Under the pieces are notes generated by a model that was given only the letters and a program-made list of their open reading frames with translations, was not told the origin of the DNA and made no database searches. A stretch of 64,000 nt of DNA from the IMG/VR virus record IMGVR_UViG_2513237361_000012, positions 17,300 through 81,299 of that record; one strand, given 5' to 3'. Positions 1 through 64,000 of the stretch are shown here, in pieces. This stretch comes from a virus (taxonomy: Duplodnaviria > Heunggongvirae > Uroviricota > Caudoviricetes). Within the stretch, counting starts at the first letter, position 1; each line of letters begins with the position of its first letter. The translations under genes were made by a program, and so were the position numbers.

Positions 1-6
1 ACCCCA

Positions 7-318
7 TCAGCCTTTCTCCGCTTCCCGGACAATCAGATTCGGCTCTGCCATCAGGCGGGTGGCAACCGCAGCGGTCACCGCCACATCCTCACCGGCATGT
101 GACCAGAAACGGCCACAGCGCCAGAACCCGTTTTCAGACACGGCCCGGACGTTCAGCCGGACAGGGGCGTCACCCTGTACAGTAACCGGGTCTTCAGCCG
201 GACGTGGTTCATTCGCCTGACCGTCAGCCACAATAACGTCTGCCAGCGGTGCCGGGTTTTCCTGTGCTGCGCTGTTCTTTGCGGCTTTCGCGCCTTTGGT
301 TCCTGCTTTTTCACTCAT
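7..318 (-). CDS. hypothetical phage head-region protein downstream of major head gene
   Basis: 103-aa ORF, co-oriented and immediately after the Mu T-like gene; no motif recognised. Confidence 0.4.
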   Translation of the reverse strand: MSEKAGTKGAKAAKNSAAQENPAPLADVIVADGQANEPRPAEDPVTVQGDAPVRLNVRAVSENGFWRCGRFWSHAGEDVAVTAAVATRLMAEPNLIVREAEKG

Positions 319-399
319 GACTCTGCCTTTTAAAAGGCAGTTAAAAGGGCATTCACAGCGCCTTTTAACTGCGGGTTACAACAGATTACGGATGACGGG

Positions 400-1302
400 T
401 TATGCCGGGGTGGTGATGAACGGACTGACCACGATGTCCACATCCTTGTACCAGATGTTGGAATCGCCGCCGTTAACCAGCATGGCGTCAATGATGCGCT
501 TCGCGGCTGCACGGTTTTTCGGCCCCACCACAAGGGTGGTCGGGCGGATGCCCAGCGGTTCACCGTTGGTGGCCTTCATACCCAGCAGCAGATTGCTGGC
601 CTTCTCGTAGTTCTCCGCTGTCAGTGCCGCACGGGAACCGACGGCGGTCTGCCAGAAGCCGAAGCCCGCATTGCAGCGACCGTCCACCCCGTAAAGGAAC
701 TCGTTATTCTTGAAGGTGTGCTCGCTGTTCAGATCATCCAGGGCTTCAAACTTAAAGGCGCGTCGCGTCTGCCAGATGATGGGTTTCAGTACCTGAGAAT
801 CATCAATCAGAAACCACGGTTCCCCCTGGTCTGATGCCGGGGTGCCGACAACGTTGCTGTATGTGCCGTCGCCCAGCGGGTGGTCTTCATCAAAGAAGTT
901 CTGACCGTCAAAACACAGGGTGTTAAACCCGGCACACAGCAGGGGGTAACACAGCTTGTCCGGGAACTCCGACGTCTGGCGGCCATAGCGTTCAGCGATA
1001 ATGCTGTACTGACCAATCTGATCGTCTTCAATGTGTTCGCGTTTAACGCGGATCGAACTTTCCCAGGTTTTGTTCGCAAGGGTGTAACCATAACCGTCCA
1101 GCGTTGCCATCTGACGGGCGCTGACCCATTCCTTAATCTCCGGTAAATCTTTCATCCAGCCGTAGGTATTGGAGGCGGACGAACTCGGGATTTCAGAGGC
1201 GATGCGCTGCCACTGTGGGGTGACACCACTCAGCCCACGGGTATAAGCGGCGCTCAGACAGGTGGTCAGCGCGTGAAGGACTTCGGAAGTGACTGCTCCC
1301 AT
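400..1302 (-). CDS. Mu T-like major head subunit
   Basis: 300-aa ORF following the I-like protease gene; size, position and sequence character match Mu gpT family. Confidence 0.75.
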   Translation of the reverse strand: MGAVTSEVLHALTTCLSAAYTRGLSGVTPQWQRIASEIPSSSASNTYGWMKDLPEIKEWVSARQMATLDGYGYTLANKTWESSIRVKREHIEDDQIGQYSIIAERYGRQTSEFPDKLCYPLLCAGFNTLCFDGQNFFDEDHPLGDGTYSNVVGTPASDQGEPWFLIDDSQVLKPIIWQTRRAFKFEALDDLNSEHTFKNNEFLYGVDGRCNAGFGFWQTAVGSRAALTAENYEKASNLLLGMKATNGEPLGIRPTTLVVGPKNRAAAKRIIDAMLVNGGDSNIWYKDVDIVVSPFITTPA

Positions 1303-2264
1303 CAGTTATTCTCCTGTTTCGGTTTAGCGGCGAGGAACTCTTCCCCGGTAATACCCATGCTGCGGCACATCGCCAGTTCGGCGTCGGTCAGTGTCTGCGC
1401 GGGTTTATCCTTGCCCTGGCTGGGCTTGTCGTTGTTCACCAGCGGCTGTGCACCTTTGGTGTATTCCGCAAACTGTTTGCGGCCTTCTTCCGTGCGGCAG
1501 GTGGCAAGGAACATGTCACGGTTTGCCGGGGCCACTTTTCCGGCTTCGATGGCCGCATCCACAAGCGCTTCTGCTTCCTTCTCCTCCAGTTGCTGAAGGC
1601 GTTGTTCTGCGGTTTCGGCACGGTTCAGTGCCAGATTGTGGGTTTCCACCGGTACAAACTTCGTCAGGTCAGGTGTCTGTGCGCGGTTCAGCGCCACCTG
1701 TTCGTTCTCCTGAAGTTGTTTAATGGCAGCCACGGTATCGTCCACCGTGGCAGATTCAGCCAGCCCAAGCAGGCCGGTGATTTGCACAGGTACTGTCATC
1801 GGGTTTTTCTCCGTATTCAGTGCAGGAAAGTCCAGGTTAGGTTTGTTGGTCAGCCCGACGCTGGACAGGCGCGTCACCACACCCTCCGCGTCAAAGAAAA
1901 ACGCCGGGCTGTAATAGCGGTAACGGCGTTCGCTCAGCATCCACCGGGCGTACTCGCTCCAGACAACACGGCCTTCAATGGTGCCGCTGTCCGTCACGCG
2001 CAGTTCTTCCACCCAGCCATACGCCGGGGCTTCATCACCGCGTTGCCCTTTAATTTCGGTGGCGTGTTCAATGTCCACCGGAATTTTGATGTCGGACGAG
2101 CGGGTGACCACCTCATGCGGATTGCGGTTAATCCACGTCCGGCCATCGCGCCCGGTGAACTCACCCGCAGGGACGAGTTCAAGCCATTCCGGCAGTTGAG
2201 CAGGTGTCAGCTCAGGGATGGGTTCTGGCAGGGAAAAACACAGCGCCAGCAGTTCCGGTTGCAT
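1302..2264 (-). CDS. Mu I-like head protease/scaffold protein
   Basis: 320-aa ORF between F-like and T-like genes; resembles Mu-like prophage I protein. Confidence 0.75.
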   Translation of the reverse strand: MQPELLALCFSLPEPIPELTPAQLPEWLELVPAGEFTGRDGRTWINRNPHEVVTRSSDIKIPVDIEHATEIKGQRGDEAPAYGWVEELRVTDSGTIEGRVVWSEYARWMLSERRYRYYSPAFFFDAEGVVTRLSSVGLTNKPNLDFPALNTEKNPMTVPVQITGLLGLAESATVDDTVAAIKQLQENEQVALNRAQTPDLTKFVPVETHNLALNRAETAEQRLQQLEEKEAEALVDAAIEAGKVAPANRDMFLATCRTEEGRKQFAEYTKGAQPLVNNDKPSQGKDKPAQTLTDAELAMCRSMGITGEEFLAAKPKQENN

Positions 2265-2313
2265 GTCAGTCTCCGTCGTTTGGGGTTACCGACGGTAAGT
2301 ATGCGGAAGGCAG

Positions 2314-2338
2314 AAAAAAAGCCGGATTTACCGGCTTC
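2314..2338 (-). terminator. rho-independent terminator-like hairpin (GCCGG-ATTTA-CCGGC plus T-run on minus strand)
   Basis: Perfect 5-bp GC stem followed by T7 on the minus strand; the identical 26-nt element recurs at 10047..10070. Confidence 0.5.
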
Positions 2339-2477
2339 ACTGAAAACGGGGAAATACCCCCTTCAAAACCCCTTCAAAAACGCCACAGCATCTTCAAAAA
2401 CGTCAGAATGCACATTCACGCCATCAGAATAAAAAACGCGTTTCTGATGCGTTTCAGGGGGATTTACGGCGGGAGGG

Positions 2478-3299
2478 TTACTCACTGTCAAAACGGGCCT
2501 GTTTTGTCGCCAGCTGGCGCGCCAGCTCCTGCTCACGGTTTATGCCGGGATTGTAGTTCCAGCCCGGATCAATCCCTTCCGGCACATCTTCCTCTTCGCC
2601 CGTGCGTTTGTTCACCCAGCGGACAGTTCTGATTTCCGGCGCTTCGGTGTGAATGGTGCCCTGTGCCGCCAGTTGCGCATATTCACCACGGCTGACCTGA
2701 CGGATGGTGCATTTGCAGCCCCAGCCGTTAGGGGCGAAATGCGTCTGCCAGAACGGGTGGTCTACAGGCAGACACAGACGCGCCCATTTCACATGCTCCG
2801 CCCGGTGGTCGCGGGATGGCCCCAGCTCGTAAATCAGATACGGCATGGCCCGCTTTGTCCGTTGAATGCGTTCCCACTGGCCCGCCGCGCGGGCGGTGCG
2901 CATGTTGGTATCGTAAATCGTGCGGAGGCGGCGGTCGCTGCCCAGCTGTACGGTTCGGGTTTCGCCCGTCAGCGGATCATCCATCTCCTGTACGCCCCAC
3001 CATCCGCGTTTTATCAGCAGCGGTTGCAGCGCCTCCCGGAACTCGCTGAACGTCTGCCCGCTTTGCAGGGCGTCTTCCACAAGGGCTTTCACATCCGACA
3101 ACAAATCCAGTTGCAGCATTTTTGCCACGGTGAAGCTGTTCCGGTGTTCTTCCCGCCATACATCCCGGTAATCAAAACCGGGGCGCAGCTTCTTCGCCTT
3201 CAGCCACGCCAGCGCCTCTTTCGGGATGAGAGTTTCACGCATGACCGGTGTCCCCCAGCGCACGCGCCTTAAAGCACACCTCCGCCAGTTGCAGGGCAA
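2478..3299 (-). CDS. Mu F-like (gp30) virion morphogenesis protein
   Basis: 273-aa ORF directly downstream of the portal gene, as in Mu; Mu F-like sequence character. Confidence 0.7.
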   Translation of the reverse strand: MPCNWRRCALRRVRWGTPVMRETLIPKEALAWLKAKKLRPGFDYRDVWREEHRNSFTVAKMLQLDLLSDVKALVEDALQSGQTFSEFREALQPLLIKRGWWGVQEMDDPLTGETRTVQLGSDRRLRTIYDTNMRTARAAGQWERIQRTKRAMPYLIYELGPSRDHRAEHVKWARLCLPVDHPFWQTHFAPNGWGCKCTIRQVSRGEYAQLAAQGTIHTEAPEIRTVRWVNKRTGEEEDVPEGIDPGWNYNPGINREQELARQLATKQARFDSE

Positions 3300-4805
3300 A
3301 GTCGTCCGCGTTCAGCGTTTCCTGAAGCTCAGGCAGGCGTTTCAGAAAGTCATCAAAACTGTCGCATTCCTGCGCCAGTGTCAGCACCGGGTTCGTGAAC
3401 GCCTCGCCGGTTTTCTGCCAGTCACGCAGGGCATCATCCACCATCTGTGCCAGTTCATCGGGGTGTTCCCGGTTCAGGGCGACGCGCTCGCGGTTCATCG
3501 CCACATCACCTGACATTCCGGCAGACACCGGATGCAGAACATCAGCCCCGTCGTCCGGTTCAGCCAGGCCGAACCGGTCCCGCAGCTCCGATTCCTGAAC
3601 CCGCATCCCCCGGTCAATCAGCGGCACCAGAGCATCTGTCAGCGCCTTCAGATCTTCCGCTTCACTGATACGCAGAACAACACGGGGGTAGTGTTCCTGT
3701 GGCCCGTAGTTGGCCTCGATGTAGGGCCGCACCAGATATTCATTCAGCGTGTTAGCCAGCTGCCGCGCGTCCCAGCGCACAATGTCCATGCGCACCTGAT
3801 TGTGCACGTCCGCCTGTGAACGCGAACTGCCGTTATCCGTGGTCATGGTCTGCCCCAGCACAGCCTTACTGATTTGCGCATCACACCATTCCGCCATTTC
3901 ACGGAACAGTGCGCCGCCGTTATTCCGGCTGGCGGTTTCCTTCATTTCCAGTTGCATGGACTGCGGAATGGCACACCCGGCATCCGAGGCAATGGAAGCA
4001 ATCGCATCAATCAGCACGCGGATTTGCTCCTCCGTGGCGTTGGGGCCGTATTTCCCCACCGTGACCGGAATGCCGAATTTTTCCGCAAATGCCCACCAGT
4101 CGCGCACGGTAAAGGATTTCAGCATGTACATCACCGCCACCAGACGGGCCAGACCGTTACGCAGCGGCAGACCGGATTTCAGACGCGGCTGGTGAACAAT
4201 GAATTTTCCCGGTGTCAGCGGTACGCCATCCACCGGTTCATCGTCAGTCAGCAGGCGGAACTGGCGCAGCGTGGGTTTTTCGGCTTTCAGAAAACGGGGA
4301 TCAACCCACTCATAATCACGGGGCACCCAGTGGTTGTTGCGGGTGTTCCACAAAATTTCACAGACCGCCACGCCTTTTCCCAGCCCGTCGAGCAGATCAA
4401 ACATCAGCTCAGGGATTTGCGGTGCCTCCATCAGTGCACGGATGGCGTCCGCCAGTTGCACGTCAGCATCGTCATCACTGGCGGCCACCACCACCGGTTC
4501 GATACCCGCCACCGTCAGCTTGCGGGTGCGCAGTACCGAGGCGTAATGCAAATCGCGTTCTTCCATCTCTTCAGCAAGGTAAAAAAATCACGCGTGATGC
4601 CGTCAGTAGCATTGCGCAGAATGCCTGCCAGCCTGCCGGGGTTCAGCCCGGAGGCGACGCTGATACCCGGCGAGGCCGAACGCACACCGGCATGACGCGG
4701 ACGGGCCTGTGCTTCGTTGAGCGCCTCTTTTTTCAGCGTGTCTTCCTCACCGGTTGCCGGGTTCAGCAGACGGCGAACGGCCCCGGCCAGTTGTTTCAGG
4801 TTCAC
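3235..4805 (-). pseudogene. Mu gp29-like portal protein, split by a frameshift into ORFs 4515..4805 (N-terminal 96 aa) and 3235..4566 (443 aa)
   Basis: Two overlapping ORFs in different frames; adding one base to the A7 tract at ~4581..4587 joins them into one ~520-aa reading frame. Confidence 0.55.
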
Positions 4806-6337
4806 AGTAAACCTCCCTCATTTTTCAGGCCGCGCGTCAGCTTCATCTGGCGGCGCGCGTTGCGTTCTTCCGGTTTCGCCGGGCGGTTCAGGCGGTGCAA
4901 CTCGTAACGGTGGCAGTCATCCTTGCTGGCAAGGAAGCCCAGGAAAATGGCCACAGCGGCGTCGCCGTGACGTTTGTGACCGTCGCTGCCTTTGGTTCGT
5001 GAATCATCAATGCCGGGAACGCCACGCAGTAACTGAATGGCTCCGAGGTCATTGATCACGTCTTCATGCTTCGGAAGGATCAGCTCATCATCTTCAAACG
5101 CCGCACGGAAACGGGGCATGTTTTCGCGGTAAAACGCCACGGACAGCATCACCTGTTCCACTTCATCGCCGTACCGCTCTGCCGCCTGTTCTGCCAGATA
5201 CTGACCATTCCCCCGCGCATCCATTTTGATGCCGTCACGGCGGGGCAGACGATCGCAAAGCCAGAACAGCACCTGCTCCTGCTGTTTAAACGGCACATTG
5301 CCAAGCTCAACCAGGAACGGCACCTCGCGGGTGGTGTCATCGTTCACCGTCACCGGGGCCAGTACGGTCAGGTCACCCGAACGCGCAAAGTCTTCCCCCA
5401 GACAGTGGCGCAGGTTCTTCGGGAGTTTTTCCAGTTCAGGGCGCACCACTGTTTCCAGCCATTCCCGGATATCTGCCCGGCGCTGGCTTTCCGTCAGTGC
5501 GTTAAATTCCGGTGTGCCGGTAAAGCGCAACACTTTCCCGGTGCCACGGGCCGCACGTTCACGCAGTGAGCGGGGGATATACGTGCCGCCGCCGTTTTTC
5601 GGGACGCAGTAATACTCCTCCAGCGCGTCTTCGCGGGTGGCGGTATTTCGCAGCAGGCCTTCTTTCCATTCCGCCTCGGCTTCCGGTGACCACACCATGC
5701 CGCGCACCTGACAGATACGTCGGTACAGCCCGTCATTGCAGGCGTCGTCCAGCGTGATGGTGTGAATGCTGTAATCTTTTTTGCCCGCGCGGCTTTCCTG
5801 AATAAGCTGATTAAACAGGTTGTCCACGCCGTCATGGGTGGAAATAAGGCGAATTTTGCCGCCCCATGTTTTCAGCGGCAGCACCGCCTTCAGCAGCTCG
5901 TCCAGTTTTTCATGGAACGCGGCCTCGTCGATGGTGACATTCCCCTGCATCCCGCGAATGTTGCTCGGGTTGCTGGACAGTGCCTTGACCTTAAAACCGC
6001 TGGCGAAGTACACGACGAACGTCAGAATGTCCTTGTCTTCGTCGGTGATCACTTCCTCGCAGATTTCTTCCGCTGCCGCATTAAACGCTTTCGCCCACAT
6101 CGCCACGGCGTCGATAAATTCGCGGGCCATCTCCTTATTCGAACCGATATAAAAGTGATCGCGCCCGCCGTCTTCCTTCTTCAGCGATGCCGTCAGTGCC
6201 GCATCTGCCGCCTCCGCCCAGGTTAAACCGGTACGGCGGGATTTCTCGGCGATTTTCAGGTCGGCATCATCCGCCACCCAGCGTTTCTGATACGGCAGCA
6301 GAACATCATATTCACTGAACGTGTCCATTTGTGTCAT
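4802..6337 (-). CDS. terminase large subunit (Mu gp28-like)
   Basis: 511-aa ORF between small-terminase-like and portal genes; terminase-like sequence character. Confidence 0.8.
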   Translation of the reverse strand: MTQMDTFSEYDVLLPYQKRWVADDADLKIAEKSRRTGLTWAEAADAALTASLKKEDGGRDHFYIGSNKEMAREFIDAVAMWAKAFNAAAEEICEEVITDEDKDILTFVVYFASGFKVKALSSNPSNIRGMQGNVTIDEAAFHEKLDELLKAVLPLKTWGGKIRLISTHDGVDNLFNQLIQESRAGKKDYSIHTITLDDACNDGLYRRICQVRGMVWSPEAEAEWKEGLLRNTATREDALEEYYCVPKNGGGTYIPRSLRERAARGTGKVLRFTGTPEFNALTESQRRADIREWLETVVRPELEKLPKNLRHCLGEDFARSGDLTVLAPVTVNDDTTREVPFLVELGNVPFKQQEQVLFWLCDRLPRRDGIKMDARGNGQYLAEQAAERYGDEVEQVMLSVAFYRENMPRFRAAFEDDELILPKHEDVINDLGAIQLLRGVPGIDDSRTKGSDGHKRHGDAAVAIFLGFLASKDDCHRYELHRLNRPAKPEERNARRQMKLTRGLKNEGGLL

Positions 6338-6936
6338 GCGCTAATCCCCAGAATTTCACGTTTGATGGTGTCAGCCGCACCGCCCGACAGACCGCCCGTT
6401 CTGACCAGCTCTTCGGTTTTCTCTGCCATCTCCTGCGCAAACGCATCGCGGATCGCTTTCTCGCGTTTATGGCTGGTCATGGCTGCCACTTCCAGACGCT
6501 GGGCAACCAGCGCCAGTTGGCCCAGCGCCTTCGGTGCAACAGGTTTGTCGTCTTCTGCCATCGACATGGACGTTTCAAAGGCCAGCGTTTTTACAAACTC
6601 CATCAGCAGCTTGCCGACGTCTGATGTTGGCGCGGAACCCAGCTTTGCCGCCCAGACTTCGGCCATTTCGCGGGAGGCACGGATTTTTGCCCCGACTTTT
6701 TCCATGCGGATGGCGTAGCGGTTTAAGCCCGTCCGGCTTAACTGCATCTCTTCCGGCAGGTTATGTTCGTCAATCAGGGCATTGATGGCTTCGCGGATTT
6801 CTTCCTGCGTGTGCCGCTTTTCCCGCAGCATCTGATGCAACTGCTCCCGGATGCTGTCCGGGAGTAAATCCACTTTGGAAAGACGGCCACGGGTGGGGCG
6901 TTGTTCATTTTCCATGTGTGCGCTCCTGTTGCTCAC
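6334..6936 (-). CDS. Mu gp27-like protein (putative terminase small subunit)
   Basis: 200-aa ORF immediately upstream of and overlapping the large terminase gene. Confidence 0.55.
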   Translation of the reverse strand: MSNRSAHMENEQRPTRGRLSKVDLLPDSIREQLHQMLREKRHTQEEIREAINALIDEHNLPEEMQLSRTGLNRYAIRMEKVGAKIRASREMAEVWAAKLGSAPTSDVGKLLMEFVKTLAFETSMSMAEDDKPVAPKALGQLALVAQRLEVAAMTSHKREKAIRDAFAQEMAEKTEELVRTGGLSGGAADTIKREILGISA

Positions 6937-7051
6937 TACGCTGTAAACTTTCGTATGCAGATTTCAGTGCGCCGTTCTGGATTTCCCGCCATGTCGGTTG
7001 TGCGCCAGACGGCGGAGTTCATCACGGGACGCTTTACTTATCGGATTCTTT

Positions 7052-7351
7052 TTACGGTTCACGACGGCCCCCGTCTTCAGTTCCCGGTGTTTTCAGACCG
7101 GCGTATATTTCTTCGCGAACGGAGCGGATATCCTTACCCAGCAGCTTCCACAGCCGCGCACATGCCGGTGATGAACGCAGGGCACGTTTCATGGGGGTAT
7201 CCGGTGCATCCGGGTTCCAGGGCTTTCCGGTCTGTTGTTCATATGCACGGGCGATGGCGTTTTTCTCAATATCCGCGAGCACAAGACAGTACGCCAGCTG
7301 CCGCACGACGGCCCGTTCTCCGCGACTTAACGGCTTCAGTTTTCGGGCCAT
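7052..7351 (-). CDS. hypothetical phage protein
   Basis: 99-aa ORF in operon context; no motif recognised. Confidence 0.35.
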   Translation of the reverse strand: MARKLKPLSRGERAVVRQLAYCLVLADIEKNAIARAYEQQTGKPWNPDAPDTPMKRALRSSPACARLWKLLGKDIRSVREEIYAGLKTPGTEDGGRREP

Positions 7352-7353
7352 GC

Positions 7354-7647
7354 TCAGTCCCTCGCACGGGGTTTTTTAACGCCCGGAACGCTGGACAGGC
7401 CGTTTGCCACATCCTCGCCGCTGCCGGTGATTTCAGCCACGTAACAGCCGCCCACATCAGACAGACGAACCAGCCCCTGCTCGCGCAGCCATGCAAGCTG
7501 GGTGCGCACCACATCACGGGATACCTTATGACCGTAGGCCTGAAGGCAGGTCTGCAACACGGATTCATTCGCGCTGTCGCCACAATCCAGCAGGGAACGC
7601 AGCAACACCAGACGACGGTCTTCAGTGAGGATCTCTTTCATCGCCAT
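7354..7647 (-). CDS. hypothetical phage protein (possible DNA-binding)
   Basis: 97-aa ORF, tightly packed with neighbours. Confidence 0.35.
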   Translation of the reverse strand: MAMKEILTEDRRLVLLRSLLDCGDSANESVLQTCLQAYGHKVSRDVVRTQLAWLREQGLVRLSDVGGCYVAEITGSGEDVANGLSSVPGVKKPRARD

Positions 7648-7952
7648 TAATTTTTTTCCTTTAACTCGTTCTCTAATAACAAATCGCTGATGCGGGATAC
7701 CTGGCGGATGGATGGCCCCAGCTCTTTGATTTCTCCCCGCAGGTTGCTGATATCCAGTTGCAGGCGGTGGAACTCATCACGATCAGGTAGCTGATGTACC
7801 TGGCTTTCCATCACCGACACGCGGGAACGCAGCAAATCAAACTCTTCGCGCTTGACGTAGGTCTTTGCCAGAATCAACTGAAGCAGGTTTATTCCTGTCA
7901 TCAGCAATGCCCACAGAATGGGCCAGTTGGCTCTGATCATTTCCCAGGACAC
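7647..7952 (-). CDS. phage membrane protein with coiled coil (possible spanin-like)
   Basis: N-terminal hydrophobic segment followed by a predicted coiled coil; located in the lysis-proximal cluster. Confidence 0.35.
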   Translation of the reverse strand: MSWEMIRANWPILWALLMTGINLLQLILAKTYVKREEFDLLRSRVSVMESQVHQLPDRDEFHRLQLDISNLRGEIKELGPSIRQVSRISDLLLENELKEKN

Positions 7953-8164
7953 GTTTTCCTCCTGCGTTCCCGCATCTGCTGACAGTCAATACAGGTCACC
8001 ACATCCGGCAGCGCCGCAAGGCGCTGTGCCGGAATAACGTTCCCGCAGTCATTGCAGAAGCCCCGGCTGTGGGGCGTTTCTTTTGTCCGTGTCTGCCAGG
8101 CTTTAACGACGCTCTGACGCTCGTTCAGAACCACTTCACTGATGCGATCGATTTCGTCGGTCAT
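7937..8164 (-). CDS. TraR/DksA-family C4 zinc-finger protein
   Basis: CNDCG...CIDCQ four-cysteine motif in a 75-aa protein. Confidence 0.6.
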   Translation of the reverse strand: MTDEIDRISEVVLNERQSVVKAWQTRTKETPHSRGFCNDCGNVIPAQRLAALPDVVTCIDCQQMRERRRKTCPGK

Positions 8165-8919
8165 TTCGGCCCCGCAGACATTTTGTGACGGCTTGATTTG
8201 CTGTAACGGGCAAAGCCGTCAAGGGTTCTTACACCGAGATAGCCCAGCGCCGGGGTAAGCAACATCAGCGTGATATCCCAGTCCGGTGATGGCATATGCA
8301 GCGTGATACCTCTGGCACCGGCAATGGCTCCGGCAATCTGGCCGCAGGAGAGCAACAGCACATAGGCCAGACTGCTGTAACAGGAAAGGCGGGCCAGCAG
8401 CGGGCGTGTCTGGCGCACATAGCTGTCCGTGGCGTTGTCACCATTGCGGATGGTTTCCTGCTGTTCGTGGTGTGCGGCCTGCTGGTCAGCCAGCACTAGC
8501 TTCTGCCGTTCCACCTCCAGCTGTTGCAACTGAATTTTCAGGGTTTCCATCTGCATCAGTTGCTCCGGTGACAGCATCACCAGTTTTTGTTCCAGAATGC
8601 GTTGCTGTTCAGCCACCGGCAGGCTTTCCCGGACACTTTCCACCATACCGGCCACCGAGTCAGCGGCGGCAGATGTGCTGCCACCAAACCAGCGCCCGAC
8701 GGAACGAATCAGCCCCGGCCCGGCTTTCAGCAGAACAGAGGCGATGCCTGAAAGGGTTAACGGATCCACGGGAAACCTCCATACAGATAACGCTGAAGAC
8801 AGAGCAGACCGCCGCAACTGCCACCGCACAGCCAGAACACCGGATGCACCGGTGACATCATCATCAGCGTGCTGAAGACGCAGCAGAAATATCCCAGCGC
8901 CCAGACCACCCATGACCAC
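8161..8919 (-). CDS. hypothetical phage protein (start uncertain; overlaps neighbour)
   Basis: 252-aa ORF with central coiled coil and C-terminal hydrophobic stretch; overlaps ORF 8757..9353, so true boundaries are unclear. Confidence 0.3.
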   Translation of the reverse strand: MVMGGLGAGIFLLRLQHADDDVTGASGVLAVRWQLRRSALSSALSVWRFPVDPLTLSGIASVLLKAGPGLIRSVGRWFGGSTSAAADSVAGMVESVRESLPVAEQQRILEQKLVMLSPEQLMQMETLKIQLQQLEVERQKLVLADQQAAHHEQQETIRNGDNATDSYVRQTRPLLARLSCYSSLAYVLLLSCGQIAGAIAGARGITLHMPSPDWDITLMLLTPALGYLGVRTLDGFARYSKSSRHKMSAGPK

Positions 8920-9353
8920 ACGATGATGTGGCGACCAAAAGCCCGGTAACGGACCTCAGGCAGCAGGCGAAATGGCACATTCCCGAGGCTTGCGCTGTAT
9001 GAAAACAACACCACCCCGGCAAAGGACAACAACATCAGCACGAACGATCGCCAGCCACATAACATGCTGATGATGAACATGCAGAGTGTCAGTCCGGCCA
9101 GTGGCCACGGCGTTCTCATCAGTCGGGAACAAAGCAGCCAGTCACACAGTTTTAAAATTTTGTTCATTACCTTTTTCCACATTGAATTTTTCCCTGTACT
9201 TCTGGCACTGCCAGAAAATGTCCCGTGTATCCACGGAGTTCCAGCCACGCATGTAGTAGCTGGCGTGTGTGCCATCATGGCCGGTATAGTCCAGCGGTTT
9301 CGGGGGCGGGCCTCCGGCCATGCGGTGCAGAACCTCCTGACGCAGGCGGTCAC
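8757..9353 (-). CDS. phage integral membrane protein (start uncertain)
   Basis: Multiple hydrophobic helices; lies directly downstream of the endolysin gene. Confidence 0.3.
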   Translation of the reverse strand: MTACVRRFCTAWPEARPRNRWTIPAMMAHTPATTCVAGTPWIHGTFSGSARSTGKNSMWKKVMNKILKLCDWLLCSRLMRTPWPLAGLTLCMFIISMLCGWRSFVLMLLSFAGVVLFSYSASLGNVPFRLLPEVRYRAFGRHIIVWSWVVWALGYFCCVFSTLMMMSPVHPVFWLCGGSCGGLLCLQRYLYGGFPWIR

Positions 9354-9394
9354 GCCGCCCGGTTTTCAGTGAGGCATCCCAGCCTTTGCCCATA

Positions 9395-9991
9395 TCACCC
9401 CCGCGTGGCGGACATGATGCCCAGAGGGGTATCGATGATTTCCAGACAGGCGTCGGTCAGTTTTTCCATGCGGTTAAACCAGCCGTTCAGGTATTTGCCC
9501 TGGGCGGGTTTTGATTTGATGATGTCGGCATAAAAGCGGGAACGACGGACAATGCAGCGGGCCAGCAGCCAGTCCGGGGAGGACAGGCTCACGGCCTTGC
9601 GGGTACGCGGGCCGATGATGCCGTCAGCATCCACATCAGCGGCTTCCTGCAAAATCCTGATGGCTTTTTTAACGCCATGCTGAACCGCCGCATCGAACAC
9701 AAACATCGCCACGCCATCAGGCCACTGGTCACATCCGGCAGGCAGCCAGTAATCGCGCCAGTAAATCTGCGCAACCTGTTCGCGGGTTAAATCCTTAATG
9801 CGGGTATCCGGTTTGCCGTCACCGTTGACATCGGTTTTGCCGTCAATCACACCGTCGCGGCGGTCAGAAATGCCGTATTTGGTTTCACCGCCGCTGTCTG
9901 TGGGGTCATTGACATAGCCGCCTTCAATATCAGGACGCAGAATAAAATTCAGCGCATGTTCAAAGGCCGGGGAGAATTTTTGATTTTCCAT
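9395..9991 (-). CDS. endolysin, GH108-type lysozyme with peptidoglycan-binding domain
   Basis: N-terminal EGGY..D..GG.TKYGI motif typical of glycoside hydrolase family 108, followed by a PG-binding-like C-terminus. Confidence 0.7.
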   Translation of the reverse strand: MENQKFSPAFEHALNFILRPDIEGGYVNDPTDSGGETKYGISDRRDGVIDGKTDVNGDGKPDTRIKDLTREQVAQIYWRDYWLPAGCDQWPDGVAMFVFDAAVQHGVKKAIRILQEAADVDADGIIGPRTRKAVSLSSPDWLLARCIVRRSRFYADIIKSKPAQGKYLNGWFNRMEKLTDACLEIIDTPLGIMSATRG

Positions 9992-10046
9992 AAAAGCACC
10001 TGTGAAGCAGATTTAAACGTGGTCTGCTTCATGGTGCCGGAGGCAT

Positions 10047-10070
10047 AAAAAAAGCCGGATTTACCGGCTT
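10047..10070 (-). terminator. rho-independent terminator-like hairpin downstream of mor
   Basis: Same GCCGGATTTACCGGC hairpin plus T-run as at 2314..2338. Confidence 0.5.
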
Positions 10071-10076
10071 CATTGA

Positions 10077-10526
10077 TTAAGGGCGTCGTGGCGGACGACG
10101 AACGGGATGAGGCAGATTCGGGGAGTGGTAAAACAAATCCGGCTGGTATTTATTACGCTCCAGACGTCGCATCCGTTTGATGGCCTTGTAGACAGTTTTA
10201 TATGTCACTCCGTAACGCTGAACCAGTTCAGGAATATTATGGCCGTTAAAATCACGCCAGATACGCATATCCCGGACAAGATTCTCCAGAATATTCCCCC
10301 TCGGAACATAAACCTGCATCCCGCCGATATGGCGACAAATCGCCACAACCAGCTCAAGGGAATGGGCAGGGTCTGCGCCAATCCGGGCCAGCTCTTTACG
10401 CAGCAGTGCGTTCAGTTCAGAAAGTAACGCCGGATAAGCGGTGTTTTCCTGATAATCATGAAGGTATTCCAGAACGCTGTCGTCCCGGAGGTCTTCGAAT
10501 AAATCCTGCTCTTTCATCTGTTTCAT
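10077..10526 (-). CDS. mor: Mor/C-family transcriptional activator
   Basis: 149-aa protein with Mor/C-like C-terminal HTH region (YGVTYKTVYKAI); positioned after gemA as in Mu. Confidence 0.75.
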   Translation of the reverse strand: MKQMKEQDLFEDLRDDSVLEYLHDYQENTAYPALLSELNALLRKELARIGADPAHSLELVVAICRHIGGMQVYVPRGNILENLVRDMRIWRDFNGHNIPELVQRYGVTYKTVYKAIKRMRRLERNKYQPDLFYHSPNLPHPVRRPPRRP

Positions 10527-11074
10527 ACAGCAATTCTCCCGCTGTTTCGTGCGCGGGCATATGCACTGGTCATTGCATCATAGCCGCGCAGTTCCCGCCC
10601 GGTTTCGCTCACAGGTAAAGGCACACCATGTCGGACAAAGGCTTCCCGGATGCAGCGCATATGCCACTGTTTGAGCGTTTCGAGCACAACATGCAACGAT
10701 TCCCCGTGACACCAGGCCAGCGTGGAAACACCCTGACCACCATTACGTCTGGCCGTCAGGCGTTCAACGTATTTGTCCAGCGCGGCGTCGCTGATATCGG
10801 AGACGAAACCATCAAGAAACATCTGCTGCCAGATTTTATAAATCTTCTCGCGCGGTGTGACATGCTCCTTAAAGCGACGGCGGGGATGTTTTTTCTGCTT
10901 CTTAAAACCGCGCTCTTTCATGGCATCGAGCACCTGTTCCAGTTGTGCGACAGTCAGTTCGCGGCAACTGGTCTTGCCTGTGCACTGCACCAGAAAGGCG
11001 CGGTAAGTGTCATCGTCGAGTTGTAGATCACGACGGGCAACATGAATTAACTTAATAAGCGATGTGCGACTCAT
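10523..11074 (-). CDS. gemA: GemA (Mu gp16)-like protein
   Basis: Start taken at MSRTSLIK (aa 53 of the track ORF); DUF1018/GemA-like sequence; position before mor. Confidence 0.65.
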   Translation of the reverse strand: MSRTSLIKLIHVARRDLQLDDDTYRAFLVQCTGKTSCRELTVAQLEQVLDAMKERGFKKQKKHPRRRFKEHVTPREKIYKIWQQMFLDGFVSDISDAALDKYVERLTARRNGGQGVSTLAWCHGESLHVVLETLKQWHMRCIREAFVRHGVPLPVSETGRELRGYDAMTSAYARARNSGRIAV

Positions 11075-11104
11075 TTTGTCACCTCTCATATTAAGGAATG
11101 AGAT

Positions 11105-11509
11105 ATGAAAATTGATTACGATGAACTGGCAAGAATCCTTGATACTTTCCTGAATGCAGACAGCGCATTTATTACCCTTAAGGATGTTGGAATCGACACA
11201 ACCGACGATGAAGATAAACTGATATTTCATTTATTACTGCTCGTCGAAAATGGTCTTATCGGTAACAGAGAACTGCAAACTGGCACCCCGGAGTGCATCG
11301 GTCTGAAGTTCACCACAACAGGTATTGGCTGGCGAAACGTACCAATAAGGCTGACTCAGGACGGACATGATTTTGCCAATGCATTGCATCAAAAACCTAT
11401 TCTTGAACGAATCAAAAAAGAATTTGCCGAAGCCCCGTTTGATGTTGTCAAAGACCTCGGCAAGGGGTTTTTAACTCAGTTATTTAAAAAGAAACTCGGT
11501 ATTGAATAA
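11105..11509 (+). CDS. hypothetical protein on the opposite strand within the Mu early region
   Basis: 134-aa ORF with RBS AAGGAA upstream; opposite orientation to the whole early operon. Confidence 0.45.
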   Translation: MKIDYDELARILDTFLNADSAFITLKDVGIDTTDDEDKLIFHLLLLVENGLIGNRELQTGTPECIGLKFTTTGIGWRNVPIRLTQDGHDFANALHQKPILERIKKEFAEAPFDVVKDLGKGFLTQLFKKKLGIE

Positions 11510-11815
11510 CTCCTTACTCATTCGCTGTAGCACATCAAGGGCGGCAACTGCCGCCACTTTATCCTGACCGGCAATGATTTTTCGTAATTCCTCAATAATC
11601 CAGGCATGGCTTAATGATTCAGCAATCATCGTGCGTTTTTCTGAAATTAAATTTTCTCTGGCCTGCTCATAGTGCTGGTATACAACATTATCCAGAAAAT
11701 AATTTACATCTTGTTCTGACATGCCACTGGAAATTAAGGTTGCAGCCATTAAATCAGCATCAGTAATCATCTGTATTTTCATTTCGTAATACCTCTTCGC
11801 AATAAAAGACTTCAT
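11480..11815 (-). CDS. hypothetical Mu semi-essential-region protein
   Basis: 111-aa ORF in early operon. Confidence 0.35.
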   Translation of the reverse strand: MKSFIAKRYYEMKIQMITDADLMAATLISSGMSEQDVNYFLDNVVYQHYEQARENLISEKRTMIAESLSHAWIIEELRKIIAGQDKVAAVAALDVLQRMSKELFNTEFLFK

Positions 11816-11949
11816 TGGGATAACGTTTTTGTATGCGCTCCATCACCTGCATACATGCCTGCTCTGTGGGCCAGATTTTTTCCGTTACCGGAATGGCATC
11901 GCAGGCATCATTCCCACAAGTGCCAACCAGCAGGACAAAGCCAATTGAC

Positions 11950-12489
11950 TTAATCATGCTCGCTGATTTCCTGTGTTTCCGCCGGAACCGGTGAATAATC
12001 AAGAATGAGATAGCGCAGGACGTGGTCGGTGATATTCCAGCCACTGGAACCACAAATAAAGCGCCCCAGCCGGATATCGATATACGCCATCACAAAACGG
12101 GGCATCCCCTGTTTGCACATCTCGTCATCCACTTCAGCAACGATGTAAACCGACTCGCAGGTCAGTACGCCTGTCGCAAATTCTTTTGCCAGTGCCGGAA
12201 TGGCATTGCCTTCCAGCCAGGGCAAAGAGCGGCGGAACGCGCACCATTGAGCATCATCAACAGCGGGGTGCTCCGTTGCGTTTCGTCTTACAGGAGGCGT
12301 CGGACGAGGGCGCGGAACGTCATAAAATCCGTTGCATTCAGTGAGAACTCCGGCATCAACCGCATCACGCAGGAAATACACCATTGAGGAAGGTGGCATC
12401 TTCATTTTTTCAGCCAGAACGCCACAGGTCAGACGCCCGTAACCCCGTAGTAATGTGCTGACACCGTTCAGAATTTTTGCATCAATCAT
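11950..12489 (-). CDS. hypothetical Mu semi-essential-region protein
   Basis: 179-aa ORF in early operon. Confidence 0.35.
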   Translation of the reverse strand: MIDAKILNGVSTLLRGYGRLTCGVLAEKMKMPPSSMVYFLRDAVDAGVLTECNGFYDVPRPRPTPPVRRNATEHPAVDDAQWCAFRRSLPWLEGNAIPALAKEFATGVLTCESVYIVAEVDDEMCKQGMPRFVMAYIDIRLGRFICGSSGWNITDHVLRYLILDYSPVPAETQEISEHD

Positions 12490-12586
12490 TTTTATTTCTC
12501 AGATATCAGATTCAGGCGCGAGCAATCCCCTGACGCATCGCGCCATAATTAAAAGAAAGTGAATTAATTAAATATTCGTGGTGGTA

Positions 12587-13111
12587 TTAAATACCGGCTT
12601 CCTGTTCAAACGGAATAATAGAAAAATCTTCAATACCTGATTTGACTGTAATTCCGGCAACACCTGCGACCGCTTTCGGTTCCAGTAAAATCGCTTCCTT
12701 GTTGATTTCCTGTTTCGTGCGAATAAAGCGTTGCAGGCCAAGACGCTCCAGCGTTTCCATCACCGCATCCACACCGCGAATACTTACCGATGGTGGGCGC
12801 TGACGCCATGACACATCACCGGTTACCAGGTTTGCCGTCTTCACCTTGCCGCCGTTCGTCAGTTCGTCACGGTTCGCTTCACACCACCCCTGAACGCCTT
12901 TTGAAAGGGTTTCAATACTGGTTTTAAGGGGTGCAATCTGTGAGGCGTATTTCTCCGTAATCTCAGCGATAGCGTCATTCATCTCCGTTTCAAGCCGTGC
13001 CGCTTCGCGTTGCAGGTCACCAATCCGGCGAATATCACATACCACGGCATCGCGGGATTGTGGAACATAAGCCGCTGCGGCGTTCTTGATTCGTTTTGCT
13101 GGTTTAGCCAT
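12587..13111 (-). CDS. gam: host-nuclease inhibitor Gam (Mu-type)
   Basis: 174-aa protein; size, position and sequence character match Mu Gam. Confidence 0.75.
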   Translation of the reverse strand: MAKPAKRIKNAAAAYVPQSRDAVVCDIRRIGDLQREAARLETEMNDAIAEITEKYASQIAPLKTSIETLSKGVQGWCEANRDELTNGGKVKTANLVTGDVSWRQRPPSVSIRGVDAVMETLERLGLQRFIRTKQEINKEAILLEPKAVAGVAGITVKSGIEDFSIIPFEQEAGI

Positions 13112-13131
13112 ATAAATAAAGCTCCTGTTAA

Positions 13132-13431
13132 TTAATATTCGCTGTATACAATGCTGGATACAGCACGATTGCTTAATTCCATCTTTTGGGCTATCACATG
13201 AATAGCCACCCCTTCTTTATAAAGTTCACGACACAAATATTTGTCGTGCTCACTGACCCGGTATGCACACAACGATATTCCGTGCCTTCTGGCATGTGCC
13301 TGTAGGGCGGTTGGGGCAACGTTCAGTTTTTTCGCCATTTCCTCGACGGTCATTTTTCCGACACTGGCTTCGATAAATTCCCGGTCTTCGCGTGACCAGC
13401 GTTTACGCTTACACATCATTCCGGTCACCAC
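13132..13431 (-). CDS. hypothetical HTH-containing protein
   Basis: 99-aa ORF with HTH-like segments. Confidence 0.35.
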   Translation of the reverse strand: MVTGMMCKRKRWSREDREFIEASVGKMTVEEMAKKLNVAPTALQAHARRHGISLCAYRVSEHDKYLCRELYKEGVAIHVIAQKMELSNRAVSSIVYSEY

Positions 13432-13851
13432 TCAGTACAACAGGGGTTCGCGCAGTGATGCCGGAATATGCCGCAGCGATAACTGAACCGCTTTCAAGGC
13501 AAGGGAAGAATACGTCCCCTGCGTCCAGCCTTTCGCCATTTGCCGGTAATCGCGCCAGATGTTCTGCCACTGCTCCCGTGCGTCCGGGTCTGACGCGCTG
13601 ATGTATTCGCGGTCCATGACGTATTCCCATAAATCCTCGTTAAACGCACCGCCAAACGTGATGGCATTAGAGATGTTTTCACCACAATAACGCGCACAAA
13701 TGCTGTAATGGTCAAATGTAATCAGATAAGTAGTTTCACCATGCTCATAAACTTTGCGGGTGAAAATAAACTCGCGTAATTCACCACCGTTGTTATTGCG
13801 TTCCTGAATTCGGATTAATGCCTGAATTTCATTTCGGATTTTGACGTTCAT
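13432..13851 (-). CDS. hypothetical protein
   Basis: 139-aa ORF in early operon. Confidence 0.35.
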   Translation of the reverse strand: MNVKIRNEIQALIRIQERNNNGGELREFIFTRKVYEHGETTYLITFDHYSICARYCGENISNAITFGGAFNEDLWEYVMDREYISASDPDAREQWQNIWRDYRQMAKGWTQGTYSSLALKAVQLSLRHIPASLREPLLY

Positions 13852-13871
13852 TGTCAGCGTTCCTTTGTGAA

Positions 13872-14141
13872 TTAATGTCTGGCTGCATTCGGGTTATAGC
13901 TGAATAATTCCCCCTCGGCTTCCAGCCCAAGCTCCTTGGCTGATTTCAACAACTCCTCGGTCGCTTTTTTAATGATTTCAGGAGCCATGCTCTTGATGAT
14001 GCCTGCCATTACATCATGTGGCCCGGTCTGGTCCTCAGGTGAGGATTCTTCCAGTCGCACATTCATATTTACGGCAAAACCTCCATTTTCCTGAAACTCA
14101 ATATTTCTTGTATTGTTAAATTCAAAGATTACTTTTGCCAT
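13872..14141 (-). CDS. hypothetical protein
   Basis: 89-aa ORF in early operon. Confidence 0.3.
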   Translation of the reverse strand: MAKVIFEFNNTRNIEFQENGGFAVNMNVRLEESSPEDQTGPHDVMAGIIKSMAPEIIKKATEELLKSAKELGLEAEGELFSYNPNAARH

Positions 14142-14152
14142 TTTGTTTCACC

Positions 14153-14407
14153 TTATTGATTCTGAATAATTGTGCTGACCTTTACCTTCGCGCCTTCTAC
14201 CTGTTTAAAGAAAACACCACTGCACCACGGGCAACATGTGAAAGAGTCCCATACTTCATTTTCGGGGGAACTTTGCGTCATAAGCTGTTCACCACATCCC
14301 GGGCATTTATATGTCGTCAAAGGCACTCCGTGGCGCTGACAATGTTTAACCCACTCAATATATTTTCCAGACCTGATACTCATCGTTATCTCCAGATAAT
14401 CTGACAA
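14153..14407 (-). CDS. zinc-ribbon protein
   Basis: CPGCG...CCPWC cysteine motifs. Confidence 0.35.
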
Positions 14408-14613
14408 CCATTAAGACGGGCCGTCCATACTGAACGGGCAACCCCTGATTTATGCTCCATAATCCTGACAGCGTTTCTGACCAGCTCCGGTGGCGGGCAG
14501 GTGATTTCAAGTACCGGGCGGGCCACGCCCAGCCAGGATTCGTTGACGTGGCTGCCGCGCTCCTGTAACCAGGTCTTTACTTCCGTCGCCATTTTGATAT
14601 TACGAGACATCAT
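14386..14613 (-). CDS. kil: Kil-like protein
   Basis: 75-aa ORF directly downstream of B, the position and size of Mu kil. Confidence 0.45.
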
Positions 14614-14625
14614 GGTTTGTGTTCC

Positions 14626-15579
14626 TTACTGCCAGTTCAGTAACTTAGGGTTGCTGTAAGCCTCCTTAAAAGCCGCTTTAATGTGACTTTTATTCAGGGA
14701 TGAACCAGCACCTTTCGCCGCCAGCCACGCATGATTCAGTGTGTGAGTTAATACACGCAATCCCCCGGGCTTTTCGGCTACCCTCATCAACAGATCCAGC
14801 TCATCTTCCTGTGTTACTCCCCATGCTTTGGCTACAGCCATCACGTCGGTTTTTTTCACTTTGCGCAGTTGTTTCGTCATGGCAAAACGGCTGAACAGAC
14901 GGGCCAGCTCATCAGTCCCACGACGGGTGGCATCCGCCATCTGTTTCGGGTTGCCAATTAAAACCATCCCCACGCCAGTGGCATCCTGAATGGCGCGTAA
15001 TTGCTCCAGACCATCCACACTTAAGTGATCAGCTTCATCAATAATCAGCAGGGGGTTAACACGGCCACTAATTTCTTTACCACCGCCCAGTTTTCTGCGA
15101 ATGGCGCGGGTTATATTCCCCTTATTTCTTCCCGGATTATTAATTTCCAGCGCATATGCTATTTCAAGGAGACATTCCGTAACGCTCGAATGTGCCGGAG
15201 CAAGCGTCACCATCCAGGCATTAGCTGTTTTGCGGCAATATTCCCGTGCAGCAAAAGTTTTGCCGACACCCGGTACGCCAACAACAACACTGATAATCCC
15301 GAGTGAGCGCACTGTTTTAAACAGCTCATGCAAATCACAAAATGTCTGGGTCTTCACAACGCCGGGGGCACCTGACAAATTCTGCCCTTTTTGCCAGACC
15401 CGATACCATTCCTGTAATTTGTCATGCATGCCTTCAACATTGCCTCTGTACTTTCCTTTACGAAGATCAGAAAGTGTTGCCGGAGACATTCCGGCCTCAT
15501 CAGCAATATCTTCCTGGGACTTGTCGCCCTCGTTAATCAAAGCGTTAATAGTGTTGAAAACATCATCAATATCAGTCAT
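14626..15579 (-). CDS. B: MuB-like transposition ATPase
   Basis: N-terminal HTH, Walker A GVPGVGKT, Walker B LLIIDEAD; follows the transposase gene. Confidence 0.85.
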   Translation of the reverse strand: MTDIDDVFNTINALINEGDKSQEDIADEAGMSPATLSDLRKGKYRGNVEGMHDKLQEWYRVWQKGQNLSGAPGVVKTQTFCDLHELFKTVRSLGIISVVVGVPGVGKTFAAREYCRKTANAWMVTLAPAHSSVTECLLEIAYALEINNPGRNKGNITRAIRRKLGGGKEISGRVNPLLIIDEADHLSVDGLEQLRAIQDATGVGMVLIGNPKQMADATRRGTDELARLFSRFAMTKQLRKVKKTDVMAVAKAWGVTQEDELDLLMRVAEKPGGLRVLTHTLNHAWLAAKGAGSSLNKSHIKAAFKEAYSNPKLLNWQ

Positions 15580-15654
15580 AGTATCTCCTCCATCATTACA
15601 GATTTACTTTATTTTCCTTGTTTAACAGTCCGTTACCGCGGACTGTTTTTTTAT

Positions 15655-17742
15655 TCAGGCCAGCGGATCATCTTCTTCCTGCATGGCAAAAAGCTTTTGC
15701 ATCCCCAGTCTGAAATCGCGTTCAAATTCTTCGTCATGCTCTTCTTCATATTCCGGTTGCTGAACTGCCACCACATTCCCAACCGGGCGATAAACATTAT
15801 CCAGCCAGGGTTCAGCTTGTTTGTGTTCCAGAATCTGAATACCTTCATCTTCAGCATCACGAATTTTTTCCTCAGCGCGTTTGCGCATTCCTTTAATACG
15901 CTGTTGCTGTTTGTGATATTCCGCACTGACAGGGAAGGCTGCGCGTTTATTGCCGTTCCATATCGCCTCACAGATAAAGCTGCCGTCCTTGCGACGTACC
16001 GTAATTCGCTCGGCGTCATGAATGTCATAACTGATAAGCACTTTGCGACCGTGTTCGTCACGCAACTCCGGCGCGTAGTAAATATTGTTCAGCCACTGGA
16101 TTTCGCAGCGTCTTACTGGACGCTCCACCATCGGGCGGAACATGTCGCGCAGCTCAAGATCACTCAGCCACTCAATTTCGGTGTCTTCTTCTGCCAGGCG
16201 TTTTTTTCTGAACTCTGCCGGGCTGTAATGCCGCCCGTTCGGTTTCATCGGCAGCTCAGAATGCGGGCGGTTGTTGTACCATTCCACGCCTTCACGAATA
16301 GCCTCAATAAGCTCCGCCCACGATGGCAGCTCGCGCATTGCAGCTTTCTGGCGGTCGTTCAGAGGCTTGTCCTGTTGCAGGGCGTTAAACGCTGAACGCA
16401 GATCACGGTTAAGTACACGCAACGATTCCCGGTCAGCACCCTTGCCAAAATAGGTGCGATACCTCCTGGCTATACGCATCGGCAGTGTCCGGTTCAGGCG
16501 TTCAATAATGCCGCGCCCCTGTGGATTACCGGCAATACCTGTTGGGTGTTTAATCCCCAGGCGGGGCAGAATACCCACGACCTCTTTGTCCAGCATGTCA
16601 GCCGTTTCACCAGAACCGTTATCCGAGTAATACAGAAACGGTTTTCCGTGGTTGCGAATGCCGTGCTGTATCGCACCGGCAACGGCGAACACGTTCTCGG
16701 CAAGGTCAAGACTCCAGCCAACAACAAACCGGGTTCCACCGTCGATCACAAATGTGACTTCCGGTGAGAATGGACGCCCGTGGATCGGATGTGCACATTT
16801 CAGCTTCATACCGTGACCGTCACCAATCCAGACATAATTCACCGGCATAGCTGTCCAGTCGCGGCGGGTGAATCCTTCAAGCTGACGGTATTCACTGCCG
16901 GTAACGCGCCCTTTTTGTTTCACCACTTCCGGCAATTTCTTCATGGCATAACGAACCACATCGTAAGAGGGCATCACCTCCAGCATGTACGGTTCGTCCG
17001 CATGGCGACACTGCCATTCCGCGACAAAATCCTCGTAGGCTTCAGACATAGGTCTGCCGTTCACCTGGCGATACTGCGCCAGAAACTCAGGTAGCCAGCT
17101 AATTTGTTCCGGTTTTATTTCGTCGCGTTTTCCTGGTGCCAGTAACAGCAGCCGTTCTGCGGCGTTCTGTGACTGGTTGTACTTCAGCACCCACTGATAA
17201 AGTGGGTCACGACTGATGGTGCGATTAGCGCCACGTTTTGCATTGGCGTTAACTGCGGCCTGTTGCAGGCGTTCCGGTAGTTCACCTTTACGGGCTTTTT
17301 CGACAAGAAAGTTAATGGCTTTCAGTCGCCCGAGATCACCCTCGCTTTCCAGCTTCAGCACTTCCACTACCAGCGCAGCTCTTGCTTCAGATACCCGACG
17401 CTGATTTTCGGTCAGCGCATTCAGGCGTTCTTCCATCAGTTGTGGCGAACCGCGATATGCTTCGATTGCCTGGACAGCATCAGGATTGCGCGCCTTCCTG
17501 GTAACGACCTGAACTTCGGAAACGTTGTTCTCCGTAGCTACCAGTTGTTCCACATAACGTTCACGCAGCGCCTTTTGAGTCGCTTCCGGCAGACAATCAA
17601 TGTGGTACTCAATGGCTTTTGTACCTGCTCGTTTGCGTCGAAAATGCTCTGATGAAGCCAATTTTTTTATAGTGTACCTCACACCTTGCGCACTTCCCGG
17701 CATACCAGGCAGCCCCACGAGTTCGTTGACAGACACAAACAT
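15655..17742 (-). CDS. A: MuA-like DDE transposase
   Basis: 695-aa protein with MuA-like N-terminal DNA-binding region and DDE core; position between ner and B. Confidence 0.9.
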   Translation of the reverse strand: MFVSVNELVGLPGMPGSAQGVRYTIKKLASSEHFRRKRAGTKAIEYHIDCLPEATQKALRERYVEQLVATENNVSEVQVVTRKARNPDAVQAIEAYRGSPQLMEERLNALTENQRRVSEARAALVVEVLKLESEGDLGRLKAINFLVEKARKGELPERLQQAAVNANAKRGANRTISRDPLYQWVLKYNQSQNAAERLLLLAPGKRDEIKPEQISWLPEFLAQYRQVNGRPMSEAYEDFVAEWQCRHADEPYMLEVMPSYDVVRYAMKKLPEVVKQKGRVTGSEYRQLEGFTRRDWTAMPVNYVWIGDGHGMKLKCAHPIHGRPFSPEVTFVIDGGTRFVVGWSLDLAENVFAVAGAIQHGIRNHGKPFLYYSDNGSGETADMLDKEVVGILPRLGIKHPTGIAGNPQGRGIIERLNRTLPMRIARRYRTYFGKGADRESLRVLNRDLRSAFNALQQDKPLNDRQKAAMRELPSWAELIEAIREGVEWYNNRPHSELPMKPNGRHYSPAEFRKKRLAEEDTEIEWLSDLELRDMFRPMVERPVRRCEIQWLNNIYYAPELRDEHGRKVLISYDIHDAERITVRRKDGSFICEAIWNGNKRAAFPVSAEYHKQQQRIKGMRKRAEEKIRDAEDEGIQILEHKQAEPWLDNVYRPVGNVVAVQQPEYEEEHDEEFERDFRLGMQKLFAMQEEDDPLA

Positions 17743-17744
17743 TT

Positions 17745-18017
17745 TTACGCCACCTTACGAACGTAGCGGCTGGGCCAGATCTCCTCCGGAGCCACACCGA
17801 TAGCATCAGCAATAATGCGCTCATACTTAGGGCATTTGCGGTACAAGGCATTCTTTAAAGAATCCTTGTTTAAACCTGCTTCAACTGATAGTGAACGCAA
17901 AGTAAAGCCTTTCACATGCACCGCAGCGACAACATGTGCCGGGTGCCAGTCCTGTTTTACAACTTCATTTATAGACATCATTCGTTTATCCTTAAAAGTT
18001 ATCTGCGCGGATAACAC
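17745..18017 (-). CDS. ner: Ner-like DNA-binding regulator
   Basis: 90-aa Ner-family HTH protein immediately upstream of A. Confidence 0.75.
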   Translation of the reverse strand: MLSAQITFKDKRMMSINEVVKQDWHPAHVVAAVHVKGFTLRSLSVEAGLNKDSLKNALYRKCPKYERIIADAIGVAPEEIWPSRYVRKVA

Positions 18018-18121
18018 CGCCGGATAATCTCTACAGATAAATATTTGATCACTACAAAAGAAAAGTAAAGGGCTTTAATCTCTTTCTTTGGTGATTTTTA
18101 TCTACATAAGGATAAATACTT

Positions 18122-18709
18122 ATGAATCATACAGTTAAGAGAAAAGAAAAAAACGATAAAAAAGAAAGTGATTTTTCTTTTCCAGCATTTCAAAAAGAAA
18201 GCATCAAGGAACGACTGGCAAAGTTAATGCGTGGTCGGTCTAAAACCGCAGTTGCGAAAGCGTGGGGGCTTCCATTCTCTACACTTAATAACTATTTTGA
18301 GAAAGATGCGATACCATCTCTACAAGTAGCTAGCCAGATAGCTTTTGCAGAAGGAGTAAGTATTGATTGGCTTGTTTTTGGTAAGGTAGAGGCAGAGTCG
18401 TTACATCCTCAAACAGATAACAACGCCCAGAACCAACCACTCGATATCACACAACAACGCCTCCTGGCTATTCTGAGTGCCCTGGAATCACCGGAGGCTG
18501 AGCGGTTGTCCAAACTCCTGGCACTAAATGGAGCCAAATACTTGTCGCGCTTACTGGAACCTGAGAACCAAGAGTTGATCCAATTAGAAGGGCGAAAACG
18601 AGCAGCGGCACTACTTCTAGATAATCTATCTGATGATAGAGTTAGAGAGATTTTGGCAGAAATTGAAGCTAGTAATCTCTCGCACAGTTTAAAAGCGAAG
18701 GCAGGTTGA
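18122..18709 (+). CDS. c: Mu-type c repressor
   Basis: 195-aa protein divergent from ner, with HTH segment (KTAVAKAWGLPFSTLNNY); operator region between c and ner. Confidence 0.7.
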   Translation: MNHTVKRKEKNDKKESDFSFPAFQKESIKERLAKLMRGRSKTAVAKAWGLPFSTLNNYFEKDAIPSLQVASQIAFAEGVSIDWLVFGKVEAESLHPQTDNNAQNQPLDITQQRLLAILSALESPEAERLSKLLALNGAKYLSRLLEPENQELIQLEGRKRAAALLLDNLSDDRVREILAEIEASNLSHSLKAKAG

Positions 18710-18953
18710 CTTCATTGGCCTGCCTTTAGAGCTTCTTTAAAATCAAATTTAGAGCCAATACTGATGTTTTGAAGGGCTTTCAAACTATCGAAAGGTACGG
18801 CGCGCCTATCTTGAATATGTTGTCGATTGTGGCGCATTGAACTTTTTTTGATGCCTCCTATCTTGAATCTAATAGACATCTAACTTATTGAATCCCATCA
18901 AATCCCGCCTTTTCTAATCTCTTCCCGGTTATCTTGAATAAATTACCTAGTCA
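18710..18953. repeat. Mu-like left end (attL) with repeated transposase-binding-like motifs
   Basis: Reverse complement reads TG...ACCGGGA(A/G)G...CGGGAT.TGATGGGATT, closely resembling my recollection of the Mu left end; ATCTTGAAT recurs three times. Confidence 0.55.
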
Positions 18954-19472
18954 TATATCGCCAATAGAATCATGTAACTCTTTTTGCACTTGCGGAATCA
19001 GTTCGTCAGAGAGATTTAACCCAAACTTGAAGAAGATATCGTCGATATTGTCAAAGTTATCGACATATTCCAGGCGATGATAGTACATCTCCGCCACGGC
19101 CTTCATTTCGGCGTCATACTTTTTCAGGGTATAGGCGCTATTTTTTCCACAGGCAATAATTTCCACCTCCGGGCGCGTCAGTAAATGCTCCACAATAGTG
19201 GAAAATGCGTCCTTCGACAGTTCGCCATTAAAAACATCTTTGCCTTCGTTCACCACCCAGCCGCCGTTTTCCGCCACAAAGGCAATTTCATTGGCAATTT
19301 CGGGAAAGAACGAAATTAACTGATAATATTGATTTCCACTGGCGACCACAAAGCGAATACCTTGTGCTTTCATCTGCTGATACTGGGCCATAAACCGCTC
19401 ACGGTTATAGGTTTTTTGATCGCTTAAGAAAGTACCGTCCATATCTACCGCAATTAATTTAATGCCCATCAA
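18951..19472 (-). pseudogene. ybjI: ybjI 5' fragment (HAD-family phosphatase), truncated by the Mu-like insertion
   Basis: N-terminal 173 aa with DxDGT HAD motif (VDMDGTF); ORF ends in a TGA formed at the prophage terminus, C-terminal ~100 aa missing. Confidence 0.75.
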
Positions 19473-20677
19473 CTATTCTCCATCGCAGTTTGCGTTTTTG
19501 TATCGGGTTTGGCGACGGCTTTAGCGACAATAGCCGCAAGAATAACCAGCGCCAGCACAACCAGCATTGCACTACGTAATCCATAATGTTCTCCGAGATA
19601 GCCCAGCAGTGGCGGCCCGACGAGGAATGCCAGATAACCCGTCGTTGCCACTACGCTGACACGGGTCGGCGCATCGGGGCCGGTATCGCTGGCGGCAGAA
19701 ATGGTTAGTGGGAAGCCCAGAGAAGCGCCCAATCCCCAAAGCACAACAGACACCCCAGCGACCCATGCGCTATCGACAAAAATAATTAGTCCGATACCCA
19801 ACGCACCCATCAAGGCACTGGCACGTACTACGGCAACGCGGCTGTAACGGTCGATGAACCAGCCACCGGTGAAGCGTCCAACGGTCATCCCCAATGTGAA
19901 ACCGGCATAAATCAGTGAGCCTGACGTTGGACTAAAACCGTGGCCATCAACCATTAATAAGGGTAACCAATCGTTGGCAGAGCCTTCTGCAAAAGCCATT
20001 GCCAGTACTACGACACCAATCAACAGCAACTGGATGTCACGGTAAAAAGGCACACCTTTTTCGTCATGCTGCGAGCCATCGGCAGCGTTTTTGCCCGTAC
20101 CACCAGGGATTGCCTTAATAGCAATATAAATAGGTGCGATGCCCGCCAGTGCCGCCAACAAAATATGTACAGTTGCCGGAACACCAAAGGCTGTCAACGC
20201 CATCCCGACACCAGCGCCTGCCAGCGTGCCCAGGCTATAAAAGCCGTGCATCATAGGCAAAACCGTTTTATTCATTTCTCGCTCAACGGCTGCGCCTTCA
20301 ACGTTTATCGCCACTTCAGCGGAACCAAAACTGGCTCCAAAGACACCAAGACCAACGGCAAAGAGGACGGGGGATGTCAGCCAGAGCGCCAGACTTAATA
20401 TCATCATCCCGATCAAAGCGCAGGACATAGTGACCAGAATGACATTACGCGTCCCAAAGCGTTTCACTAACCACGCCGAGCAGAGGATACCGCTCATCGA
20501 ACCTATCGACAGGCCAAAGAGTACACCGCCCATTTCAGCGATAGAGACAGAGAGAATATCCCGAATTGCTGGCGTGCGGGTGGCCCAGGAAGCCATTAGC
20601 AGTCCTGGCAAAAAGAAGAACATAAACAACGCCCAGGTACGGCGTTTCAAGGCATTACGTGAAGAATTTACTGTCAT
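19469..20677 (-). CDS. ybjJ: MFS transporter YbjJ
   Basis: 402-aa protein with ~12 hydrophobic helices; conserved position between ybjI and rcdA. Confidence 0.8.
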
Positions 20678-30571: not shown

Positions 30572-31630
30572 TTAATTTTCAATTCCCTCCATTTTACAAT
30601 GAGTTTTTTCCCAGAACTGTAATACAACAGGACTAGCCCACTCTGGCATCAGTGCGTTATTTAAAAAACTGAAAACATCATGAGACGCATCAGCATTTTT
30701 TCTAAGGAATTTCCAGCCTTTTCTAGTATTTATCTCAACAATACCTAACCCACCATCATCAAACATATGCATCTTGAATTCAGGATTGTTTACACCTAGA
30801 GATTTTATTTCTTTTATGTATGGACTATCTTCATCCATAAATATTTTCTCTATGTGCTTAGCACAATGATATATTTTATTTCGATAAGTTGATACGCTCA
30901 CAGCGGTACGCGCTGTTGTTATTCCCATTCCTAATGGGGCATATGCTTTTCCATCCATCACTACGGGCAGATTTATTCCATTTTTTCTTAAGTTTGCAAT
31001 ATCTGAATCTGTAGTTGGATGAATACAAGCTAAGCCTGAAATACCTTTCATTTCAAATATTTCTGCTGCTTCTGGCCAGTTGCGTATGAATGTTTCTACC
31101 AAATCTCTTTGAGAAAAAAGATTTGGTTCTATGTTTTTATCATGATGTTTTATATCAATAAAAAGCACAGCGTTTGAGTACACCTTCAGGAATAATACCC
31201 ACTCAGCACGATCTGAGTATTTTTTACTTGAACTTACTGGATTTAATGGCAGATGGAGGTGATGAATCCCCCAATCAGCCCATAGGTTATCCGTTCTTTT
31301 CGTCGCCTTTTTACCGCTTGTGTCATTGAATAATGTTAATGTTTTACTCTGATAAGGATTTACATCACCACCAGTAGTAAACAACATCTCGATTCTCTGC
31401 AATCCAACCCTTGCGCCATCGTGAATATTTTCAGGAAATCGATCTGATTTTAAAATTATTCGTTTTTGTGGAACAATGTAGCGTAAAAGAAAATCACACC
31501 ACCTCAGTAGAGGATCGTGAAGATTTGAGTGCCCGGATTCATCATATAATAACCCAAATGCTTGAATTCCCTTCTCTGAAATTTCGTCAATATCTTTGAT
31601 TAGATTAATATTTTTTCGTGCGTCCAACAT
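30572..31630 (-). CDS. uncharacterised 352-aa protein in the P2-family variable hotspot
   Basis: Long uninterrupted AT-rich ORF convergent with the DinI-like gene and divergent from the retron; no motif recognised. Confidence 0.55.
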   Translation of the reverse strand: MLDARKNINLIKDIDEISEKGIQAFGLLYDESGHSNLHDPLLRWCDFLLRYIVPQKRIILKSDRFPENIHDGARVGLQRIEMLFTTGGDVNPYQSKTLTLFNDTSGKKATKRTDNLWADWGIHHLHLPLNPVSSSKKYSDRAEWVLFLKVYSNAVLFIDIKHHDKNIEPNLFSQRDLVETFIRNWPEAAEIFEMKGISGLACIHPTTDSDIANLRKNGINLPVVMDGKAYAPLGMGITTARTAVSVSTYRNKIYHCAKHIEKIFMDEDSPYIKEIKSLGVNNPEFKMHMFDDGGLGIVEINTRKGWKFLRKNADASHDVFSFLNNALMPEWASPVVLQFWEKTHCKMEGIEN

Positions 31631-32024
31631 ACTAACTCCGTTTAAATATAATTTTTTAGTATTTCAGTTAATTAATATCTATACGCCGTTATAGCTGAAT
31701 TTTCCGGTGATTTCAGGGCACATTAACCAATTTAGATAATACTATAGTAATGGTTGGGCTGATTTTTCAAGAACAAAAGTAATTTTCAAGCTTTGTAACA
31801 TGTTGATTTTCCACTTTTCGCTCAAGCGAGCTTTCATCTTTGCAAGCCCATATGTTCGTTTTTCAAGCGATTATTCAGATACGTTAACTTCCCATGGCAG
31901 TGCATGACTATGCTGCATGAAATCGCATGATCGATCGAGGATCGTCTATGCTTAGACCAGCCAGAAATGGCGGGCTTTTGCTCATGTCATGCAGCTGCAT
32001 GAAAACCACTGCATAAAGTGGGCA

Positions 32025-32043
32025 GGCGTGGCGGGGATACGAG
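32025..32043. other. possible cos-like sequence (GGCGTGGCGGGGA...)
   Basis: First 13 nt match my recollection of the phage 186 cohesive-end sequence; remainder differs. Confidence 0.3.
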
Positions 32044-32110
32044 GGCGCGCTATCACGTAAAATAGGCAAAATACTTCTGGAAAACAGAAAGTTGAAGTGA
32101 TATGTTCATA

Positions 32111-34043
<1,933 letters not shown>

Positions 34044-34084
34044 TGAACAGCCCTAACGTTATGAACGCTAAGGCTGATTTTTCG

Positions 34085-35113
34085 TTAAAATTTATATGGT
34101 TTGAATTGTAATATATTATCTTCAAGCCATTTATTTAATTCCTGCATCCTTTTCTGTAAGGGTATTAATTCGTTCCTCACAAACACTAAACTCGCTTTTT
34201 CCACATCCCCAAACCCCCCGACATTATTTGGCATAATCCCCATCATTTGCGGCGGCACACGATGTGCTGCCATCATGTCATCCCGACTCACGTTCTTGAT
34301 ATTCAAAAACTCATCCTTCGCTGCGACCTCTGACAACGGGATAATCTGAAGTCCGTCCTTTTTGCCGTTAGGCGAGTACATAAACAGATTGCGGAAGTTG
34401 CCAGGGCCTTTGGCGCTTTTCATCGCATTGCGGAGGTTGTTCACATCCTCCTGGTTCTGCGCTGCATCGGTCATGTACATGATGAAGCCTGCATGACTGC
34501 CGTTAATGTAATACTTGCGGCGGAACAGCGTGGCGGACTCGTTGAGCAGAGCTGACGGAATGGCAGAAAGATAACCGGGCAGGCCGTAGATCTCCTGGTT
34601 GATGTCCGGTTCCATCAGATGAAAAATGTTGCCTTTCGTGAACTGATACGGCTGCGTAGTCATGCCGTATTGCACAAACCAGTAGGTATCCAGGTCTAAC
34701 CCGCGTCGGGTGTATTTTGCCAGTGCAGGCTCAAGGGCGATAACTTCACCGAAGCGGTTCGTGCGTTTCTCCAGGTAGGCGTTACCAAAAACCAGATAGT
34801 CCTGTACAAAACGCGAAAAAGCCTGCTGGCTGAGCAGCGGGTGAGGGATGTAGGTGCTGGTCAGAATGTTGCACTTCACTGCAATCGGTGAGCTGTGATG
34901 CACGGCGGCGCGGAAGGTTCGCGCCAGTCCGTCGAAACTCACAGGCGGCTCATACCAACGATCCATCTGTACGCATTCCACATAGTCCAGCAGTTCGCGG
35001 CGGTCCAGAACAGGAACGGGATCACCGAAGCTGAATGCTTCGGCTGAAGTCTGGCTTTTATGCTGGCTCTGTTTCGTCGACGCAGCGCGGTTCTTCTTAC
35101 TCTTTCCCATCAA
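34085..35113 (-). CDS. Q: P2 Q-like portal protein
   Basis: 342-aa ORF divergent from O, upstream partner of terminase P; P2 Q size and position. Confidence 0.8.
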   Translation of the reverse strand: MMGKSKKNRAASTKQSQHKSQTSAEAFSFGDPVPVLDRRELLDYVECVQMDRWYEPPVSFDGLARTFRAAVHHSSPIAVKCNILTSTYIPHPLLSQQAFSRFVQDYLVFGNAYLEKRTNRFGEVIALEPALAKYTRRGLDLDTYWFVQYGMTTQPYQFTKGNIFHLMEPDINQEIYGLPGYLSAIPSALLNESATLFRRKYYINGSHAGFIMYMTDAAQNQEDVNNLRNAMKSAKGPGNFRNLFMYSPNGKKDGLQIIPLSEVAAKDEFLNIKNVSRDDMMAAHRVPPQMMGIMPNNVGGFGDVEKASLVFVRNELIPLQKRMQELNKWLEDNILQFKPYKF

Positions 35114-36876
35114 AAAATCTCCACAATATTGCTGGTATTGGCGGACTCGCCCTGCAGCGGTTCGTTAAACAGTGCGTGCATTGTTGCCCAGGCCAGATCG
35201 GCATGGCTGGCTTCTTCGCTGCGGCTGGCTTCATAGGTCGGGCGGTTGCCACTGGCAGTGGTAGCGCGACGGATTGCCATAAATGACTGCGCAATGTCGG
35301 TGTGCCCGGCGTCAAACTCCAGACGGCGGTGGCTGATAATGTCGTAGGCCTTGAGTACCAGGGCGTTTTTAACGTTGGGGTTATAGACAAACTCCCTGAC
35401 GGCAGGAAAAAACGCTTTCACGTTCTCGTAAACCCCGTGACCGACGCCGGTCGAGTCGATACCGATATAGGTCACGTTATACTGTTCGGTCAGTTTTTTG
35501 ATGGCGTCAGCCTGGGCGCGGAAGTCCATCCCGCGCCACTGGTGACGCTCAAGAATGCGGAACTTACCACCCGGCACGGCTGGCGGAGCCACCACCACGC
35601 ATCCGGCACTGTCGCCGTTCTGCGTACCTTTTGCCGGGTCATAACCGATCCACACTTCGTGCCAGCCAAACGGGCGCAGGGCCAGTGCATGAAAGTCGGT
35701 CCAGACTTCCCAGCTGTCCACCATGCACGCCTGCAGTTCGCTGAGCGGGAACACGGACGCGAGATCGTCCACGAACTCGCACATCAGCAGGTTCTGGTAT
35801 TCGTCCGGGCTGTACTCCATGCGCAGCTGGTCGAGGTCGAACAGGTTACAGCCGCCGCGCACCGCATCTTCCACGGTGACTATCTGGCGGTATTGCCCGT
35901 CTGCGCACAGCAGGCCGGGGGCCAGATTGTTGTGGGACAGGTCGATGTCCACCTTATCGGCTTTGTTGCGCCCACGGTTAAACAGAGCACCGGACCAGAA
36001 CGGATAAGCACTGTGTGTCAGGCTGGATGGCGTGGAAAAATAGGTTTGTCGCCATTTCTTGTGAATAGCCATCCCGGAAGCCACTTTGCGCAGCTCCTGG
36101 AATTTCGGTATCCAGAAATATTCATCCAGATACAGGTTGCCGTGATAACTCTGGGCCGTGCGGGCATTGGTGCCGAGGAAGTAAAGAGTGGCTCCGTTAG
36201 GAAGCACCATCGGATCGCCTTTTAGCTCCACCTCGACTTCTTTGGCGAAGTCGATGATGTATTGTTTAAAGACGTGGGCCTGAGCCTTACTGGCAGAAAG
36301 GAAAATCTGGTTACGTCCGGTAAGCAGGGCGTCAATCAGGGCTTCACGGGCAAAATAGAAGGTCGCGCCGATCTGGCGAGACTTCAGCAGGTTGCGGATG
36401 CGGTTGGTTTTTCCGGCTTCCCACCAGTGGCGCTGGTAGTTGAACATGGAGGAATGGAAGATTTCTTCCAGCTTCTCAATCTGCTCATCGGTGAAAACAT
36501 TCTTTTCCGGCTGACGGCGTGGGCCTTTATTGCGGTTGGCGACGTTAGGGTTTAAGTCGGCTTCGTTGCCGCCATTGTTAAACTTGCCGATCCGCGCGTG
36601 GCGCTCAGACTGGCGCGCCAGCAGGTCAATCTCTTTGAAATCTTTCCCTTCTTTGTGCTCCTTCATGATGAGCTGGCAGTAGCGTGCGGCGGTGGTGAGC
36701 TGCATCTGATCCAGCGGCCCATAGTCACCCCACTTGTCGCGTTTTTTCCAGCTGTGAACGGTTGCAACTTTCTCGCCCAGCATTTCAGCAATGCGGGCTA
36801 CGCGGTATCCCTGAAAGTACAGCAGCATGGCCTGCCGACGGGGATCGAGATCTGCGGGTGTCAGTGTGGTGTTCAT
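35110..36876 (-). CDS. P: P2 P-like terminase ATPase (large) subunit
   Basis: 588-aa ORF; size and position match P2 P. Confidence 0.85.
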   Translation of the reverse strand: MNTTLTPADLDPRRQAMLLYFQGYRVARIAEMLGEKVATVHSWKKRDKWGDYGPLDQMQLTTAARYCQLIMKEHKEGKDFKEIDLLARQSERHARIGKFNNGGNEADLNPNVANRNKGPRRQPEKNVFTDEQIEKLEEIFHSSMFNYQRHWWEAGKTNRIRNLLKSRQIGATFYFAREALIDALLTGRNQIFLSASKAQAHVFKQYIIDFAKEVEVELKGDPMVLPNGATLYFLGTNARTAQSYHGNLYLDEYFWIPKFQELRKVASGMAIHKKWRQTYFSTPSSLTHSAYPFWSGALFNRGRNKADKVDIDLSHNNLAPGLLCADGQYRQIVTVEDAVRGGCNLFDLDQLRMEYSPDEYQNLLMCEFVDDLASVFPLSELQACMVDSWEVWTDFHALALRPFGWHEVWIGYDPAKGTQNGDSAGCVVVAPPAVPGGKFRILERHQWRGMDFRAQADAIKKLTEQYNVTYIGIDSTGVGHGVYENVKAFFPAVREFVYNPNVKNALVLKAYDIISHRRLEFDAGHTDIAQSFMAIRRATTASGNRPTYEASRSEEASHADLAWATMHALFNEPLQGESANTSNIVEIF

Positions 36877-37018
36877 GGCACAAACCTACAGCCTTGAATG
36901 AAGGCTTTCCCCGCCTGCGGTTTGTGTGGTTGTCGGTACAAATACCGCGCATTGTTTCACTGCCCCCATCACCGCAACCATAAGGCTCCAGTAAGTTTTT
37001 TCTAACGGAGCACGGCTC

Positions 37019-37852
37019 ATGACAGTGAAAGCAAAGCGTTTTCGCATCGGGGTGGAAGGTGCCACCACCGACGGACGCGAAATCCAGCGTGAATGGCTGG
37101 AACAGATGGCAGCCAGCTACAACCCGGCGGTGTATACCGCGCTGATTAACCTTGAGCACATCAAGTCTTATCTGCCGGACAGCACCTTTAACCGCTACGG
37201 CAAGGTGACGGCGCTGTTTGCTGAAGAAATCACGGAAGGTCCGCTGGCAGGCAAGATGGCGCTGTATGCCGACGTTGAGCCAACGGAGTCCCTGGTGGAA
37301 CTGGTGAAAAAAGGCCAGAAATTATTCACCTCTATGGAAGTCAGCCCGAAGTTCGCTGATACGGGCAAAGCCTACCTGGTCGGCCTGGCTGCCACTGATG
37401 ACCCTGCCAGTCTGGGCACTGAAATGCTGACATTCAGCGCCAGTGCAGCCCATAACCCGCTGGCAAACCGCAAGCAGAATCCCGCCAATCTCTTTACCGC
37501 CGCAGAGGAAACGGTGATCGAACTGGAAGAAATCCAGGATGACAAACCGTCCCTGTTTGCCCGTGTCACGGCGCTGTTTACCAAAAAAGAGCAGTCCGAT
37601 GACGCCCGGTTCTCTGATGTGCATAAGGCCGTGGAGCTGGTCGCCACTGAGCAGCAGAACCTGAGCGCACGCACCGAAAAATCCCTGTCTGAGCAGGAAG
37701 AACGCCTGTCTGAACTGGAGACTGCTCTGCAGGAGCAGCAAACCGCCTTTAACGAACTGGTGAATAAGCTGAGTCATGAAGACAGCCGCCAGGACTACCG
37801 CCAGCGTGCAACAGGCGGTAACGCCCCCGCTGACACTCTGACCAATTGCTGA
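37019..37852 (+). CDS. O: P2 O-like capsid scaffold protein
   Basis: 277-aa ORF preceding major capsid gene. Confidence 0.75.
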   Translation: MTVKAKRFRIGVEGATTDGREIQREWLEQMAASYNPAVYTALINLEHIKSYLPDSTFNRYGKVTALFAEEITEGPLAGKMALYADVEPTESLVELVKKGQKLFTSMEVSPKFADTGKAYLVGLAATDDPASLGTEMLTFSASAAHNPLANRKQNPANLFTAAEETVIELEEIQDDKPSLFARVTALFTKKEQSDDARFSDVHKAVELVATEQQNLSARTEKSLSEQEERLSELETALQEQQTAFNELVNKLSHEDSRQDYRQRATGGNAPADTLTNC

Positions 37853-37868
37853 TGGAGCACAAAACCTG

Positions 37869-38927
37869 ATGAAGAAGAATACCCGCTTTGCTTTTAACGC
37901 TTACCTGCAGCAGCTGGCGCGTCTGAACGGTGTGGCAGTTGAAGAACTGTCCAGCAAGTTCACCGTGGAGCCGTCTGTACAGCAGACGCTGGAAGACCAG
38001 ATCCAGCAGTCCGCCGCTTTCCTGACGCTGATTAACGTCACGCCAGTGACTGAGCAGTCCGGTCAGTTGCTGGGGTTGGGTGTTGGTAGCACCATTGCCG
38101 GAACCACTGACACCACCGCGAAAGAGCGTGAACCTGTCGATCCTACGCTGATGGTCGATGTGGAATACAAATGCGAGCAGACCAACTTTGACACGGTACT
38201 GACCTACGCGAAGCTGGACCTGTGGGCGAAGTTTCAGGATTTCCAGGTGCGTATCCGTGACGCCATCGTGAAACGTCAGGCACTGGACCGCATCATGATC
38301 GGCTTTAACGGCGTGAAGCGTGCGAAAACCTCCAACCGTAGCGAAAACCCGCTGCTGCAGGATGTGAACAAAGGCTGGTTACAGAAAATCCGTGAGGATG
38401 CACCGGATCACGTCATGGGCAGCAGCACCACGGGCGGTGAAACCACACCGGGTGCGGTGAAAGTCGGTAAAGGTGGCGAATATGCCAACCTGGACGCCGT
38501 GGTGATGGATGCCGTCAATGAGCTTATCGACGTTGTCTACCAGGACGATGACGATCTGGTGGTGATTTGCGGGCGTGAACTGCTGTCTGACAAGTATTTC
38601 CCGCTGGTCAACAAAGAGCAGGAAAACAGTGAAAAACTGGCTGCCGATATGATCATCAGTCAGAAACGCATGGGTGGCCTGCAGGCGGTGCGTGCGCCGT
38701 TCTTCCCGCCGAATGCGCTGCTGATCACCCGTCTGGATAACCTGTCCATCTACTGGCAGGAAGACACCCGCCGCCGTTCAGTTATCGACAACCCGAAACG
38801 TGACCGGATTGAAAATTTTGAATCCGTTAACGAAGCCTATGTGGTTGAGGACTATCGCTGCGCTGCACTGGTGGAAAATATCCAGATTGGTGACTTCAGC
38901 GCCGCCGCAGCAGAAACCGGAGCGTAA
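37869..38927 (+). CDS. N: P2 N-like major capsid protein
   Basis: 352-aa ORF in capsid operon. Confidence 0.8.
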   Translation: MKKNTRFAFNAYLQQLARLNGVAVEELSSKFTVEPSVQQTLEDQIQQSAAFLTLINVTPVTEQSGQLLGLGVGSTIAGTTDTTAKEREPVDPTLMVDVEYKCEQTNFDTVLTYAKLDLWAKFQDFQVRIRDAIVKRQALDRIMIGFNGVKRAKTSNRSENPLLQDVNKGWLQKIREDAPDHVMGSSTTGGETTPGAVKVGKGGEYANLDAVVMDAVNELIDVVYQDDDDLVVICGRELLSDKYFPLVNKEQENSEKLAADMIISQKRMGGLQAVRAPFFPPNALLITRLDNLSIYWQEDTRRRSVIDNPKRDRIENFESVNEAYVVEDYRCAALVENIQIGDFSAAAAETGA

Positions 38928-38930
38928 TTC

Positions 38931-39581
38931 ATGAGCCTGAGTCCCGCACGGCAGCATCGCCTGCGCGTTCAGGCTGAACAGGCCGCCCGTGAGGGCGGCA
39001 GCGTTCGCCACGCGTTGGGCTATGACCTGATGCTGCTGCAACTGGCGGAAGACCGCCGCCGTCTCAAGGGCGTTCAGTCCACGGTCAAAAAAGCGGAAAT
39101 CAAGGTGGAACTGCTGCCGAAATACGCCGCCTGGGCAGAGGGTGTCCTGGCTAGCGGAGGCGCGCAACAGGATGACGTGCTGATGTACGTGATGCTGTGG
39201 CGCATTGATGCCGGAGATTATGCCGGGGCGCTGGAGATCGGGCGTCACGCCCTGCGTCATGGCTGGGTGATGCCGTTGGGTAACCGCAACGTGCAGACCG
39301 TGCTGGCAGAGGAAATGGCAGACGCGGCGCAGAGCGCAATGCTTGCCGTTACCGGCTTTGATGCCGATCTGTTGCTGCAGACGCTGGAGCTGACAGACGG
39401 TCTGGATATGCCGGACCAGTCACGGGCGCGTCTGCATAAAGCGATTGGCGCTGTCCTGAGTGAAACTAATCCGGCTTCCGCCCTTAATCATCTCAACCAT
39501 GCGTTACAGCTCGATCCCCGCTGTGGCGTGAAAAAAGACAAACAGCAGCTGGAGCGCAGACTGCGCAATGACAGCCGCTGA
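38931..39581 (+). CDS. M: P2 M-like terminase small (endonuclease) subunit
   Basis: 216-aa ORF after capsid gene. Confidence 0.7.
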   Translation: MSLSPARQHRLRVQAEQAAREGGSVRHALGYDLMLLQLAEDRRRLKGVQSTVKKAEIKVELLPKYAAWAEGVLASGGAQQDDVLMYVMLWRIDAGDYAGALEIGRHALRHGWVMPLGNRNVQTVLAEEMADAAQSAMLAVTGFDADLLLQTLELTDGLDMPDQSRARLHKAIGAVLSETNPASALNHLNHALQLDPRCGVKKDKQQLERRLRNDSR

Positions 39582-39676
39582 CAGAACGTGCCCCCGCGCA
39601 CGGGCGGCACGGGGTGGCGAAAGGCACTGCCACATCAAAACCCCGTCCACCGCCCTTTATTTCAGGAGAAAGCAGC

Positions 39677-40141
39677 ATGAAGTTTGTTGCGCCAGAACAG
39701 GCACCGGAACAGGCGGAAATCATCAGAAATACGCCGTTCTGGCCTGATGTGGACCTGTCGGAGTTTCGCAGTGTCATGCGCACTGACGGCACGGTGACGC
39801 AGCCGCGTTTAAAGCAGGTTGCGCTGTCGGCAATTTCGGAGGTTAACGCAGAGCTGTATGAGTTTCGCAGACGCCAGCAGATGCTGGGGTATGCCTCGCT
39901 GGCAGAGGTTCCGGCGGAACAGCTGGACGGCAAAAGTGAGCGCATTCAGCACTATTTCAACGCGGTTTACTGCTGGGCACGCGCCATGCTCAACGAACGA
40001 TACCAAGACTATGACGCCACGGCATCCGGTGTGAAGCGGGGCGAGGAACTGGCGGAAGCCAGCGGTGATTTATGGCGTGACGCCCGCTGGGCCATCAGCC
40101 GGGTACAGGACGCGCCGCACTGCACAGTGGAGCTTATCTGA
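39677..40141 (+). CDS. L: P2 L-like head completion protein
   Basis: Start at MKFVAPEQ with RBS AGGAG. Confidence 0.65.
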   Translation: MKFVAPEQAPEQAEIIRNTPFWPDVDLSEFRSVMRTDGTVTQPRLKQVALSAISEVNAELYEFRRRQQMLGYASLAEVPAEQLDGKSERIQHYFNAVYCWARAMLNERYQDYDATASGVKRGEELAEASGDLWRDARWAISRVQDAPHCTVELI

Positions 40142-40344
40142 TGAAAGTGCGTGCGCATCAGTATGACACGGTGGACGCGCTTTGCTGGCGTCATTACGGG
40201 CGCACGCAGGGTGTCACGGAGCAGGTACTGAAGGCAAATCCGGGGCTTGCCGAATATGGCCCCTTTTTACCTCACGGGCTGCAGGTGGAGCTGCCGGACA
40301 TTCCGACAACCACCACCGTGCAGACCGTCCAGCTATGGGACTGA
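40141..40344 (+). CDS. X: P2 X-like tail protein
   Basis: 67-aa ORF, same size as P2 X. Confidence 0.6.
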   Translation: MKVRAHQYDTVDALCWRHYGRTQGVTEQVLKANPGLAEYGPFLPHGLQVELPDIPTTTTVQTVQLWD

Positions 40345-40347
40345 ATT

Positions 40348-40563
40348 ATGACGCTTGAGCGAGTCAGCGCCTTTATCACGTATTGCATCGCCGTCGTGCT
40401 GGCCTGGCTGGGCGATTTGTCCATCAAGGATGCCTCAACGCTGGGCGGCCTGATGATCGGTGTGCTGATGCTGGCTATCAACTGGTACTACAAACACAAA
40501 GCCTACCAGCTTCTGCGCGACGGGCAGATCACGCGGGAGGACTATGAATCCATCAATCGTTAA
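40348..40563 (+). CDS. Y: holin (P2 Y-like)
   Basis: 71-aa protein with hydrophobic helices preceding the endolysin. Confidence 0.6.
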   Translation: MTLERVSAFITYCIAVVLAWLGDLSIKDASTLGGLMIGVLMLAINWYYKHKAYQLLRDGQITREDYESINR

Positions 40564-41056
40564 ACGCTGCCTTGTCGGGACCGTGCTGGCTATTGCTGCC
40601 ACGCTGCCGGGTTTTCAGCAGCTTCACACCTCCGTGGAGGGACTGAAACTGATTGCCGATTACGAAGGCTGTCGTCTGCAGCCGTATCAGTGCAGCGCGG
40701 GTGTATGGACTGACGGCATTGGTAATACGTCGGGCGTCATTCCCGGCAAAACCATTACGGAACGACAGGCAGCAGAAGGGCTTATCTCCAACGTGCTGCG
40801 TGTGGAGCGGGCGCTGGAAAGATGTGTGAAGCAACAGCCGCCACAAAAGGTGTATGACTCGGTGGTGTCGTTTGCCTTCAACGTGGGGACAGGCAATGCC
40901 TGCAGCTCCACGCTGGTGAAATTGCTCAATCAGCGGCGCTGGGCGGATGCGTGCCGACAGTTGCCGCGCTGGGTTTATGTGAAAGGTGTGTTTAATCAGG
41001 GGCTGGATAACCGCCGTGCGCGGGAGATGGCCTGGTGTTTACAGGGAGCAAACTGA
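40544..41056 (+). CDS. K: endolysin (P2 K-like phage lysozyme)
   Basis: 170-aa lysozyme-like protein between holin and lysA. Confidence 0.75.
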   Translation: MNPSIVKRCLVGTVLAIAATLPGFQQLHTSVEGLKLIADYEGCRLQPYQCSAGVWTDGIGNTSGVIPGKTITERQAAEGLISNVLRVERALERCVKQQPPQKVYDSVVSFAFNVGTGNACSSTLVKLLNQRRWADACRQLPRWVYVKGVFNQGLDNRRAREMAWCLQGAN

Positions 41057-41057
41057 G

Positions 41058-41435
41058 ATGAAAAAGAAAGTAATTAGCGGGCTGTTTCTGATGTTATGGA
41101 TGGGGCTGTTAATCGAAGCAATGGTGTATCCGCAGGGGATTTTTCCGGTACTGGCAGCGTCCGGTGTCTGGGTAGCCTGTCTGCTGACATGGGCGGTAAT
41201 TCCGGTAGCACTGGCTGCGTTAATTAAGAATGGCCCGCTCTGGCAGGAGTTGAGGGCATCTTTGCTGAAGACAATTACCCGAAAAGAAAACGTATTTATC
41301 AGCTGGGTGATGCGATTGCTGATTGTCGTCAGTCTCGCCTGGACGGGGTGGGCTATTACCCTGGTCTTTTATCTGCTGACCGTTATTGCCTTCTGGATGA
41401 CCCGTAATCAGATTGCGCAACAGGTATCAGCATGA
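41058..41435 (+). CDS. lysA: LysA-like membrane protein
   Basis: Start at MKKKVISG; multiple hydrophobic helices. Confidence 0.55.
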   Translation: MKKKVISGLFLMLWMGLLIEAMVYPQGIFPVLAASGVWVACLLTWAVIPVALAALIKNGPLWQELRASLLKTITRKENVFISWVMRLLIVVSLAWTGWAITLVFYLLTVIAFWMTRNQIAQQVSA

Positions 41436-41860
41436 ACCGGTTGCTGCTGGTTGTGCTGGCGTTATTACTGGCGGCGCTGGGCTGGCAGACGTGGCGGCTG
41501 GCTGATGCCAGCCAGACCATCAGCACGCAGGCAGACGAGCTGCAGAGCAAAAGCCAGGCACTGGCAAAGAGCAACAGCCAGCTTATCAGCCTGTCCATTC
41601 TGACTGAAACCAATAACCGGGAGCAGGCGCGGCTCTATGCCGAAGCAGAACAGACCAGCGCGCTGCTGAGACAACGACAACACCGGATCGGGGAACTGAA
41701 ACGTGAGAACGAGGATTTACGCCGCTGGGCTGATACTCCTTTGCCTGCTGACATTATCCGGCTGCGGAAACGTCCGGCATTCACCGGAGGTGCAGCTTAC
41801 CGTCAGTGGTTGTCCGCGAGTGACGCCGTGTCGGCTGGATCAGGCAACGCCGCGCACTAA
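41432..41860 (+). CDS. lysB: LysB (Rz-like i-spanin)
   Basis: N-terminal TM, coiled coil, 142 aa. Confidence 0.6.
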   Translation: MNRLLLVVLALLLAALGWQTWRLADASQTISTQADELQSKSQALAKSNSQLISLSILTETNNREQARLYAEAEQTSALLRQRQHRIGELKRENEDLRRWADTPLPADIIRLRKRPAFTGGAAYRQWLSASDAVSAGSGNAAH

Positions 41861-41993
41861 CGGTGATCTGAACGCGTTGCTGGATGAAACGGAGGCCGCC
41901 TGGGCGGTCTGTGCAGACAAAGTGGACATGATTATTGCGTGTCAGGAGCGAAACAGTGAACAAACCACAATCCCTGCGCCACGCCCTCAATAA
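41703..41993 (+). CDS. lysC: LysC (Rz1-like o-spanin lipoprotein) embedded in/overlapping lysB
   Basis: Lipobox LSGC after short signal peptide; alternative frame overlapping the lysB 3' end. Confidence 0.5.
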   Translation: MRTRIYAAGLILLCLLTLSGCGNVRHSPEVQLTVSGCPRVTPCRLDQATPRTNGDLNALLDETEAAWAVCADKVDMIIACQERNSEQTTIPAPRPQ

Positions 41994-42387
41994 AGCGGTG
42001 CCTTATGTCCGCAATAACCCGGACAAACTGCATCTGTTTGTGGATAACGGTTCGCTGGTTGCCACGGGGGCCAGCTCCATGTCATGGGAGTACCGCTATA
42101 CCCTGAACGTGGTGATAGAGGATTTCAGCGGCGACCAGAATCTGCTGATGGCCCCGGTTTTACTGTGGCTGCGGGATAACCAGCCCGATGCCATCAATAA
42201 CCCGGCGTTACGGGAAAAGCTATTCACCTTTGAGGTGGATATTCTGCGCAACGATGTCTGTGATATCAGCCTTAACCTGCAACTGACGGAGCGTGTGCTG
42301 GTCAGCACTGACGGCGGTGTGTCGAGCGTTGAAGCTGTAGCAGAACCCGATGAACCTGAAGAAATGTGGACGGTGAAACGTGGCTGA
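41935..42387 (+). CDS. R: P2 R-like tail completion protein (true start probably downstream)
   Basis: ORF in tail completion position. Confidence 0.6.
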   Translation: MRVRSETVNKPQSLRHALNKAVPYVRNNPDKLHLFVDNGSLVATGASSMSWEYRYTLNVVIEDFSGDQNLLMAPVLLWLRDNQPDAINNPALREKLFTFEVDILRNDVCDISLNLQLTERVLVSTDGGVSSVEAVAEPDEPEEMWTVKRG

Positions 42388-42826
42388 ACTGCAGAAGGTG
42401 GACGACTGGCTTAGTGCCTTGCTGGCGAATCTGGAGCCAGCCGCAAGAAGCCGCATGATGCGCCAGCTGGCGCAGGAACTGCGCCGGACACAGCAGCAGA
42501 ATATCAGGATGCAGCGCAACCCTGACGGCAGCAGCTATGAACCGCGACGGGTAACAGCACGCAGTAAAAAAGGCCGTATCAAACGTCAGATGTTTGCAAA
42601 GCTGCGCACCACAAAATACCTGAAAACTGCCGCCAGCGCCGACTCTGCCAGCGTGCAGTTTGAAGGCAAGGTACAGCGTATTGCCCGTGTTCACCATTAC
42701 GGCCTGCGTGATCGCGTCAGTCGCAAAGGACCGGAGGTCCGTTACGCAGAGCGCCGCCTGCTGGGTGTAAATGATGATGTTGAGGCAATGACCCGCGACA
42801 TGATTCTGCAATGGCTGGCGGGGTGA
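42380..42826 (+). CDS. S: P2 S-like tail completion protein
   Basis: 148-aa ORF. Confidence 0.6.
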   Translation: MAELQKVDDWLSALLANLEPAARSRMMRQLAQELRRTQQQNIRMQRNPDGSSYEPRRVTARSKKGRIKRQMFAKLRTTKYLKTAASADSASVQFEGKVQRIARVHHYGLRDRVSRKGPEVRYAERRLLGVNDDVEAMTRDMILQWLAG

Positions 42827-42894
42827 TCTTTGTATCAGCACTGATACAAGTTGCAGCACTGCCGCCTTTCTTCCCCTGATGGCAACCTTTCCCT

Positions 42895-43473
42895 ATGAAC
42901 GCACAATTAACCGAAATCATGCGCCTTATCACCAACCTGATCCGCATAGGTGTAGTCACCGAAGTGGACAGGGCAAATTGGCTGTGTCGGGTGAAAACTG
43001 GCGACCTCGAAACCAACTGGATTAACTGGCTGACACTGCGCGCGGGCAAATCGCGCACCTGGTGGAAACCGTCTGTGGGTGAGCAGGTTGTGCTGTTCAG
43101 CCTTGGCGGCAATCTGGAAACCGCGTTTGCCCTGCCTGCGGTCTACTCAAACCAGTTTCCGCCACCTTCAGGCTCTGAGGACGGCAACGTGACGGAATAC
43201 CCGGACGGCGGCTGGTTTGAATACGAACCCGCCACCGGGCGCTGGTATGTCAGGGGCATCAAATCAATGGTCATTGAGGCCGCTGACAATATCACCCTGA
43301 AAACCAGTGAGTTTGTGCTGGAGGCTGACCGCACGCGTATTAACAGCGAAGTGGTGATCAATGGTGGCGTTACCCAGGGCGGCGGAGCGATGAGCTCTAA
43401 CGGGATTGTGGTTGATGCGCATCAGCATACTGGCGTCCTGAAGGGCGGTGATACAACCGGAGGCCCGGTATGA
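42895..43473 (+). CDS. V: P2 V-like baseplate spike protein
   Basis: 192-aa ORF. Confidence 0.65.
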   Translation: MNAQLTEIMRLITNLIRIGVVTEVDRANWLCRVKTGDLETNWINWLTLRAGKSRTWWKPSVGEQVVLFSLGGNLETAFALPAVYSNQFPPPSGSEDGNVTEYPDGGWFEYEPATGRWYVRGIKSMVIEAADNITLKTSEFVLEADRTRINSEVVINGGVTQGGGAMSSNGIVVDAHQHTGVLKGGDTTGGPV

Positions 43474-43829
43474 CGCTTTATAGCGGGATGAACAATACCA
43501 GCGGCAAAGTCATTACTGATATTGATCATCTGCGCCAGTCGGTGCGGGACATTCTGCTGACACCGCAGGGTAGCCGCATTGCCCGCCGGGAATATGGTTC
43601 CCTCCTGTCGGTTTTAATAGATCAGCCACAAAATCCGGCATTACGCCTGCAGGTCATGTCGGCAGTGTATGTGGCGCTGAGTCGCTGGGAGCCACGGCTG
43701 ACGCTGGATTCCATCACCATCAACAGCAACTTTGACGGTTCTATGGTGGTGGAGCTGACCGGGCGGCGGAATAACGGTGTGCCTGTGTCCCTTTCCGTAT
43801 CAACAGGAGCAGAGAATGGCAGTGATTGA
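43470..43829 (+). CDS. W: P2 W-like baseplate wedge (gp25-like) protein
   Basis: 119-aa ORF. Confidence 0.7.
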   Translation: MTLYSGMNNTSGKVITDIDHLRQSVRDILLTPQGSRIARREYGSLLSVLIDQPQNPALRLQVMSAVYVALSRWEPRLTLDSITINSNFDGSMVVELTGRRNNGVPVSLSVSTGAENGSD

Positions 43830-44724
43830 CCTTTCGCAGTTGCCTGCACCGCAGATTGTGGATGTGCCGGACTTTGAGACGCTGCTTGCCGAACGCAAGG
43901 CAGAATTTGTGGCGCTTCATCCGAAAGATGAGCAGGAAGCCGTGATCCGCACGCTGGAACTGGAATCTGAACCCGTCACTAAATTGTTGCAGGAGAACGC
44001 TTACCGTGAGTTGCTTCTGCGCCAGCGCATTAACGAAGCCGCGCAGGCGGTGATGGTGGCTTACGCGATGGGCGGCGATCTTGACCAGCTCGCTGCCAAC
44101 TACAACGTGACACGCCTGACGGTGACGCCTGCTGATAATGATGCTGTGCCGCCTGTTGCGGCTGTGATGGAAAGTGATGAAGCGTTACGCCTGCGTGTGC
44201 CTGCAGCCTTTGAAGGGCTTTCTGTTGCGGGGCCAACTGCAGCTTATGAATTTCATGCCCGAAGCGCCGACGGTCGGGTGGCGGATGCCAGTGCAACCAG
44301 CCCGGCACCTGCAGAGGTGGTGCTGACTGTCCTTAGCCGCGAAGGCGATGGAACTGCAGAAAAAGACCTGCTGGATGTGGTGGAAAAAGCTCTGAACAGT
44401 GAGAACGTCCGCCCGGTGGCTGACCGTCTGACGGTTCGCAGCGCAGAAATCATCCCGTACCGAGTGGAAGCCACCATTTTTCTCTATCCGGGGCCGGAAG
44501 CAGAGCCGGTAATGGCAGCGGCAAAAGCCAGCCTGCAGAAGTACATCGCCAGTCAGACGCGGCTTGGTCGGGATATTCGCCGTAGCGCCATCTTTGCCGC
44601 CCTGCATGTTGAGGGAGTGCAGCGTGTGGAGCTGGCTTCGCCACTGGCGGATGTGGTCCTGAACAAAACACAGGCGGCATCATGTACGCAGTGGAGCGTG
44701 ACCAACGGAGGAACGGATGAATAG
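43816..44724 (+). CDS. J: P2 J-like baseplate protein
   Basis: Start at MAVIDLSQ with RBS GGAG. Confidence 0.75.
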   Translation: MAVIDLSQLPAPQIVDVPDFETLLAERKAEFVALHPKDEQEAVIRTLELESEPVTKLLQENAYRELLLRQRINEAAQAVMVAYAMGGDLDQLAANYNVTRLTVTPADNDAVPPVAAVMESDEALRLRVPAAFEGLSVAGPTAAYEFHARSADGRVADASATSPAPAEVVLTVLSREGDGTAEKDLLDVVEKALNSENVRPVADRLTVRSAEIIPYRVEATIFLYPGPEAEPVMAAAKASLQKYIASQTRLGRDIRRSAIFAALHVEGVQRVELASPLADVVLNKTQAASCTQWSVTNGGTDE

Positions 44725-45322
44725 TCTGCTGCCACCGGGTTCAACTTCACTGGAGCGACGACTGGCGCAAACCTGCAGTGGGATTTCTGATCTGCAGGTG
44801 CCGCTGCGTGACTTGTGGAATCCGGCAACCTGTCCGGTCAGTTTCCTGCCTTATCTCGCCTGGGCGTTCTCTGTGGATCGCTGGGACGAGAGCTGGACAG
44901 AAAGCGTCAAGCGCCAGGTGGTGAAGGATGCTTTTTATATTCATCAGCATAAAGGGACCACCAGTGCCGTGCGGAGGGTGGTGGAGCCGTTCGGCTTTCT
45001 GATCCGCATTATTGAGTGGTGGCAGACCGGAGAGACACCGGGCACGTTTCGTCTGGATATCGGCGTGCAGGACCAGGGCATCACTGAAGATACCTATCTG
45101 GAACTTGAGCGACTGATAAGCGATGCCAAACCATGTAGCCGTCACATGATCGGCATGTCCATCAACCTGCAGACCAGCGGCCCGCATTGGGTGGGAGTCG
45201 CCAGCTATCTTGGCGAAGAAATCACGATCTATCCGTATATCAACGAAACGATTATTTCCGGTGGCACCGCGCATGAAGGCGGGGCGGTCCATGTTATTGA
45301 CACAATGAGAGTGAATCCATGA
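44717..45322 (+). CDS. I: P2 I-like baseplate/tail protein
   Basis: 201-aa ORF. Confidence 0.7.
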   Translation: MNSLLPPGSTSLERRLAQTCSGISDLQVPLRDLWNPATCPVSFLPYLAWAFSVDRWDESWTESVKRQVVKDAFYIHQHKGTTSAVRRVVEPFGFLIRIIEWWQTGETPGTFRLDIGVQDQGITEDTYLELERLISDAKPCSRHMIGMSINLQTSGPHWVGVASYLGEEITIYPYINETIISGGTAHEGGAVHVIDTMRVNP

Positions 45323-46500
45323 GCACAAAATTTTATACCCTGCTGACGGATATTGGCGCGGCGAAACTTGCCAGCGCCGCCGCGCTCGGTGTGCCGCTAA
45401 AAATTACCCATATGGCGGTGGGCGATGGTGGCGGAACATTGCCGACGCCAGACTCAAAGCAGACTGTACTGGTAAATGAGAAACGCCGGGCTGCGCTGAA
45501 TATGCTCTATATCGACCCGCAGAACAGCAGCCAGATTATTGCTGAACAGGTGATCCCTGAAAACGAGGGCGGTTGGTGGATACGTGAAGTGGGCCTGTTT
45601 GATGAGTCCGGAGCATTGATTGCCGTGGGCAACTGCCCGGAAAGCTATAAGCCGCAACTGGCTGAAGGCAGCGGGCGCACCCAGACCGTGCGCATGGTGC
45701 TGATTACCAGCAGTACGGACAATATCACCCTGAAAATCGACCCTGCTGTAGTGCTGGCAACCCGTAAATACGTGGATGATGAAGTCCTGGAATTAAAGCT
45801 GTATGTGGATGACCAGATGAGAAACCACATTGCCGCACAAGATCCTCATACCCAGTATGCGCAGAAACATAATCCGACATTTACCGGAGAACCAAAAGCG
45901 CCGACGCCTGCAGCAGGAAATAACACCACGCGGATTGCGACCACTGAGTTTGTTCAGGCCGCTATTACTGCTCTGATTAACGGTGCGCCAGCCACGCTGG
46001 ACACACTGAAAGAAATTGCCGCAGCCATTAACAATGACCCGAAATTCAGTACCACCATTAACAATGCGCTGGCACTAAAAGCACCGCTGTCGAGTCCGGC
46101 ACTCACCGGAACGCCAACAGCACCTACTGCGGCACAGTCGGTCAACAATACACAGATTGCCACTACAGCTTTTGTGAAATCAGCGATTGCAGCAATGGTG
46201 GGTTCTGCACCTGCGGCACTGGATACACTGAACGAACTGGCGGCGGCGCTGGGGAATGACCCGAACTTTGCCACGACAATGCTTAATGCACTGGCAGGTA
46301 AACAACCGCTGGACAATACGCTGACTAATTTGAGTGGAAAGGATGTAGCTGGTCTTCTCACATACCTTGGTTTGGGAGAAGCTGTTGCAGTGCCACAGCG
46401 TCCTGGCTTTTCGGAGAAAAGTCTTTCAGGCCAAGCTGCTTACGATAGGCATCCCACCAACGGGAAAGAAGCTGGTAACGTCCGGCGGCTGTTGATTTGA
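45319..46500 (+). pseudogene. H: P2 H-like tail fibre, N-terminal ~350 aa only; 3' end replaced by lambdoid sequence
   Basis: Typical tail-fibre N-terminal domain with repeated collagen-like motifs; distal codons are read through the reverse complement of lambda R. Confidence 0.7.
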
Positions 46501-46675
46501 GTTTTGGGTTTAGCGTGACAAGTTTGCGAGGGTGATCGGAGTAATCAGTGAATAGCTCTCCGCCAACAATGACGTCATAACCATGATTTCTGGTTTTCTG
46601 ACGTCCGTTATCAGTTCCCTCTGACCACGCCAGCATATCGAGGAACGCCTTACGTTGATTATTGATTTCCACCAT
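46358..46675 (-). pseudogene. R: lambda R-type endolysin, N-terminal 98 aa only (C-terminus lost at junction with P2 H)
   Basis: [35 protein letters not shown]... matches lambda R to ...DAVALQQ, then ends after 7 unrelated residues. Confidence 0.8.
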
Positions 46676-46982
46676 CTTCTACTCCGGCTTTTTTAGCAGC
46701 GAAGCGTTTGATAAGCGAACCAATCGAGTCAGTACCGATGTAGCCGATGAACACGCTCGTTATATAAGCGAGATTGCTACTTAGTCCGGCGAAGTCGAGA
46801 AGGTCACGAATGAACCAGGCGATAATGGCGCACATCGTTGCGTCGATTACTGTTTTTGTAAACGCACCGCCATTATATCTGCCGCGAAGGTACGCCATTG
46901 CAAACGCAAGGATTGCCCCGATGCCTTGTTCCTTTGCCGCGAGAATAGCGGCTAACAGGTCATGTTTTTCTGGCATCTTCAT
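46659..46982 (-). CDS. S: lambda S-type holin
   Basis: [39 protein letters not shown]... near-identical to lambda S. Confidence 0.9.
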
Positions 46983-47097
46983 GTCTTACCCCCAATAAGG
47001 GGATTTGCTCTATTTAATTAGGAATAAGGTCGATTACTGATAGAACAAATCCAGGCTACTGTGTTTAGTAATCAGATTTGTTCGTGACCGATATGCA

Positions 47098-47135
47098 CGG
47101 GCAAAACGGCAGGAGGTTGTTAGCGCGACCTCCTG
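47098..47135 (-). terminator. candidate late-operon terminator (tR'-like) between Q and S
   Basis: GC-rich hairpin (CAGGAGG...CCTCCTG) followed by a short T-run on the minus strand. Confidence 0.3.
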
Positions 47136-47579
47136 TCACCCGCTTTCACGAAGATCATGTGTAGAAGGCCGCAGCGTAACTATCACTGATGAATTCAGGA
47201 CAGCCAGTGGCTACGGCTCAGTTTGGGTTGTGGCGGTCGGTGCTGAACTCCGACTTAATGGCGATAGGCGTGTACCGACGCCTCGTTTTACTTCCTCCGC
47301 TTTCACGGCTTCACCCTAGACCAGCTTTACGAAATCCTCGTAAACCTAACCGCGGCAGATATGACCGGCACGGTGTGCCATATCACGGACCGGCGGGTAT
47401 CTCGTTCACCTGATTAACGCATCAGCCTGCGTATTCACCACAACGATAAGAGCACTGCGCGGCACCTTTAACCAATTCCGCGAGGTCTGCGGGTTCAATG
47501 CTCTTACCTGTTGTGCAAACAAAAAAAGCCACCGTTGCAACTTAAGAGTCACTAACGGCAGCTTACCTTCTAATTATGG

Positions 47580-48098
47580 CTAAATGGATAATTGCATGTC
47601 AAGGCTTTTAACAGCAACATGCTTAACTTTCTCAACACGTTTACGCATTTTGAAAGCATTTTGCATTGGTTGGTACAAAACAAATAACGACGCTTTCAGG
47701 ATGTCGTCAATTTCGTTTCTACAGGTTGCCAGTGAAGGTTTTCTCCATCCATCGCCACCACGTCCACACATCTTGCGTGGCTTTGCAGTCGCGTGATAGT
47801 AGGATGCAATTGCTCGCTTAGATGAACCATGAGCGTAGTAGCTGAGGAGGATGCCAAAGGCTTTCTTGTCAATGTACATGACGGAATCGACGACCTGAGA
47901 AATCAACATTCCATCATCATCATTGCACATTGGCCTTGTCATAACTCTTCCCGGCTCTACGCTCTCCATGAACTTCGCTATTACGCTGCTCATGCGCTTT
48001 TCCAGACGACCTGAATAAACCCATGCGCCCCACAGCTCAAGCCAGCCATTCAGCCACTCGTGCTGCTCTTTGGTGAGGTTTAGTTCTCTTATGCCCAT
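47580..48098 (-). CDS. late antiterminator Q-like protein (non-lambda Q family)
   Basis: 172-aa ORF between nin region and holin; WGAW motif as in QuuD-type antiterminators. Confidence 0.55.
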
Positions 48099-48769
48099 AC
48101 GCCTTCTCCCTGTACCTGAATCAATGTGAGGTTTCCGCAGAACACTGCGCCGGTATCGATATACATCTGGTTGGCAAATTTGAGTGGTTTCACTGCTGGC
48201 GTATGACCAAAGATGAACGTGTCCGCGCCTTTAATTTCTTTCACGATCCCGTCTTGTGAGTTGCTGATTCGTTTGCGGTTCCAGATTACCTGCTGATGAT
48301 CAACTGGCTTTCCAAACTCGTATTCGTCAAAGGGATAATCGGCGTGGCAGATGACATATTTTTTATCTTTGCTCACCAGTTCGATGATTAATGGAAGTTC
48401 TTCTGCTTTATGGGCAAGAGCTTTAGCCAGAGTTTCTTTGTCGTAATCGAGATTAAAGAACCAACTACCGCCATTAAGCAGCCAGTGATTGACGTTTCCA
48501 CGCTCTGATAAGCCATCAATCATCATTTGCTCATGGTTTCCACGTACAGCTCGGAACCAGGGGAATGTGATTAATTCCAGACATTCGACGTTCTCTGTAC
48601 CGCGATCGACCAAATCGCCAACCGAGATAAGCAGGTCTTTTTTGGTGTCGAATCCTATCGTCTCCAGTTTTTTCATCAGGTTCGTGTAGCATCCGTGCAG
48701 ATCGCCAACTACCCAAATATTTCGGTATTTGCTGCCATCAATTTTTTCGTAATAGCGCATCTCTTTCAC
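48089..48769 (-). CDS. serine/threonine protein phosphatase (lambda NinI-like)
   Basis: GDLHGC, GDLVDRG, GNHE calcineurin-like phosphoesterase motifs. Confidence 0.85.
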
Positions 48770-48944
48770 TCCATCCGCGATGAACCATGAGAACGTCGTT
48801 GACTATGGCGTGCATTTTCCCGTCTTTATCATCAACGTATTTTCTGACCGTACCGCGACTACATTTCAGTCTGCGTGCTACTTCTGTCTGGTTTCCGTAT
48901 GCTTCAACAAGCATGTCTGGAATGGTTTTTACTGAGAACGTCAT
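48738..48944 (-). CDS. ninH: NinH-like protein
   Basis: 68-aa ORF with NinH-like sequence in nin region. Confidence 0.6.
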
Positions 48945-49552
48945 GCGGCCTCACTTCTGCTATTTCTCAGGTCTTTGAGTTTCTGCTGATACTCCGCCTT
49001 GATGGACCTGCACTCTTCGACAGTCCAGCGATGGCGGCTATGGTTTGATTCGATTTCGTCTACTGCTTCCTGCCCGATGCGGCTAATCAGTTCGACGCGA
49101 TACGGAACGAGATTTCCGCTTTTGTGCTGGTTGCACACCACGCATTGCTTGTGAATATTGCGTTCATCAAATCGGAGTTGAGGTGCCGCAGCAGTTGTCC
49201 GGTAATGTCCAGCATCCCACTGAGCAGACGTGAGCGTTCCGCACGAGATACATGGTAAGTCGCGGTCTCTTTCTCTGATGAAGGCGTTTACGGCTTGTTG
49301 GGCTTGTTTAATCCAGTAACTGCGGGGCTTTAAGGCGAGTTTTCGAATCTTCAGTTTATCTTTCTGTTTCTGCTCCTCTCGTCGTCGTTTCTTCTCTGCT
49401 GCTTTTTCCGCTTTTTCGCGTTCTTTACTTCGTCGTTCGAGTGCTATTTTGGTTCCACACTCTGGAGAGCACCACCACTGATTAGCGAATGCAGGGTGAA
49501 ACCATTCCCGGCATTCATCGTTTTTACATCGTCTTCGCGCTGGTTTAGCCAT
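48941..49552 (-). CDS. ninG: NinG/Rap-like recombination protein
   Basis: 203-aa basic protein with multiple Cys pairs, nin position. Confidence 0.65.
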
Positions 49553-49721
49553 CGTCTTCTTCCTCGTACATTGAGCTATTCGGATCGCTCATCAGTTCTG
49601 CGCAGCAATCGGAGCACACGTGAACTTCCAGCACATGCAGCTTCTGACCGCAGTTAGCGCACGTTAAAGCCCGCTCGACGCTTTCTTTCTGGTATTGAAG
49701 GGATTGGGATGGGCTAAGCAT
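49549..49721 (-). CDS. NinF-like small zinc-binding protein
   Basis: ~57-aa ORF (below ORF-track cutoff) with CANCG...CSDCC, overlapping ninG start. Confidence 0.35.
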
Positions 49722-50115
49722 TATTGGCGTCCTGCATCATGAGAAAGACAATCATGGCAGCGCGGAGTGGGTTTTCATCTTGATTCATATGATATGGGGT
49801 ACTATCACTGCCAACTTTTCTATGCGCTGCCTTCCATAATCCATTTTCTGGCGCTGGAATAATGCCAATTCTGTTCTCTACGATAATCGGCTCTGCGTCT
49901 GATGGGCTTTTACAGTAATCAACCGTTTTTATTGCATAACCAGTTTCGTCATCCCACTCAACACCAACGATTGATGTTCCCAACTTTGCGATTTCGCAAT
50001 CTTCGGGAGCAAATCCACAGCAAATTGCCACTCGCTTGTTAATTTCAAAATCACTTAACTGTGAATAATCCATTGTCATTTCCTCGCACGATGTCTTAGC
50101 CACCGGATATCCCAC
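49714..50115 (-). CDS. hypothetical nin-region protein
   Basis: 133-aa ORF. Confidence 0.4.
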
Positions 50116-50342
50116 AGATGAGCCGTGTAATTGAAGGTTTTTACGTCAGATTCTTTTGGGATTGGCTTGCGTTTATTTCTGGAGCGTTTCGTTGGAAGGT
50201 ATTTGCAGTTTTCGCAGATGATGTCGGTGAAACTTCGTCGCTGTCGCCTCATGCCGCCCTCCTGACGCCCTGCCCGATCGCCATCAATGCCGCTTTGGAT
50301 ACGGTAGTAAACATCCGTCGAGGACTGATGAACGGTCGCCAA
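50076..50342 (-). CDS. hypothetical nin-region protein (possible NinE-like)
   Basis: 88-aa basic ORF with CxxC. Confidence 0.3.
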
Positions 50343-50776
50343 ATCAGCAGCATGGAGCCTTTGCTGTTTCCCTTCTTCTCCAGCCCTGTCGATGGTTCGA
50401 TAAAATTAATCCGTCCATCAGTGATGATGCGAACTTCGTCAACACTCTCCAGAGCCTTGCTGAACCATCCGACTGACATATCCTCTGGCACAAGCATAAC
50501 TACCGTCTGTCGCTGTTGTATGCACTGCTCAGCGGCTTTTTCCACCCACGGCCTGATATTGCTGTACGGTGGGTTATTCCAGATTGCACCGTGGCTTATC
50601 CACTCAGAATTTAGCGCGTCGTCGGCCTCAGTTAGCCAGTGAGCGCACAGAGCATTTTTGTCGCTCGCTGCCGAGTCCAGCCAGAATCCAAACTCAATAT
50701 CCAGCGCATCAAAAAGCCAAAGCGGCGTTTGCCAGCAGTCCTTGTCGTGTGATGGCGTATTTGATTTGATAGTCAT
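50249..50776 (-). CDS. phage-type DNA N6-adenine methyltransferase
   Basis: NPPY catalytic motif (WNNPPYSNI); start likely at MTIKSN. Confidence 0.7.
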
Positions 50777-51237
50777 GCAGCCTTCCCTTTTCGTTGTGAC
50801 CATTCATACTCTCGCCTGGAGTCATCACTCCACCGCACGTTGCGCTCTGAGCCGAACCAGAACATGATTTCGATAAGCTCAGTCATGTTGGCCTTTCGCA
50901 TTTTGCTAGTACGCACGCCAAGCATGACAACGCCACCGTCGATACCAGGCGCACTTCTTTGCTCCATTTTTTTGGTCTTAAGCCACAGGGCAGTGAACAG
51001 ATCTTTCCAGTCCTCCGGCGCAAGTCTCTCTCCATGCCAAAGCACCTGACGCGATACGTCCTGCAATAACGCCCACATAAGGCGGTTTTGAGGATTACTC
51101 CGCTTGGCTTCTTTAACGTGGACTTCGTGAGGTGACTTGTCGTCGATGGGGAGTGAGAGTATTGCGTCTATGACATTGTTTCTGATTGCTTCGTTGCGAA
51201 GCATGTATATTTGCTTCATCGTTACCTCAACTAACAA
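50773..51237 (-). CDS. ninB: NinB-like recombination protein
   Basis: 154-aa ORF with NinB-like sequence. Confidence 0.65.
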   Translation of the reverse strand: MLVEVTMKQIYMLRNEAIRNNVIDAILSLPIDDKSPHEVHVKEAKRSNPQNRLMWALLQDVSRQVLWHGERLAPEDWKDLFTALWLKTKKMEQRSAPGIDGGVVMLGVRTSKMRKANMTELIEIMFWFGSERNVRWSDDSRREYEWSQRKGKAA

Positions 51238-51433
51238 AACGCCACGCCATTTTTGCTACAGCGACAGGCATAACACCGATAATCACCCACAGGAAAATGC
51301 TACCGAAAAGCACACCCACCAGGTCTTTACCTTCGCCTACCAACCGGACAAAACTTCCGACAACCACAATGAACGTCGACACCATCCACATAGCACCGAG
51401 AATCCTCAATGCAGAGAAAATTAACTCAGCCAC
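51227..51433 (-). CDS. small membrane protein
   Basis: 68-aa hydrophobic ORF. Confidence 0.3.
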   Translation of the reverse strand: MAELIFSALRILGAMWMVSTFIVVVGSFVRLVGEGKDLVGVLFGSIFLWVIIGVMPVAVAKMAWRFVS

Positions 51434-51505
51434 GATTTACTCTCCCCCAAATAAAAAGGCCTGCGATTACCAGCAGGCCTGTTACAAGCTCAGTGATGTA
51501 GATGG

Positions 51506-52882
51506 TCATACGTCAGCCCCTTGTGCATATCGCCTGCCACGTGCAGCGGGTGCATTTGATGTTGTGCAAATCTGTCTGGCTTCATCCTGGTCACATGCAA
51601 CAAAGTGTCCGTTACAGAACCGCTGGTAAACCGTACCAAGCGAGCCAAAACGGTTTTTCGTCACAATGATTTCAGCAAATGGCGCGGCGCTACTGTTCTC
51701 GTCATATACCGCTTCCCGATAGAGCATGATGATTGAGTCTGCGTCCTGCTCAATGCTTCCTGAATCACGCAAATCTGCGTTTGTCGGGCGTTTGTTTGGT
51801 CGCTTCTCAACATCGCGCGAAAGCTGACTCAGGGAGATAACCGGTGTTTTCAGGTCTTTCGCCATCGCCTTCAGGCTTCCGGAGATGTGAGCAATTGCGA
51901 GGTCGTTGCGGTCTGCTTTCGGCTTCTCAATCAGGCCAAGATAATCCGCCATGATGAGTGAGAGGTTTGGATTTTCCTGTTTGTGCCGTTCTGCGATTGA
52001 GCGTATTTCTTCGACCGATAACCGCGAGGCATCGACTACCCATACATCCAAATCCGCAAGCTGACTCATGCCGTTAGCAACACGCGCCCAGCCTTCGTCA
52101 TCCATCGATGCAGGATTTCGCAGTACGCTAACCGACATCCTCCCGGCGTTGGCAATGCTTCGCTCTGCAATCTGCAATGCGCTCATTTCCATCGAGAAAA
52201 TCAACACTCCGCGCCGGACGTCAGAACCAGGAATAACGCGGCTTGCAACGCCTTCGGCAATCTTCAGCGCCAGTTCGGTTTTCCCCATACCAGGACGAGC
52301 AGCGATTATCACAAGGTCTTCCGCGTTCATCCCTCCGGTGATGGCGTCAAGTTCTTCGATTCCGGTCTTCAGGGTATCTGACTCTTCTCCGTTCCTCAGA
52401 CGCCTGTCAAGCGTGTCAGTGTAGTCGGTGATGATTTCCCCTAACCGTACAGGTTTAACCTCGTCACGGGGCTTTCTGATAGCTGAAAGACGCTTTACAA
52501 GCTCGTCCATCGCCTGACTCGATGTATCGATGGTTCCGCTCTGAATTGGTTCACGCATTTCATCCATGATTTCCAGCACCAGACGGCGGTGATAGTTATC
52601 CGCGACCATTCCGGCATATCCCTTCAGGTTTGCGGCACTCGGGCAGTTTTTGCTGGTCATCAGGATTGACGTGAAATGCTCCTCTCCGCACTCCTCGGCA
52701 ACCATCAGCGCGTCGATTAGGTTTCTGTTTCGCGCCTGCTTGCGGATAACCTCGAAGGCTTTCCGGTAGAGCGGAATTGAAAACGCTTCCGGCTCAAGCG
52801 TTGCCAGAACGTCACTGGCAGTTGGTGTTAATCCACCAATCAGCAAGCCACCGATAACGCTCGCTTCGATATCCTGTTTCAT
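51506..52882 (-). CDS. DnaB-family replicative helicase (P22 gene 12-like)
   Basis: Walker A GMGKT, DnaB-like N- and C-terminal domains, 458 aa. Confidence 0.85.
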
Positions 52883-53700
52883 GCAATCCCCCTGTCTGCA
52901 AACTTCCCTTCCCGAACTCCCGTTAACGAATCTTCCCTCAGCAGGTAATCAAAATCTGCCGTCCAGCCCGTGTCGTTGTCTCCGAAGTAAAACGGCTTGG
53001 CCTGATGCACAAACGCCCTGACATACGCTCTGAAACCGTCCACGTTTGGCGTTTTCAGTTGCGGGATGATTTTCTTCAGGCGGCGTTTGCGTTTCTCGTT
53101 GACCGCAACAGCGTGTGGAAGCCTGTCACCGACTTCGGTGTTGTAGGCGTTGAGGAAGGATTCGTAGTCGATTCGTTCTGCCTTGCGACGTTCAGGTTTA
53201 ACCTGCCCATCGCCGCCCCCGTTAGGGGGTAAGGGGGTATTTGTATTTATTGTCTTTTGTATATTGTCTTTTGTGTTTAGCTGACTTGGCTTATACCCAT
53301 TAGCCGACTTGGCTAATGTTTTATTAGCTGTTTTAGCTAATGTTAAGCTGCCCTGGCTAATCCACTGAGAAACCACCTTGTTCACTCCGATTTTCACGCC
53401 ATCAGCAATGAGGAATTTACGCTCGATAAGCTGGCGCTTGGCAGCGCAAACATGAGTGTGATGAATACCTGTCATGGCTGCTATCTGCGTGTTTGTGAGT
53501 CGATCCATCGGCTTATTGAATCCGTATGTCTTGCGCATGATAGCGAGCATCACCTTCAACTGCCGGACGGTTAAATCAGCCATCAGCAGACTGTCGGTAA
53601 TCTCGTTAGCAACGCGCATGAAACCATCTTCGGTATCTGCCACGCGATGCTCCACGACCTCAAGTTGAGGCCTGTAATCAGCTAACTTAACGACGCCCAT
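52879..53700 (-). CDS. replication initiator O-like protein (P22 gene 18-like)
   Basis: N-terminal HTH region; ori iterons embedded in coding sequence. Confidence 0.75.
53278..53361. repeat. replication origin iterons inside the O-like gene
   Basis: Four ~17-bp direct repeats (TAGCYGACTTGGCTWAT-like) at ~23-bp spacing. Confidence 0.55.
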
Positions 53701-53880
53701 GTTTCACTCCTGCTTTGGCTAGTCTGTAAACACCAACAAGGCGCTCTGCGAACGCCCTGTTATTTGCTGCGGCTACCACTAATCCCTCAGGTGAATCAGG
53801 GTGTCGAATCTCTTCTTTTTCCTGGTATTTCTTACGACGTTTTGTCATAATGACTCCTGTGGATTGATCCAGTAATTCCC

Positions 53881-54177
53881 TCAGAATTGCATATCAATTT
53901 GCTTAGAGTCCCCGGCGGCCACCGGGGATTTTTTCTTTGTGATTTCATCAAGCGCATACTTAAAAGCCCTGCTAATCGGACTGATGTCTGATGCCATTCC
54001 GAAAGCACACAAGACCGAAGCAATAAATCTCCAGTCCGTTCTGCTTATCTTCGATTCATGACAGCCAATCATCTTTGCCAGACCGCGCTGGGTAAGCGTT
54101 GACAGGTTGATGAGTAAATCAGTTTCAGCGCGATCAATTTCTCGCTGTGTTGGCTTGCTGTAGCTTGCTTGTGCCAT
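53881..54177 (-). CDS. CII-like transcriptional activator (P22 c1-like)
   Basis: 98-aa HTH protein downstream of cro, CII-like sequence. Confidence 0.65.
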   Translation of the reverse strand: MAQASYSKPTQREIDRAETDLLINLSTLTQRGLAKMIGCHESKISRTDWRFIASVLCAFGMASDISPISRAFKYALDEITKKKSPVAAGDSKQIDMQF

Positions 54178-54292
54178 TTGTTAATTTTCCTATATTGATA
54201 TTGAGTTATAGCGGCACACCCAATGGATTTGCCGCTGATGTTTGCTCACCCGGTTAGAGGTGAAAGGCCAGAACTGTTAAAGAGCAATTTGC

Positions 54293-54478
54293 TTATGCCG
54301 CTTGGCGGTAAGCACTTTCTTGATACTTCAGGGCGCCAGCTGTAACGATTTCCAATCGATAGGCGTCTTTCTCTGGGATAACTTCTTTCCACTGAGAGAC
54401 TGCTGCATCGCTAATGCCTAGTGCTTTAGCAACAGCACGCTGGGTTCCGAAGTGGTCAATAACATCTTTTTTGTACAT
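54293..54478 (-). CDS. cro: Cro repressor (P22-type)
   Basis: 61-aa HTH protein divergent from the c2-type repressor. Confidence 0.8.
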   Translation of the reverse strand: MYKKDVIDHFGTQRAVAKALGISDAAVSQWKEVIPEKDAYRLEIVTAGALKYQESAYRQAA

Positions 54479-54558
54479 AGACTCGCTCCGAAATTAAAGA
54501 ACACTTAAATTATCCACCAAAGGAATCTTAAGTCAAGTTTATTTAAGATGTCTTAACT
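54479..54558. promoter_or_regulatory. OR/PR/PRM region with P22-type operators
   Basis: 18-bp symmetric sites of form ATTNAAG....CTTNAAT (ATTAAAGAACACTTAAAT, ATTTAAGATGTCTTAACT) between cro and repressor gene. Confidence 0.55.
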
Positions 54559-55209
54559 ATGAATACACAACTGATGGGTGAGCGTATTCGCGCTCGCAGA
54601 AAAGAACTCAAGATTAGGCAGGCTGCCCTTGGCAAGATGGTTGGCGTGTCTAATGTTGCTATTTCCCAATGGGAGCGATCTGAAACTGAGCCCAATGGCG
54701 AAAACCTATTGGCCTTAGCCAAGGCTTTGCAGTGCTCCCCTGATTACCTGTTGAAAGGAGAGGATAGTCTTTCAAACATTGCCTATCACAGCAGGCATGA
54801 TCCAAGAGGTTCGTATCCTCTAATTAGTTGGGTAAGCGCAGGATGTTGGATGGAAGCTGTAGAGCCATATCATAGGCGTGCAATAGATAACTGGTACGAC
54901 ACAACGGTAGATTGTTCTGAAGACTCTTTTTGGCTCGACGTTAAAGGCGATTCAATGACTGCCCCGGCAGGACTGAGTATTCCTGAGGGGATGATTATTC
55001 TCGTCGACCCAGAAGTCGAACCACGTAATGGAAAGCTGGTAGTCGCCAAACTTGAAGGAGAAAACGAGGCGACATTCAAAAAGTTAGTTATTGATGCCGG
55101 TAGAAAATTCCTGAAACCACTCAATCCACAATACCCAATGATTGAAATCAATGGGAACTGTAAAATCATTGGCGTTGTCGTTGATGCCAAGCTAGCAAAC
55201 CTTCCTTAA
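54559..55209 (+). CDS. c2: P22 C2-type immunity repressor (LexA-like S24 peptidase fold)
   Basis: MNTQLMGERIRARRKELKIRQAALGKMVGVSNVAISQWERSE... N-terminal HTH and C-terminal S24 domain. Confidence 0.9.
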   Translation: MNTQLMGERIRARRKELKIRQAALGKMVGVSNVAISQWERSETEPNGENLLALAKALQCSPDYLLKGEDSLSNIAYHSRHDPRGSYPLISWVSAGCWMEAVEPYHRRAIDNWYDTTVDCSEDSFWLDVKGDSMTAPAGLSIPEGMIILVDPEVEPRNGKLVVAKLEGENEATFKKLVIDAGRKFLKPLNPQYPMIEINGNCKIIGVVVDAKLANLP

Positions 55210-55232
55210 GGGGCTTTCGCCCCTTTTTTTAT
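55210..55232 (+). terminator. rho-independent terminator after repressor gene
   Basis: GGGGC-TTTC-GCCCC followed by T7. Confidence 0.6.
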
Positions 55233-55269
55233 TTCCCGTTAAAAATCAAAGACAAACTAAATTCACGCC

Positions 55270-55413
55270 CATAAAATTAAGTTTTCTTCAAAAATGCACT
55301 TGACCAATAAATTAAGAAGTCTTAAATTTAAGCCATCAGCAGGACGCTGGAAGCCAAACGGAACAGATTGGCAGGCTCTTTAACATCGACGGACTCTCAA
55401 CCTAACCGTTGAG
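55270..55413 (+). promoter_or_regulatory. OL/PL with nutL (boxA GCTCTTTAA, boxB-like hairpin)
   Basis: Operator-like ATTAAGAAGTCTTAAATT next to TTGACC -35; boxA-like CGCTCTTTAACA variant and CTCAAC...GTTGAG hairpin upstream of N-like gene. Confidence 0.45.
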
Positions 55414-55524
55414 ACCAGAACTTGAGTGGTTTTGGGGATGGCGCGAATTGCAGCTGCAAGACAGCGATCGAGAAGATAAGCACCTCGACGCGTCATGCGC
55501 CAAAGCCACTTAAAGGAGACCATC

Positions 55525-55797
55525 ATGGTAACCATTGTCTGGAAAGAATCCAAAGGTACGGCAAAAAGCCGCTACAAAGCTCGCAGAGCAGAACTTATTG
55601 CCGAGCGACGCAGTAATGAAGCACTGGCGCGAAAAATTGCGCTAAAGCTCTCTGGTTGCGTCAGAGCAGACAAAGCAGCATCACTAGGAAGCCTTTGCTG
55701 CAAGAAGGCAGATGAATGCAGTGGAAGTATTTGCCTGCCAAATGTAGCTCTTTACGCGGCAGGCTATCGGAAATCAAAACAACTGACAGCAAGATGA
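55525..55797 (+). CDS. N-like antitermination protein (P22 gene 24-type)
   Basis: Start at MVTIV with RBS AAGGAG; N-terminal arginine-rich motif KSRYKARRAELIAERR; first gene after PL/nutL. Confidence 0.6.
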   Translation: MVTIVWKESKGTAKSRYKARRAELIAERRSNEALARKIALKLSGCVRADKAASLGSLCCKKADECSGSICLPNVALYAAGYRKSKQLTAR

Positions 55798-55813
55798 TAA
55801 ATTAATTTGCTAA

Positions 55814-56395
55814 TTACTTGTTTTTGCCGTGCTTATCCTGAGCGATAAGTTCATCCATAAGACTGTCTTTCTTCCCAGCAAACCTAATGTAGCACTCATT
55901 TCTATAGCGTTCTGGGATAACAAAACGGTCGATTTCAGGATATCCAGTAGCAGAAGGTATCCGAATAAGAAGCCCTTTTTCGAGCAATGAGATTGCTTCA
56001 GGGCTTCCCTTTTCCGTTTGTAGCTGGTTATTAGCGACTACAGCGAGTGCCAAATACGCTCTTTCTCCAAGAGTTAACGAATCAAACAAATCTTGCACGT
56101 ATTTCTCTTCTTTAGATTTGCGCTTCTGAGCAGCGAATACCTCAATTCTTTCAGTCACAGCGTGATAAGCGGAATTAACAACGCCGTTAAGCACATAGCT
56201 AACGCAAAACAACAGGATGTAATACATCCAGTAATGAGGAAGGATTTCTGGATTATGCAGGTTTATCCATTCTTTTACGCTTACCGGCATAACAATAATC
56301 AATATGATCAGGATGATTAGCATATGAATCAACTGTTTAAGTGTCATTCCTTGCAGGAAAAAATGCATTAGTTCCTGCCACCATGAGTTGTTCAT
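55814..56395 (-). CDS. sieB: superinfection exclusion protein SieB
   Basis: 193-aa protein with N-terminal membrane helices, SieB-like sequence; convergent with N as in lambda/P22. Confidence 0.75.
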   Translation of the reverse strand: MNNSWWQELMHFFLQGMTLKQLIHMLIILIILIIVMPVSVKEWINLHNPEILPHYWMYYILLFCVSYVLNGVVNSAYHAVTERIEVFAAQKRKSKEEKYVQDLFDSLTLGERAYLALAVVANNQLQTEKGSPEAISLLEKGLLIRIPSATGYPEIDRFVIPERYRNECYIRFAGKKDSLMDELIAQDKHGKNK

Positions 56396-56591
56396 CGGCG
56401 TTTCTCTTTTGCTCTCTGTAGGGGTGAATAGAGTTTATCCGATTTCTCGCTGTAGGGGTACACGAGAACCACCGAGCCTGATGTGGTTAAAAGACAGGCA
56501 CAATCTTTACTACCGCAAGCCACGCAGTGAAATGGGTGTGACTTGTGTTGGTCGCCAGAAAATGAAATTAGGCAGCAAACCACTTATTTGA
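56388..56591 (+). pseudogene. remnant resembling the C-terminus of lambda N (no ATG start; TTG only)
   Basis: ...GVTCVGRQKMKLGSKPLI closely resembles the lambda N C-terminus ...GITCSGRQKIKGKSIPLI; no N-terminal ARM. Confidence 0.35.
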
Positions 56592-56602
56592 GAGGAATTA
56601 AT

Positions 56603-57226
56603 ATGTCATCAATCCGCTTAACTACGAGAATGAAAGAGGGAATCGCTCGTAACGCTTTAATTAAGTCTGGGGTTTTCACTGAACTTGAAGAAGTAACAAA
56701 GTTAAAGAACCAGCTTGCACTTGACGCCAGAGTTATTGCGTTTGGCGGTAAAAAGAAAACTGAGGAAGTGGATCATTTATATTCCAAGTTAGTAGCTATA
56801 AGTGAAGAACTTGGAAAACTGGGATGTTCATTTTACTCATACGATGTTCGTTCTACTTCAATTTATCTGACTGTATCTGGCAGAAGGGTTGGATGGCATT
56901 CATATGGGAAAGACGGCAACGGCGAAGATATATTGCTCCCTACTCCGACCAAAGATAAATGCATGTTTGACGCAGAGCACGAAATAACAAAAAGGTTTGA
57001 TGAAATCTGCGCATTGCAACAAAAACTTGAAGCCAAGAAAAAGGATATCGAATCAAATGTATGGGCTGCTTTGAACTCAGTCACAACAGTTAAGCGACTT
57101 ATTGAGGTTTGGCCTGAAAGCAAAGAATTGCTACCAAAAGAAGCAGATAAAGCAAGTACAGCACTTCCTGCTTTACGGGTAGAAGATTTGAATAAGATGA
57201 TTGGACTTCCTTCCGAGGCCGCATAG
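56603..57226 (+). CDS. hypothetical PL-operon protein
   Basis: 208-aa ORF with RBS; start at MSSIRL. Confidence 0.45.
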   Translation: MSSIRLTTRMKEGIARNALIKSGVFTELEEVTKLKNQLALDARVIAFGGKKKTEEVDHLYSKLVAISEELGKLGCSFYSYDVRSTSIYLTVSGRRVGWHSYGKDGNGEDILLPTPTKDKCMFDAEHEITKRFDEICALQQKLEAKKKDIESNVWAALNSVTTVKRLIEVWPESKELLPKEADKASTALPALRVEDLNKMIGLPSEAA

Positions 57227-57399
57227 TCGGCCTTTATTTTTAGCATAAACAACAGAATAAACACAGCACTGTGTATTCATTCCAACGAGTGAATACACGG
57301 AGCAATGTCGCTCGTAACTAAACAGGAGCCGACTTGTTCTGATTATTGGAAATCTTCTTTGCCCTCCAGTGTGAGGGCGATTTTTTTGATGGAGGATAT

Positions 57400-58368
57400 A
57401 TGAGTGAAGTAACAGATTTAGTTGTTATTGAAAAAGCAAATGCAATGACTGTATTTCAGTCTGCCGACCAGATTGAAGAAATCCTTCAAAAGGTTGAACG
57501 TGAAGTTATGTCCTTTGTGCCTGATATCACAACGGCAAAGGGCAGAAAGGAGATCGCTTCTCTGGCGTATAAAGTTGCGCAGACGAAAACATATCTCGAT
57601 GGTCTTGGCAAAGACCTTGTTGCTGAACTGAAGGAAATTCCAAAGCTAATTGATGCCAACCGCAAGACAGTGCGTGATCGCCTTGATGAGCTGAAAGCCA
57701 AGGCACGCCAGCCTCTTACTGATTATGAGGAAGAACAGGCGCGGATTAAAGCTGAAGAAGAAGCTAAGGCAGCAGCTGAAGCTCTCGCAAAGCAAATTGA
57801 GTCTGACCATGAAATAGCGATTTTGATGGATCGCGAATTTGACCGCCAAAGAGAAGAGGCAAGACTCAAAGCGGAGCAGGAAAAGCGAGAGCATGAAGAA
57901 CGCTTAAAAAGAGAAGCTGAAGAGAAAGCCAGAGCAGAAGCCGAAGCAAAGGCAAAAGCCGAAATTGAAGCAGCAGCAAGGCGAGAAGCAGAAGCTAAGG
58001 CCGCAGCGGAACGTGCAGAGCGTGAACGCATTGAAGCAGAGCAACGAGCACAGCGCGAAGCAAAAGAGGCAGCAGAACGAGCTGAAAGAGAAAAGCAGGC
58101 GGCAATTGAAGCAGAACGCCGAAAAGCACAGGAGGAGGCTGAACGAATCCGGCGCGAGGCTGAAGCAAAAGAGCAAGCCAGAATAGCAGAAGAAAAAAGA
58201 ATCAAGGAAGAAGAAGAGCGTAGAGCAAAGGATAAAGCTCACCGGAAAGAAGTAAATAACAAAATACTTGCTGACCTTATCAAGGTTGGCGCACCAGAAG
58301 ATGTTGCTAAAAATATCATAACAGCCATCGTAAAAGGCGAAGTATTCGCAACAAAAATAACCTACTAA
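57400..58368 (+). CDS. coiled-coil protein with E/A/K/R-rich low-complexity core
   Basis: ~323 aa; central ~200 aa of repetitive AEAKA/EAERA; structured N- and C-termini. Confidence 0.5.
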   Translation: MSEVTDLVVIEKANAMTVFQSADQIEEILQKVEREVMSFVPDITTAKGRKEIASLAYKVAQTKTYLDGLGKDLVAELKEIPKLIDANRKTVRDRLDELKAKARQPLTDYEEEQARIKAEEEAKAAAEALAKQIESDHEIAILMDREFDRQREEARLKAEQEKREHEERLKREAEEKARAEAEAKAKAEIEAAARREAEAKAAAERAERERIEAEQRAQREAKEAAERAEREKQAAIEAERRKAQEEAERIRREAEAKEQARIAEEKRIKEEEERRAKDKAHRKEVNNKILADLIKVGAPEDVAKNIITAIVKGEVFATKITY

Positions 58369-58392
58369 TAAAACCAACATAAGGAACCACCC

Positions 58393-58524
58393 ATGATTTA
58401 CGCAATCGCGGGAGGCGCTCGCATGGGTGCCTTCCAACTAAATGAATCTTTACTTGAACGAATCACCCGTAAATTACGTGACGGATGGAAAAGAGTTGAG
58501 GTCTTATTATGCGCAATGAAATAG
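58393..58524 (+). CDS. cIII: CIII-like protein (FtsH inhibitor)
   Basis: 43-aa ORF containing ESLLERITRKLRDGWKR, the conserved lambda CIII core. Confidence 0.6.
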   Translation: MIYAIAGGARMGAFQLNESLLERITRKLRDGWKRVEVLLCAMK

Positions 58525-58661
58525 CCATCAATCACCAGATGCTTCGTGCAGCACAAAACAAAGCAGTAATAGCCATCTTTATTGGTGATTCAAAAATGTG
58601 GCTTGAAGCAAATAAAGCGATGAAATCAGCTATCAACCTTCCGTGGTATCGCAGGAAATGA
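58509..58661 (+). CDS. Kil-like small protein
   Basis: 50-aa ORF with IAIFIGDSKMW resembling lambda Kil; follows cIII. Confidence 0.4.
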   Translation: MRNEIAINHQMLRAAQNKAVIAIFIGDSKMWLEANKAMKSAINLPWYRRK

Positions 58662-58917
58662 GTTTTACAGATAACTGGTCAGACGAAGAATTCATTCGTC
58701 AGATGAAAGATTTAATCGGTAACGAAGGAGATATTCATGTCACTTGCAACCACGGTGAAGGAGAGCAAGTTACAGAGACGCATGTACACGCAGAAAGCTC
58801 TCTGGTATCGCCATAATGGCGACCGCGAAGGAATGCGGGTATGCCTTAATTTGTCCAGAGTCGAAGTATTAAATCAGCGTTATTTCCTTGGGCCGTGTCC
58901 ATTCTGAGAACAATCAT

Positions 58918-59523
58918 ATGAGCAAAGAATTTTACGCAAGACTGGCAGCTATTCAGGAGAATCTGAACGCGCCAAAGAATCAGTACAACTCATTCGGTAA
59001 ATATAAATACAGAAGCTGCGAAGACATTCTTGAAGGCGTTAAGCCGTTACTGAATGGTCTGTTTTTATCAATCAGCGATGAAGTTGTGTTGATTGGTGAT
59101 CGGTATTACGTGAAAGCCACGGCAACTATTACCGATGGCGAAAACAGTCATACAGCAACCGCTCTTGCACGAGAGGAAGAAAGCAAGAAAGGAATGGATT
59201 CTGCACAAGTTACGGGAGCTACAAGCTCTTATGCACGCAAGTATTGCCTCAATGGTTTATTCGGCATTGATGATGCGAAAGATGCAGATACCGACGAGCA
59301 TAAACATCAGCAGAACGCAGCAGCAAAGCAATCAAAACCATCACCTACGCCTGAACAGGTTCTAAAAGCATTCACTGACGCAGCAATGCAGAAAAACACC
59401 GTGGAAGAGCTTAAACAGGCGTTCGCCAAAGCGTGGAAGATGCTCGAAGGCACACCGGAGCAGCACAAAGCGCAGGACGTTTACAACATCAGACGAGACG
59501 AATTAGAAGGAGCGGCTGCTTAA
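58918..59523 (+). CDS. erf: Erf-family single-strand annealing protein (P22 Erf-like)
   Basis: MSKEFYARLAAIQENLNAPKNQYNSFGKYKYRSCEDILEG... matches P22 Erf N-terminus. Confidence 0.8.
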   Translation: MSKEFYARLAAIQENLNAPKNQYNSFGKYKYRSCEDILEGVKPLLNGLFLSISDEVVLIGDRYYVKATATITDGENSHTATALAREEESKKGMDSAQVTGATSSYARKYCLNGLFGIDDAKDADTDEHKHQQNAAAKQSKPSPTPEQVLKAFTDAAMQKNTVEELKQAFAKAWKMLEGTPEQHKAQDVYNIRRDELEGAAA

Positions 59524-59906
59524 TGGCACATTCGATTACTGTAAGACTAAACAAACCCGCAAGAGAGTTTCAGGCCGGGGAAAATATCGGATTCAACATC
59601 CGTGCTGGCGTTCAGTATTACGATCGCCAGACAAAAAAGAAAGAATGGACAAACTACAGCGCCGTTGTATTTGCCAAGCCGGGAGCGCAAGCGGATTACT
59701 ATCGTAGCGTTCTGGTTGAAGGTGGCATTGTGGAAATTACCGGAGAAAACATCAGGGTTGATGTTTATCAGGGGCAAAATGGTCAATCAATCACTCTTGA
59801 ATTACTGAATGCAAAGATTGGATTTGCAACTTCAGGAAACAGCCAACAGCAACAAAGTAGCAATCATCAAAATCATCCTGAATACGACGATTCAATTCCC
59901 TTCTAA
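59523..59906 (+). CDS. short SSB-like single-stranded DNA-binding protein
   Basis: OB-fold-like N-terminus, Q/S-rich linker and acidic C-terminal tail ending DDSIPF as in SSB. Confidence 0.55.
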   Translation: MAHSITVRLNKPAREFQAGENIGFNIRAGVQYYDRQTKKKEWTNYSAVVFAKPGAQADYYRSVLVEGGIVEITGENIRVDVYQGQNGQSITLELLNAKIGFATSGNSQQQQSSNHQNHPEYDDSIPF

Positions 59907-59928
59907 ATTAGCAAATAAGGATTCCATT

Positions 59929-60225
59929 ATGCCAGCGCCTCAGTATGGTGCGGATGACCCGCGCCGCTGTTCCGGCAATTCCGTATCGGAGGTGCTGGAT
60001 AAATTCAGGAAAAACTACGACCGGATAATGTCTCTACCGCAGGAAACGAAAGAGGAAAAGGAATTTCGCCATTGTATATGGCTTGCAGAGAAAGAAGAGC
60101 GCGAGCGAATTTACCAGACATCAATCCGACCATTCCGCAAAGCCACATATACCCACTTCCCTGAATATATCGACCCGCGCCTGCGTAATTACCGATCACG
60201 CTATGGCGCTATCAGTAATGACTGA
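59929..60225 (+). CDS. hypothetical early protein
   Basis: 98-aa ORF. Confidence 0.35.
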
Positions 60226-60235
60226 GGAATTTACC

Positions 60236-60400
60236 ATGAGAGGACTTGCATACAATCCCGGCATTCTTCCGGCAGAAATGATTATTCGCCAACGCGTAAA
60301 GCCAATGCCATCGAGAGAGGAATTGCTTAAGAGAAATTCTTTTCCTTCAGTGAATCAAAACAAATATCTGAATGCGATGTGGCGGAGTGGCAAGAAATGA
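60236..60400 (+). CDS. hypothetical small protein
   Basis: 54-aa ORF with RBS GAGGAA. Confidence 0.25.
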
Positions 60401-61014
60401 AACAAATGTCACTAATTGAGATGGATGGTTTTCTGAAAGGTAAATGCATCCCACGAGATCTAAAGGTTAACGAAACAAACGCTGAATATCTGGTGCGTAA
60501 ATTTGCTGAAGCGGAGGCCAAGTGCGCGGAGCTGGCGGCGGAGAATGCGGGGCTGAAGGCCGGGGCTATGTATTTCTCATATGGCTCTGAATTTAGTTTC
60601 GAGTGTCACAAAACTGCTGAGGAGGCTATCGCTGCTGCTGAGGCTGCAATTGACGACTATAGAGGCGATGCTTGCGATGGATGGAGCGAAGAGGTCGAAA
60701 GCATTTGCTGGGGGGTAATTATTCAGCAGGCAACCAAGGTCGGTGAACGCAAGAAGAGGAAATGCGACAGAGTATCACCATGGATTGAAAGAGTTTGTGA
60801 TTATGAGCTTCGACCTAATGTCGAAACCCCAGCCACCGACGCTTTCCTGGCTGAAGTCCGGGCGCAGGGGGTAGAGATGTACGCAGATAACCTCGACAAC
60901 GCAGCAGACGACGCAGAACGAGGTGGTTTTGATTATGCCGTTAAGTTTCTACGCAGTGAAGCGTCTGGTGTACGTTTGTTCGCCGACCAGCTTCGCAAAG
61001 GAGGCAACCAGTGA
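60397..61014 (+). CDS. hypothetical early protein
   Basis: ~205-aa ORF in the xis-proximal early region. Confidence 0.4.
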
Positions 61015-61826
61015 GCGAAATTAATTACCAGGCACTGCGTGAGGCGGCGGAACGTGCAATTCCAGCAATGGAACGCCTGTTAATGTTGCCAGTTGATGAT
61101 GATTTGTTAAGTGAACAGGAACTTAAAGATTACGGTGTGGATATTGATGCGCTCAACGCCTTCAAGCTTCTGGCAGGGCCAGAAACCGTGCTGGCACTGC
61201 TGGATGAACGGGAAAGAAACCAGCAATACATCAAACGCCGCGACCAGGAAAACGAAATGATGGTTGATGCCATGCACGCGGCTATTGCCCTGACAAGTGT
61301 TGGAATAGACCTGGACGATTACGACGAATGCGTCTTGCGACTACATGAATGGGGCGCTTTACCTGACTATTGCATTGCGCTTTATGTGGATTTCGTTCAC
61401 GGAATTGTATCGAAAAACAAACTTCTGGATTTTGGTTATATCAACGGTGCACCGGTATGGACGTTGCGTGATGAGCTGGAAGCAGCAAAATCAAAACTCA
61501 ACGAGCAGCGTGAGTATTACGAAGGTGTTATCTCGGATGGAAGTAAGCGTATTGCTGAACTGGAAGCACGGGAAATAAAACCAGCCAAAGGTGAAGTTCT
61601 TGTCGTTGTTTCTGGTTTTACTGGTTGCGGAAAAAGCGCCATTGCCGGGGAAATAGAAATCGCGATGAAGGCTATTGGTGTACCGGTTCAGTGGACTAAT
61701 GGCGATGCGGAAAAGCGCATGACAGGAGCTGACTGGCTGACAGCGATTGAGATGTACAAACCAACAGTGCGCATCGTGGAAGTTAATGTGCCACGCGCCG
61801 CTGGCATTCGCATCAAAGGAGAGTGA
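61011..61826 (+). CDS. Ead/Ea22-like early protein
   Basis: 271-aa ORF of the type common in lambdoid early-left regions; family call from memory. Confidence 0.4.
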   Translation: MSEINYQALREAAERAIPAMERLLMLPVDDDLLSEQELKDYGVDIDALNAFKLLAGPETVLALLDERERNQQYIKRRDQENEMMVDAMHAAIALTSVGIDLDDYDECVLRLHEWGALPDYCIALYVDFVHGIVSKNKLLDFGYINGAPVWTLRDELEAAKSKLNEQREYYEGVISDGSKRIAELEAREIKPAKGEVLVVVSGFTGCGKSAIAGEIEIAMKAIGVPVQWTNGDAEKRMTGADWLTAIEMYKPTVRIVEVNVPRAAGIRIKGE

Positions 61827-61827
61827 G

Positions 61828-62019
61828 ATGAACGGACAGATATCAATTGTTCGACCAGGAGCATGTGACGATCGCGAAATACGAATGATTATTCGTCTGG
61901 CGATGGGGAAAACAATAACAGCTCTCATTACTCCAGAAAATCTCGCATTAGCTTTAACCGGAAAGTCAGACCTGCCAGTGGAGCTAAAACTGCGAAATGT
62001 TGAGATTAAGGTGAAATAG
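61828..62019 (+). CDS. hypothetical small protein
   Basis: 63-aa ORF. Confidence 0.3.
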   Translation: MNGQISIVRPGACDDREIRMIIRLAMGKTITALITPENLALALTGKSDLPVELKLRNVEIKVK

Positions 62020-62021
62020 CC

Positions 62022-62843
62022 ATGACCACTATTACCAAAGAACGTATTGAATTGTTCATTAAAAATCCGCTTGAAAACGGGCTTACTCGTGGCGAACAAA
62101 TGGAACTGGCACGAATTGCACTGGCATCACTGGAAGCAGATCCAGTTGCTTATATTTTCAAACATCCTGCCGGGAAATTATTCTGGGCTTTAACGGATGA
62201 AAGCAATAAAGAGCAAGCGGACGTTATTCCTGTTTATGCTGCCGCGCCTGCGTCGGTTGTGCCGGATAATGCATCAGAGCCTCTTGCTTATGCTTACAAA
62301 GAGCTTACGCCTGAGATTATGAGCAACCATTTAGCTGTATTCGAGCGATATGGAATAGCCCCAAACGATAGCTCTACCACAATTCATGCACTGCGAATCG
62401 CGCTGGATGGCATAGAGCGGAGCGACGCGATGCTTCATGGTGCCGAACCTGTAAGCCAAACTTACAAGTTGCCAGTTAATACACCTTGCAAAGATGCGCC
62501 AGCCCATATCTGGCTGCAAACGGCTGGAGTATGGCCAGAAGATGGCGAGTTAAGCGAATTAACGTGGCGCAGCCACAATCAGCACCATGATGACACGCTA
62601 TATGTTCGAGCTGACTTGGTAAATGGCAACTCTCCGGTAACTCCGGATGGTTGGATAAGCTGTAGTGAGCGAATGCCGGATAAGTTAATTCCGGTAATGG
62701 TCATGTATGAAGACGGTGAGATGTGGTCTGCAATGTGGAATGGTAATCGCTGGGATGATGGCACCGAATATCCGGATCCGCACTCAGTTACGCACTGGCG
62801 TGAAATGCCAGCAGCACCGAAGCAGGAGGTTAACCGTGGCTAA
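62022..62843 (+). CDS. DUF551-like phage protein
   Basis: 273-aa ORF with C-terminal W/D-rich segment typical of DUF551-type prophage proteins. Confidence 0.45.
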   Translation: MTTITKERIELFIKNPLENGLTRGEQMELARIALASLEADPVAYIFKHPAGKLFWALTDESNKEQADVIPVYAAAPASVVPDNASEPLAYAYKELTPEIMSNHLAVFERYGIAPNDSSTTIHALRIALDGIERSDAMLHGAEPVSQTYKLPVNTPCKDAPAHIWLQTAGVWPEDGELSELTWRSHNQHHDDTLYVRADLVNGNSPVTPDGWISCSERMPDKLIPVMVMYEDGEMWSAMWNGNRWDDGTEYPDPHSVTHWREMPAAPKQEVNRG

Positions 62844-63120
62844 CCTGCAACTTGCCGTCAAAGGTGAATACTTCGATGCCATGATTCGCGGAGAGAAAAC
62901 GGAAGAGTATCGCCTGTGTAATGACTACTGGAATAAGCGAATTATGTTCAGGGAGTATGACCGCCTGATTATCACAAAGGGATATCCGAAGCGCGACGAT
63001 TCCAGCCGTAGAATTGATGTTCCGTATGACGGATATGAAATCAAGACAATCACACATCCGCACTTCGGCGATAAACCGGTAAAGGTGTTCGCGATAAAGG
63101 TGAATATCGGCAATGAATAA
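62836..63120 (+). CDS. hypothetical protein (GTG start)
   Basis: 94-aa ORF with RBS AGGAGG before GTG. Confidence 0.4.
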   Translation: MANLQLAVKGEYFDAMIRGEKTEEYRLCNDYWNKRIMFREYDRLIITKGYPKRDDSSRRIDVPYDGYEIKTITHPHFGDKPVKVFAIKVNIGNE

Positions 63121-63345
63121 CAATCCTCGAACTCGCGGGGATTTCTTTTATCTGAACTCGCTACGGCGGGTTTTGTTTTATGGAGATGATAAATGCACTT
63201 TCGAGTCACAGGTGAATGGAATGGAGAGCCATTCGACAGAGTTATCGAAGCAGAGGATATCAATGACTGCTATAACCACTGGATGATATGGGCGCAGATA
63301 GCACATGCAGAAGTAACCAATATTCAAATTGAAGAACTGAATGAA

Positions 63346-63367
63346 CACCAAACCGCCTGATGGCGGT
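63346..63367 (+). terminator. rho-independent terminator
   Basis: CCGCC-TGAT-GGCGG followed by T6. Confidence 0.55.
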
Positions 63368-63386
63368 TTTTTATTGGAGACAAGAA

Positions 63387-63731
63387 ATGTCAGATTTGGC
63401 TATGAAGGTTTTGAAATGGCAATCGACTGGCGATGTCGGCATCAGTAGCGCAACTCTTGCCTCAATCGCATGTGGACTGAAAAAGAATATCTATGGTCAT
63501 CACTTCGGCGCTCCACATGACGCAGCCGATTTCCGACGATGCGTTGCACTGGTTGAGCAGATCCCAGAAATCAGAGATTCATTCGACAAGGTTGCAAAGC
63601 GCGTTCCGGCATTCAAAGGAATCCTCAACGAATGGGATTCCCTCGTTGCTCTGTTGAAGTCTGAAATGAAGATACACGGAAACAAAGCACCAGAGACTTA
63701 CAGAAGAATCAGCGAGCTACGCAAGGACTAA
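63387..63731 (+). CDS. hypothetical protein
   Basis: ~114-aa ORF. Confidence 0.4.
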   Translation: MSDLAMKVLKWQSTGDVGISSATLASIACGLKKNIYGHHFGAPHDAADFRRCVALVEQIPEIRDSFDKVAKRVPAFKGILNEWDSLVALLKSEMKIHGNKAPETYRRISELRKD

Positions 63732-63770
63732 CGCCTCACACTCGATGAGGCCTGTACATATCTGATAGAG

Positions 63771-63795
63771 CCGCTATATGGCGGTTTCTTTTTGC
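63771..63795 (+). terminator. rho-independent terminator-like hairpin
   Basis: GCCGC-TATAT-GGCGG followed by a T-rich run. Confidence 0.45.
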
Positions 63796-63808
63796 CTGGA
63801 GAATTAAG

Positions 63809-64000: not shown

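Follow-up and report, generated by a model that had tools for sequence, protein, structure and literature searches.

The window, that is the whole stretch of 64,000 nt analysed here, comes from AEME01000001.1 (GCA_000208565.2), a record of Escherichia sp. TW09308, a clade V (E. marmotae) isolate from water in Michigan. Window positions 1..18953 (minus strand) hold part of a Mu-like prophage, which runs here from the left end, with the repressor, as far as the head genes; the tail genes fall outside, past window position 1, and the right end, with any 5-bp target duplication, is off-window as well. The early region, upstream of the head genes, encodes Gam, GemA, Mor, a MuB-type ATPase, a MuA-type transposase of 695 residues, a Ner-like protein and a repressor. 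Pfam matches to Mu-transpos_C, HTH_Tnp_Mu_1 and Phage-MuB_C, and a left end that starts with TG at the host junction, identify the element as a transposable prophage. On the minus strand at 18953 this left end begins TGACTAGGTAATTTATTC, and TGACTAGG... / TGACTAGGTAATTT... abuts the truncated host gene ybjI. YbjI is a HAD-family phosphatase, and the gene into which the prophage is inserted lies at 18951-19472 on the minus strand. Its remnant has 173 codons and covers positions 1-166 of the 255 positions of Pfam Hydrolase_3. In E. coli NCTC8623 ybjI is intact and stands beside ybjJ, rcdA and a DUF4917 gene.

Two further prophages share the window. A P2-like prophage (22000-46382), with an integrase at 22629..23804 and a CI repressor at 24044..24619, differs from its counterpart in NCTC8623 by 6 mismatches in about 24 kb, while identity between the two bacteria drops to about 90% in the host genes beside it (19000-21500). 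Together these figures point to a recent phage transfer between Escherichia species. Inside this prophage, window 32214-34043 on the plus strand encodes a reverse transcriptase of 609 residues (PF00078), the NCTC8623 counterpart of which is annotated as a retron Ec67-family reverse transcriptase/endonuclease. The P2-like match ends inside a tail-fibre gene (45319..46500). Beyond it (junction region about 46383-47580, with no runs of N) comes a lambdoid prophage, represented by its early and regulatory part, with genes for the Q antiterminator, NinG, a DnaB-like helicase, the O protein, a CI-type repressor and SieB; ERF and anti-RecBCD genes are found further on. At this junction the draft pseudomolecule may show a real rearrangement, or two contigs may have been joined there.

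The portal gene and its two open reading frames

The head module of the Mu-like prophage is ordered terminase large subunit, portal, Mu F, protease and gpT, the last being the major head protein. The terminase large subunit gene (4802..6337, minus strand, PF03237) lies directly upstream of the portal gene. It is intact and encodes 511 residues that are 99.4% identical, over the full length, to the protein of E. coli RM11911. Its stop codon overlaps the GTG start of the portal gene in the sequence GTGA. At the other side, the start of an intact gene for a Mu F-like minor head protein of 254 residues (2478..3242, minus strand) overlaps the 3′ end of the portal gene.

The portal gene itself (3235..4805, minus strand) is a homologue of Mu gp29, also named gpH (DUF935, PF06074). 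It measures 1571 nt in the window, compared with 1572 nt and 523 residues in the intact form, and no uninterrupted full-length portal coding sequence exists there, for a 1-nt deletion splits it into two open reading frames of 96 and 443 codons. This pair, with its shared segment 4515..4566, had been described in the original prediction and is present on the minus strand in the list of open reading frames. The 96-codon frame (4515..4805, minus strand) starts at the GTG and consists of 75 native portal residues followed by 21 out-of-frame residues (TLLKRWKNAICITPRYCAPAS) and a TGA. The 443-codon frame (3235..4566, minus strand) starts at an ATG and corresponds to residues 81–523 of the intact protein, its first residue being Met81. 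A GAAGAG abuts this ATG; judged by reading the sequence, there is no well-spaced Shine-Dalgarno element. Searched with tblastn, the RM11911 portal matches the window in frame −3 with residues 1–77 and in frame −2 with residues 74–523.

The 443-residue product matches the Pfam family PF06074 (Portal_Mu) with an E value of 5.7e-104 and a score of 348.5 bits, where the cut-off is 23.9, and the match spans positions 7–336 of the 336 in the model. The 96-residue product has no Pfam match of its own; it holds the conserved N-terminal motif, which can be aligned with Mu gp29 (from residue 37) and with gp32 of the Mu-like Pseudomonas phage JBD30 (from residue 24). With phmmer, the intact RM11911 homologue matches Mu gp29 (9khx) with an E value of 4.2e-51 over residues 51–476, and JBD30 gp32 (8rka) with an E value of 1.3e-49 from query residue 37. 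Homology to both solved portals thus begins upstream of the break. Mu gp29, known from the cryo-EM structures 9khx and 9knu, likewise belongs to PF06074, and its gene stands between those for the terminase and the Mu F homologue; it is an intact and distant homologue, and its N-terminal extension differs from that of the window portal. JBD30 gp32 is a homologous portal too, but JBD30 is a siphovirus, and its portal is intact and only a distant relative. The earlier naming of the gene as the portal of a Mu-like prophage is therefore correct, given the PF06074 and 9khx matches and the accompanying genes for MuA, MuB, Ner-like protein, Gam, Mor, GemA, Mu F, protease and gpT. By profile, homology and position the gene is a member of the Mu-type portal family, but it is a pseudogene and not a functional member.

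Intact relatives of the portal gene

Close relatives of the portal gene were found in 47 E. coli complete-genome records at 90–99% identity. A single open reading frame spans the site in 46 of the 47 records, with 523 codons or, in RM9088, 519. By annotation RM11911, PSS-15, STEC383 and RM9088 each carry one DUF935 coding sequence of 519–523 residues. The 519-codon portal of RM9088 (L005) has lost 12 nt in frame, some 40 nt downstream from the T run described below, and is nevertheless annotated as intact. Two metagenome contigs (L011 and L012), retrieved by a pattern search that admitted both alleles, also have the intact form, and 12 more contigs, reached via the head proteins, carry a portal call of 523 residues. 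A pattern scan for both alleles had no match among the contigs of GTDB species representatives; this prophage variant is evidently absent from them. In the phage collection the sole match was a distant one, to Klebsiella phage Kp4866-3 (74%), which is uninformative for the site.

The RM11911 protein (WP_052924209.1, DUF935 domain-containing protein, 523 residues) comes from the same prophage family, with the same gene order and the same run of seven T. Still closer is the copy on a contig of ERR12450820 (L022). The window portal, with its missing base restored, shows no amino-acid difference from the ERR12450820 copy and three from RM11911. Both have the intact allele; in the window one base is gone, the T of the ATC codon for Ile76, and the reading frame is split into 96 and 443 codons.

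The one pseudogene among the E. coli records is that of 23CRST050 (L004). Its DUF935 gene is annotated by PGAP as a frameshifted pseudogene; it belongs to the same family, and here too an indel has inactivated the gene within a resident prophage. Its lesion lies elsewhere in the gene; the T7-ATC position is intact there, unlike in the window.

Position of the deletion

Alignment, BLAST and base-by-base comparison with the relatives place the deletion junction between window positions 4579 and 4580, where 1 nt, an A on the plus strand, is missing. On the coding strand this is the T of ATC, the second base of the Ile76 codon, one base past a run of seven T. The coding strand of the window reads ...ACG CGT GAT TTT TTT ACC TTG CTG AAG AGA TGG... 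across the junction. The relatives have GAT TTT TTT ATC CTT GCT (D-F-F-I-L-A) at this place, compared with GAT TTT TTT A-C CTT GCT in the window. In the upstream frame the junction is translated as ...GITRDFFTLLKRWKNAICITPRYCAPAS* (with * for a stop), and in the other frame as ...*FFYLAEEMEERDLHYASVLRTRK..., which is open to the end of the 443-codon frame. On the plus strand the ancestral sequence is GGATAAAAAAA and that of the window GGTAAAAAAA. At the place where the window has TTTTTTTACC, the five E. coli relatives that were aligned have TTTTTTTATCC.

A query of 81 nt over the site matches a span of 82 nt in all 47 E. coli complete-genome records, with identities of at most 98.8%. No match reached 100%, and the deletion allele is absent from all 47. 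The deletion is thus the derived state.

The A7 run to which the split had been ascribed is found at 4581..4587 of the plus strand, that is T7 on the coding minus strand (GA[T TTT TTT]), and its length is unchanged relative to the relatives. The relatives examined have the same seven bases with one exception, GAC TTT TTT, in which a synonymous change leaves six. The difference is hence not a variant of homopolymer length: the run is seven bases long in both window and relatives, and the indel lies outside it. The original prediction located the frameshift within the A7 run, which is not borne out, as the extra base of the relatives sits just outside a run of equal length. Its proposed repair, one base added to A7 (GGTAAAAAAAA on the plus strand), does give a continuous frame of 523 codons, yet with Tyr at residue 76 in place of the ancestral Ile. 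Since the ancestral run has seven bases, raw reads with A8, which had been named as the sign of a simple assembly error, are beside the point.

Support for the deletion in other read sets

One reading of the split gene is that the strain truly has ATC and that the 2011 draft assembly dropped a base beside a homopolymer. Such an origin has some arguments for it: the missing base is two positions from the 7-base run, and all three single-base differences from the nearly identical copy described below are bases missing in TW09308. The deletion allele was, on the other hand, also assembled from two other runs. The Logan assembly of SRR29904084 yields exactly the 96-residue and 443-residue products, on a contig of 6149 nt that has 1 mismatch in 6011 nt and carries the deletion allele. 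That of SRR29904083 contains a 2767-nt contig with the 96-codon frame. This support is at the level of assemblies and holds if TW09308 was re-sequenced, but fails if the reads were simulated from the GenBank record.

The P2-like prophage offers a second view of the quality of the draft. Along window positions 22000 to 46382 (approximately), the comparison with NCTC8623 shows, beside the 6 substitutions, three indels, and in all three the run is longer in the window and shorter in NCTC8623. The window thus lacks not a single base over these 24 kb, and the idea of a generally deletion-prone assembly was rejected. With the homopolymer length itself correct and the identical deletion allele assembled from SRR29904084 and SRR29904083, an assembly error is very improbable. 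The sequencing error at a homopolymer, considered at first, finds no support in an ancestral run length and a deletion allele present in the assemblies of two further runs.

Age of the deletion and probable decay of the prophage

The ERR12450820 contig contains the same prophage with 99.967% identity over 20,963 nt. Over this length the TW09308 copy (L023) and the ERR12450820 copy (L022) differ by 4 substitutions and 3 single-base gaps, and all of the gaps are on the TW09308 side. A comparison of the early region (window 5656-18955) with that of the ERR12450820 copy (L026) shows 3 substitutions and the deletion at about 6995 described next. In total, the TW09308 and ERR12450820 copies are separated by 5 substitutions and three 1-nt deletions.

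The second deletion, AACC[T]GAC, lies at about 6995 (window 6964-7062, minus strand), as seen against RM11911, two metagenome contigs and ERR12450820. It shortens a conserved frame from 52 codons to 32; this frame is situated between a gene of 99 codons and the gp27-like (DUF3486) gene. A look-up of the exact 32-residue product returned no record. The third deletion, GGCGG[C]GGTGG, is at position 19213 of L023, about 6.9 kb to the left of window position 1. It splits the DNA-circularisation gene (Mu gpN-like, PF07157) into products of 359 and 83 residues instead of one of 424. The intact alleles at the three sites are ATC in the portal gene, CCTGAC at about 6995 and GGCGGCGG in the DNA-circularisation gene. 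None of the three deletions lies in a repeat, and of the three it is the portal site for which independent data on the deletion are at hand. Compared with RM11911, the remaining head, lysis and early genes of the window have their full length.

Three 1-nt deletions beside 5 substitutions is an unusually high proportion for natural divergence and looks somewhat like the pattern left by assembly errors. The ratio of indels to substitutions is 3 to 4 over the 20,963 nt and 3 to 5 with the early region added, and it counts in favor of the assembly-error reading weighed above. Decay under relaxed selection is the simplest reading of the three deletions.

At the corresponding prophage end, the ERR12450820 copy is flanked by other host sequence than the TW09308 copy, indicating that it is an independent insertion of an intact phage. 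As an intact phage has been circulating, the one that entered the TW09308 lineage must have carried a working portal gene, and the portal deletion arose in the prophage, after lysogeny. Prophage decay had been one of the origins considered for the split, and it is supported by a deletion that is derived, unique to this lineage, present in the assemblies of two further runs and accompanied by two other 1-nt deletions. The split of the portal gene is very probably a genuine and recent single-base deletion, and the gene an ordinary young pseudogene in a Mu-like prophage that is starting to decay.

Possible frameshifting at the T run

A slippery run directly before a deletion raises the question of whether the two frames are joined during expression. 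The sequence GA[T TTT TTT]ACC contains a perfect in-phase −1 slippery heptamer of the form X_XXY_YYZ (U_UUU_UUU), with codon phase 0 at GAT. Immediately upstream of the run the −1 frame is closed by a TGA (cgTGAttt), and after the run it is open; the stop of the 0 frame follows 21 codons downstream of the run. As computed from the sequence, a −1 slip on the run would produce the full-length portal with I76Y as its sole change, the trans-frame peptide being ...DFFYLAEEMEER. No stimulatory structure was found downstream: a fold of 126 nt has a z score of −0.73, and 50 of 200 shuffled sequences fold at least as well. Reading of the sequence upstream revealed no Shine-Dalgarno-like (GGAGG-like) element.

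The strongest form of this idea, that the layout of two frames is the normal way in which the phage family expresses its portal, by −1 frameshifting or transcriptional slippage, has the perfect heptamer at the junction as the sole point in its favor. All relatives, namely the E. coli records, the two metagenome contigs and the further contigs, have one uninterrupted frame at the site, and the only E. coli pseudogene, that of 23CRST050, has the undamaged T7-ATC sequence. In the intact relatives, slipping to −1 on the run would lead to a stop after 3 codons (TAT CCT TGC TGA), and a stimulator is lacking. A programmed −1 frameshift was accordingly rejected, the layout being unconserved and the heptamer being unaccompanied by any stimulatory element; as the regular mode of expression, recoding is extremely improbable.

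A weaker form accepts the deletion as real, but supposes that a −1 ribosomal slip, or addition of a U by the RNA polymerase, gives some full-length I76Y portal and hence a low yield of portal-containing heads, while a T7-to-T8 slip in replication would create a heritable pseudo-revertant. The T TTT TTT heptamer in X_XXY_YYZ phase directly before the deletion fits this proposal, as do the −1 frame that is closed before the run and open after it and the 0-frame stop 21 codons on. In E. coli the motif U_UU.U_UU.U causes more than 0.10% of −1 frameshifting without stimulators (Sharma et al., PMC4066793), and H_HH.U_UU.Y motifs are among the efficient ones when a stimulator is present (PMC4066793). 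Residue 76 is variable, with Asp in Mu and Glu in JBD30 at the place of the Ile, so that a Tyr may be tolerated. There is precedent for compensatory low-level frameshifting at a run beside an indel (Atkins et al., PMC5009743). The G7 run of the herpesvirus thymidine kinase likewise has a frameshifting indel beside a slippery run with a possible frame-restoring −1 shift, and at the −1 sites of dnaX and of IS elements, which are slippery runs in bacteria, a −1 shift changes the frame (PMC5009743, PMC4066793). The TW09308 portal differs from the herpesvirus G7, dnaX and IS sites in showing no sign of use or selection, no stimulator and no conservation, and the likeness is confined to the mechanistic possibility.

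Against leaky expression stand the z score of −0.73 for the downstream fold and the missing upstream Shine-Dalgarno-like element. U_UUU_UUU is also far less shifty in E. coli than A_AAA_AAG (Atkins et al., PMC5009743). Moreover, the DNA-circularisation gene is frameshifted too, so rescue of the portal alone would not restore infectivity. We consider leaky expression of this kind unlikely. The further suggestion that the gene is a 'pseudo-pseudogene' by chance, in which slippage supplies a trickle of I76Y portal and the T7-to-T8 slip acts as a genetic ON switch of low frequency, so that head production is throttled rather than abolished, appears quite unlikely as well. The 'slippage-prone site' offered as an explanation in the original prediction is neither the cause of the lesion nor a programmed site; what stands of it is that the run could act as a suppressor site, through a −1 slip of the ribosome, a slip of the RNA polymerase or a T7-to-T8 change, each leading to I76Y.

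Expected consequences for the prophage

With the portal gene taken as a young pseudogene, ribosomes starting at the normal GTG would add 75 native residues, pass into the +1 frame and stop after 21 aberrant residues. The 443 codons from Met81 onward would have to be translated without a good ribosome-binding site, and their product would be devoid of the conserved N-terminal segment of the portal. From the poor start signal and the lost segment, little or no functional portal is expected, and neither of the two products should be able to build one.

In the JBD30 portal the N-terminal residues R13 and R18 contact DNA, and N-terminal basic residues touch the packaged DNA and the inner surface of the capsid. 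For Mu gp29, trimming in the course of head assembly is reported at the C-terminus, and the structure lacks the last 124 residues there, which are missing or cleaved. The possibility that the N-terminal loss in the window mimics the normal maturation cleavage of Mu gpH was therefore rejected.

In the absence of a portal the dodecameric vertex would not form, and DNA packaging, head-tail joining and the production of infectious particles would all fail. We infer the loss of portal function and of particle production in the TW09308 prophage. The broken portal gene and the broken DNA-circularisation gene together imply a prophage that is defective for particle formation. The transposition, regulatory and lysis genes look intact in their sequences, and transposition and lysis may still be possible.

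For annotation, the two open reading frames should be treated as one frameshifted portal pseudogene, and this Mu-like prophage should count as defective, at least two of its virion genes being broken. The importance beyond annotation is small. The case has some value for teaching, in that a frameshift adjoining a homopolymer is easily blamed on the run, and here the relatives show the run to be untouched. It also illustrates cleanly how prophage decay sets in at its very start, with a prophage that is 99.97% identical to an intact copy inserted independently and differs from it mostly by inactivating 1-nt deletions.

Follow-up and report, generated by a model that had tools for sequence, protein, structure and literature searches.

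An open reading frame (ORF) that runs against the direction of the operon surrounding it raises the questions of whether it is a genuine gene, how it came to its present site and in which phase of the phage life cycle it would be expressed. These questions were addressed for a 134-codon ORF in the Mu-type prophage carried by the 64,000-nucleotide stretch of DNA analysed here (hereafter, the window). The ORF is encoded on the plus strand, and all other early genes are encoded on the minus strand. The preliminary description of this DNA proposed that the ORF was an independently expressed moron. In the Hendrix/Juhala sense, a moron is a piece of additional DNA that separates genes lying side by side in related phages and that has an atypical base composition (PMC4378225). 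The locus lies in the semi-essential region of Mu, which is among the least understood parts of a textbook phage.

Layout of the Early Region

The features of the locus are summarized in Table 1. The layout given in the preliminary description, namely, a plus-strand ORF of 134 aa with a good ribosome-binding site (RBS), located approximately 30 bp from the gemA start and converging on the next early gene, agreed with the coordinates. Moreover, the ner-like gene, MuA, MuB, Gam, gemA and mor were all located on the minus strand, as had been claimed, and a GH108 endolysin gene was also part of this minus-strand Mu-type region. The gemA start at 11074 was supported by homology and left 30 nt between the start codons of gemA and the ORF. 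This gap contained two back-to-back RBSs and nothing more. The stretch ctcatattaaggaatgagatATG at the Shine-Dalgarno sequence of the ORF was identical in the loci L011, L050 and L043. The longest ORF of the converging phrog_1988 gene extended to 11815, and its PHROG match was confined to residues 12–111.

Table 1. Features of the locus in the window, with strand and supporting evidence.
Feature	Position	Strand	Evidence or remark
ORF in question, CDS of 134 aa (DUF2513/phrog_585 winged-helix protein)	11105..11509	+	ATG start; ORF call, phrog_585 match, homologues, dN/dS, AF2
Shine-Dalgarno sequence AAGGAA, 6 nt 5' of the ORF ATG	11093..11098	+	seen directly in the sequence
gemA (gp16), divergent neighbour of the ORF	10523..11074	-	Pfam GemA 2e-33 (183-aa reading), phrog_286 4e-60
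phrog_1988 gene, next early gene upstream in the operon, converges on the ORF	11480..11782	-	100 aa from M12; phrog_1988 2e-40
Tail-to-tail overlap, 30 nt, codes the C-termini of the ORF product and the phrog_1988 protein	11480..11509	both	coordinates
Segment absent from relatives with an empty slot (indel cassette), replaced by 3 nt	11084..11481		blastn break points against L009 and L010
GC hairpin GGCGGCAACTGCCGCC, 30 nt past the ORF stop, poor U-tract	11540..11555	+	terminator-like scan match
mor	10077-10526	-	early operon, after gemA
Gam	12587-13111	-	early operon
MuB	14626-15579	-	early operon
MuA	15655-17742	-	early operon
ner-like gene	17745-18017	-	early operon
HTH_3 (Cro/CI-type) protein, 195 aa, at the repressor position	18122-18709	+	same strand as the ORF

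The left end of the prophage was located at approximately 18951, abutting ybjI. The DNA beyond this point was approximately 90% identical to the ybjI-rcdA-ybjJ region of E. coli; hence, a non-coli Escherichia is the probable host of the prophage. The early region also contained a second variable segment, at 11900–12500, around a gp11-like gene (11950–12489, Pfam Gp11_C). The identity to L041–L043 dropped to 10–50% within this segment, whereas these loci were 88–99% identical to the window elsewhere.

Coding Evidence and Protein Family

The ORF is a genuine protein-coding gene. Its pairwise dN/dS values against eight homologues were 0.09–0.23, with synonymous sites at or near saturation, and the result was unchanged when only the non-overlapping codons 1–125 were used. 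Loss of the ORF in homologous regions would have spoken against the preliminary description, and a homology search found it kept. Phrog_585 matched over the full length (3.3e-23, residues 1–133 on profile positions 1–127/128). A total of 29 close homologues with 50–99% identity, named in their source as "DUF2513 domain-containing protein", were distributed over Escherichia, Salmonella, Citrobacter, Enterobacter, Edwardsiella, Pantoea, Serratia and Yersinia. An exhaustive search with the A1 profile yielded 356 clusters at 50% identity, nearly all of which were stand-alone proteins of 125–150 aa; the few longer ones carried no informative extra domain. The possibility of a shadow ORF of an opposite gene was rejected because no minus-strand ORF longer than 52 aa was present over 11084–11479. 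That the ORF is spurious or decaying and devoid of function is extremely improbable. Its dispensability in close relatives and the absence of functional, promoter or expression support would suit such a reading, but the full-length frame was retained across hundreds of clusters, the dN/dS values indicated constraint and the fold was predicted confidently.

Pfam PF10711 (DUF2513) was matched by 35 of the 57 sampled relatives at E ≤ 1e-3, with scores of 50.6 bits for P0077 and 48.4 bits for P0108, and no other family was matched. The window protein itself scored 18.7 bits (E 0.0022, residues 29–109), under the gathering threshold of 29.6 bits. Because it falls below the Pfam threshold and its relatives match DUF2513, the sequence comparisons place the window protein as a divergent branch of the DUF2513/YjcQ superfamily (phrog_585). 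The families DUF2513 and YjcQ (PF09639; PDB 2HGC) comprise uncharacterised phage and prophage winged-helix proteins. Compared with the 100-column PF10711 model, the window protein had approximately 40 additional helical residues at its C-terminus. A search of NCBIfam with the ORF product gave no match, and the component models of anti-phage defence systems in PADLOC-DB 2.0 gave nothing at E ≤ 1 for either the ORF or its phrog_1988 partner. Sequence searches of the PDB with two profiles returned noise only and no solved relative, and no Rfam family was detected in the whole window. No functional account of DUF2513, PF10711, YjcQ, Mu gp15 or Mu-like hotspots was found in the literature.

A Variable Slot Upstream of gemA

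The same position was compared in related Mu-like phages. In phage Mu, it is occupied by gp15 (Mup15, NP_050619), which lies between gene 14 and gemA on the opposite strand. The RefSeq record of D108 (NC_013594.1) leaves an unannotated gap of 376 bp between gene 14 and gemA, and this gap was found to hold an opposite-strand ORF of 119 aa with a good RBS (L001 3076–3435). The D108 ORF matched phrog_38610 at 8e-83 and, like Mu gp15, weakly matched phrog_32893. The three genes thus share the slot, the orientation and a 3' overlap with the upstream early gene, which was 62 nt in Mu (with gp14), approximately 53 nt in D108 (from the coordinates) and 30 nt in the window. They differ in length (88 aa for Mu gp15, 119 aa for the D108 ORF and 134 aa for the window ORF) and in PHROG (8747, 38610 and 585, respectively), and no sequence similarity was detected between Mu gp15 and the ORF product (BLASTP E 1.7). 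The upstream partners also differ, being phrog_6075 for Mu gp14 and phrog_1988 in the window. Hence, Mu gp14 and gp15 are unrelated to either window protein, yet they have the same convergent, 3'-overlapping layout.

The slot was empty in the prophages L009 and L010, the flanks of which were 96% and 93% identical to the window. In both, the upstream gene is longer by 11 codons (SGGHNEPHIPD) and runs into gemA by 23 nt. Among the E. coli Mu-like prophages, L011 carried the DUF2513 gene in the slot and L012 carried a gp15-like gene. The presence or absence of the ORF in related phages, which the preliminary description had named as a check, therefore varied as expected for an accessory gene: it was present in L011, absent in L009 and L010, and replaced by gp15 in L012 and Mu. 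The ORF was detectable by blastn in only 5 of 5426 complete E. coli genomes, and the gemA region was detectable in 77. According to these results, this position upstream of gemA serves Mu-family phages as a standard variable slot, and the insertion in the window is no isolated oddity. The slot, at which opposite-strand cargo has landed repeatedly, has four states (empty, gp15, the D108 ORF and the DUF2513 gene), and these states provide a set of natural, isogenic-like variants for testing phenotypes conferred by the prophage. The DUF2513 annotation of the gene and the location of Mu gp15 in the same slot were already known; the three- or four-state polymorphism of the slot and the mobile convergent pair described below are, modestly, the newer points.

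Just inside the empty slot, at 1653–1688 of L009 and likewise in L010, the sequence resembled an antisense DUF2513 C-terminus (TTTAAAAAT..GTTGAATAG). In view of this residual likeness, the empty state may be a deletion rather than the ancestral state. A further element of the slot was noted in the Salmonella Mu-like prophage L003 (3952–3971), where a GC hairpin (GGCGGTG..CACCGCC) followed by a T-run occurred on the early-operon strand between the slot gene and the gemA RBS. This terminator-like element within the early operon, just before gemA-mor, was also found in L015, L058 and D108, and the window was without it.

The phrog_1988 Partner and the Mobility of the Pair

The preliminary description treated the gene on which the ORF converges as ordinary operon content. 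A comparison of 76 related loci revised this point and identified the phrog_1988 gene as the usual convergent partner of the ORF. Of the 40 loci in the clade that shares at least 44% identity, 34 had a convergent phrog_1988 gene, at −35 to +19 nt from the match end. One fixed offset recurred across most Mu-like loci of the pair, and the overlap was 39 nt in annotated Salmonella and E. coli loci. Two common variants of the phrog_1988 protein (P0032 and P0039) occurred in the assembly collection in 308 and 895 blocks, respectively. Among the places listed, they were always followed by a convergent gene of 134 or 138 aa, and gemA lay 30 nt further on. The 138-aa allele is carried by E. coli SE11 and 22KM0354. 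For the phrog_1988 protein, AF2 gave an all-helical model with a low pTM of 0.36, and the search against NCBIfam gave only a sub-threshold GpsB match (22.8 bits, cut-off 91).

The pair was also observed away from the slot. In the Kluyvera Mu-like prophages L024, L078 and L071 (approximately 4000–6230), a DUF2513 gene and a weak phrog_1988-like partner were located between gemA and mor. In L072, L073, L075 and L076, the pair separated the spike gene from the wedge gene in the baseplate operon of a myovirus; these two genes abut in the uninterrupted operon of the related phage KLEP17-4. At the Kluyvera and baseplate sites, the phrog_1988 gene ran with the host operon and the DUF2513 gene ran against it. 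In Yersinia, single copies without the partner were found in a lambda-like tail operon, where they occupied the opposite strand and separated K from I. Moreover, the phages Chlobot and vB_YpM_39 had a co-oriented DUF2513-type gene without the partner, and approximately 25 distant marine gammaproteobacterial loci also had the gene without phrog_1988; no conserved neighbour was found among these distant loci. The antisense placement is not universal in the family because the distant homologues (32–43% identity) were co-oriented with their neighbours. The ORF and phrog_1988 together form a low-GC cassette that is usually tail-to-tail and also occurs at baseplate and gemA/mor sites.

Two further observations were made in these loci. 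In the Yersinia enterocolitica lambda-like prophage L006 (224–4843), a multi-gene island between K (JAB/NlpC) and I contained a DUF2513 gene and a 115-aa gene of the TonB_C/Rz-like-spanin family, with a bidirectional terminator (4457–4477) between them. The IMG/VR Mu-like contigs L048–L054 (approximately 2200–4420) had two Mor-family genes per locus, one adjoining gemA and the second approximately 1.2–1.8 kb downstream.

The base composition and divergence of the ORF were distinct from those of its flanks. The GC content was 0.41–0.43 for the ORF versus 0.52–0.55 in the flanks, and the GC trough (0.39–0.43) extended across approximately 11000–12000, including the phrog_1988 gene and a small gene at 11760–12053. 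In comparison with L042, dS was 0.034 for the ORF and 0.23–0.41 for gemA, mor and the partner. In comparison with L043, dS was 1.6 for the ORF and 0.45 for the phrog_1988 partner. Recombination break points fell between the ORF and the phrog_1988 gene. These values indicate that transfer of the ORF between phages has been independent of the flanking sequence. The possibility of an invertible segment was discarded because inverted repeats were not detected on either side.

The linkage of the two genes brings up an effector/antidote module, either toxin-antitoxin-like or of the exclusion/anti-exclusion type, in which the convergent overlap would make expression reciprocal between lysogeny and firing of the operon. 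The tight spacing of the partner in the 34 of 40 clade loci and the 134- or 138-aa gene found behind P0032 and P0039 at every place listed are consistent with such a module, as are the insertion of the pair as a unit in the baseplate operon that is intact in KLEP17-4, its occurrence between gemA and mor in Kluyvera and the low-GC trough that spans both genes. Mu gp14/gp15 also fits, since this pair, although unrelated to the window genes, occupies the corresponding site in an identical arrangement. The two genes are nevertheless separable: L009 and L010 have the partner without the winged-helix gene, the reverse applies to the Yersinia lambda-like loci and to every one of the approximately 25 distant loci, and the recombination break points lie between the two. 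No PADLOC or Pfam toxin or antitoxin match was obtained either, and such a module is considered unlikely. A bolder form of this idea, which is distinctly improbable, would make the ORF and phrog_1988 a mobile sense/antisense two-gene cassette of an undescribed kind, with an exclusion or regulatory factor acting in lysogeny and an antidote made upon firing of the lytic operon. Mu gp14/gp15 would then be an analogous, unrelated cassette, and the orphan phrog_1988 genes of L009 and L010 would be retained antidotes.

Predicted Structure of the ORF Product

The AF2 model of the ORF product had a pLDDT of 90.8 and a pTM of 0.82. In the model, a helix at the N-terminus precedes a winged-helix core, the wing of which is long, and the C-terminal part is made up of three helices. 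The protein, with a mass of approximately 15 kDa, is thus predicted to have a PadR/MarR-like winged-helix fold. The structure search suggested in the preliminary description was informative in this regard, in that the best PDB matches in Foldseek were the full-length MarR-family repressors BpsR, MexR, FabT and MarR; the E values were approximately 1e-2 and the probabilities were up to 0.99, with TM scores of only approximately 0.4. The fold search of BFVD returned solely uncharacterised viral winged-helix proteins. Across the wide family, H42, G66, R82, G87 and F90, which lie within the motifs "FH" and "RLTxxGHDF", were near-invariant.

PadR and MarR proteins are dimeric winged-helix transcription regulators, and the model has the winged-helix core and the terminal helices in common with them. 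The window protein differs from them in several respects. The Pfam PadR and MarR models matched nothing in it at E ≤ 0.1, and the TM scores were low, as given above. The model was without a helix at the place of the canonical HTH helix 2. The protein was mildly acidic (pI 5.2), with a net charge of −6 over residues 1–35 in its N-terminal half. Hence, DNA binding is made plausible by the predicted fold but is not assured, because the protein is acidic and helix 2 is missing from the model.

The fold and the position of the gene could also indicate a dedicated regulator of gemA-mor, i.e., a divergent PadR/MarR-type repressor that binds the upstream region of gemA and tunes the early-to-middle switch or the expression of gem in the prophage state. 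In approximately 27 loci, with GemA identities down to approximately 46%, the gene was divergent from GemA and approximately 30–70 nt away. Furthermore, an imperfect inverted repeat (11051–11066/11080–11095) straddled the gemA start. The left arm of this repeat, however, is gemA coding sequence and would be conserved regardless. A regulator specific to gemA was down-weighted because the same gene also occurs far from any gemA, in the tail and baseplate operons, and it lies downstream of gemA in Kluyvera. In addition, prophages with 93–96% identical flanks do without the gene, and the N-terminal half of the predicted winged-helix protein is acidic. This role was therefore judged to be rather improbable.

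Expression Signals and Orientation

The preliminary description proposed promoter prediction for the ORF, and such prediction gave no support to independent expression. A consensus scan of the window found no sigma-70-like promoter above chance on the plus strand upstream of the ORF, and on the relevant strand neither promoter nor terminator scans rose above the level of shuffled sequences, in the window or in the Salmonella, Yersinia and baseplate contexts. Only 30 nt separate the ORF from gemA, too few for a promoter; therefore, any promoter must lie within the gemA coding sequence. Past the ORF stop, the GC hairpin listed in Table 1 is a possible weak terminator of a plus-strand transcript, as judged from its sequence. 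It was also present in L042, L043, L011, L050, L003, L015 and L032 and not in L055, L016, L075 and L072. The conservation of the hairpin is ambiguous, as the conserved AAVAA codons of the partner occupy the same nucleotides. The ORF is on the strand of the repressor and antisense to the Pe operon, and this orientation is suggestive of expression from the prophage.

The orientation also bears on a role in the lytic phase. The ORF product could serve in counter-defence or in the takeover of the host, as other proteins from the semi-essential region of Mu do; it is small and mildly acidic, its gene lies within a group of early accessory genes that includes gam, and its rate and history are unlike those of its flanks. 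As an antisense gene, however, it is not expressible from Pe and has no evident plus-strand promoter, and its opposite-strand placement in the tail and baseplate operons argues against co-expression with lytic genes there as well. A lytic-phase function of this kind is hence very unlikely.

Proposed Role in the Lysogen

The ORF is very probably a real accessory gene of the moron kind. Most of the moron reading in the preliminary description was retained: the gene is real, it is present or absent between the same genes, its GC content is low, it has diverged independently of its flanks, and it is placed on the opposite strand in unrelated operons. Independent expression, the other part of that reading, gained no support from the promoter scans. 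The best explanation combines an accessory winged-helix gene with a mechanism that operates in the lysogen. Taken as a whole, with its observed and its proposed parts, it is only slightly favoured.

In the proposed mechanism, the gene should be produced mainly in the lysogen, while the early operon is silent, because it is oriented with the repressor and against the Pe-driven operon. The case for expression mainly from the prophage is evenly balanced. Lytic transcription, early or late, crossing the gene would shut it down through head-on transcription and antisense pairing. The product would act as a dimer, probably through its N- and C-terminal helices in the manner of PadR/MarR proteins, and the dimer would bind a nucleic acid or a protein partner and thereby confer an accessory benefit on the lysogen. 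This benefit would most likely be interference with superinfecting phages or a regulatory function. An exclusion or defence-type function of the product, considered separately, is tentative and rather doubtful. The operon-sense phrog_1988 gene would possibly be the lytic-phase counterpart. The repeated antisense placement of DUF2513/phrog_585 genes in early, tail and baseplate operons and their linkage to phrog_1988 are testable leads; if they fail, the gene would simply be one more hypothetical moron.

Comparison with Known Systems

The locus resembles the lambdoid morons in that extra DNA of low GC content is inserted where L009 and L010 have none, and homologues of the window gene are found inside a lambda-like tail operon. 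One moron of HK97, gp15, is described as a superinfection-exclusion gene (Cumby et al., 2012, as reported in PMC9936078 and PMC4378225). Classical morons have a recognisable promoter and terminator, and many of them are co-oriented with the operon. The window gene, by comparison, has no detectable promoter, is antisense and is usually accompanied by a second gene.

A gene on the repressor strand of the Pseudomonas transposable phage Fc02 (olg1/sie1) overlaps gene 10 of the early operon. Lysogens of Fc02 transcribe this repressor-strand gene, and exclusion of superinfecting phages was measured for both genes (PMC9936078). The likeness to the window lies in a transposable phage with a repressor-strand gene that overlaps an early-operon gene on the other strand. 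The Fc02 gene differs in its position beside the repressor and in its extensive rather than 3'-terminal overlap, and the proteins are unrelated. Furthermore, expression and exclusion are measured findings for Fc02 and predictions for the window locus. The opposite-strand exclusion genes of Fc02 are the closest functional analogy in the literature, as a resemblance and not a homology.

Follow-up and report, generated by a model that had tools for sequence, protein, structure and literature searches.

The stretch of DNA analysed here (the window, 64 kb) is part of contig AEME01000001.1 (4.81 Mb; assembly GCA_000208565.2) of Escherichia sp. TW09308, and in an index of 153 billion genes the sequence of the truncated YbjI that it encodes has an exact match on this contig only. 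Within the window, 2.4 kb of host genes form an island among parts of three different prophages. Similarity of about 89% to the E. coli chromosome covers positions 18955-21328, with the remnant of ybjI, ybjJ and rcdA, and breaks off sharply at the low-coordinate side. There the left 18,955 bp of a Mu-like transposable prophage begin, as judged from gene content and a computed length of 35,948 bp for the whole element (window 1..18955, minus strand). [quoted passage not shown] A 327-aa DUF4917 protein is encoded between rcdA and this integrase (21538-22521, minus strand). Its match to the PADLOC candidate defence family PDC-S21 has an E value of 9e-122, that to SIR2-like models is weak, and the gene is probably defence cargo of the P2-like prophage. 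The last part of the window (54000-64000) is a partial lambdoid prophage with genes for an ERF recombinase, an Ea22-like protein and a LexA-family repressor. The gene ybjL, a neighbour in E. coli, was not found anywhere in the 64-kb window.

The E. coli YbjI protein has 271 amino acids. The copy in the window aligns with it from residue 1 and ends after Ile172, giving an open reading frame of 172 codons and a stop (18951..19469, minus strand) that was assigned by this alignment and by the Pfam family Hydrolase_3. An earlier sequence-only reading had given the frame 173 codons, which is correct when it is counted from an upstream TTG at 19472 (18951..19472), but the ATG at 19469 is homologous to the E. 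coli start and is the one picked by the gene caller. The host-derived part of the truncated gene is 18956-19469. Its TGA stop (18951..18953, minus strand) consists entirely of phage nucleotides, numbers 3-5 of the end 5'-TATGACTAGG, so that the proposal that the stop is formed exactly where the terminal sequence begins was right to within 2 nt. Codon 172 (ATA) is composed of a host A and a phage TA, by which the isoleucine is kept. Truncation of this HAD phosphatase gene by a Mu-like prophage, as originally suggested, is thus borne out, with residues 1-172 of 271 still encoded. The Hydrolase_3 match covers only profile positions 1-166 of 255. The N-terminal HAD motifs (DxD) are retained, and residues 173-271, including the GDGGND motif, are in the separated 3' fragment. 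From what is generally known of HAD phosphatases, the 172-aa product is presumably inactive, since it lacks the C-terminal catalytic motifs. The RefSeq annotation of the ybjI product is a 5-amino-6-(5-phospho-D-ribitylamino)uracil phosphatase of the riboflavin pathway. According to the gene calls the upstream neighbour ybjJ, encoding an MFS transporter, is intact (19469..20677, minus strand), and its stop codon shares 1 nt with the start of ybjI, as in E. coli.

The 3' part of ybjI is absent from the 64-kb window. A protein search with the C-terminal 99 aa of E. coli YbjI returned fragments only, and the 3' part on the source contig was not among the matches. The best fragment match (P0007) was considered as the right junction and rejected, as it came from a 1.9-kb Logan contig that has no prophage and on which ybjI is frameshifted several times. 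When species-representative genomes were scanned with the YbjI C-terminus, the ybjI loci of E. whittamii, Shigella and E. albertii were each 87-89% identical to the window. In Logan contig SRR22784967_5476 (locus L084) ybjI is split into open reading frames of 71, 45 and 98 aa without a prophage, which suggests that the gene is also lost through point mutation in some Escherichia.

Proteins unique to this genome, among them the 83-aa gp43 fragment described below, led along the contig to the right end of the prophage, which lies about 17 kb upstream of where the window begins, in a segment of the same record (3922622-3942873, referred to as L106). L106 and the window overlap by 3,051 identical bp, and both junctions are on one contig. 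In window coordinates the prophage spans -16992 to 18955, so that 16,993 bp (-16992..0) lie upstream of the window start. In L106 the genes com and mom precede the right end, which reads ...ATCTATCTTGAATAATTTTGCGCGCTTTA and is directly followed by GATATTATGGTGCCAGTCCATACC..., the 3' part of ybjI. Directly after this end, a 99-aa fragment matching Hydrolase_3 was called as a gene. The 3' fragment of 99 codons is therefore located at the other prophage end, on the same contig and 36 kb away, and the missing end, which was to be sought upstream together with the remainder of ybjI, was found with the two directly abutting.

From the left end toward the window start, the genes are arranged in the order repressor, ner, transposase A, MuB-like B, kil, gam, mor, lysis and Mu-type head genes, and Mu-type tail genes and com/mom are also present. 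This order is shared with Mu and D108 (Muvirus). The repressor of 195 aa (18122..18709, plus strand; Pfam HTH_3 and Phage_CI_repr) has a CI/HTH_3-type N-terminus; its position matches that of Mu c and its transcription points to the left end, as in Mu. It is followed by a ner-like early regulator of 78 aa (17745..17981, minus strand; Pfam HTH_35, E 9e-25), by transposase A, a Mu-family DDE enzyme of 695 aa (15655..17742, minus strand), and, directly downstream of A, by the MuB-like AAA+ transposition protein B of 317 aa (14626..15579, minus strand; Phage-MuB_C, E 2e-23, and AAA_22). Among the Pfam families of Mu-type morphogenesis, lysis and com/mom functions, Portal_Mu, Phage_Mu_F, Mu-like_gpT, Phage_Mu_Gp27/36/45/48, Mor, GemA, Gam, Com and Mom are represented. 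No integrase or recombinase gene and no invertase gene occur among the called genes of the entire 35,948-bp element. The portal gene (3235..4805, minus strand) carries a -1 frameshift near 4579, which divides it into 96 + 443 aa against 523 in relatives, and the gp43 DNA-circularisation gene (L106 8979-10252) has a 1-base deletion giving 359 + 83 aa against 424 in relatives. If these deletions are real and not sequencing errors, which is possible, the TW09308 prophage would produce no virions. The prophage ends and the A and B genes are all intact.

Transposase A was assigned on the basis of Mu-transpos_C (E 2e-18) and HTH_Tnp_Mu_1 (E 2e-9), and residues D308/D374/E414 align with the catalytic triad D269/D336/E392 of MuA. 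The identity to MuA is 23-25%, about 24%. Identity is much higher to the enzyme of the Yersinia phage vB_YpM_5 (85%), followed by Pseudomonas phage VW-6B (49%), Klebsiella phage Kp4852-3 (42%), the record of which ends in TG...CA, and D3112 A (31%, E 2e-75). The enzyme is thus nearer to D3112 A than to MuA.

The non-coding left end, the equivalent of attL, occupies 18711..18955 (minus strand) and begins 5'-TATGACTAGGTAATTTATTCAAGATAACCGGG, with its terminus at window position 18955. It contains three copies of the repeat TTCAAGATA at 18930..18938, 18859..18867 and 18807..18815 (all minus strand), of which the first is nearest to the terminus and corresponds to nucleotides 18-26 of the element. 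No further copy occurs anywhere in the 64-kb window, for which 0.6 copies are expected, and all three are within 132 bp on one strand. At the right end, three inverted copies occur in the same register, the first again at nt 18-26 from the terminus. This agreement in register between the first repeats of both ends exists only if both termini are TA. By analogy with L1-L3 and R1-R3 of Mu, the TTCAAGATA repeats are the putative transposase-binding sites. They are unlike the sites of Mu and unrelated to Mu L1. Some sub-lineages of the clade described below carry another end repeat, TTTGATAC. A 55-aa open reading frame without a family match lies within the left end (18712-18879, minus strand), extends over end repeats 2 and 3 and is unlikely to be a gene.

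Between end repeats 1 and 2 there is a spacer block (18892..18929, minus strand) in common with the left end of Mu, in which it aligns to nt 27-74. It consists of ACCGGGAAG at 18921-18929 and CGGGATTTGATGGGAT at 18892-18907 and accounts for the Mu-like blocks ACCGGGA(A/G)G and CGGGAT.TGATGGGAT. The best 40-nt stretch has 32/40 identities with Mu, compared to a maximum of 26/40 in 60 shuffles. The rest of the 245-bp left end gave no alignment with Mu. The likeness of about 240 bp to the Mu left end that was first noticed thus exists locally, in these blocks, but does not extend over the remainder, and it resides in the spacer and not in the putative transposase-binding repeats. Left ends have kept the block whichever of three repeat types they carry, and right ends lack it. 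It is thus specific for the left end and independent of transposase specificity. We consider it a candidate packaging (pac) or HU-bending region. In Mu the pac site maps to the L1-L2 spacer region, and the pac assignment of the TW09308 block depends on this position; usable coordinates of the Mu pac site were not found in the literature searched. HU also binds the L1-L2 spacer of Mu (PMC3145075).

The sequence at the left junction is ...GGCGATA|TATGACTAGG, and at the right junction it is ...GCGCGCTTTA|GATATTATGGTGCC. In phage orientation the same junctions are ...ATTGGCGATA|TATGACTAGGTAATTT... on the left and ...GCGCGCTTTA|GATATTATGGTG... on the right. The left copy of the target-site duplication is at 18956..18959 (GATA on the ybjI sense strand, TATC on the plus strand), and the right copy follows ...GCGCGCTTTA at L106 20045-20048. 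When the element and one copy of GATA are removed, an uninterrupted ybjI frame is restored that is 94% identical to E. coli YbjI over 239 aa without gaps, and at the DNA level the halves join without a base gained or lost (89% identity, no gap). The predicted intact sequence across the site is GGCGATATTATGGTGCC. This empty site was rebuilt by comparison with the allele of another species, E. coli, at 89% nucleotide identity. The element has GATAT on either side, and the phage itself begins with T. The scar in TW09308 is by itself ambiguous, and its reading as a 4-bp duplication rests on relatives. In view of the invariant TA ends and 4-bp repeats of these relatives, the T next to GATA is the first base of the phage and the duplication in TW09308 is GATA.

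The relatives comprise six complete insertions in complete E. coli genomes, which together with TW09308 form a small sample of seven. They split yhfX in STEC346 (flanking repeat ATTC), vgrG in VL40 (TTCA), sslE in FDAARGOS_943 (TGTT), mhpA in E300082 (GGCA), yihF in STEC388 (TGCG) and rlmB in TD225-C4 (GATA). All six start with TAT(G/T), finish with GCGCGCTTTA and lie within 4-bp direct repeats, so that TA...TA termini and a 4-bp repeat are found in 7/7 insertions. The terminal TA dinucleotide of the left end (18954..18955, minus strand), which is TG in Mu, is kept in all seven as well as in vB_YpM_5, and the base preceding the terminal TA varies among the insertions. Transposases within this clade go down to 54-58% identity (STEC388), still with TA termini and 4 bp. 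The empty sites predicted with a 4-bp duplication agree with intact E. coli yhfX over 399/399 bases and with intact yihF over 400/400 bases, both ungapped. For VL40 no intact vgrG site was found among the fetched loci and reading-frame logic was applied instead. In this genome (locus L107, NZ_CM177011.1, 35604-37499) vgrG is split after codon 7 and a full-length vgrG is annotated from a TTG within the phage right end (LRALFTLEVDG...); this call is possibly a chimeric frame reading out of the phage end. The TW09308-type left end adjoins unrelated host DNA in STEC346 and VL40. Ten further right ends in ten host contexts were obtained from genomes sharing gp46, and at least 16 different loci (the six split genes and these ten right-flank contexts) carry relatives with the same ends and different flanking repeats.

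As a control, the prophage of E. coli KFu019 was compared, in which the transposase is 98% identical to MuA; its ends are TG...CA, and its flanking repeat, ACCAT, has 5 bp. The late genes of this prophage (locus L111, NZ_CP091700.1) are near-identical to those of the TA-type prophages, and it has a true Mu early region and Mu ends, with a repressor annotated as MerR-type. The transposition module has here been swapped as a cassette along with both ends.

In view of the above, we propose, with a probability of about 0.93, that a 35,948-bp Mu-like phage of a clade with TA termini and 4-bp duplications inserted into codon 172 of ybjI in TW09308 by DDE transposition. Transposase A, aided by the MuB-like ATPase B, would bind the three TTCAAGATA repeats at each end, and both 3'-terminal TA ends would be joined to target positions four bases apart. 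The sequence scars are the basis for proposing that A binds TTCAAGATA, that the cut is made at the terminal TA and that the stagger is 4 bp. Gap repair would then leave the element flanked by the 4-bp duplication GATA, which is present at both junctions. The 5' fragment of ybjI reads through two phage bases, by which Ile172 is kept, and then meets the phage-borne TGA, giving the 172-aa product.

The scar could also be read as that of a canonical Mu-type insertion, in which the phage starts with ATGACT... (or TG...) and GATAT is a 5-bp duplication, the length that was initially expected. The element is indeed flanked by GATAT, identical pentamers occur on both sides in E300082 (GGCAT) and TD225-C4 (GATAT) too, and both Mu and a Mu-type relative do produce 5-bp repeats. 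However, in 7/7 insertions and in vB_YpM_5 the element invariably begins with the T that this reading assigns to the host, and in four of the seven insertions the two flanks disagree at the fifth base (T versus G, C, A and A). A 5-bp model was tested and rejected on the flank comparison and on the empty sites in yhfX and yihF, which fit the intact genes with no length difference when 4 bp are assumed. The end repeats, moreover, are in register at both ends only with TA termini. We consider a 5-bp event at ybjI improbable, and a duplication of 4 bp, GATA, replaces the expected five on the evidence of the relatives and the empty sites. The least probable of the explanations considered, with hardly any likelihood left, is site-specific integration, in which a phage integrase would have acted on an attachment site within ybjI. 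A tyrosine integrase gene does lie 3.7 kb away, at 22629-23804, but it is part of the separate P2-like prophage beyond ybjJ-rcdA, the 35.9-kb element is without an integrase, and relatives with the same ends occupy at least 16 loci with differing flanking repeats.

The gene might also have been disrupted when two Mu-like prophages underwent rearrangement with each other, or through a deletion adjacent to a prophage. A hybrid of this kind is known in E. coli 06-00048, where the left end is TA-type, the right end is Mu-type and a flanking repeat is lacking. Removal of a recombination product of that sort would not give back the exact target. In TW09308 the two ends match in type, the same 4 bp flank them and the ybjI halves rejoin exactly, which makes such a history very unlikely. 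In the 06-00048 hybrid (locus L112, NZ_CP015229.1, 1923600-1963300) the left end is TATGACCAAGTAAATTATTCAAGATA and the right end ...GCCGCTTCA; it probably arose by recombination of two different Mu-like prophages, the genome having two. That an assembler misplaced the prophage into ybjI is a concern because AEME01 is a draft assembly and Mu-like sequences can recur within a genome. This has a similarly slight chance of being true, given that both junctions are on one 4.81-Mb contig with a matching duplication and exactly complementary gene halves, features not to be expected from a misjoin. Insertion by transposition, disrupting ybjI, remains the preferred explanation because of the junctions, the restored frame, the DDE transposase with its MuB-like partner in an element without integrase, and the scattered relatives. 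On this point the sequence-only reading, which had argued for a transposition-type and against a site-specific event, is upheld.

Of the properties by which transposable phages are recognised, the element has a DDE transposase, a MuB-like activator, a short duplication, varied insertion sites and inverted end repeats. With Mu and D108 it shares a transposase of the DDE type with a MuB-type ATPase, three repeats per end, the use of many insertion sites and the left-end spacer block, and DNA of the kil region is 84-87% identical. Mu and D108 differ in having TG...CA ends, a 5-bp duplication and end repeats of their own, in place of TA...TA, 4 bp and TTCAAGATA. Other differences are that the TW09308 repressor has a CI/HTH_3-type domain, that an invertase gene is missing and that A is only distantly similar to MuA. 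Of the features of Muvirus in the strict sense (Mu, D108, SfMu), the morphogenesis, lysis and com/mom module is present in the TW09308 element, and the TG...CA termini, 5-bp duplication and MuA-type transposase and end sites are not. Ends or duplications are not reported in the paper on SfMu. With the Pseudomonas D3112/B3 group the element has its lifestyle in common, and its transposase is nearer to D3112 A than to MuA. However, phages of this group are siphoviruses with unrelated late genes and TG...CA ends. The duplication of B3 is 6 bp (PMC8705779), and for the D3112-like phage Ab30 a five-base shift between two insertion orientations was described (PMC5977238).

The closest phages are vB_YpM_5 and vB_YpM_6 of Yersinia (MT374853, MT374854), with 88% identity in early-region DNA and 85% in the transposase. 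The termini of vB_YpM_5, TATG...GCGCGCTTTA, are the same as those of TW09308. The two phages differ in having end repeats of the TTTGATAC type and in carrying a hin invertase. Since vB_YpM_5 was isolated as a plaque-forming phage (PMC10434027), the TA-type ends belong to active phages. Ends, integration sites and duplications of vB_YpM_5 and vB_YpM_6 are not reported in that paper. In the vB_YpM_5 record, ...GCGCGCTTTA is followed by 79 nt of foreign DNA and then by TATGAAGAGG..., so that the genome deposited as circular holds 79 nt of non-phage DNA between its termini (locus L113, 1655-1733, MT374853.1). This is presumably host DNA that was packaged at the left end and retained by the assembler, and it gives the only hint of replicative transposition and of packaging with host DNA at the ends.

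According to a survey of 2021, all Mu- and B3-like phages known until then had TG-CA ends, with duplications of 5 bp (Mu) or 6 bp (B3), and TA-TA ends were reported there as new in Leptospira, with 6-bp repeats (PMC8705779). These WETA1-type prophages resemble the present element in having TA at both ends instead of TG/CA, but differ in the 6-bp duplication, in a transposase of the B3/Tn552 family and in an unrelated host and gene content (PMC8705779). Whether TA-TA prophages exist in other bacteria was a question left open by that survey (PMC8705779). In the searchable literature we found no description of TA termini or of a 4-bp duplication in enterobacterial Mu-like phages, which is not in itself proof of novelty. 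The combination of TA...TA ends, own end repeats and a 4-bp duplication is a variant of the Mu paradigm that has seemingly not been described, and the novelty is modest. That an Escherichia/Yersinia clade of Mu-like phages with a divergent DDE transposase uses TA...TA ends and a 4-bp stagger, as a combination unreported in this literature, is put forward tentatively, with its chances somewhat short of even.

For the environmental strain TW09308, the insertion amounts to a knockout of ybjI at this locus that is recent and strain-specific; the gene is probably dispensable and the insertion itself is ordinary. In E. coli YigB is redundant with YbjI, and in view of this redundancy loss of ybjI is probably tolerated by the strain. 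For the annotation of prophages, boundary calling on TG...CA and 5 bp would place the ends of such elements wrong by one or two bases, and the ambiguous GATAT in TW09308 invites such misplacement. For phage biology, the clade shows that Mu-like phages can differ in their termini and target stagger, even where enterobacterial phages have the virion genes of Mu in common, and TA-TA transposable prophages outside Leptospira provide an answer to the question raised in PMC8705779. The clade offers natural transposase variants for asking what determines the stagger, and with vB_YpM_5 as a plaque-forming member the geometry of TA ends and 4-bp duplications is directly testable.

Follow-up and report, generated by a model that had tools for sequence, protein, structure and literature searches.

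By sequence, the open reading frame (ORF) at positions 30572 to 31630, minus strand, of the window (the whole 64-kb stretch of viral DNA analyzed here) is PD-T4-7, a stand-alone, prophage-borne gene for which the phenotype, abortive infection directed against T-even phages, is taken from the literature. The gene is real but already known: it is a named defense system that standard defense finders detect. The predicted model of its 352-residue product has at its center a toxin-like core of the RelE/ParE type.

Identification of the ORF as PD-T4-7

The PADLOC model PDLC04066 (PD-T4-7) matches the product of the ORF over its full length (E = 8.8e-144, 476.6 bits, residues 1-342 against model positions 1-335 of 337), and a second PADLOC model, PDLC04065, matches it with E = 1.9e-39. 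An exact-sequence look-up identifies the product as WP_000883169.1 (100% match). What might explain why the first-pass annotation found this protein unrecognizable and without a family signature? Scans against Pfam, PHROGs, and NCBIfam return nothing significant, and RefSeq labels the protein "hypothetical protein", which accounts for the impression. The profile search that the annotation proposed, alongside structure searches, leads to a known defense system. A wholly undescribed protein family without recognizable relatives could be argued from the empty Pfam, PHROGs, and NCBIfam scans, from the RefSeq label, and from a profile search of PDB sequences that gave only noise (ankyrin and MLKL at E > 0.03), but in the face of the PADLOC match, a published prototype, and the structural matches described below, such a family is hardly conceivable. 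Nor is there homology to old or tin, which had been raised as alternative identities: the PADLOC matches consist of the PD-T4-7 models and a noise-level match to PDC-S13 (E = 0.035), and Pfam ATPase or Toprim domains were not found in the protein.

PD-T4-7 is one of 21 systems recovered from an E. coli pangenome library selected against phages (Vassallo, Doering, Littlehale, Teodoro, and Laub, 2022, Nat Microbiol, PMC9519451). The prototype, RRN43039.1 of E. coli UMB0103, is encoded by an ORF of 1,059 bp (337619-338677), and the prototype clone contained that ORF alone with flanks of 167 and 424 bp (PMC9519451). [quoted passage not shown] The window gene agrees with the prototype in ORF length (1,059 bp in both), in its single-gene nature, in residing in a 186/P2-like prophage, and in the species group from which it comes. 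In 5,426 complete E. coli genomes there are 48 copies, each sharing 99% identity or more with the window gene, and the nearest other homolog cluster, at 87% identity, is rare. Together, the equal length, the HMM match, and this species-wide near-identity suggest that the window protein corresponds to RRN43039.1. The first-pass annotation had suggested an uncharacterized single-gene defense or exclusion factor; it was right about single-gene defense and about cargo of the P2-family hotspot, and wrong about uncharacterized. Its ranking of the ORF as the best candidate for something undescribed likewise lapses, since PD-T4-7 has been named since 2022 and is in PADLOC-DB.

The long, AT-rich ORF is itself genuine. 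It begins with ATG, encodes 352 amino acids followed by a stop codon, has many homologs, and has a GC content of 0.35-0.36 versus ~0.52-0.55 in the flanking phage genes; at the composition of the ORF, the chance of 352 codons without a stop is ~5e-12. A Shine-Dalgarno-like GGAG (31636-31639, minus strand), read from the sequence, lies 5 nt 5' of the ATG, and a promoter-like TTGAAA-18 nt-TATAGT (31741-31770, minus strand), identified by consensus match only (10 of 12 positions), lies ~110 nt 5' of it; in the upstream region as a whole, promoter-like sites are not in excess over shuffled sequences.

The ORF belongs to a 186/P2-like prophage, and its placement between replication gene A and the portal gene is correct. 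The region is 99.9% identical to that of E. coli NCTC8623, whose annotation gives the flanks as a replication endonuclease gene (27394-29808) and a portal gene (34085-35113). Profile scans and the NCTC8623 annotation both bear out the convergent DinI-like gene: this part of the prophage (29903-30383, plus strand) comprises the only perfect LexA box of the 64-kb window, CTGT-N8-ACAG at 29903-29918, then a small ORF and, downstream, the DinI-like gene (ATG at 30162). On the other side, the divergent retron is also as described. The retron Ec67 region (32114-34043, plus strand) is a separate system with an RT-Toprim gene (ATG at 32283) that scores 705.7 bits with the NCBIfam model retron_Ec67_fus, above the cut-off of 450, and that PADLOC calls RT-Toprim_I-C. 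The Ec67 ncRNA is bounded by a1/a2 inverted repeats (32114-32126 and 32232-32244); when 29500-34500 was scanned with Rfam, nothing matched, the Ec67 ncRNA being missed by all of its models.

Two exchangeable cargo slots in the gpA-portal hotspot

The interval between gpA and the portal gene of P2-like prophages is a described defense hotspot (PMC9519451; Rousset et al., 2022, PMC9122126), and seven of the 21 systems mentioned above lie in P2-like prophages, four of these in the gpA-portal hotspot (PMC9519451). A cargo hotspot of the P2 family had been recognized at this locus from the window alone. Comparison with related prophages resolves it into two exchangeable slots. When the window was compared by blastn with E7-1N7, an Ec67 prophage that lacks PD-T4-7, the two matched only at 29800-30492 and 31809-34100. 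The intervening 1.3 kb (30493-31808), which contains one long ORF, is the PD-T4-7 cassette, or slot 1; in E7-1N7 and other Ec67-retron prophages a DUF8087 gene replaces PD-T4-7 there. In ET350, PD-T4-7 is followed by a 593-amino acid GmrSD-type protein, and homology to the window runs from gpA to 32052. Slot 2 extends from 32053 to the portal gene and, next to PD-T4-7, holds a GmrSD-type gene, a DUF4062 gene, or retron Ec67. Between the slots is a shared linker (31809-32052), delimited by the start of homology to E7-1N7 at 31809 and the end of homology to ET350 at 32051/32052; it is common to prophages with PD-T4-7 and the retron, with PD-T4-7 and GmrSD, and with DUF8087 and the retron, and is likely to be a recombination junction. 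The survey of this locus in P2/186-like prophages suggested by the first-pass annotation thus finds PD-T4-7, DUF8087, GmrSD, DUF4062, and the retron in the slots.

Among the 48 complete E. coli genomes that carry PD-T4-7, 47 have a GmrSD-type neighbor (the common E. coli layout, which differs from that of the window in the occupant of slot 2), and one, NCTC8623, has retron Ec67. PD-T4-7 beside the retron also occurs in GCA_000208565.2 and in two IMG/VR prophages; the pairing is a rare accident of cassette shuffling. Could PD-T4-7 nevertheless be a functional partner of the Ec67 retron, an extra effector or regulator in one two-part system, as the suggested link between the two implied? The genes are adjacent and divergent, and the layout recurs in NCTC8623, GCA_000208565.2, and the two IMG/VR prophages. 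However, only one carrier in 48 has the retron, other Ec67 prophages carry DUF8087 in the same slot, and the two genes occupy separate cassettes joined by a shared linker. Moreover, the published clone, consisting of the ORF and its flanks, protects against T4, and Ec67-type retrons already fuse a Toprim effector to the reverse transcriptase. Such a partnership is very improbable.

No conserved neighbor gene was found in the Escherichia, Salmonella, Providencia, Serratia, Pantoea, Aeromonas, Methylophaga, and Paraburkholderia loci or in the IMG/VR prophages, and the only small ORFs that flank PD-T4-7 in the window are of chance size, with none conserved as an antitoxin-like partner in the contexts examined. 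PD-T4-7 is a single-gene system with no obligatory partner, and because there is neither a conserved neighbor nor an antitoxin-size ORF, we regard the retron as an independent system. The contexts of the homologs are diverse. The Providencia homolog is in an integrase/AlpA island, beside a PvuRts1I-like/SRA nuclease; the Pantoea homolog is in an ICE; those of Serratia and Paraburkholderia are in small islets; and those of Methylophaga and Aeromonas are lone inserts. Homologs are also found in other prophages; in one of them, a P2-like phage that is only distantly related, a 25%-identical relative occupies the variable region next to the portal gene. The Salmonella copy is beside a GmrSD-type gene.

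A predicted RelE/ParE-type core

The AF2 model of the window protein (pLDDT 89.7, pTM 0.88) can be read as three parts. An N-terminal helical region, residues 1-54 (31469-31630, minus strand), delimited from the model and from conservation, has helices at residues 10-24 and 40-50 and carries the conserved sequence PLLRWxDFxLRYI with R43, W44, D46, and R50. The toxin-like core, residues ~55-165 (31136-31468, minus strand), with limits set from the secondary structure, is predicted to comprise a strand at 58-61, a helix at 71-86, and strands at 122-126, 144-150, and 154-162. The C-terminal half, residues 166-352, is considered below. In the predicted model the core has the RelE/ParE (BECR) toxin fold, an assignment that we call robust at the level of the model. 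Its structure is closest to the mRNA interferases HigB, RelE, YoeB, and YafQ, its sequence pattern is closest to YafO, and the CARF-RelE protein Cami1 (PDB 8phb) is among the matches, with a score of 5.7.

The HHpred analysis of the original authors had YafO_toxin at the top with 51% probability (E = 2.7, residues 118-164), and the same list contained sheath-type proteins at 18-28% (PMC9519451). The tail sheath hint was dropped; it is the RelE-type fold that is supported instead. We built a YafO profile from E. coli K-12 YafO and 17 relatives. With hhalign, residues 58-161 of the window protein align with YafO residues 2-104, the whole domain being in register, although the match is marginal (E = 0.013, probability 3.3%); this marginal profile-profile alignment places the YafO invariant residues H60 and H62 opposite H124 and H126 of PD-T4-7. 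An hhalign comparison with YafQ gave no match, and single YafO or YafQ sequences were uninformative. A Pfam scan of 77 family members at E <= 10 found no recurrent family, the YafO model included. In terms of sequence, PD-T4-7 does not belong formally to any Pfam RelE-type family, and a specific affinity to YafO is plausible but weak.

Conserved residues and the C-terminal half

Homologs of the protein form more than 129 clusters at 90% identity, and 3,480 representatives at 50% identity came out of an exhaustive profile search, a shorter subfamily of ~290 amino acids among them. Searches of phage collections were empty: tblastn against 50,697 GenBank phage records found no PD-T4-7 match, and a Foldseek comparison with the viral structures of BFVD had no hit at E <= 0.001, and therefore the family is known from prophages and other mobile elements, not from deposited phage genomes. 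One homolog, P0116, in which residues 9-127 are fused to DUF1780, might point to a separable N-terminal module but was set aside, since its breakpoint lies within the RelE fold and it comes from a single 3-kb contig; recombination or chimeric assembly is the probable explanation.

We used an alignment of 77 homologs and a broader one of 72 sequences that includes divergent members, with a mean column identity of 23%. In the former, R50, R57, N91, D114, L116, W120, H124, H126, D159, H163, P186, R215, G236, A240, and T242 are invariant. Of these, D114, H124, and H163 show no exception in the latter alignment either, and at least 90% of its sequences have R57 and H126. The most conserved motif, and a candidate active-site strand, is RTDxLWADWGIHHLHL, residues 112-127 (31250-31297, minus strand), identified in both alignments and by column entropy; it is invariant or near-invariant, with D114 and H124 in the first category and H126 in the second. 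The strictly invariant H163 (codon at 31142-31144, minus strand) closes the last strand of the RelE-like sheet and follows D159 by four residues. In the predicted model, D114, H124, H163, R57, and H126 are on or beside strands 122-126 and 154-162, with conserved histidines on the former and at the end of the latter. The earlier statement that the protein has no catalytic motif is not borne out, in view of this conserved block together with D159, H163, R50, and R57, and of the strict invariance of D114, H124, and H163.

Column entropy is lowest, at 0.98 bits, across residues 91-127, the most conserved segment, which lies in the toxin core. A second conserved island, at 1.04 bits, is the GMGxTTAxT loop of residues 233-243, in which at least 90% of sequences retain G234 and G236, also in the divergent subfamily. 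The most variable part is residues 244-352 (2.3-2.6 bits), and the last ~42 residues are absent from the short 290-amino acid subfamily (occupancy 0.35). A fold search with the C-terminal half (~190 residues; 30575-31135, minus strand) found no solved relative, and neither Pfam nor the fold search found a CARF or other recognizable sensor domain in PD-T4-7. An effector coupled to a regulatory or sensor module would be expected to show such a combination of conserved core and variable appendage, and we infer from the alignments that the C-terminal half may be such a module.

Comparison with known toxins

How does PD-T4-7 compare with established toxins? YafO (PF13957) is the E. coli type II mRNA interferase of the YafN-YafO module. 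The two have in common the hHxHL strand motif and the marginal similarity of the core given above. However, the window protein has 352 amino acids, compared with 132 in YafO, with ~55 extra N-terminal and ~190 extra C-terminal residues, and there is no adjacent YafN-like antitoxin. HigB, RelE, YoeB, and YafQ, which are ribosome-dependent mRNases, have 4-19% sequence identity to PD-T4-7. Unlike them, PD-T4-7 is not part of a two-gene TA operon, its toxin-like core is embedded in a three-part protein, and residues 87-121, a long insert that separates the helix from strand 2, contain the conserved, family-specific motifs NPYQS and RTD. The adjacent, co-transcribed antitoxin gene of canonical type II TA modules is absent in every context of PD-T4-7 that we examined. 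By analogy, PD-T4-7 would work by the logic of a RelE-family toxin, yet it is not a canonical type II TA module. Cami1, a CARF-RelE protein, is a ribosome-dependent RNase ancillary to type III CRISPR systems and is switched on by cyclic oligoadenylate through its CARF domain. PD-T4-7 resembles such multidomain RelE proteins in its logic, differs in having no CARF or other recognizable sensor domain, and is not homologous to Cami1 in the regulatory part. Another parallel in proposed logic is CapRel, an autoinhibited RelA/SpoT-type tRNA pyrophosphokinase toxin that directly senses a phage protein (Zhang et al., 2022, PMC9712102). Both would combine a TA-type toxin with a variable C-terminal domain in one prophage-borne polypeptide that acts by abortive infection. 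The toxin domains are unrelated, there is no homology between the regulatory parts, and autoinhibition and sensing were demonstrated for CapRel, whereas for PD-T4-7 they are proposed here.

Possible mechanism

From the predicted model, we consider it probable that PD-T4-7 is an autoinhibited, RelE-type, mRNA-cutting abortive-infection protein released by T-even infection. Residues ~55-165 would constitute a toxin domain of the RelE/ParE superfamily (BECR fold), in which D114, H124, and H163, with H126 and R57, may make up the active site of an acid-base endoribonuclease. As long as the lysogen is uninfected, this nuclease would be kept in check by the N-terminal helices together with the C-terminal module of ~190 residues, so that one protein would contain both nuclease and restraining parts and be, like CapRel, a "fused toxin-antitoxin". 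A T4-like phage, on infection, would lift the restraint, through a phage protein or an infection-induced state. The freed nuclease would cut mRNA, probably on the ribosome, translation would collapse, and the infected cell would halt growth or die before phage progeny form. The searchable literature holds no mechanistic study of PD-T4-7, with no RNase activity, ribosome dependence, autoinhibition, or trigger reported for it; a 2024 preprint lists it among presumed RNase systems, and it is absent from a 2025 survey of multidomain RelE/ParE toxins.

The BECR fold also accommodates other activities, ParE-type members being gyrase poisons and not RNases. The domain might in that case be a ParE-like, non-nucleolytic toxin that poisons DNA gyrase or another essential enzyme and so blocks DNA topology or replication, which we think unlikely. 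It is no more likely that the parts have exchanged roles, with the C-terminal half as the effector, its GMGxTTAxT loop being nucleotide-binding or catalytic, and the RelE-like domain as a sensor or anchor that binds the ribosome or RNA. That arrangement would suit a half that has no known fold and yet contains the conserved island at 233-243, with G234 and G236 conserved in at least 90% of sequences, and Cami1 is a precedent for a RelE-type domain in an immune protein of several domains. However, the sole strictly invariant residues are in the RelE-like domain and have typical catalytic side chains, whereas the C-terminal half is mostly the least conserved part, with a tail dispensable in one subfamily, which is more the pattern of recognition or regulation.

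Returning to the proposed autoinhibited nuclease, what might the C-terminal module recognize? A speculative answer, to which we give little weight, is that it could be a sensor of new fold that binds a T-even protein directly and so releases a YafO/RelE-like RNase, and that PD-T4-7 could back up type IV restriction enzymes dependent on modified cytosine by sensing what the phage deploys against them, for example, an IPI*-type inhibitor. Guard logic of that kind is found in PrrC and PARIS. A hint in this direction is that a GmrSD-type gene is beside PD-T4-7 in 47 of the 48 E. coli genomes and in Salmonella, and a PvuRts1I-like/SRA (hmC-targeting) gene in Providencia, an adjacency that might reflect layered or guard-like defense and not the clustering of genes in islands. 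These are just two independent contexts, and the prototype works without such a neighbor.

Implications

As a discovery the finding is minor, the gene having been named and experimentally validated since 2022. The published "RelE toxin-like" label, which rested on the 51% HHpred match, gains solid structural support from the predicted model, and attention is drawn to the C-terminal half, a domain without a solved relative that is likely to be a sensor. The two-slot hotspot with its linker explains the rare pairing of PD-T4-7 with retron Ec67. D114, H124, H126, H163, and R57 are ready targets for mutagenesis. If the proposed mechanism is true, a single-polypeptide, RelE-type abortive-infection protein would offer a compact model of the silencing of a TA-type RNase without a separate antitoxin.

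Discussion

What joins the two cargo slots of the gpA-portal hotspot? Prophages that carry the single-gene defence PD-T4-7 with the retron Ec67, PD-T4-7 with GmrSD, or a DUF8087 protein with the retron have in common a 244-bp linker (31809-32052), which is 98-99% identical over the aligned segments despite the differing cargo on either side. The linker contains many TGCATG repeats and has a GC content above that of the cargo. It is probably a recombination junction that allows the two slots to assort independently, and regulatory signals might also lie within it. Slot 1 of other Ec67-retron prophages is filled not by PD-T4-7 but by a DUF8087 protein of 111 aa (2288-2623 of locus L014, E. coli E7-1N7). 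This small protein sits in a defence slot and may also have an exclusion function.

In slot 2, the start of the Ec67 reverse transcriptase is annotated inconsistently. RefSeq versions of 626-646 aa have long N-terminal extensions that span the msr/msd region (L001 5361-7241; L014 3080-5020), corresponding to 32162-32282 in the window. The genome assembly GCA_000208565.2 has the 586-aa ORF beginning at the ATG at 32283 (MTKTSKLD...), and this version matches the NCBIfam model from the first position of the model. The upstream extension of the RefSeq proteins is probably an annotation artefact.

On the other side of PD-T4-7, a perfect LexA-box consensus, taCTGTaaatataaACAGt (29903-29918), lies upstream of a small ORF and the convergent DinI-like gene. 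It is the sole CTGT-N8-ACAG match within the 64-kb window; because shuffled sequences also yield about one match (mean 0.74), the count is that expected by chance and the case for the box is made from its position. The arrangement of LexA box, small ORF and DinI-like gene fits an SOS-induced unit resembling tum of phage 186. Compared with NCTC8623 and ET350, the window has two 1-base homopolymer insertions here: an extra T within a T-run (30006-30013), which truncates the 62-aa hypothetical ORF starting at 29962, and an extra A (about 30331-30333), which shifts the frame of the DinI-like C-terminus and gives a product of 73 aa, versus 77 aa elsewhere. Since the DinI-like product in GCA_000208565.2 is likewise 73 aa, the insertions either have genuinely pseudogenised these genes in that strain or reflect mistakes in its assembly.

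The DinI-like gene and PD-T4-7 converge, and their 3' ends are separated by a GC-rich hairpin with a 7-bp stem (GCCCCCA...TGGGGGC, 30405-30434) that may act as a bidirectional terminator. If the 167-bp flank of the prototype PD-T4-7 clone (E. coli UMB0103) is on the 3' side of the gene, the clone boundary would fall at 30405, the hairpin start.

Some relatives of PD-T4-7 are aberrant. The 298-aa protein P0116, from a 3-kb Logan contig, is 45% identical to PD-T4-7 residues 9-127; the likeness ends with, and includes, the equivalent of the IHHLHL strand (IHHLHI in P0116), beyond which lies a DUF1780 'putative endonuclease' domain. This break falls inside the RelE fold, and P0116 therefore probably arose through recombination or chimeric assembly. 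In one IMG/VR prophage (L041 5965-7009), the homologue is split into two ORFs of 152 and 111 aa adjoining an integrase and appears to be a decayed copy.

A more distant IMG/VR prophage (L042 399-8658), P2-like with portal and terminase 58% identical, encodes a 327-aa family member, only 25% identical, in its portal-adjacent variable region, flanked by genes for a UmuC-like polymerase and a Dam methylase and by an unknown ORF of 426 aa. The same hotspot thus seems to have captured the family independently.

The PD-T4-7 family repeatedly adjoins modified-cytosine-specific type IV nucleases (L019-L023, L027-L030, L004). A GmrSD_N/GmrSD_C protein occupies slot 2 in 47 of the 48 E. coli carriers and likewise in Salmonella (L019-L023, L027-L030), and a PvuRts1I-like/SRA protein adjoins an independent Providencia homologue (L004 6796-7671). 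This adjacency could represent a layered defence against T-even phages, or plain clustering within islands.
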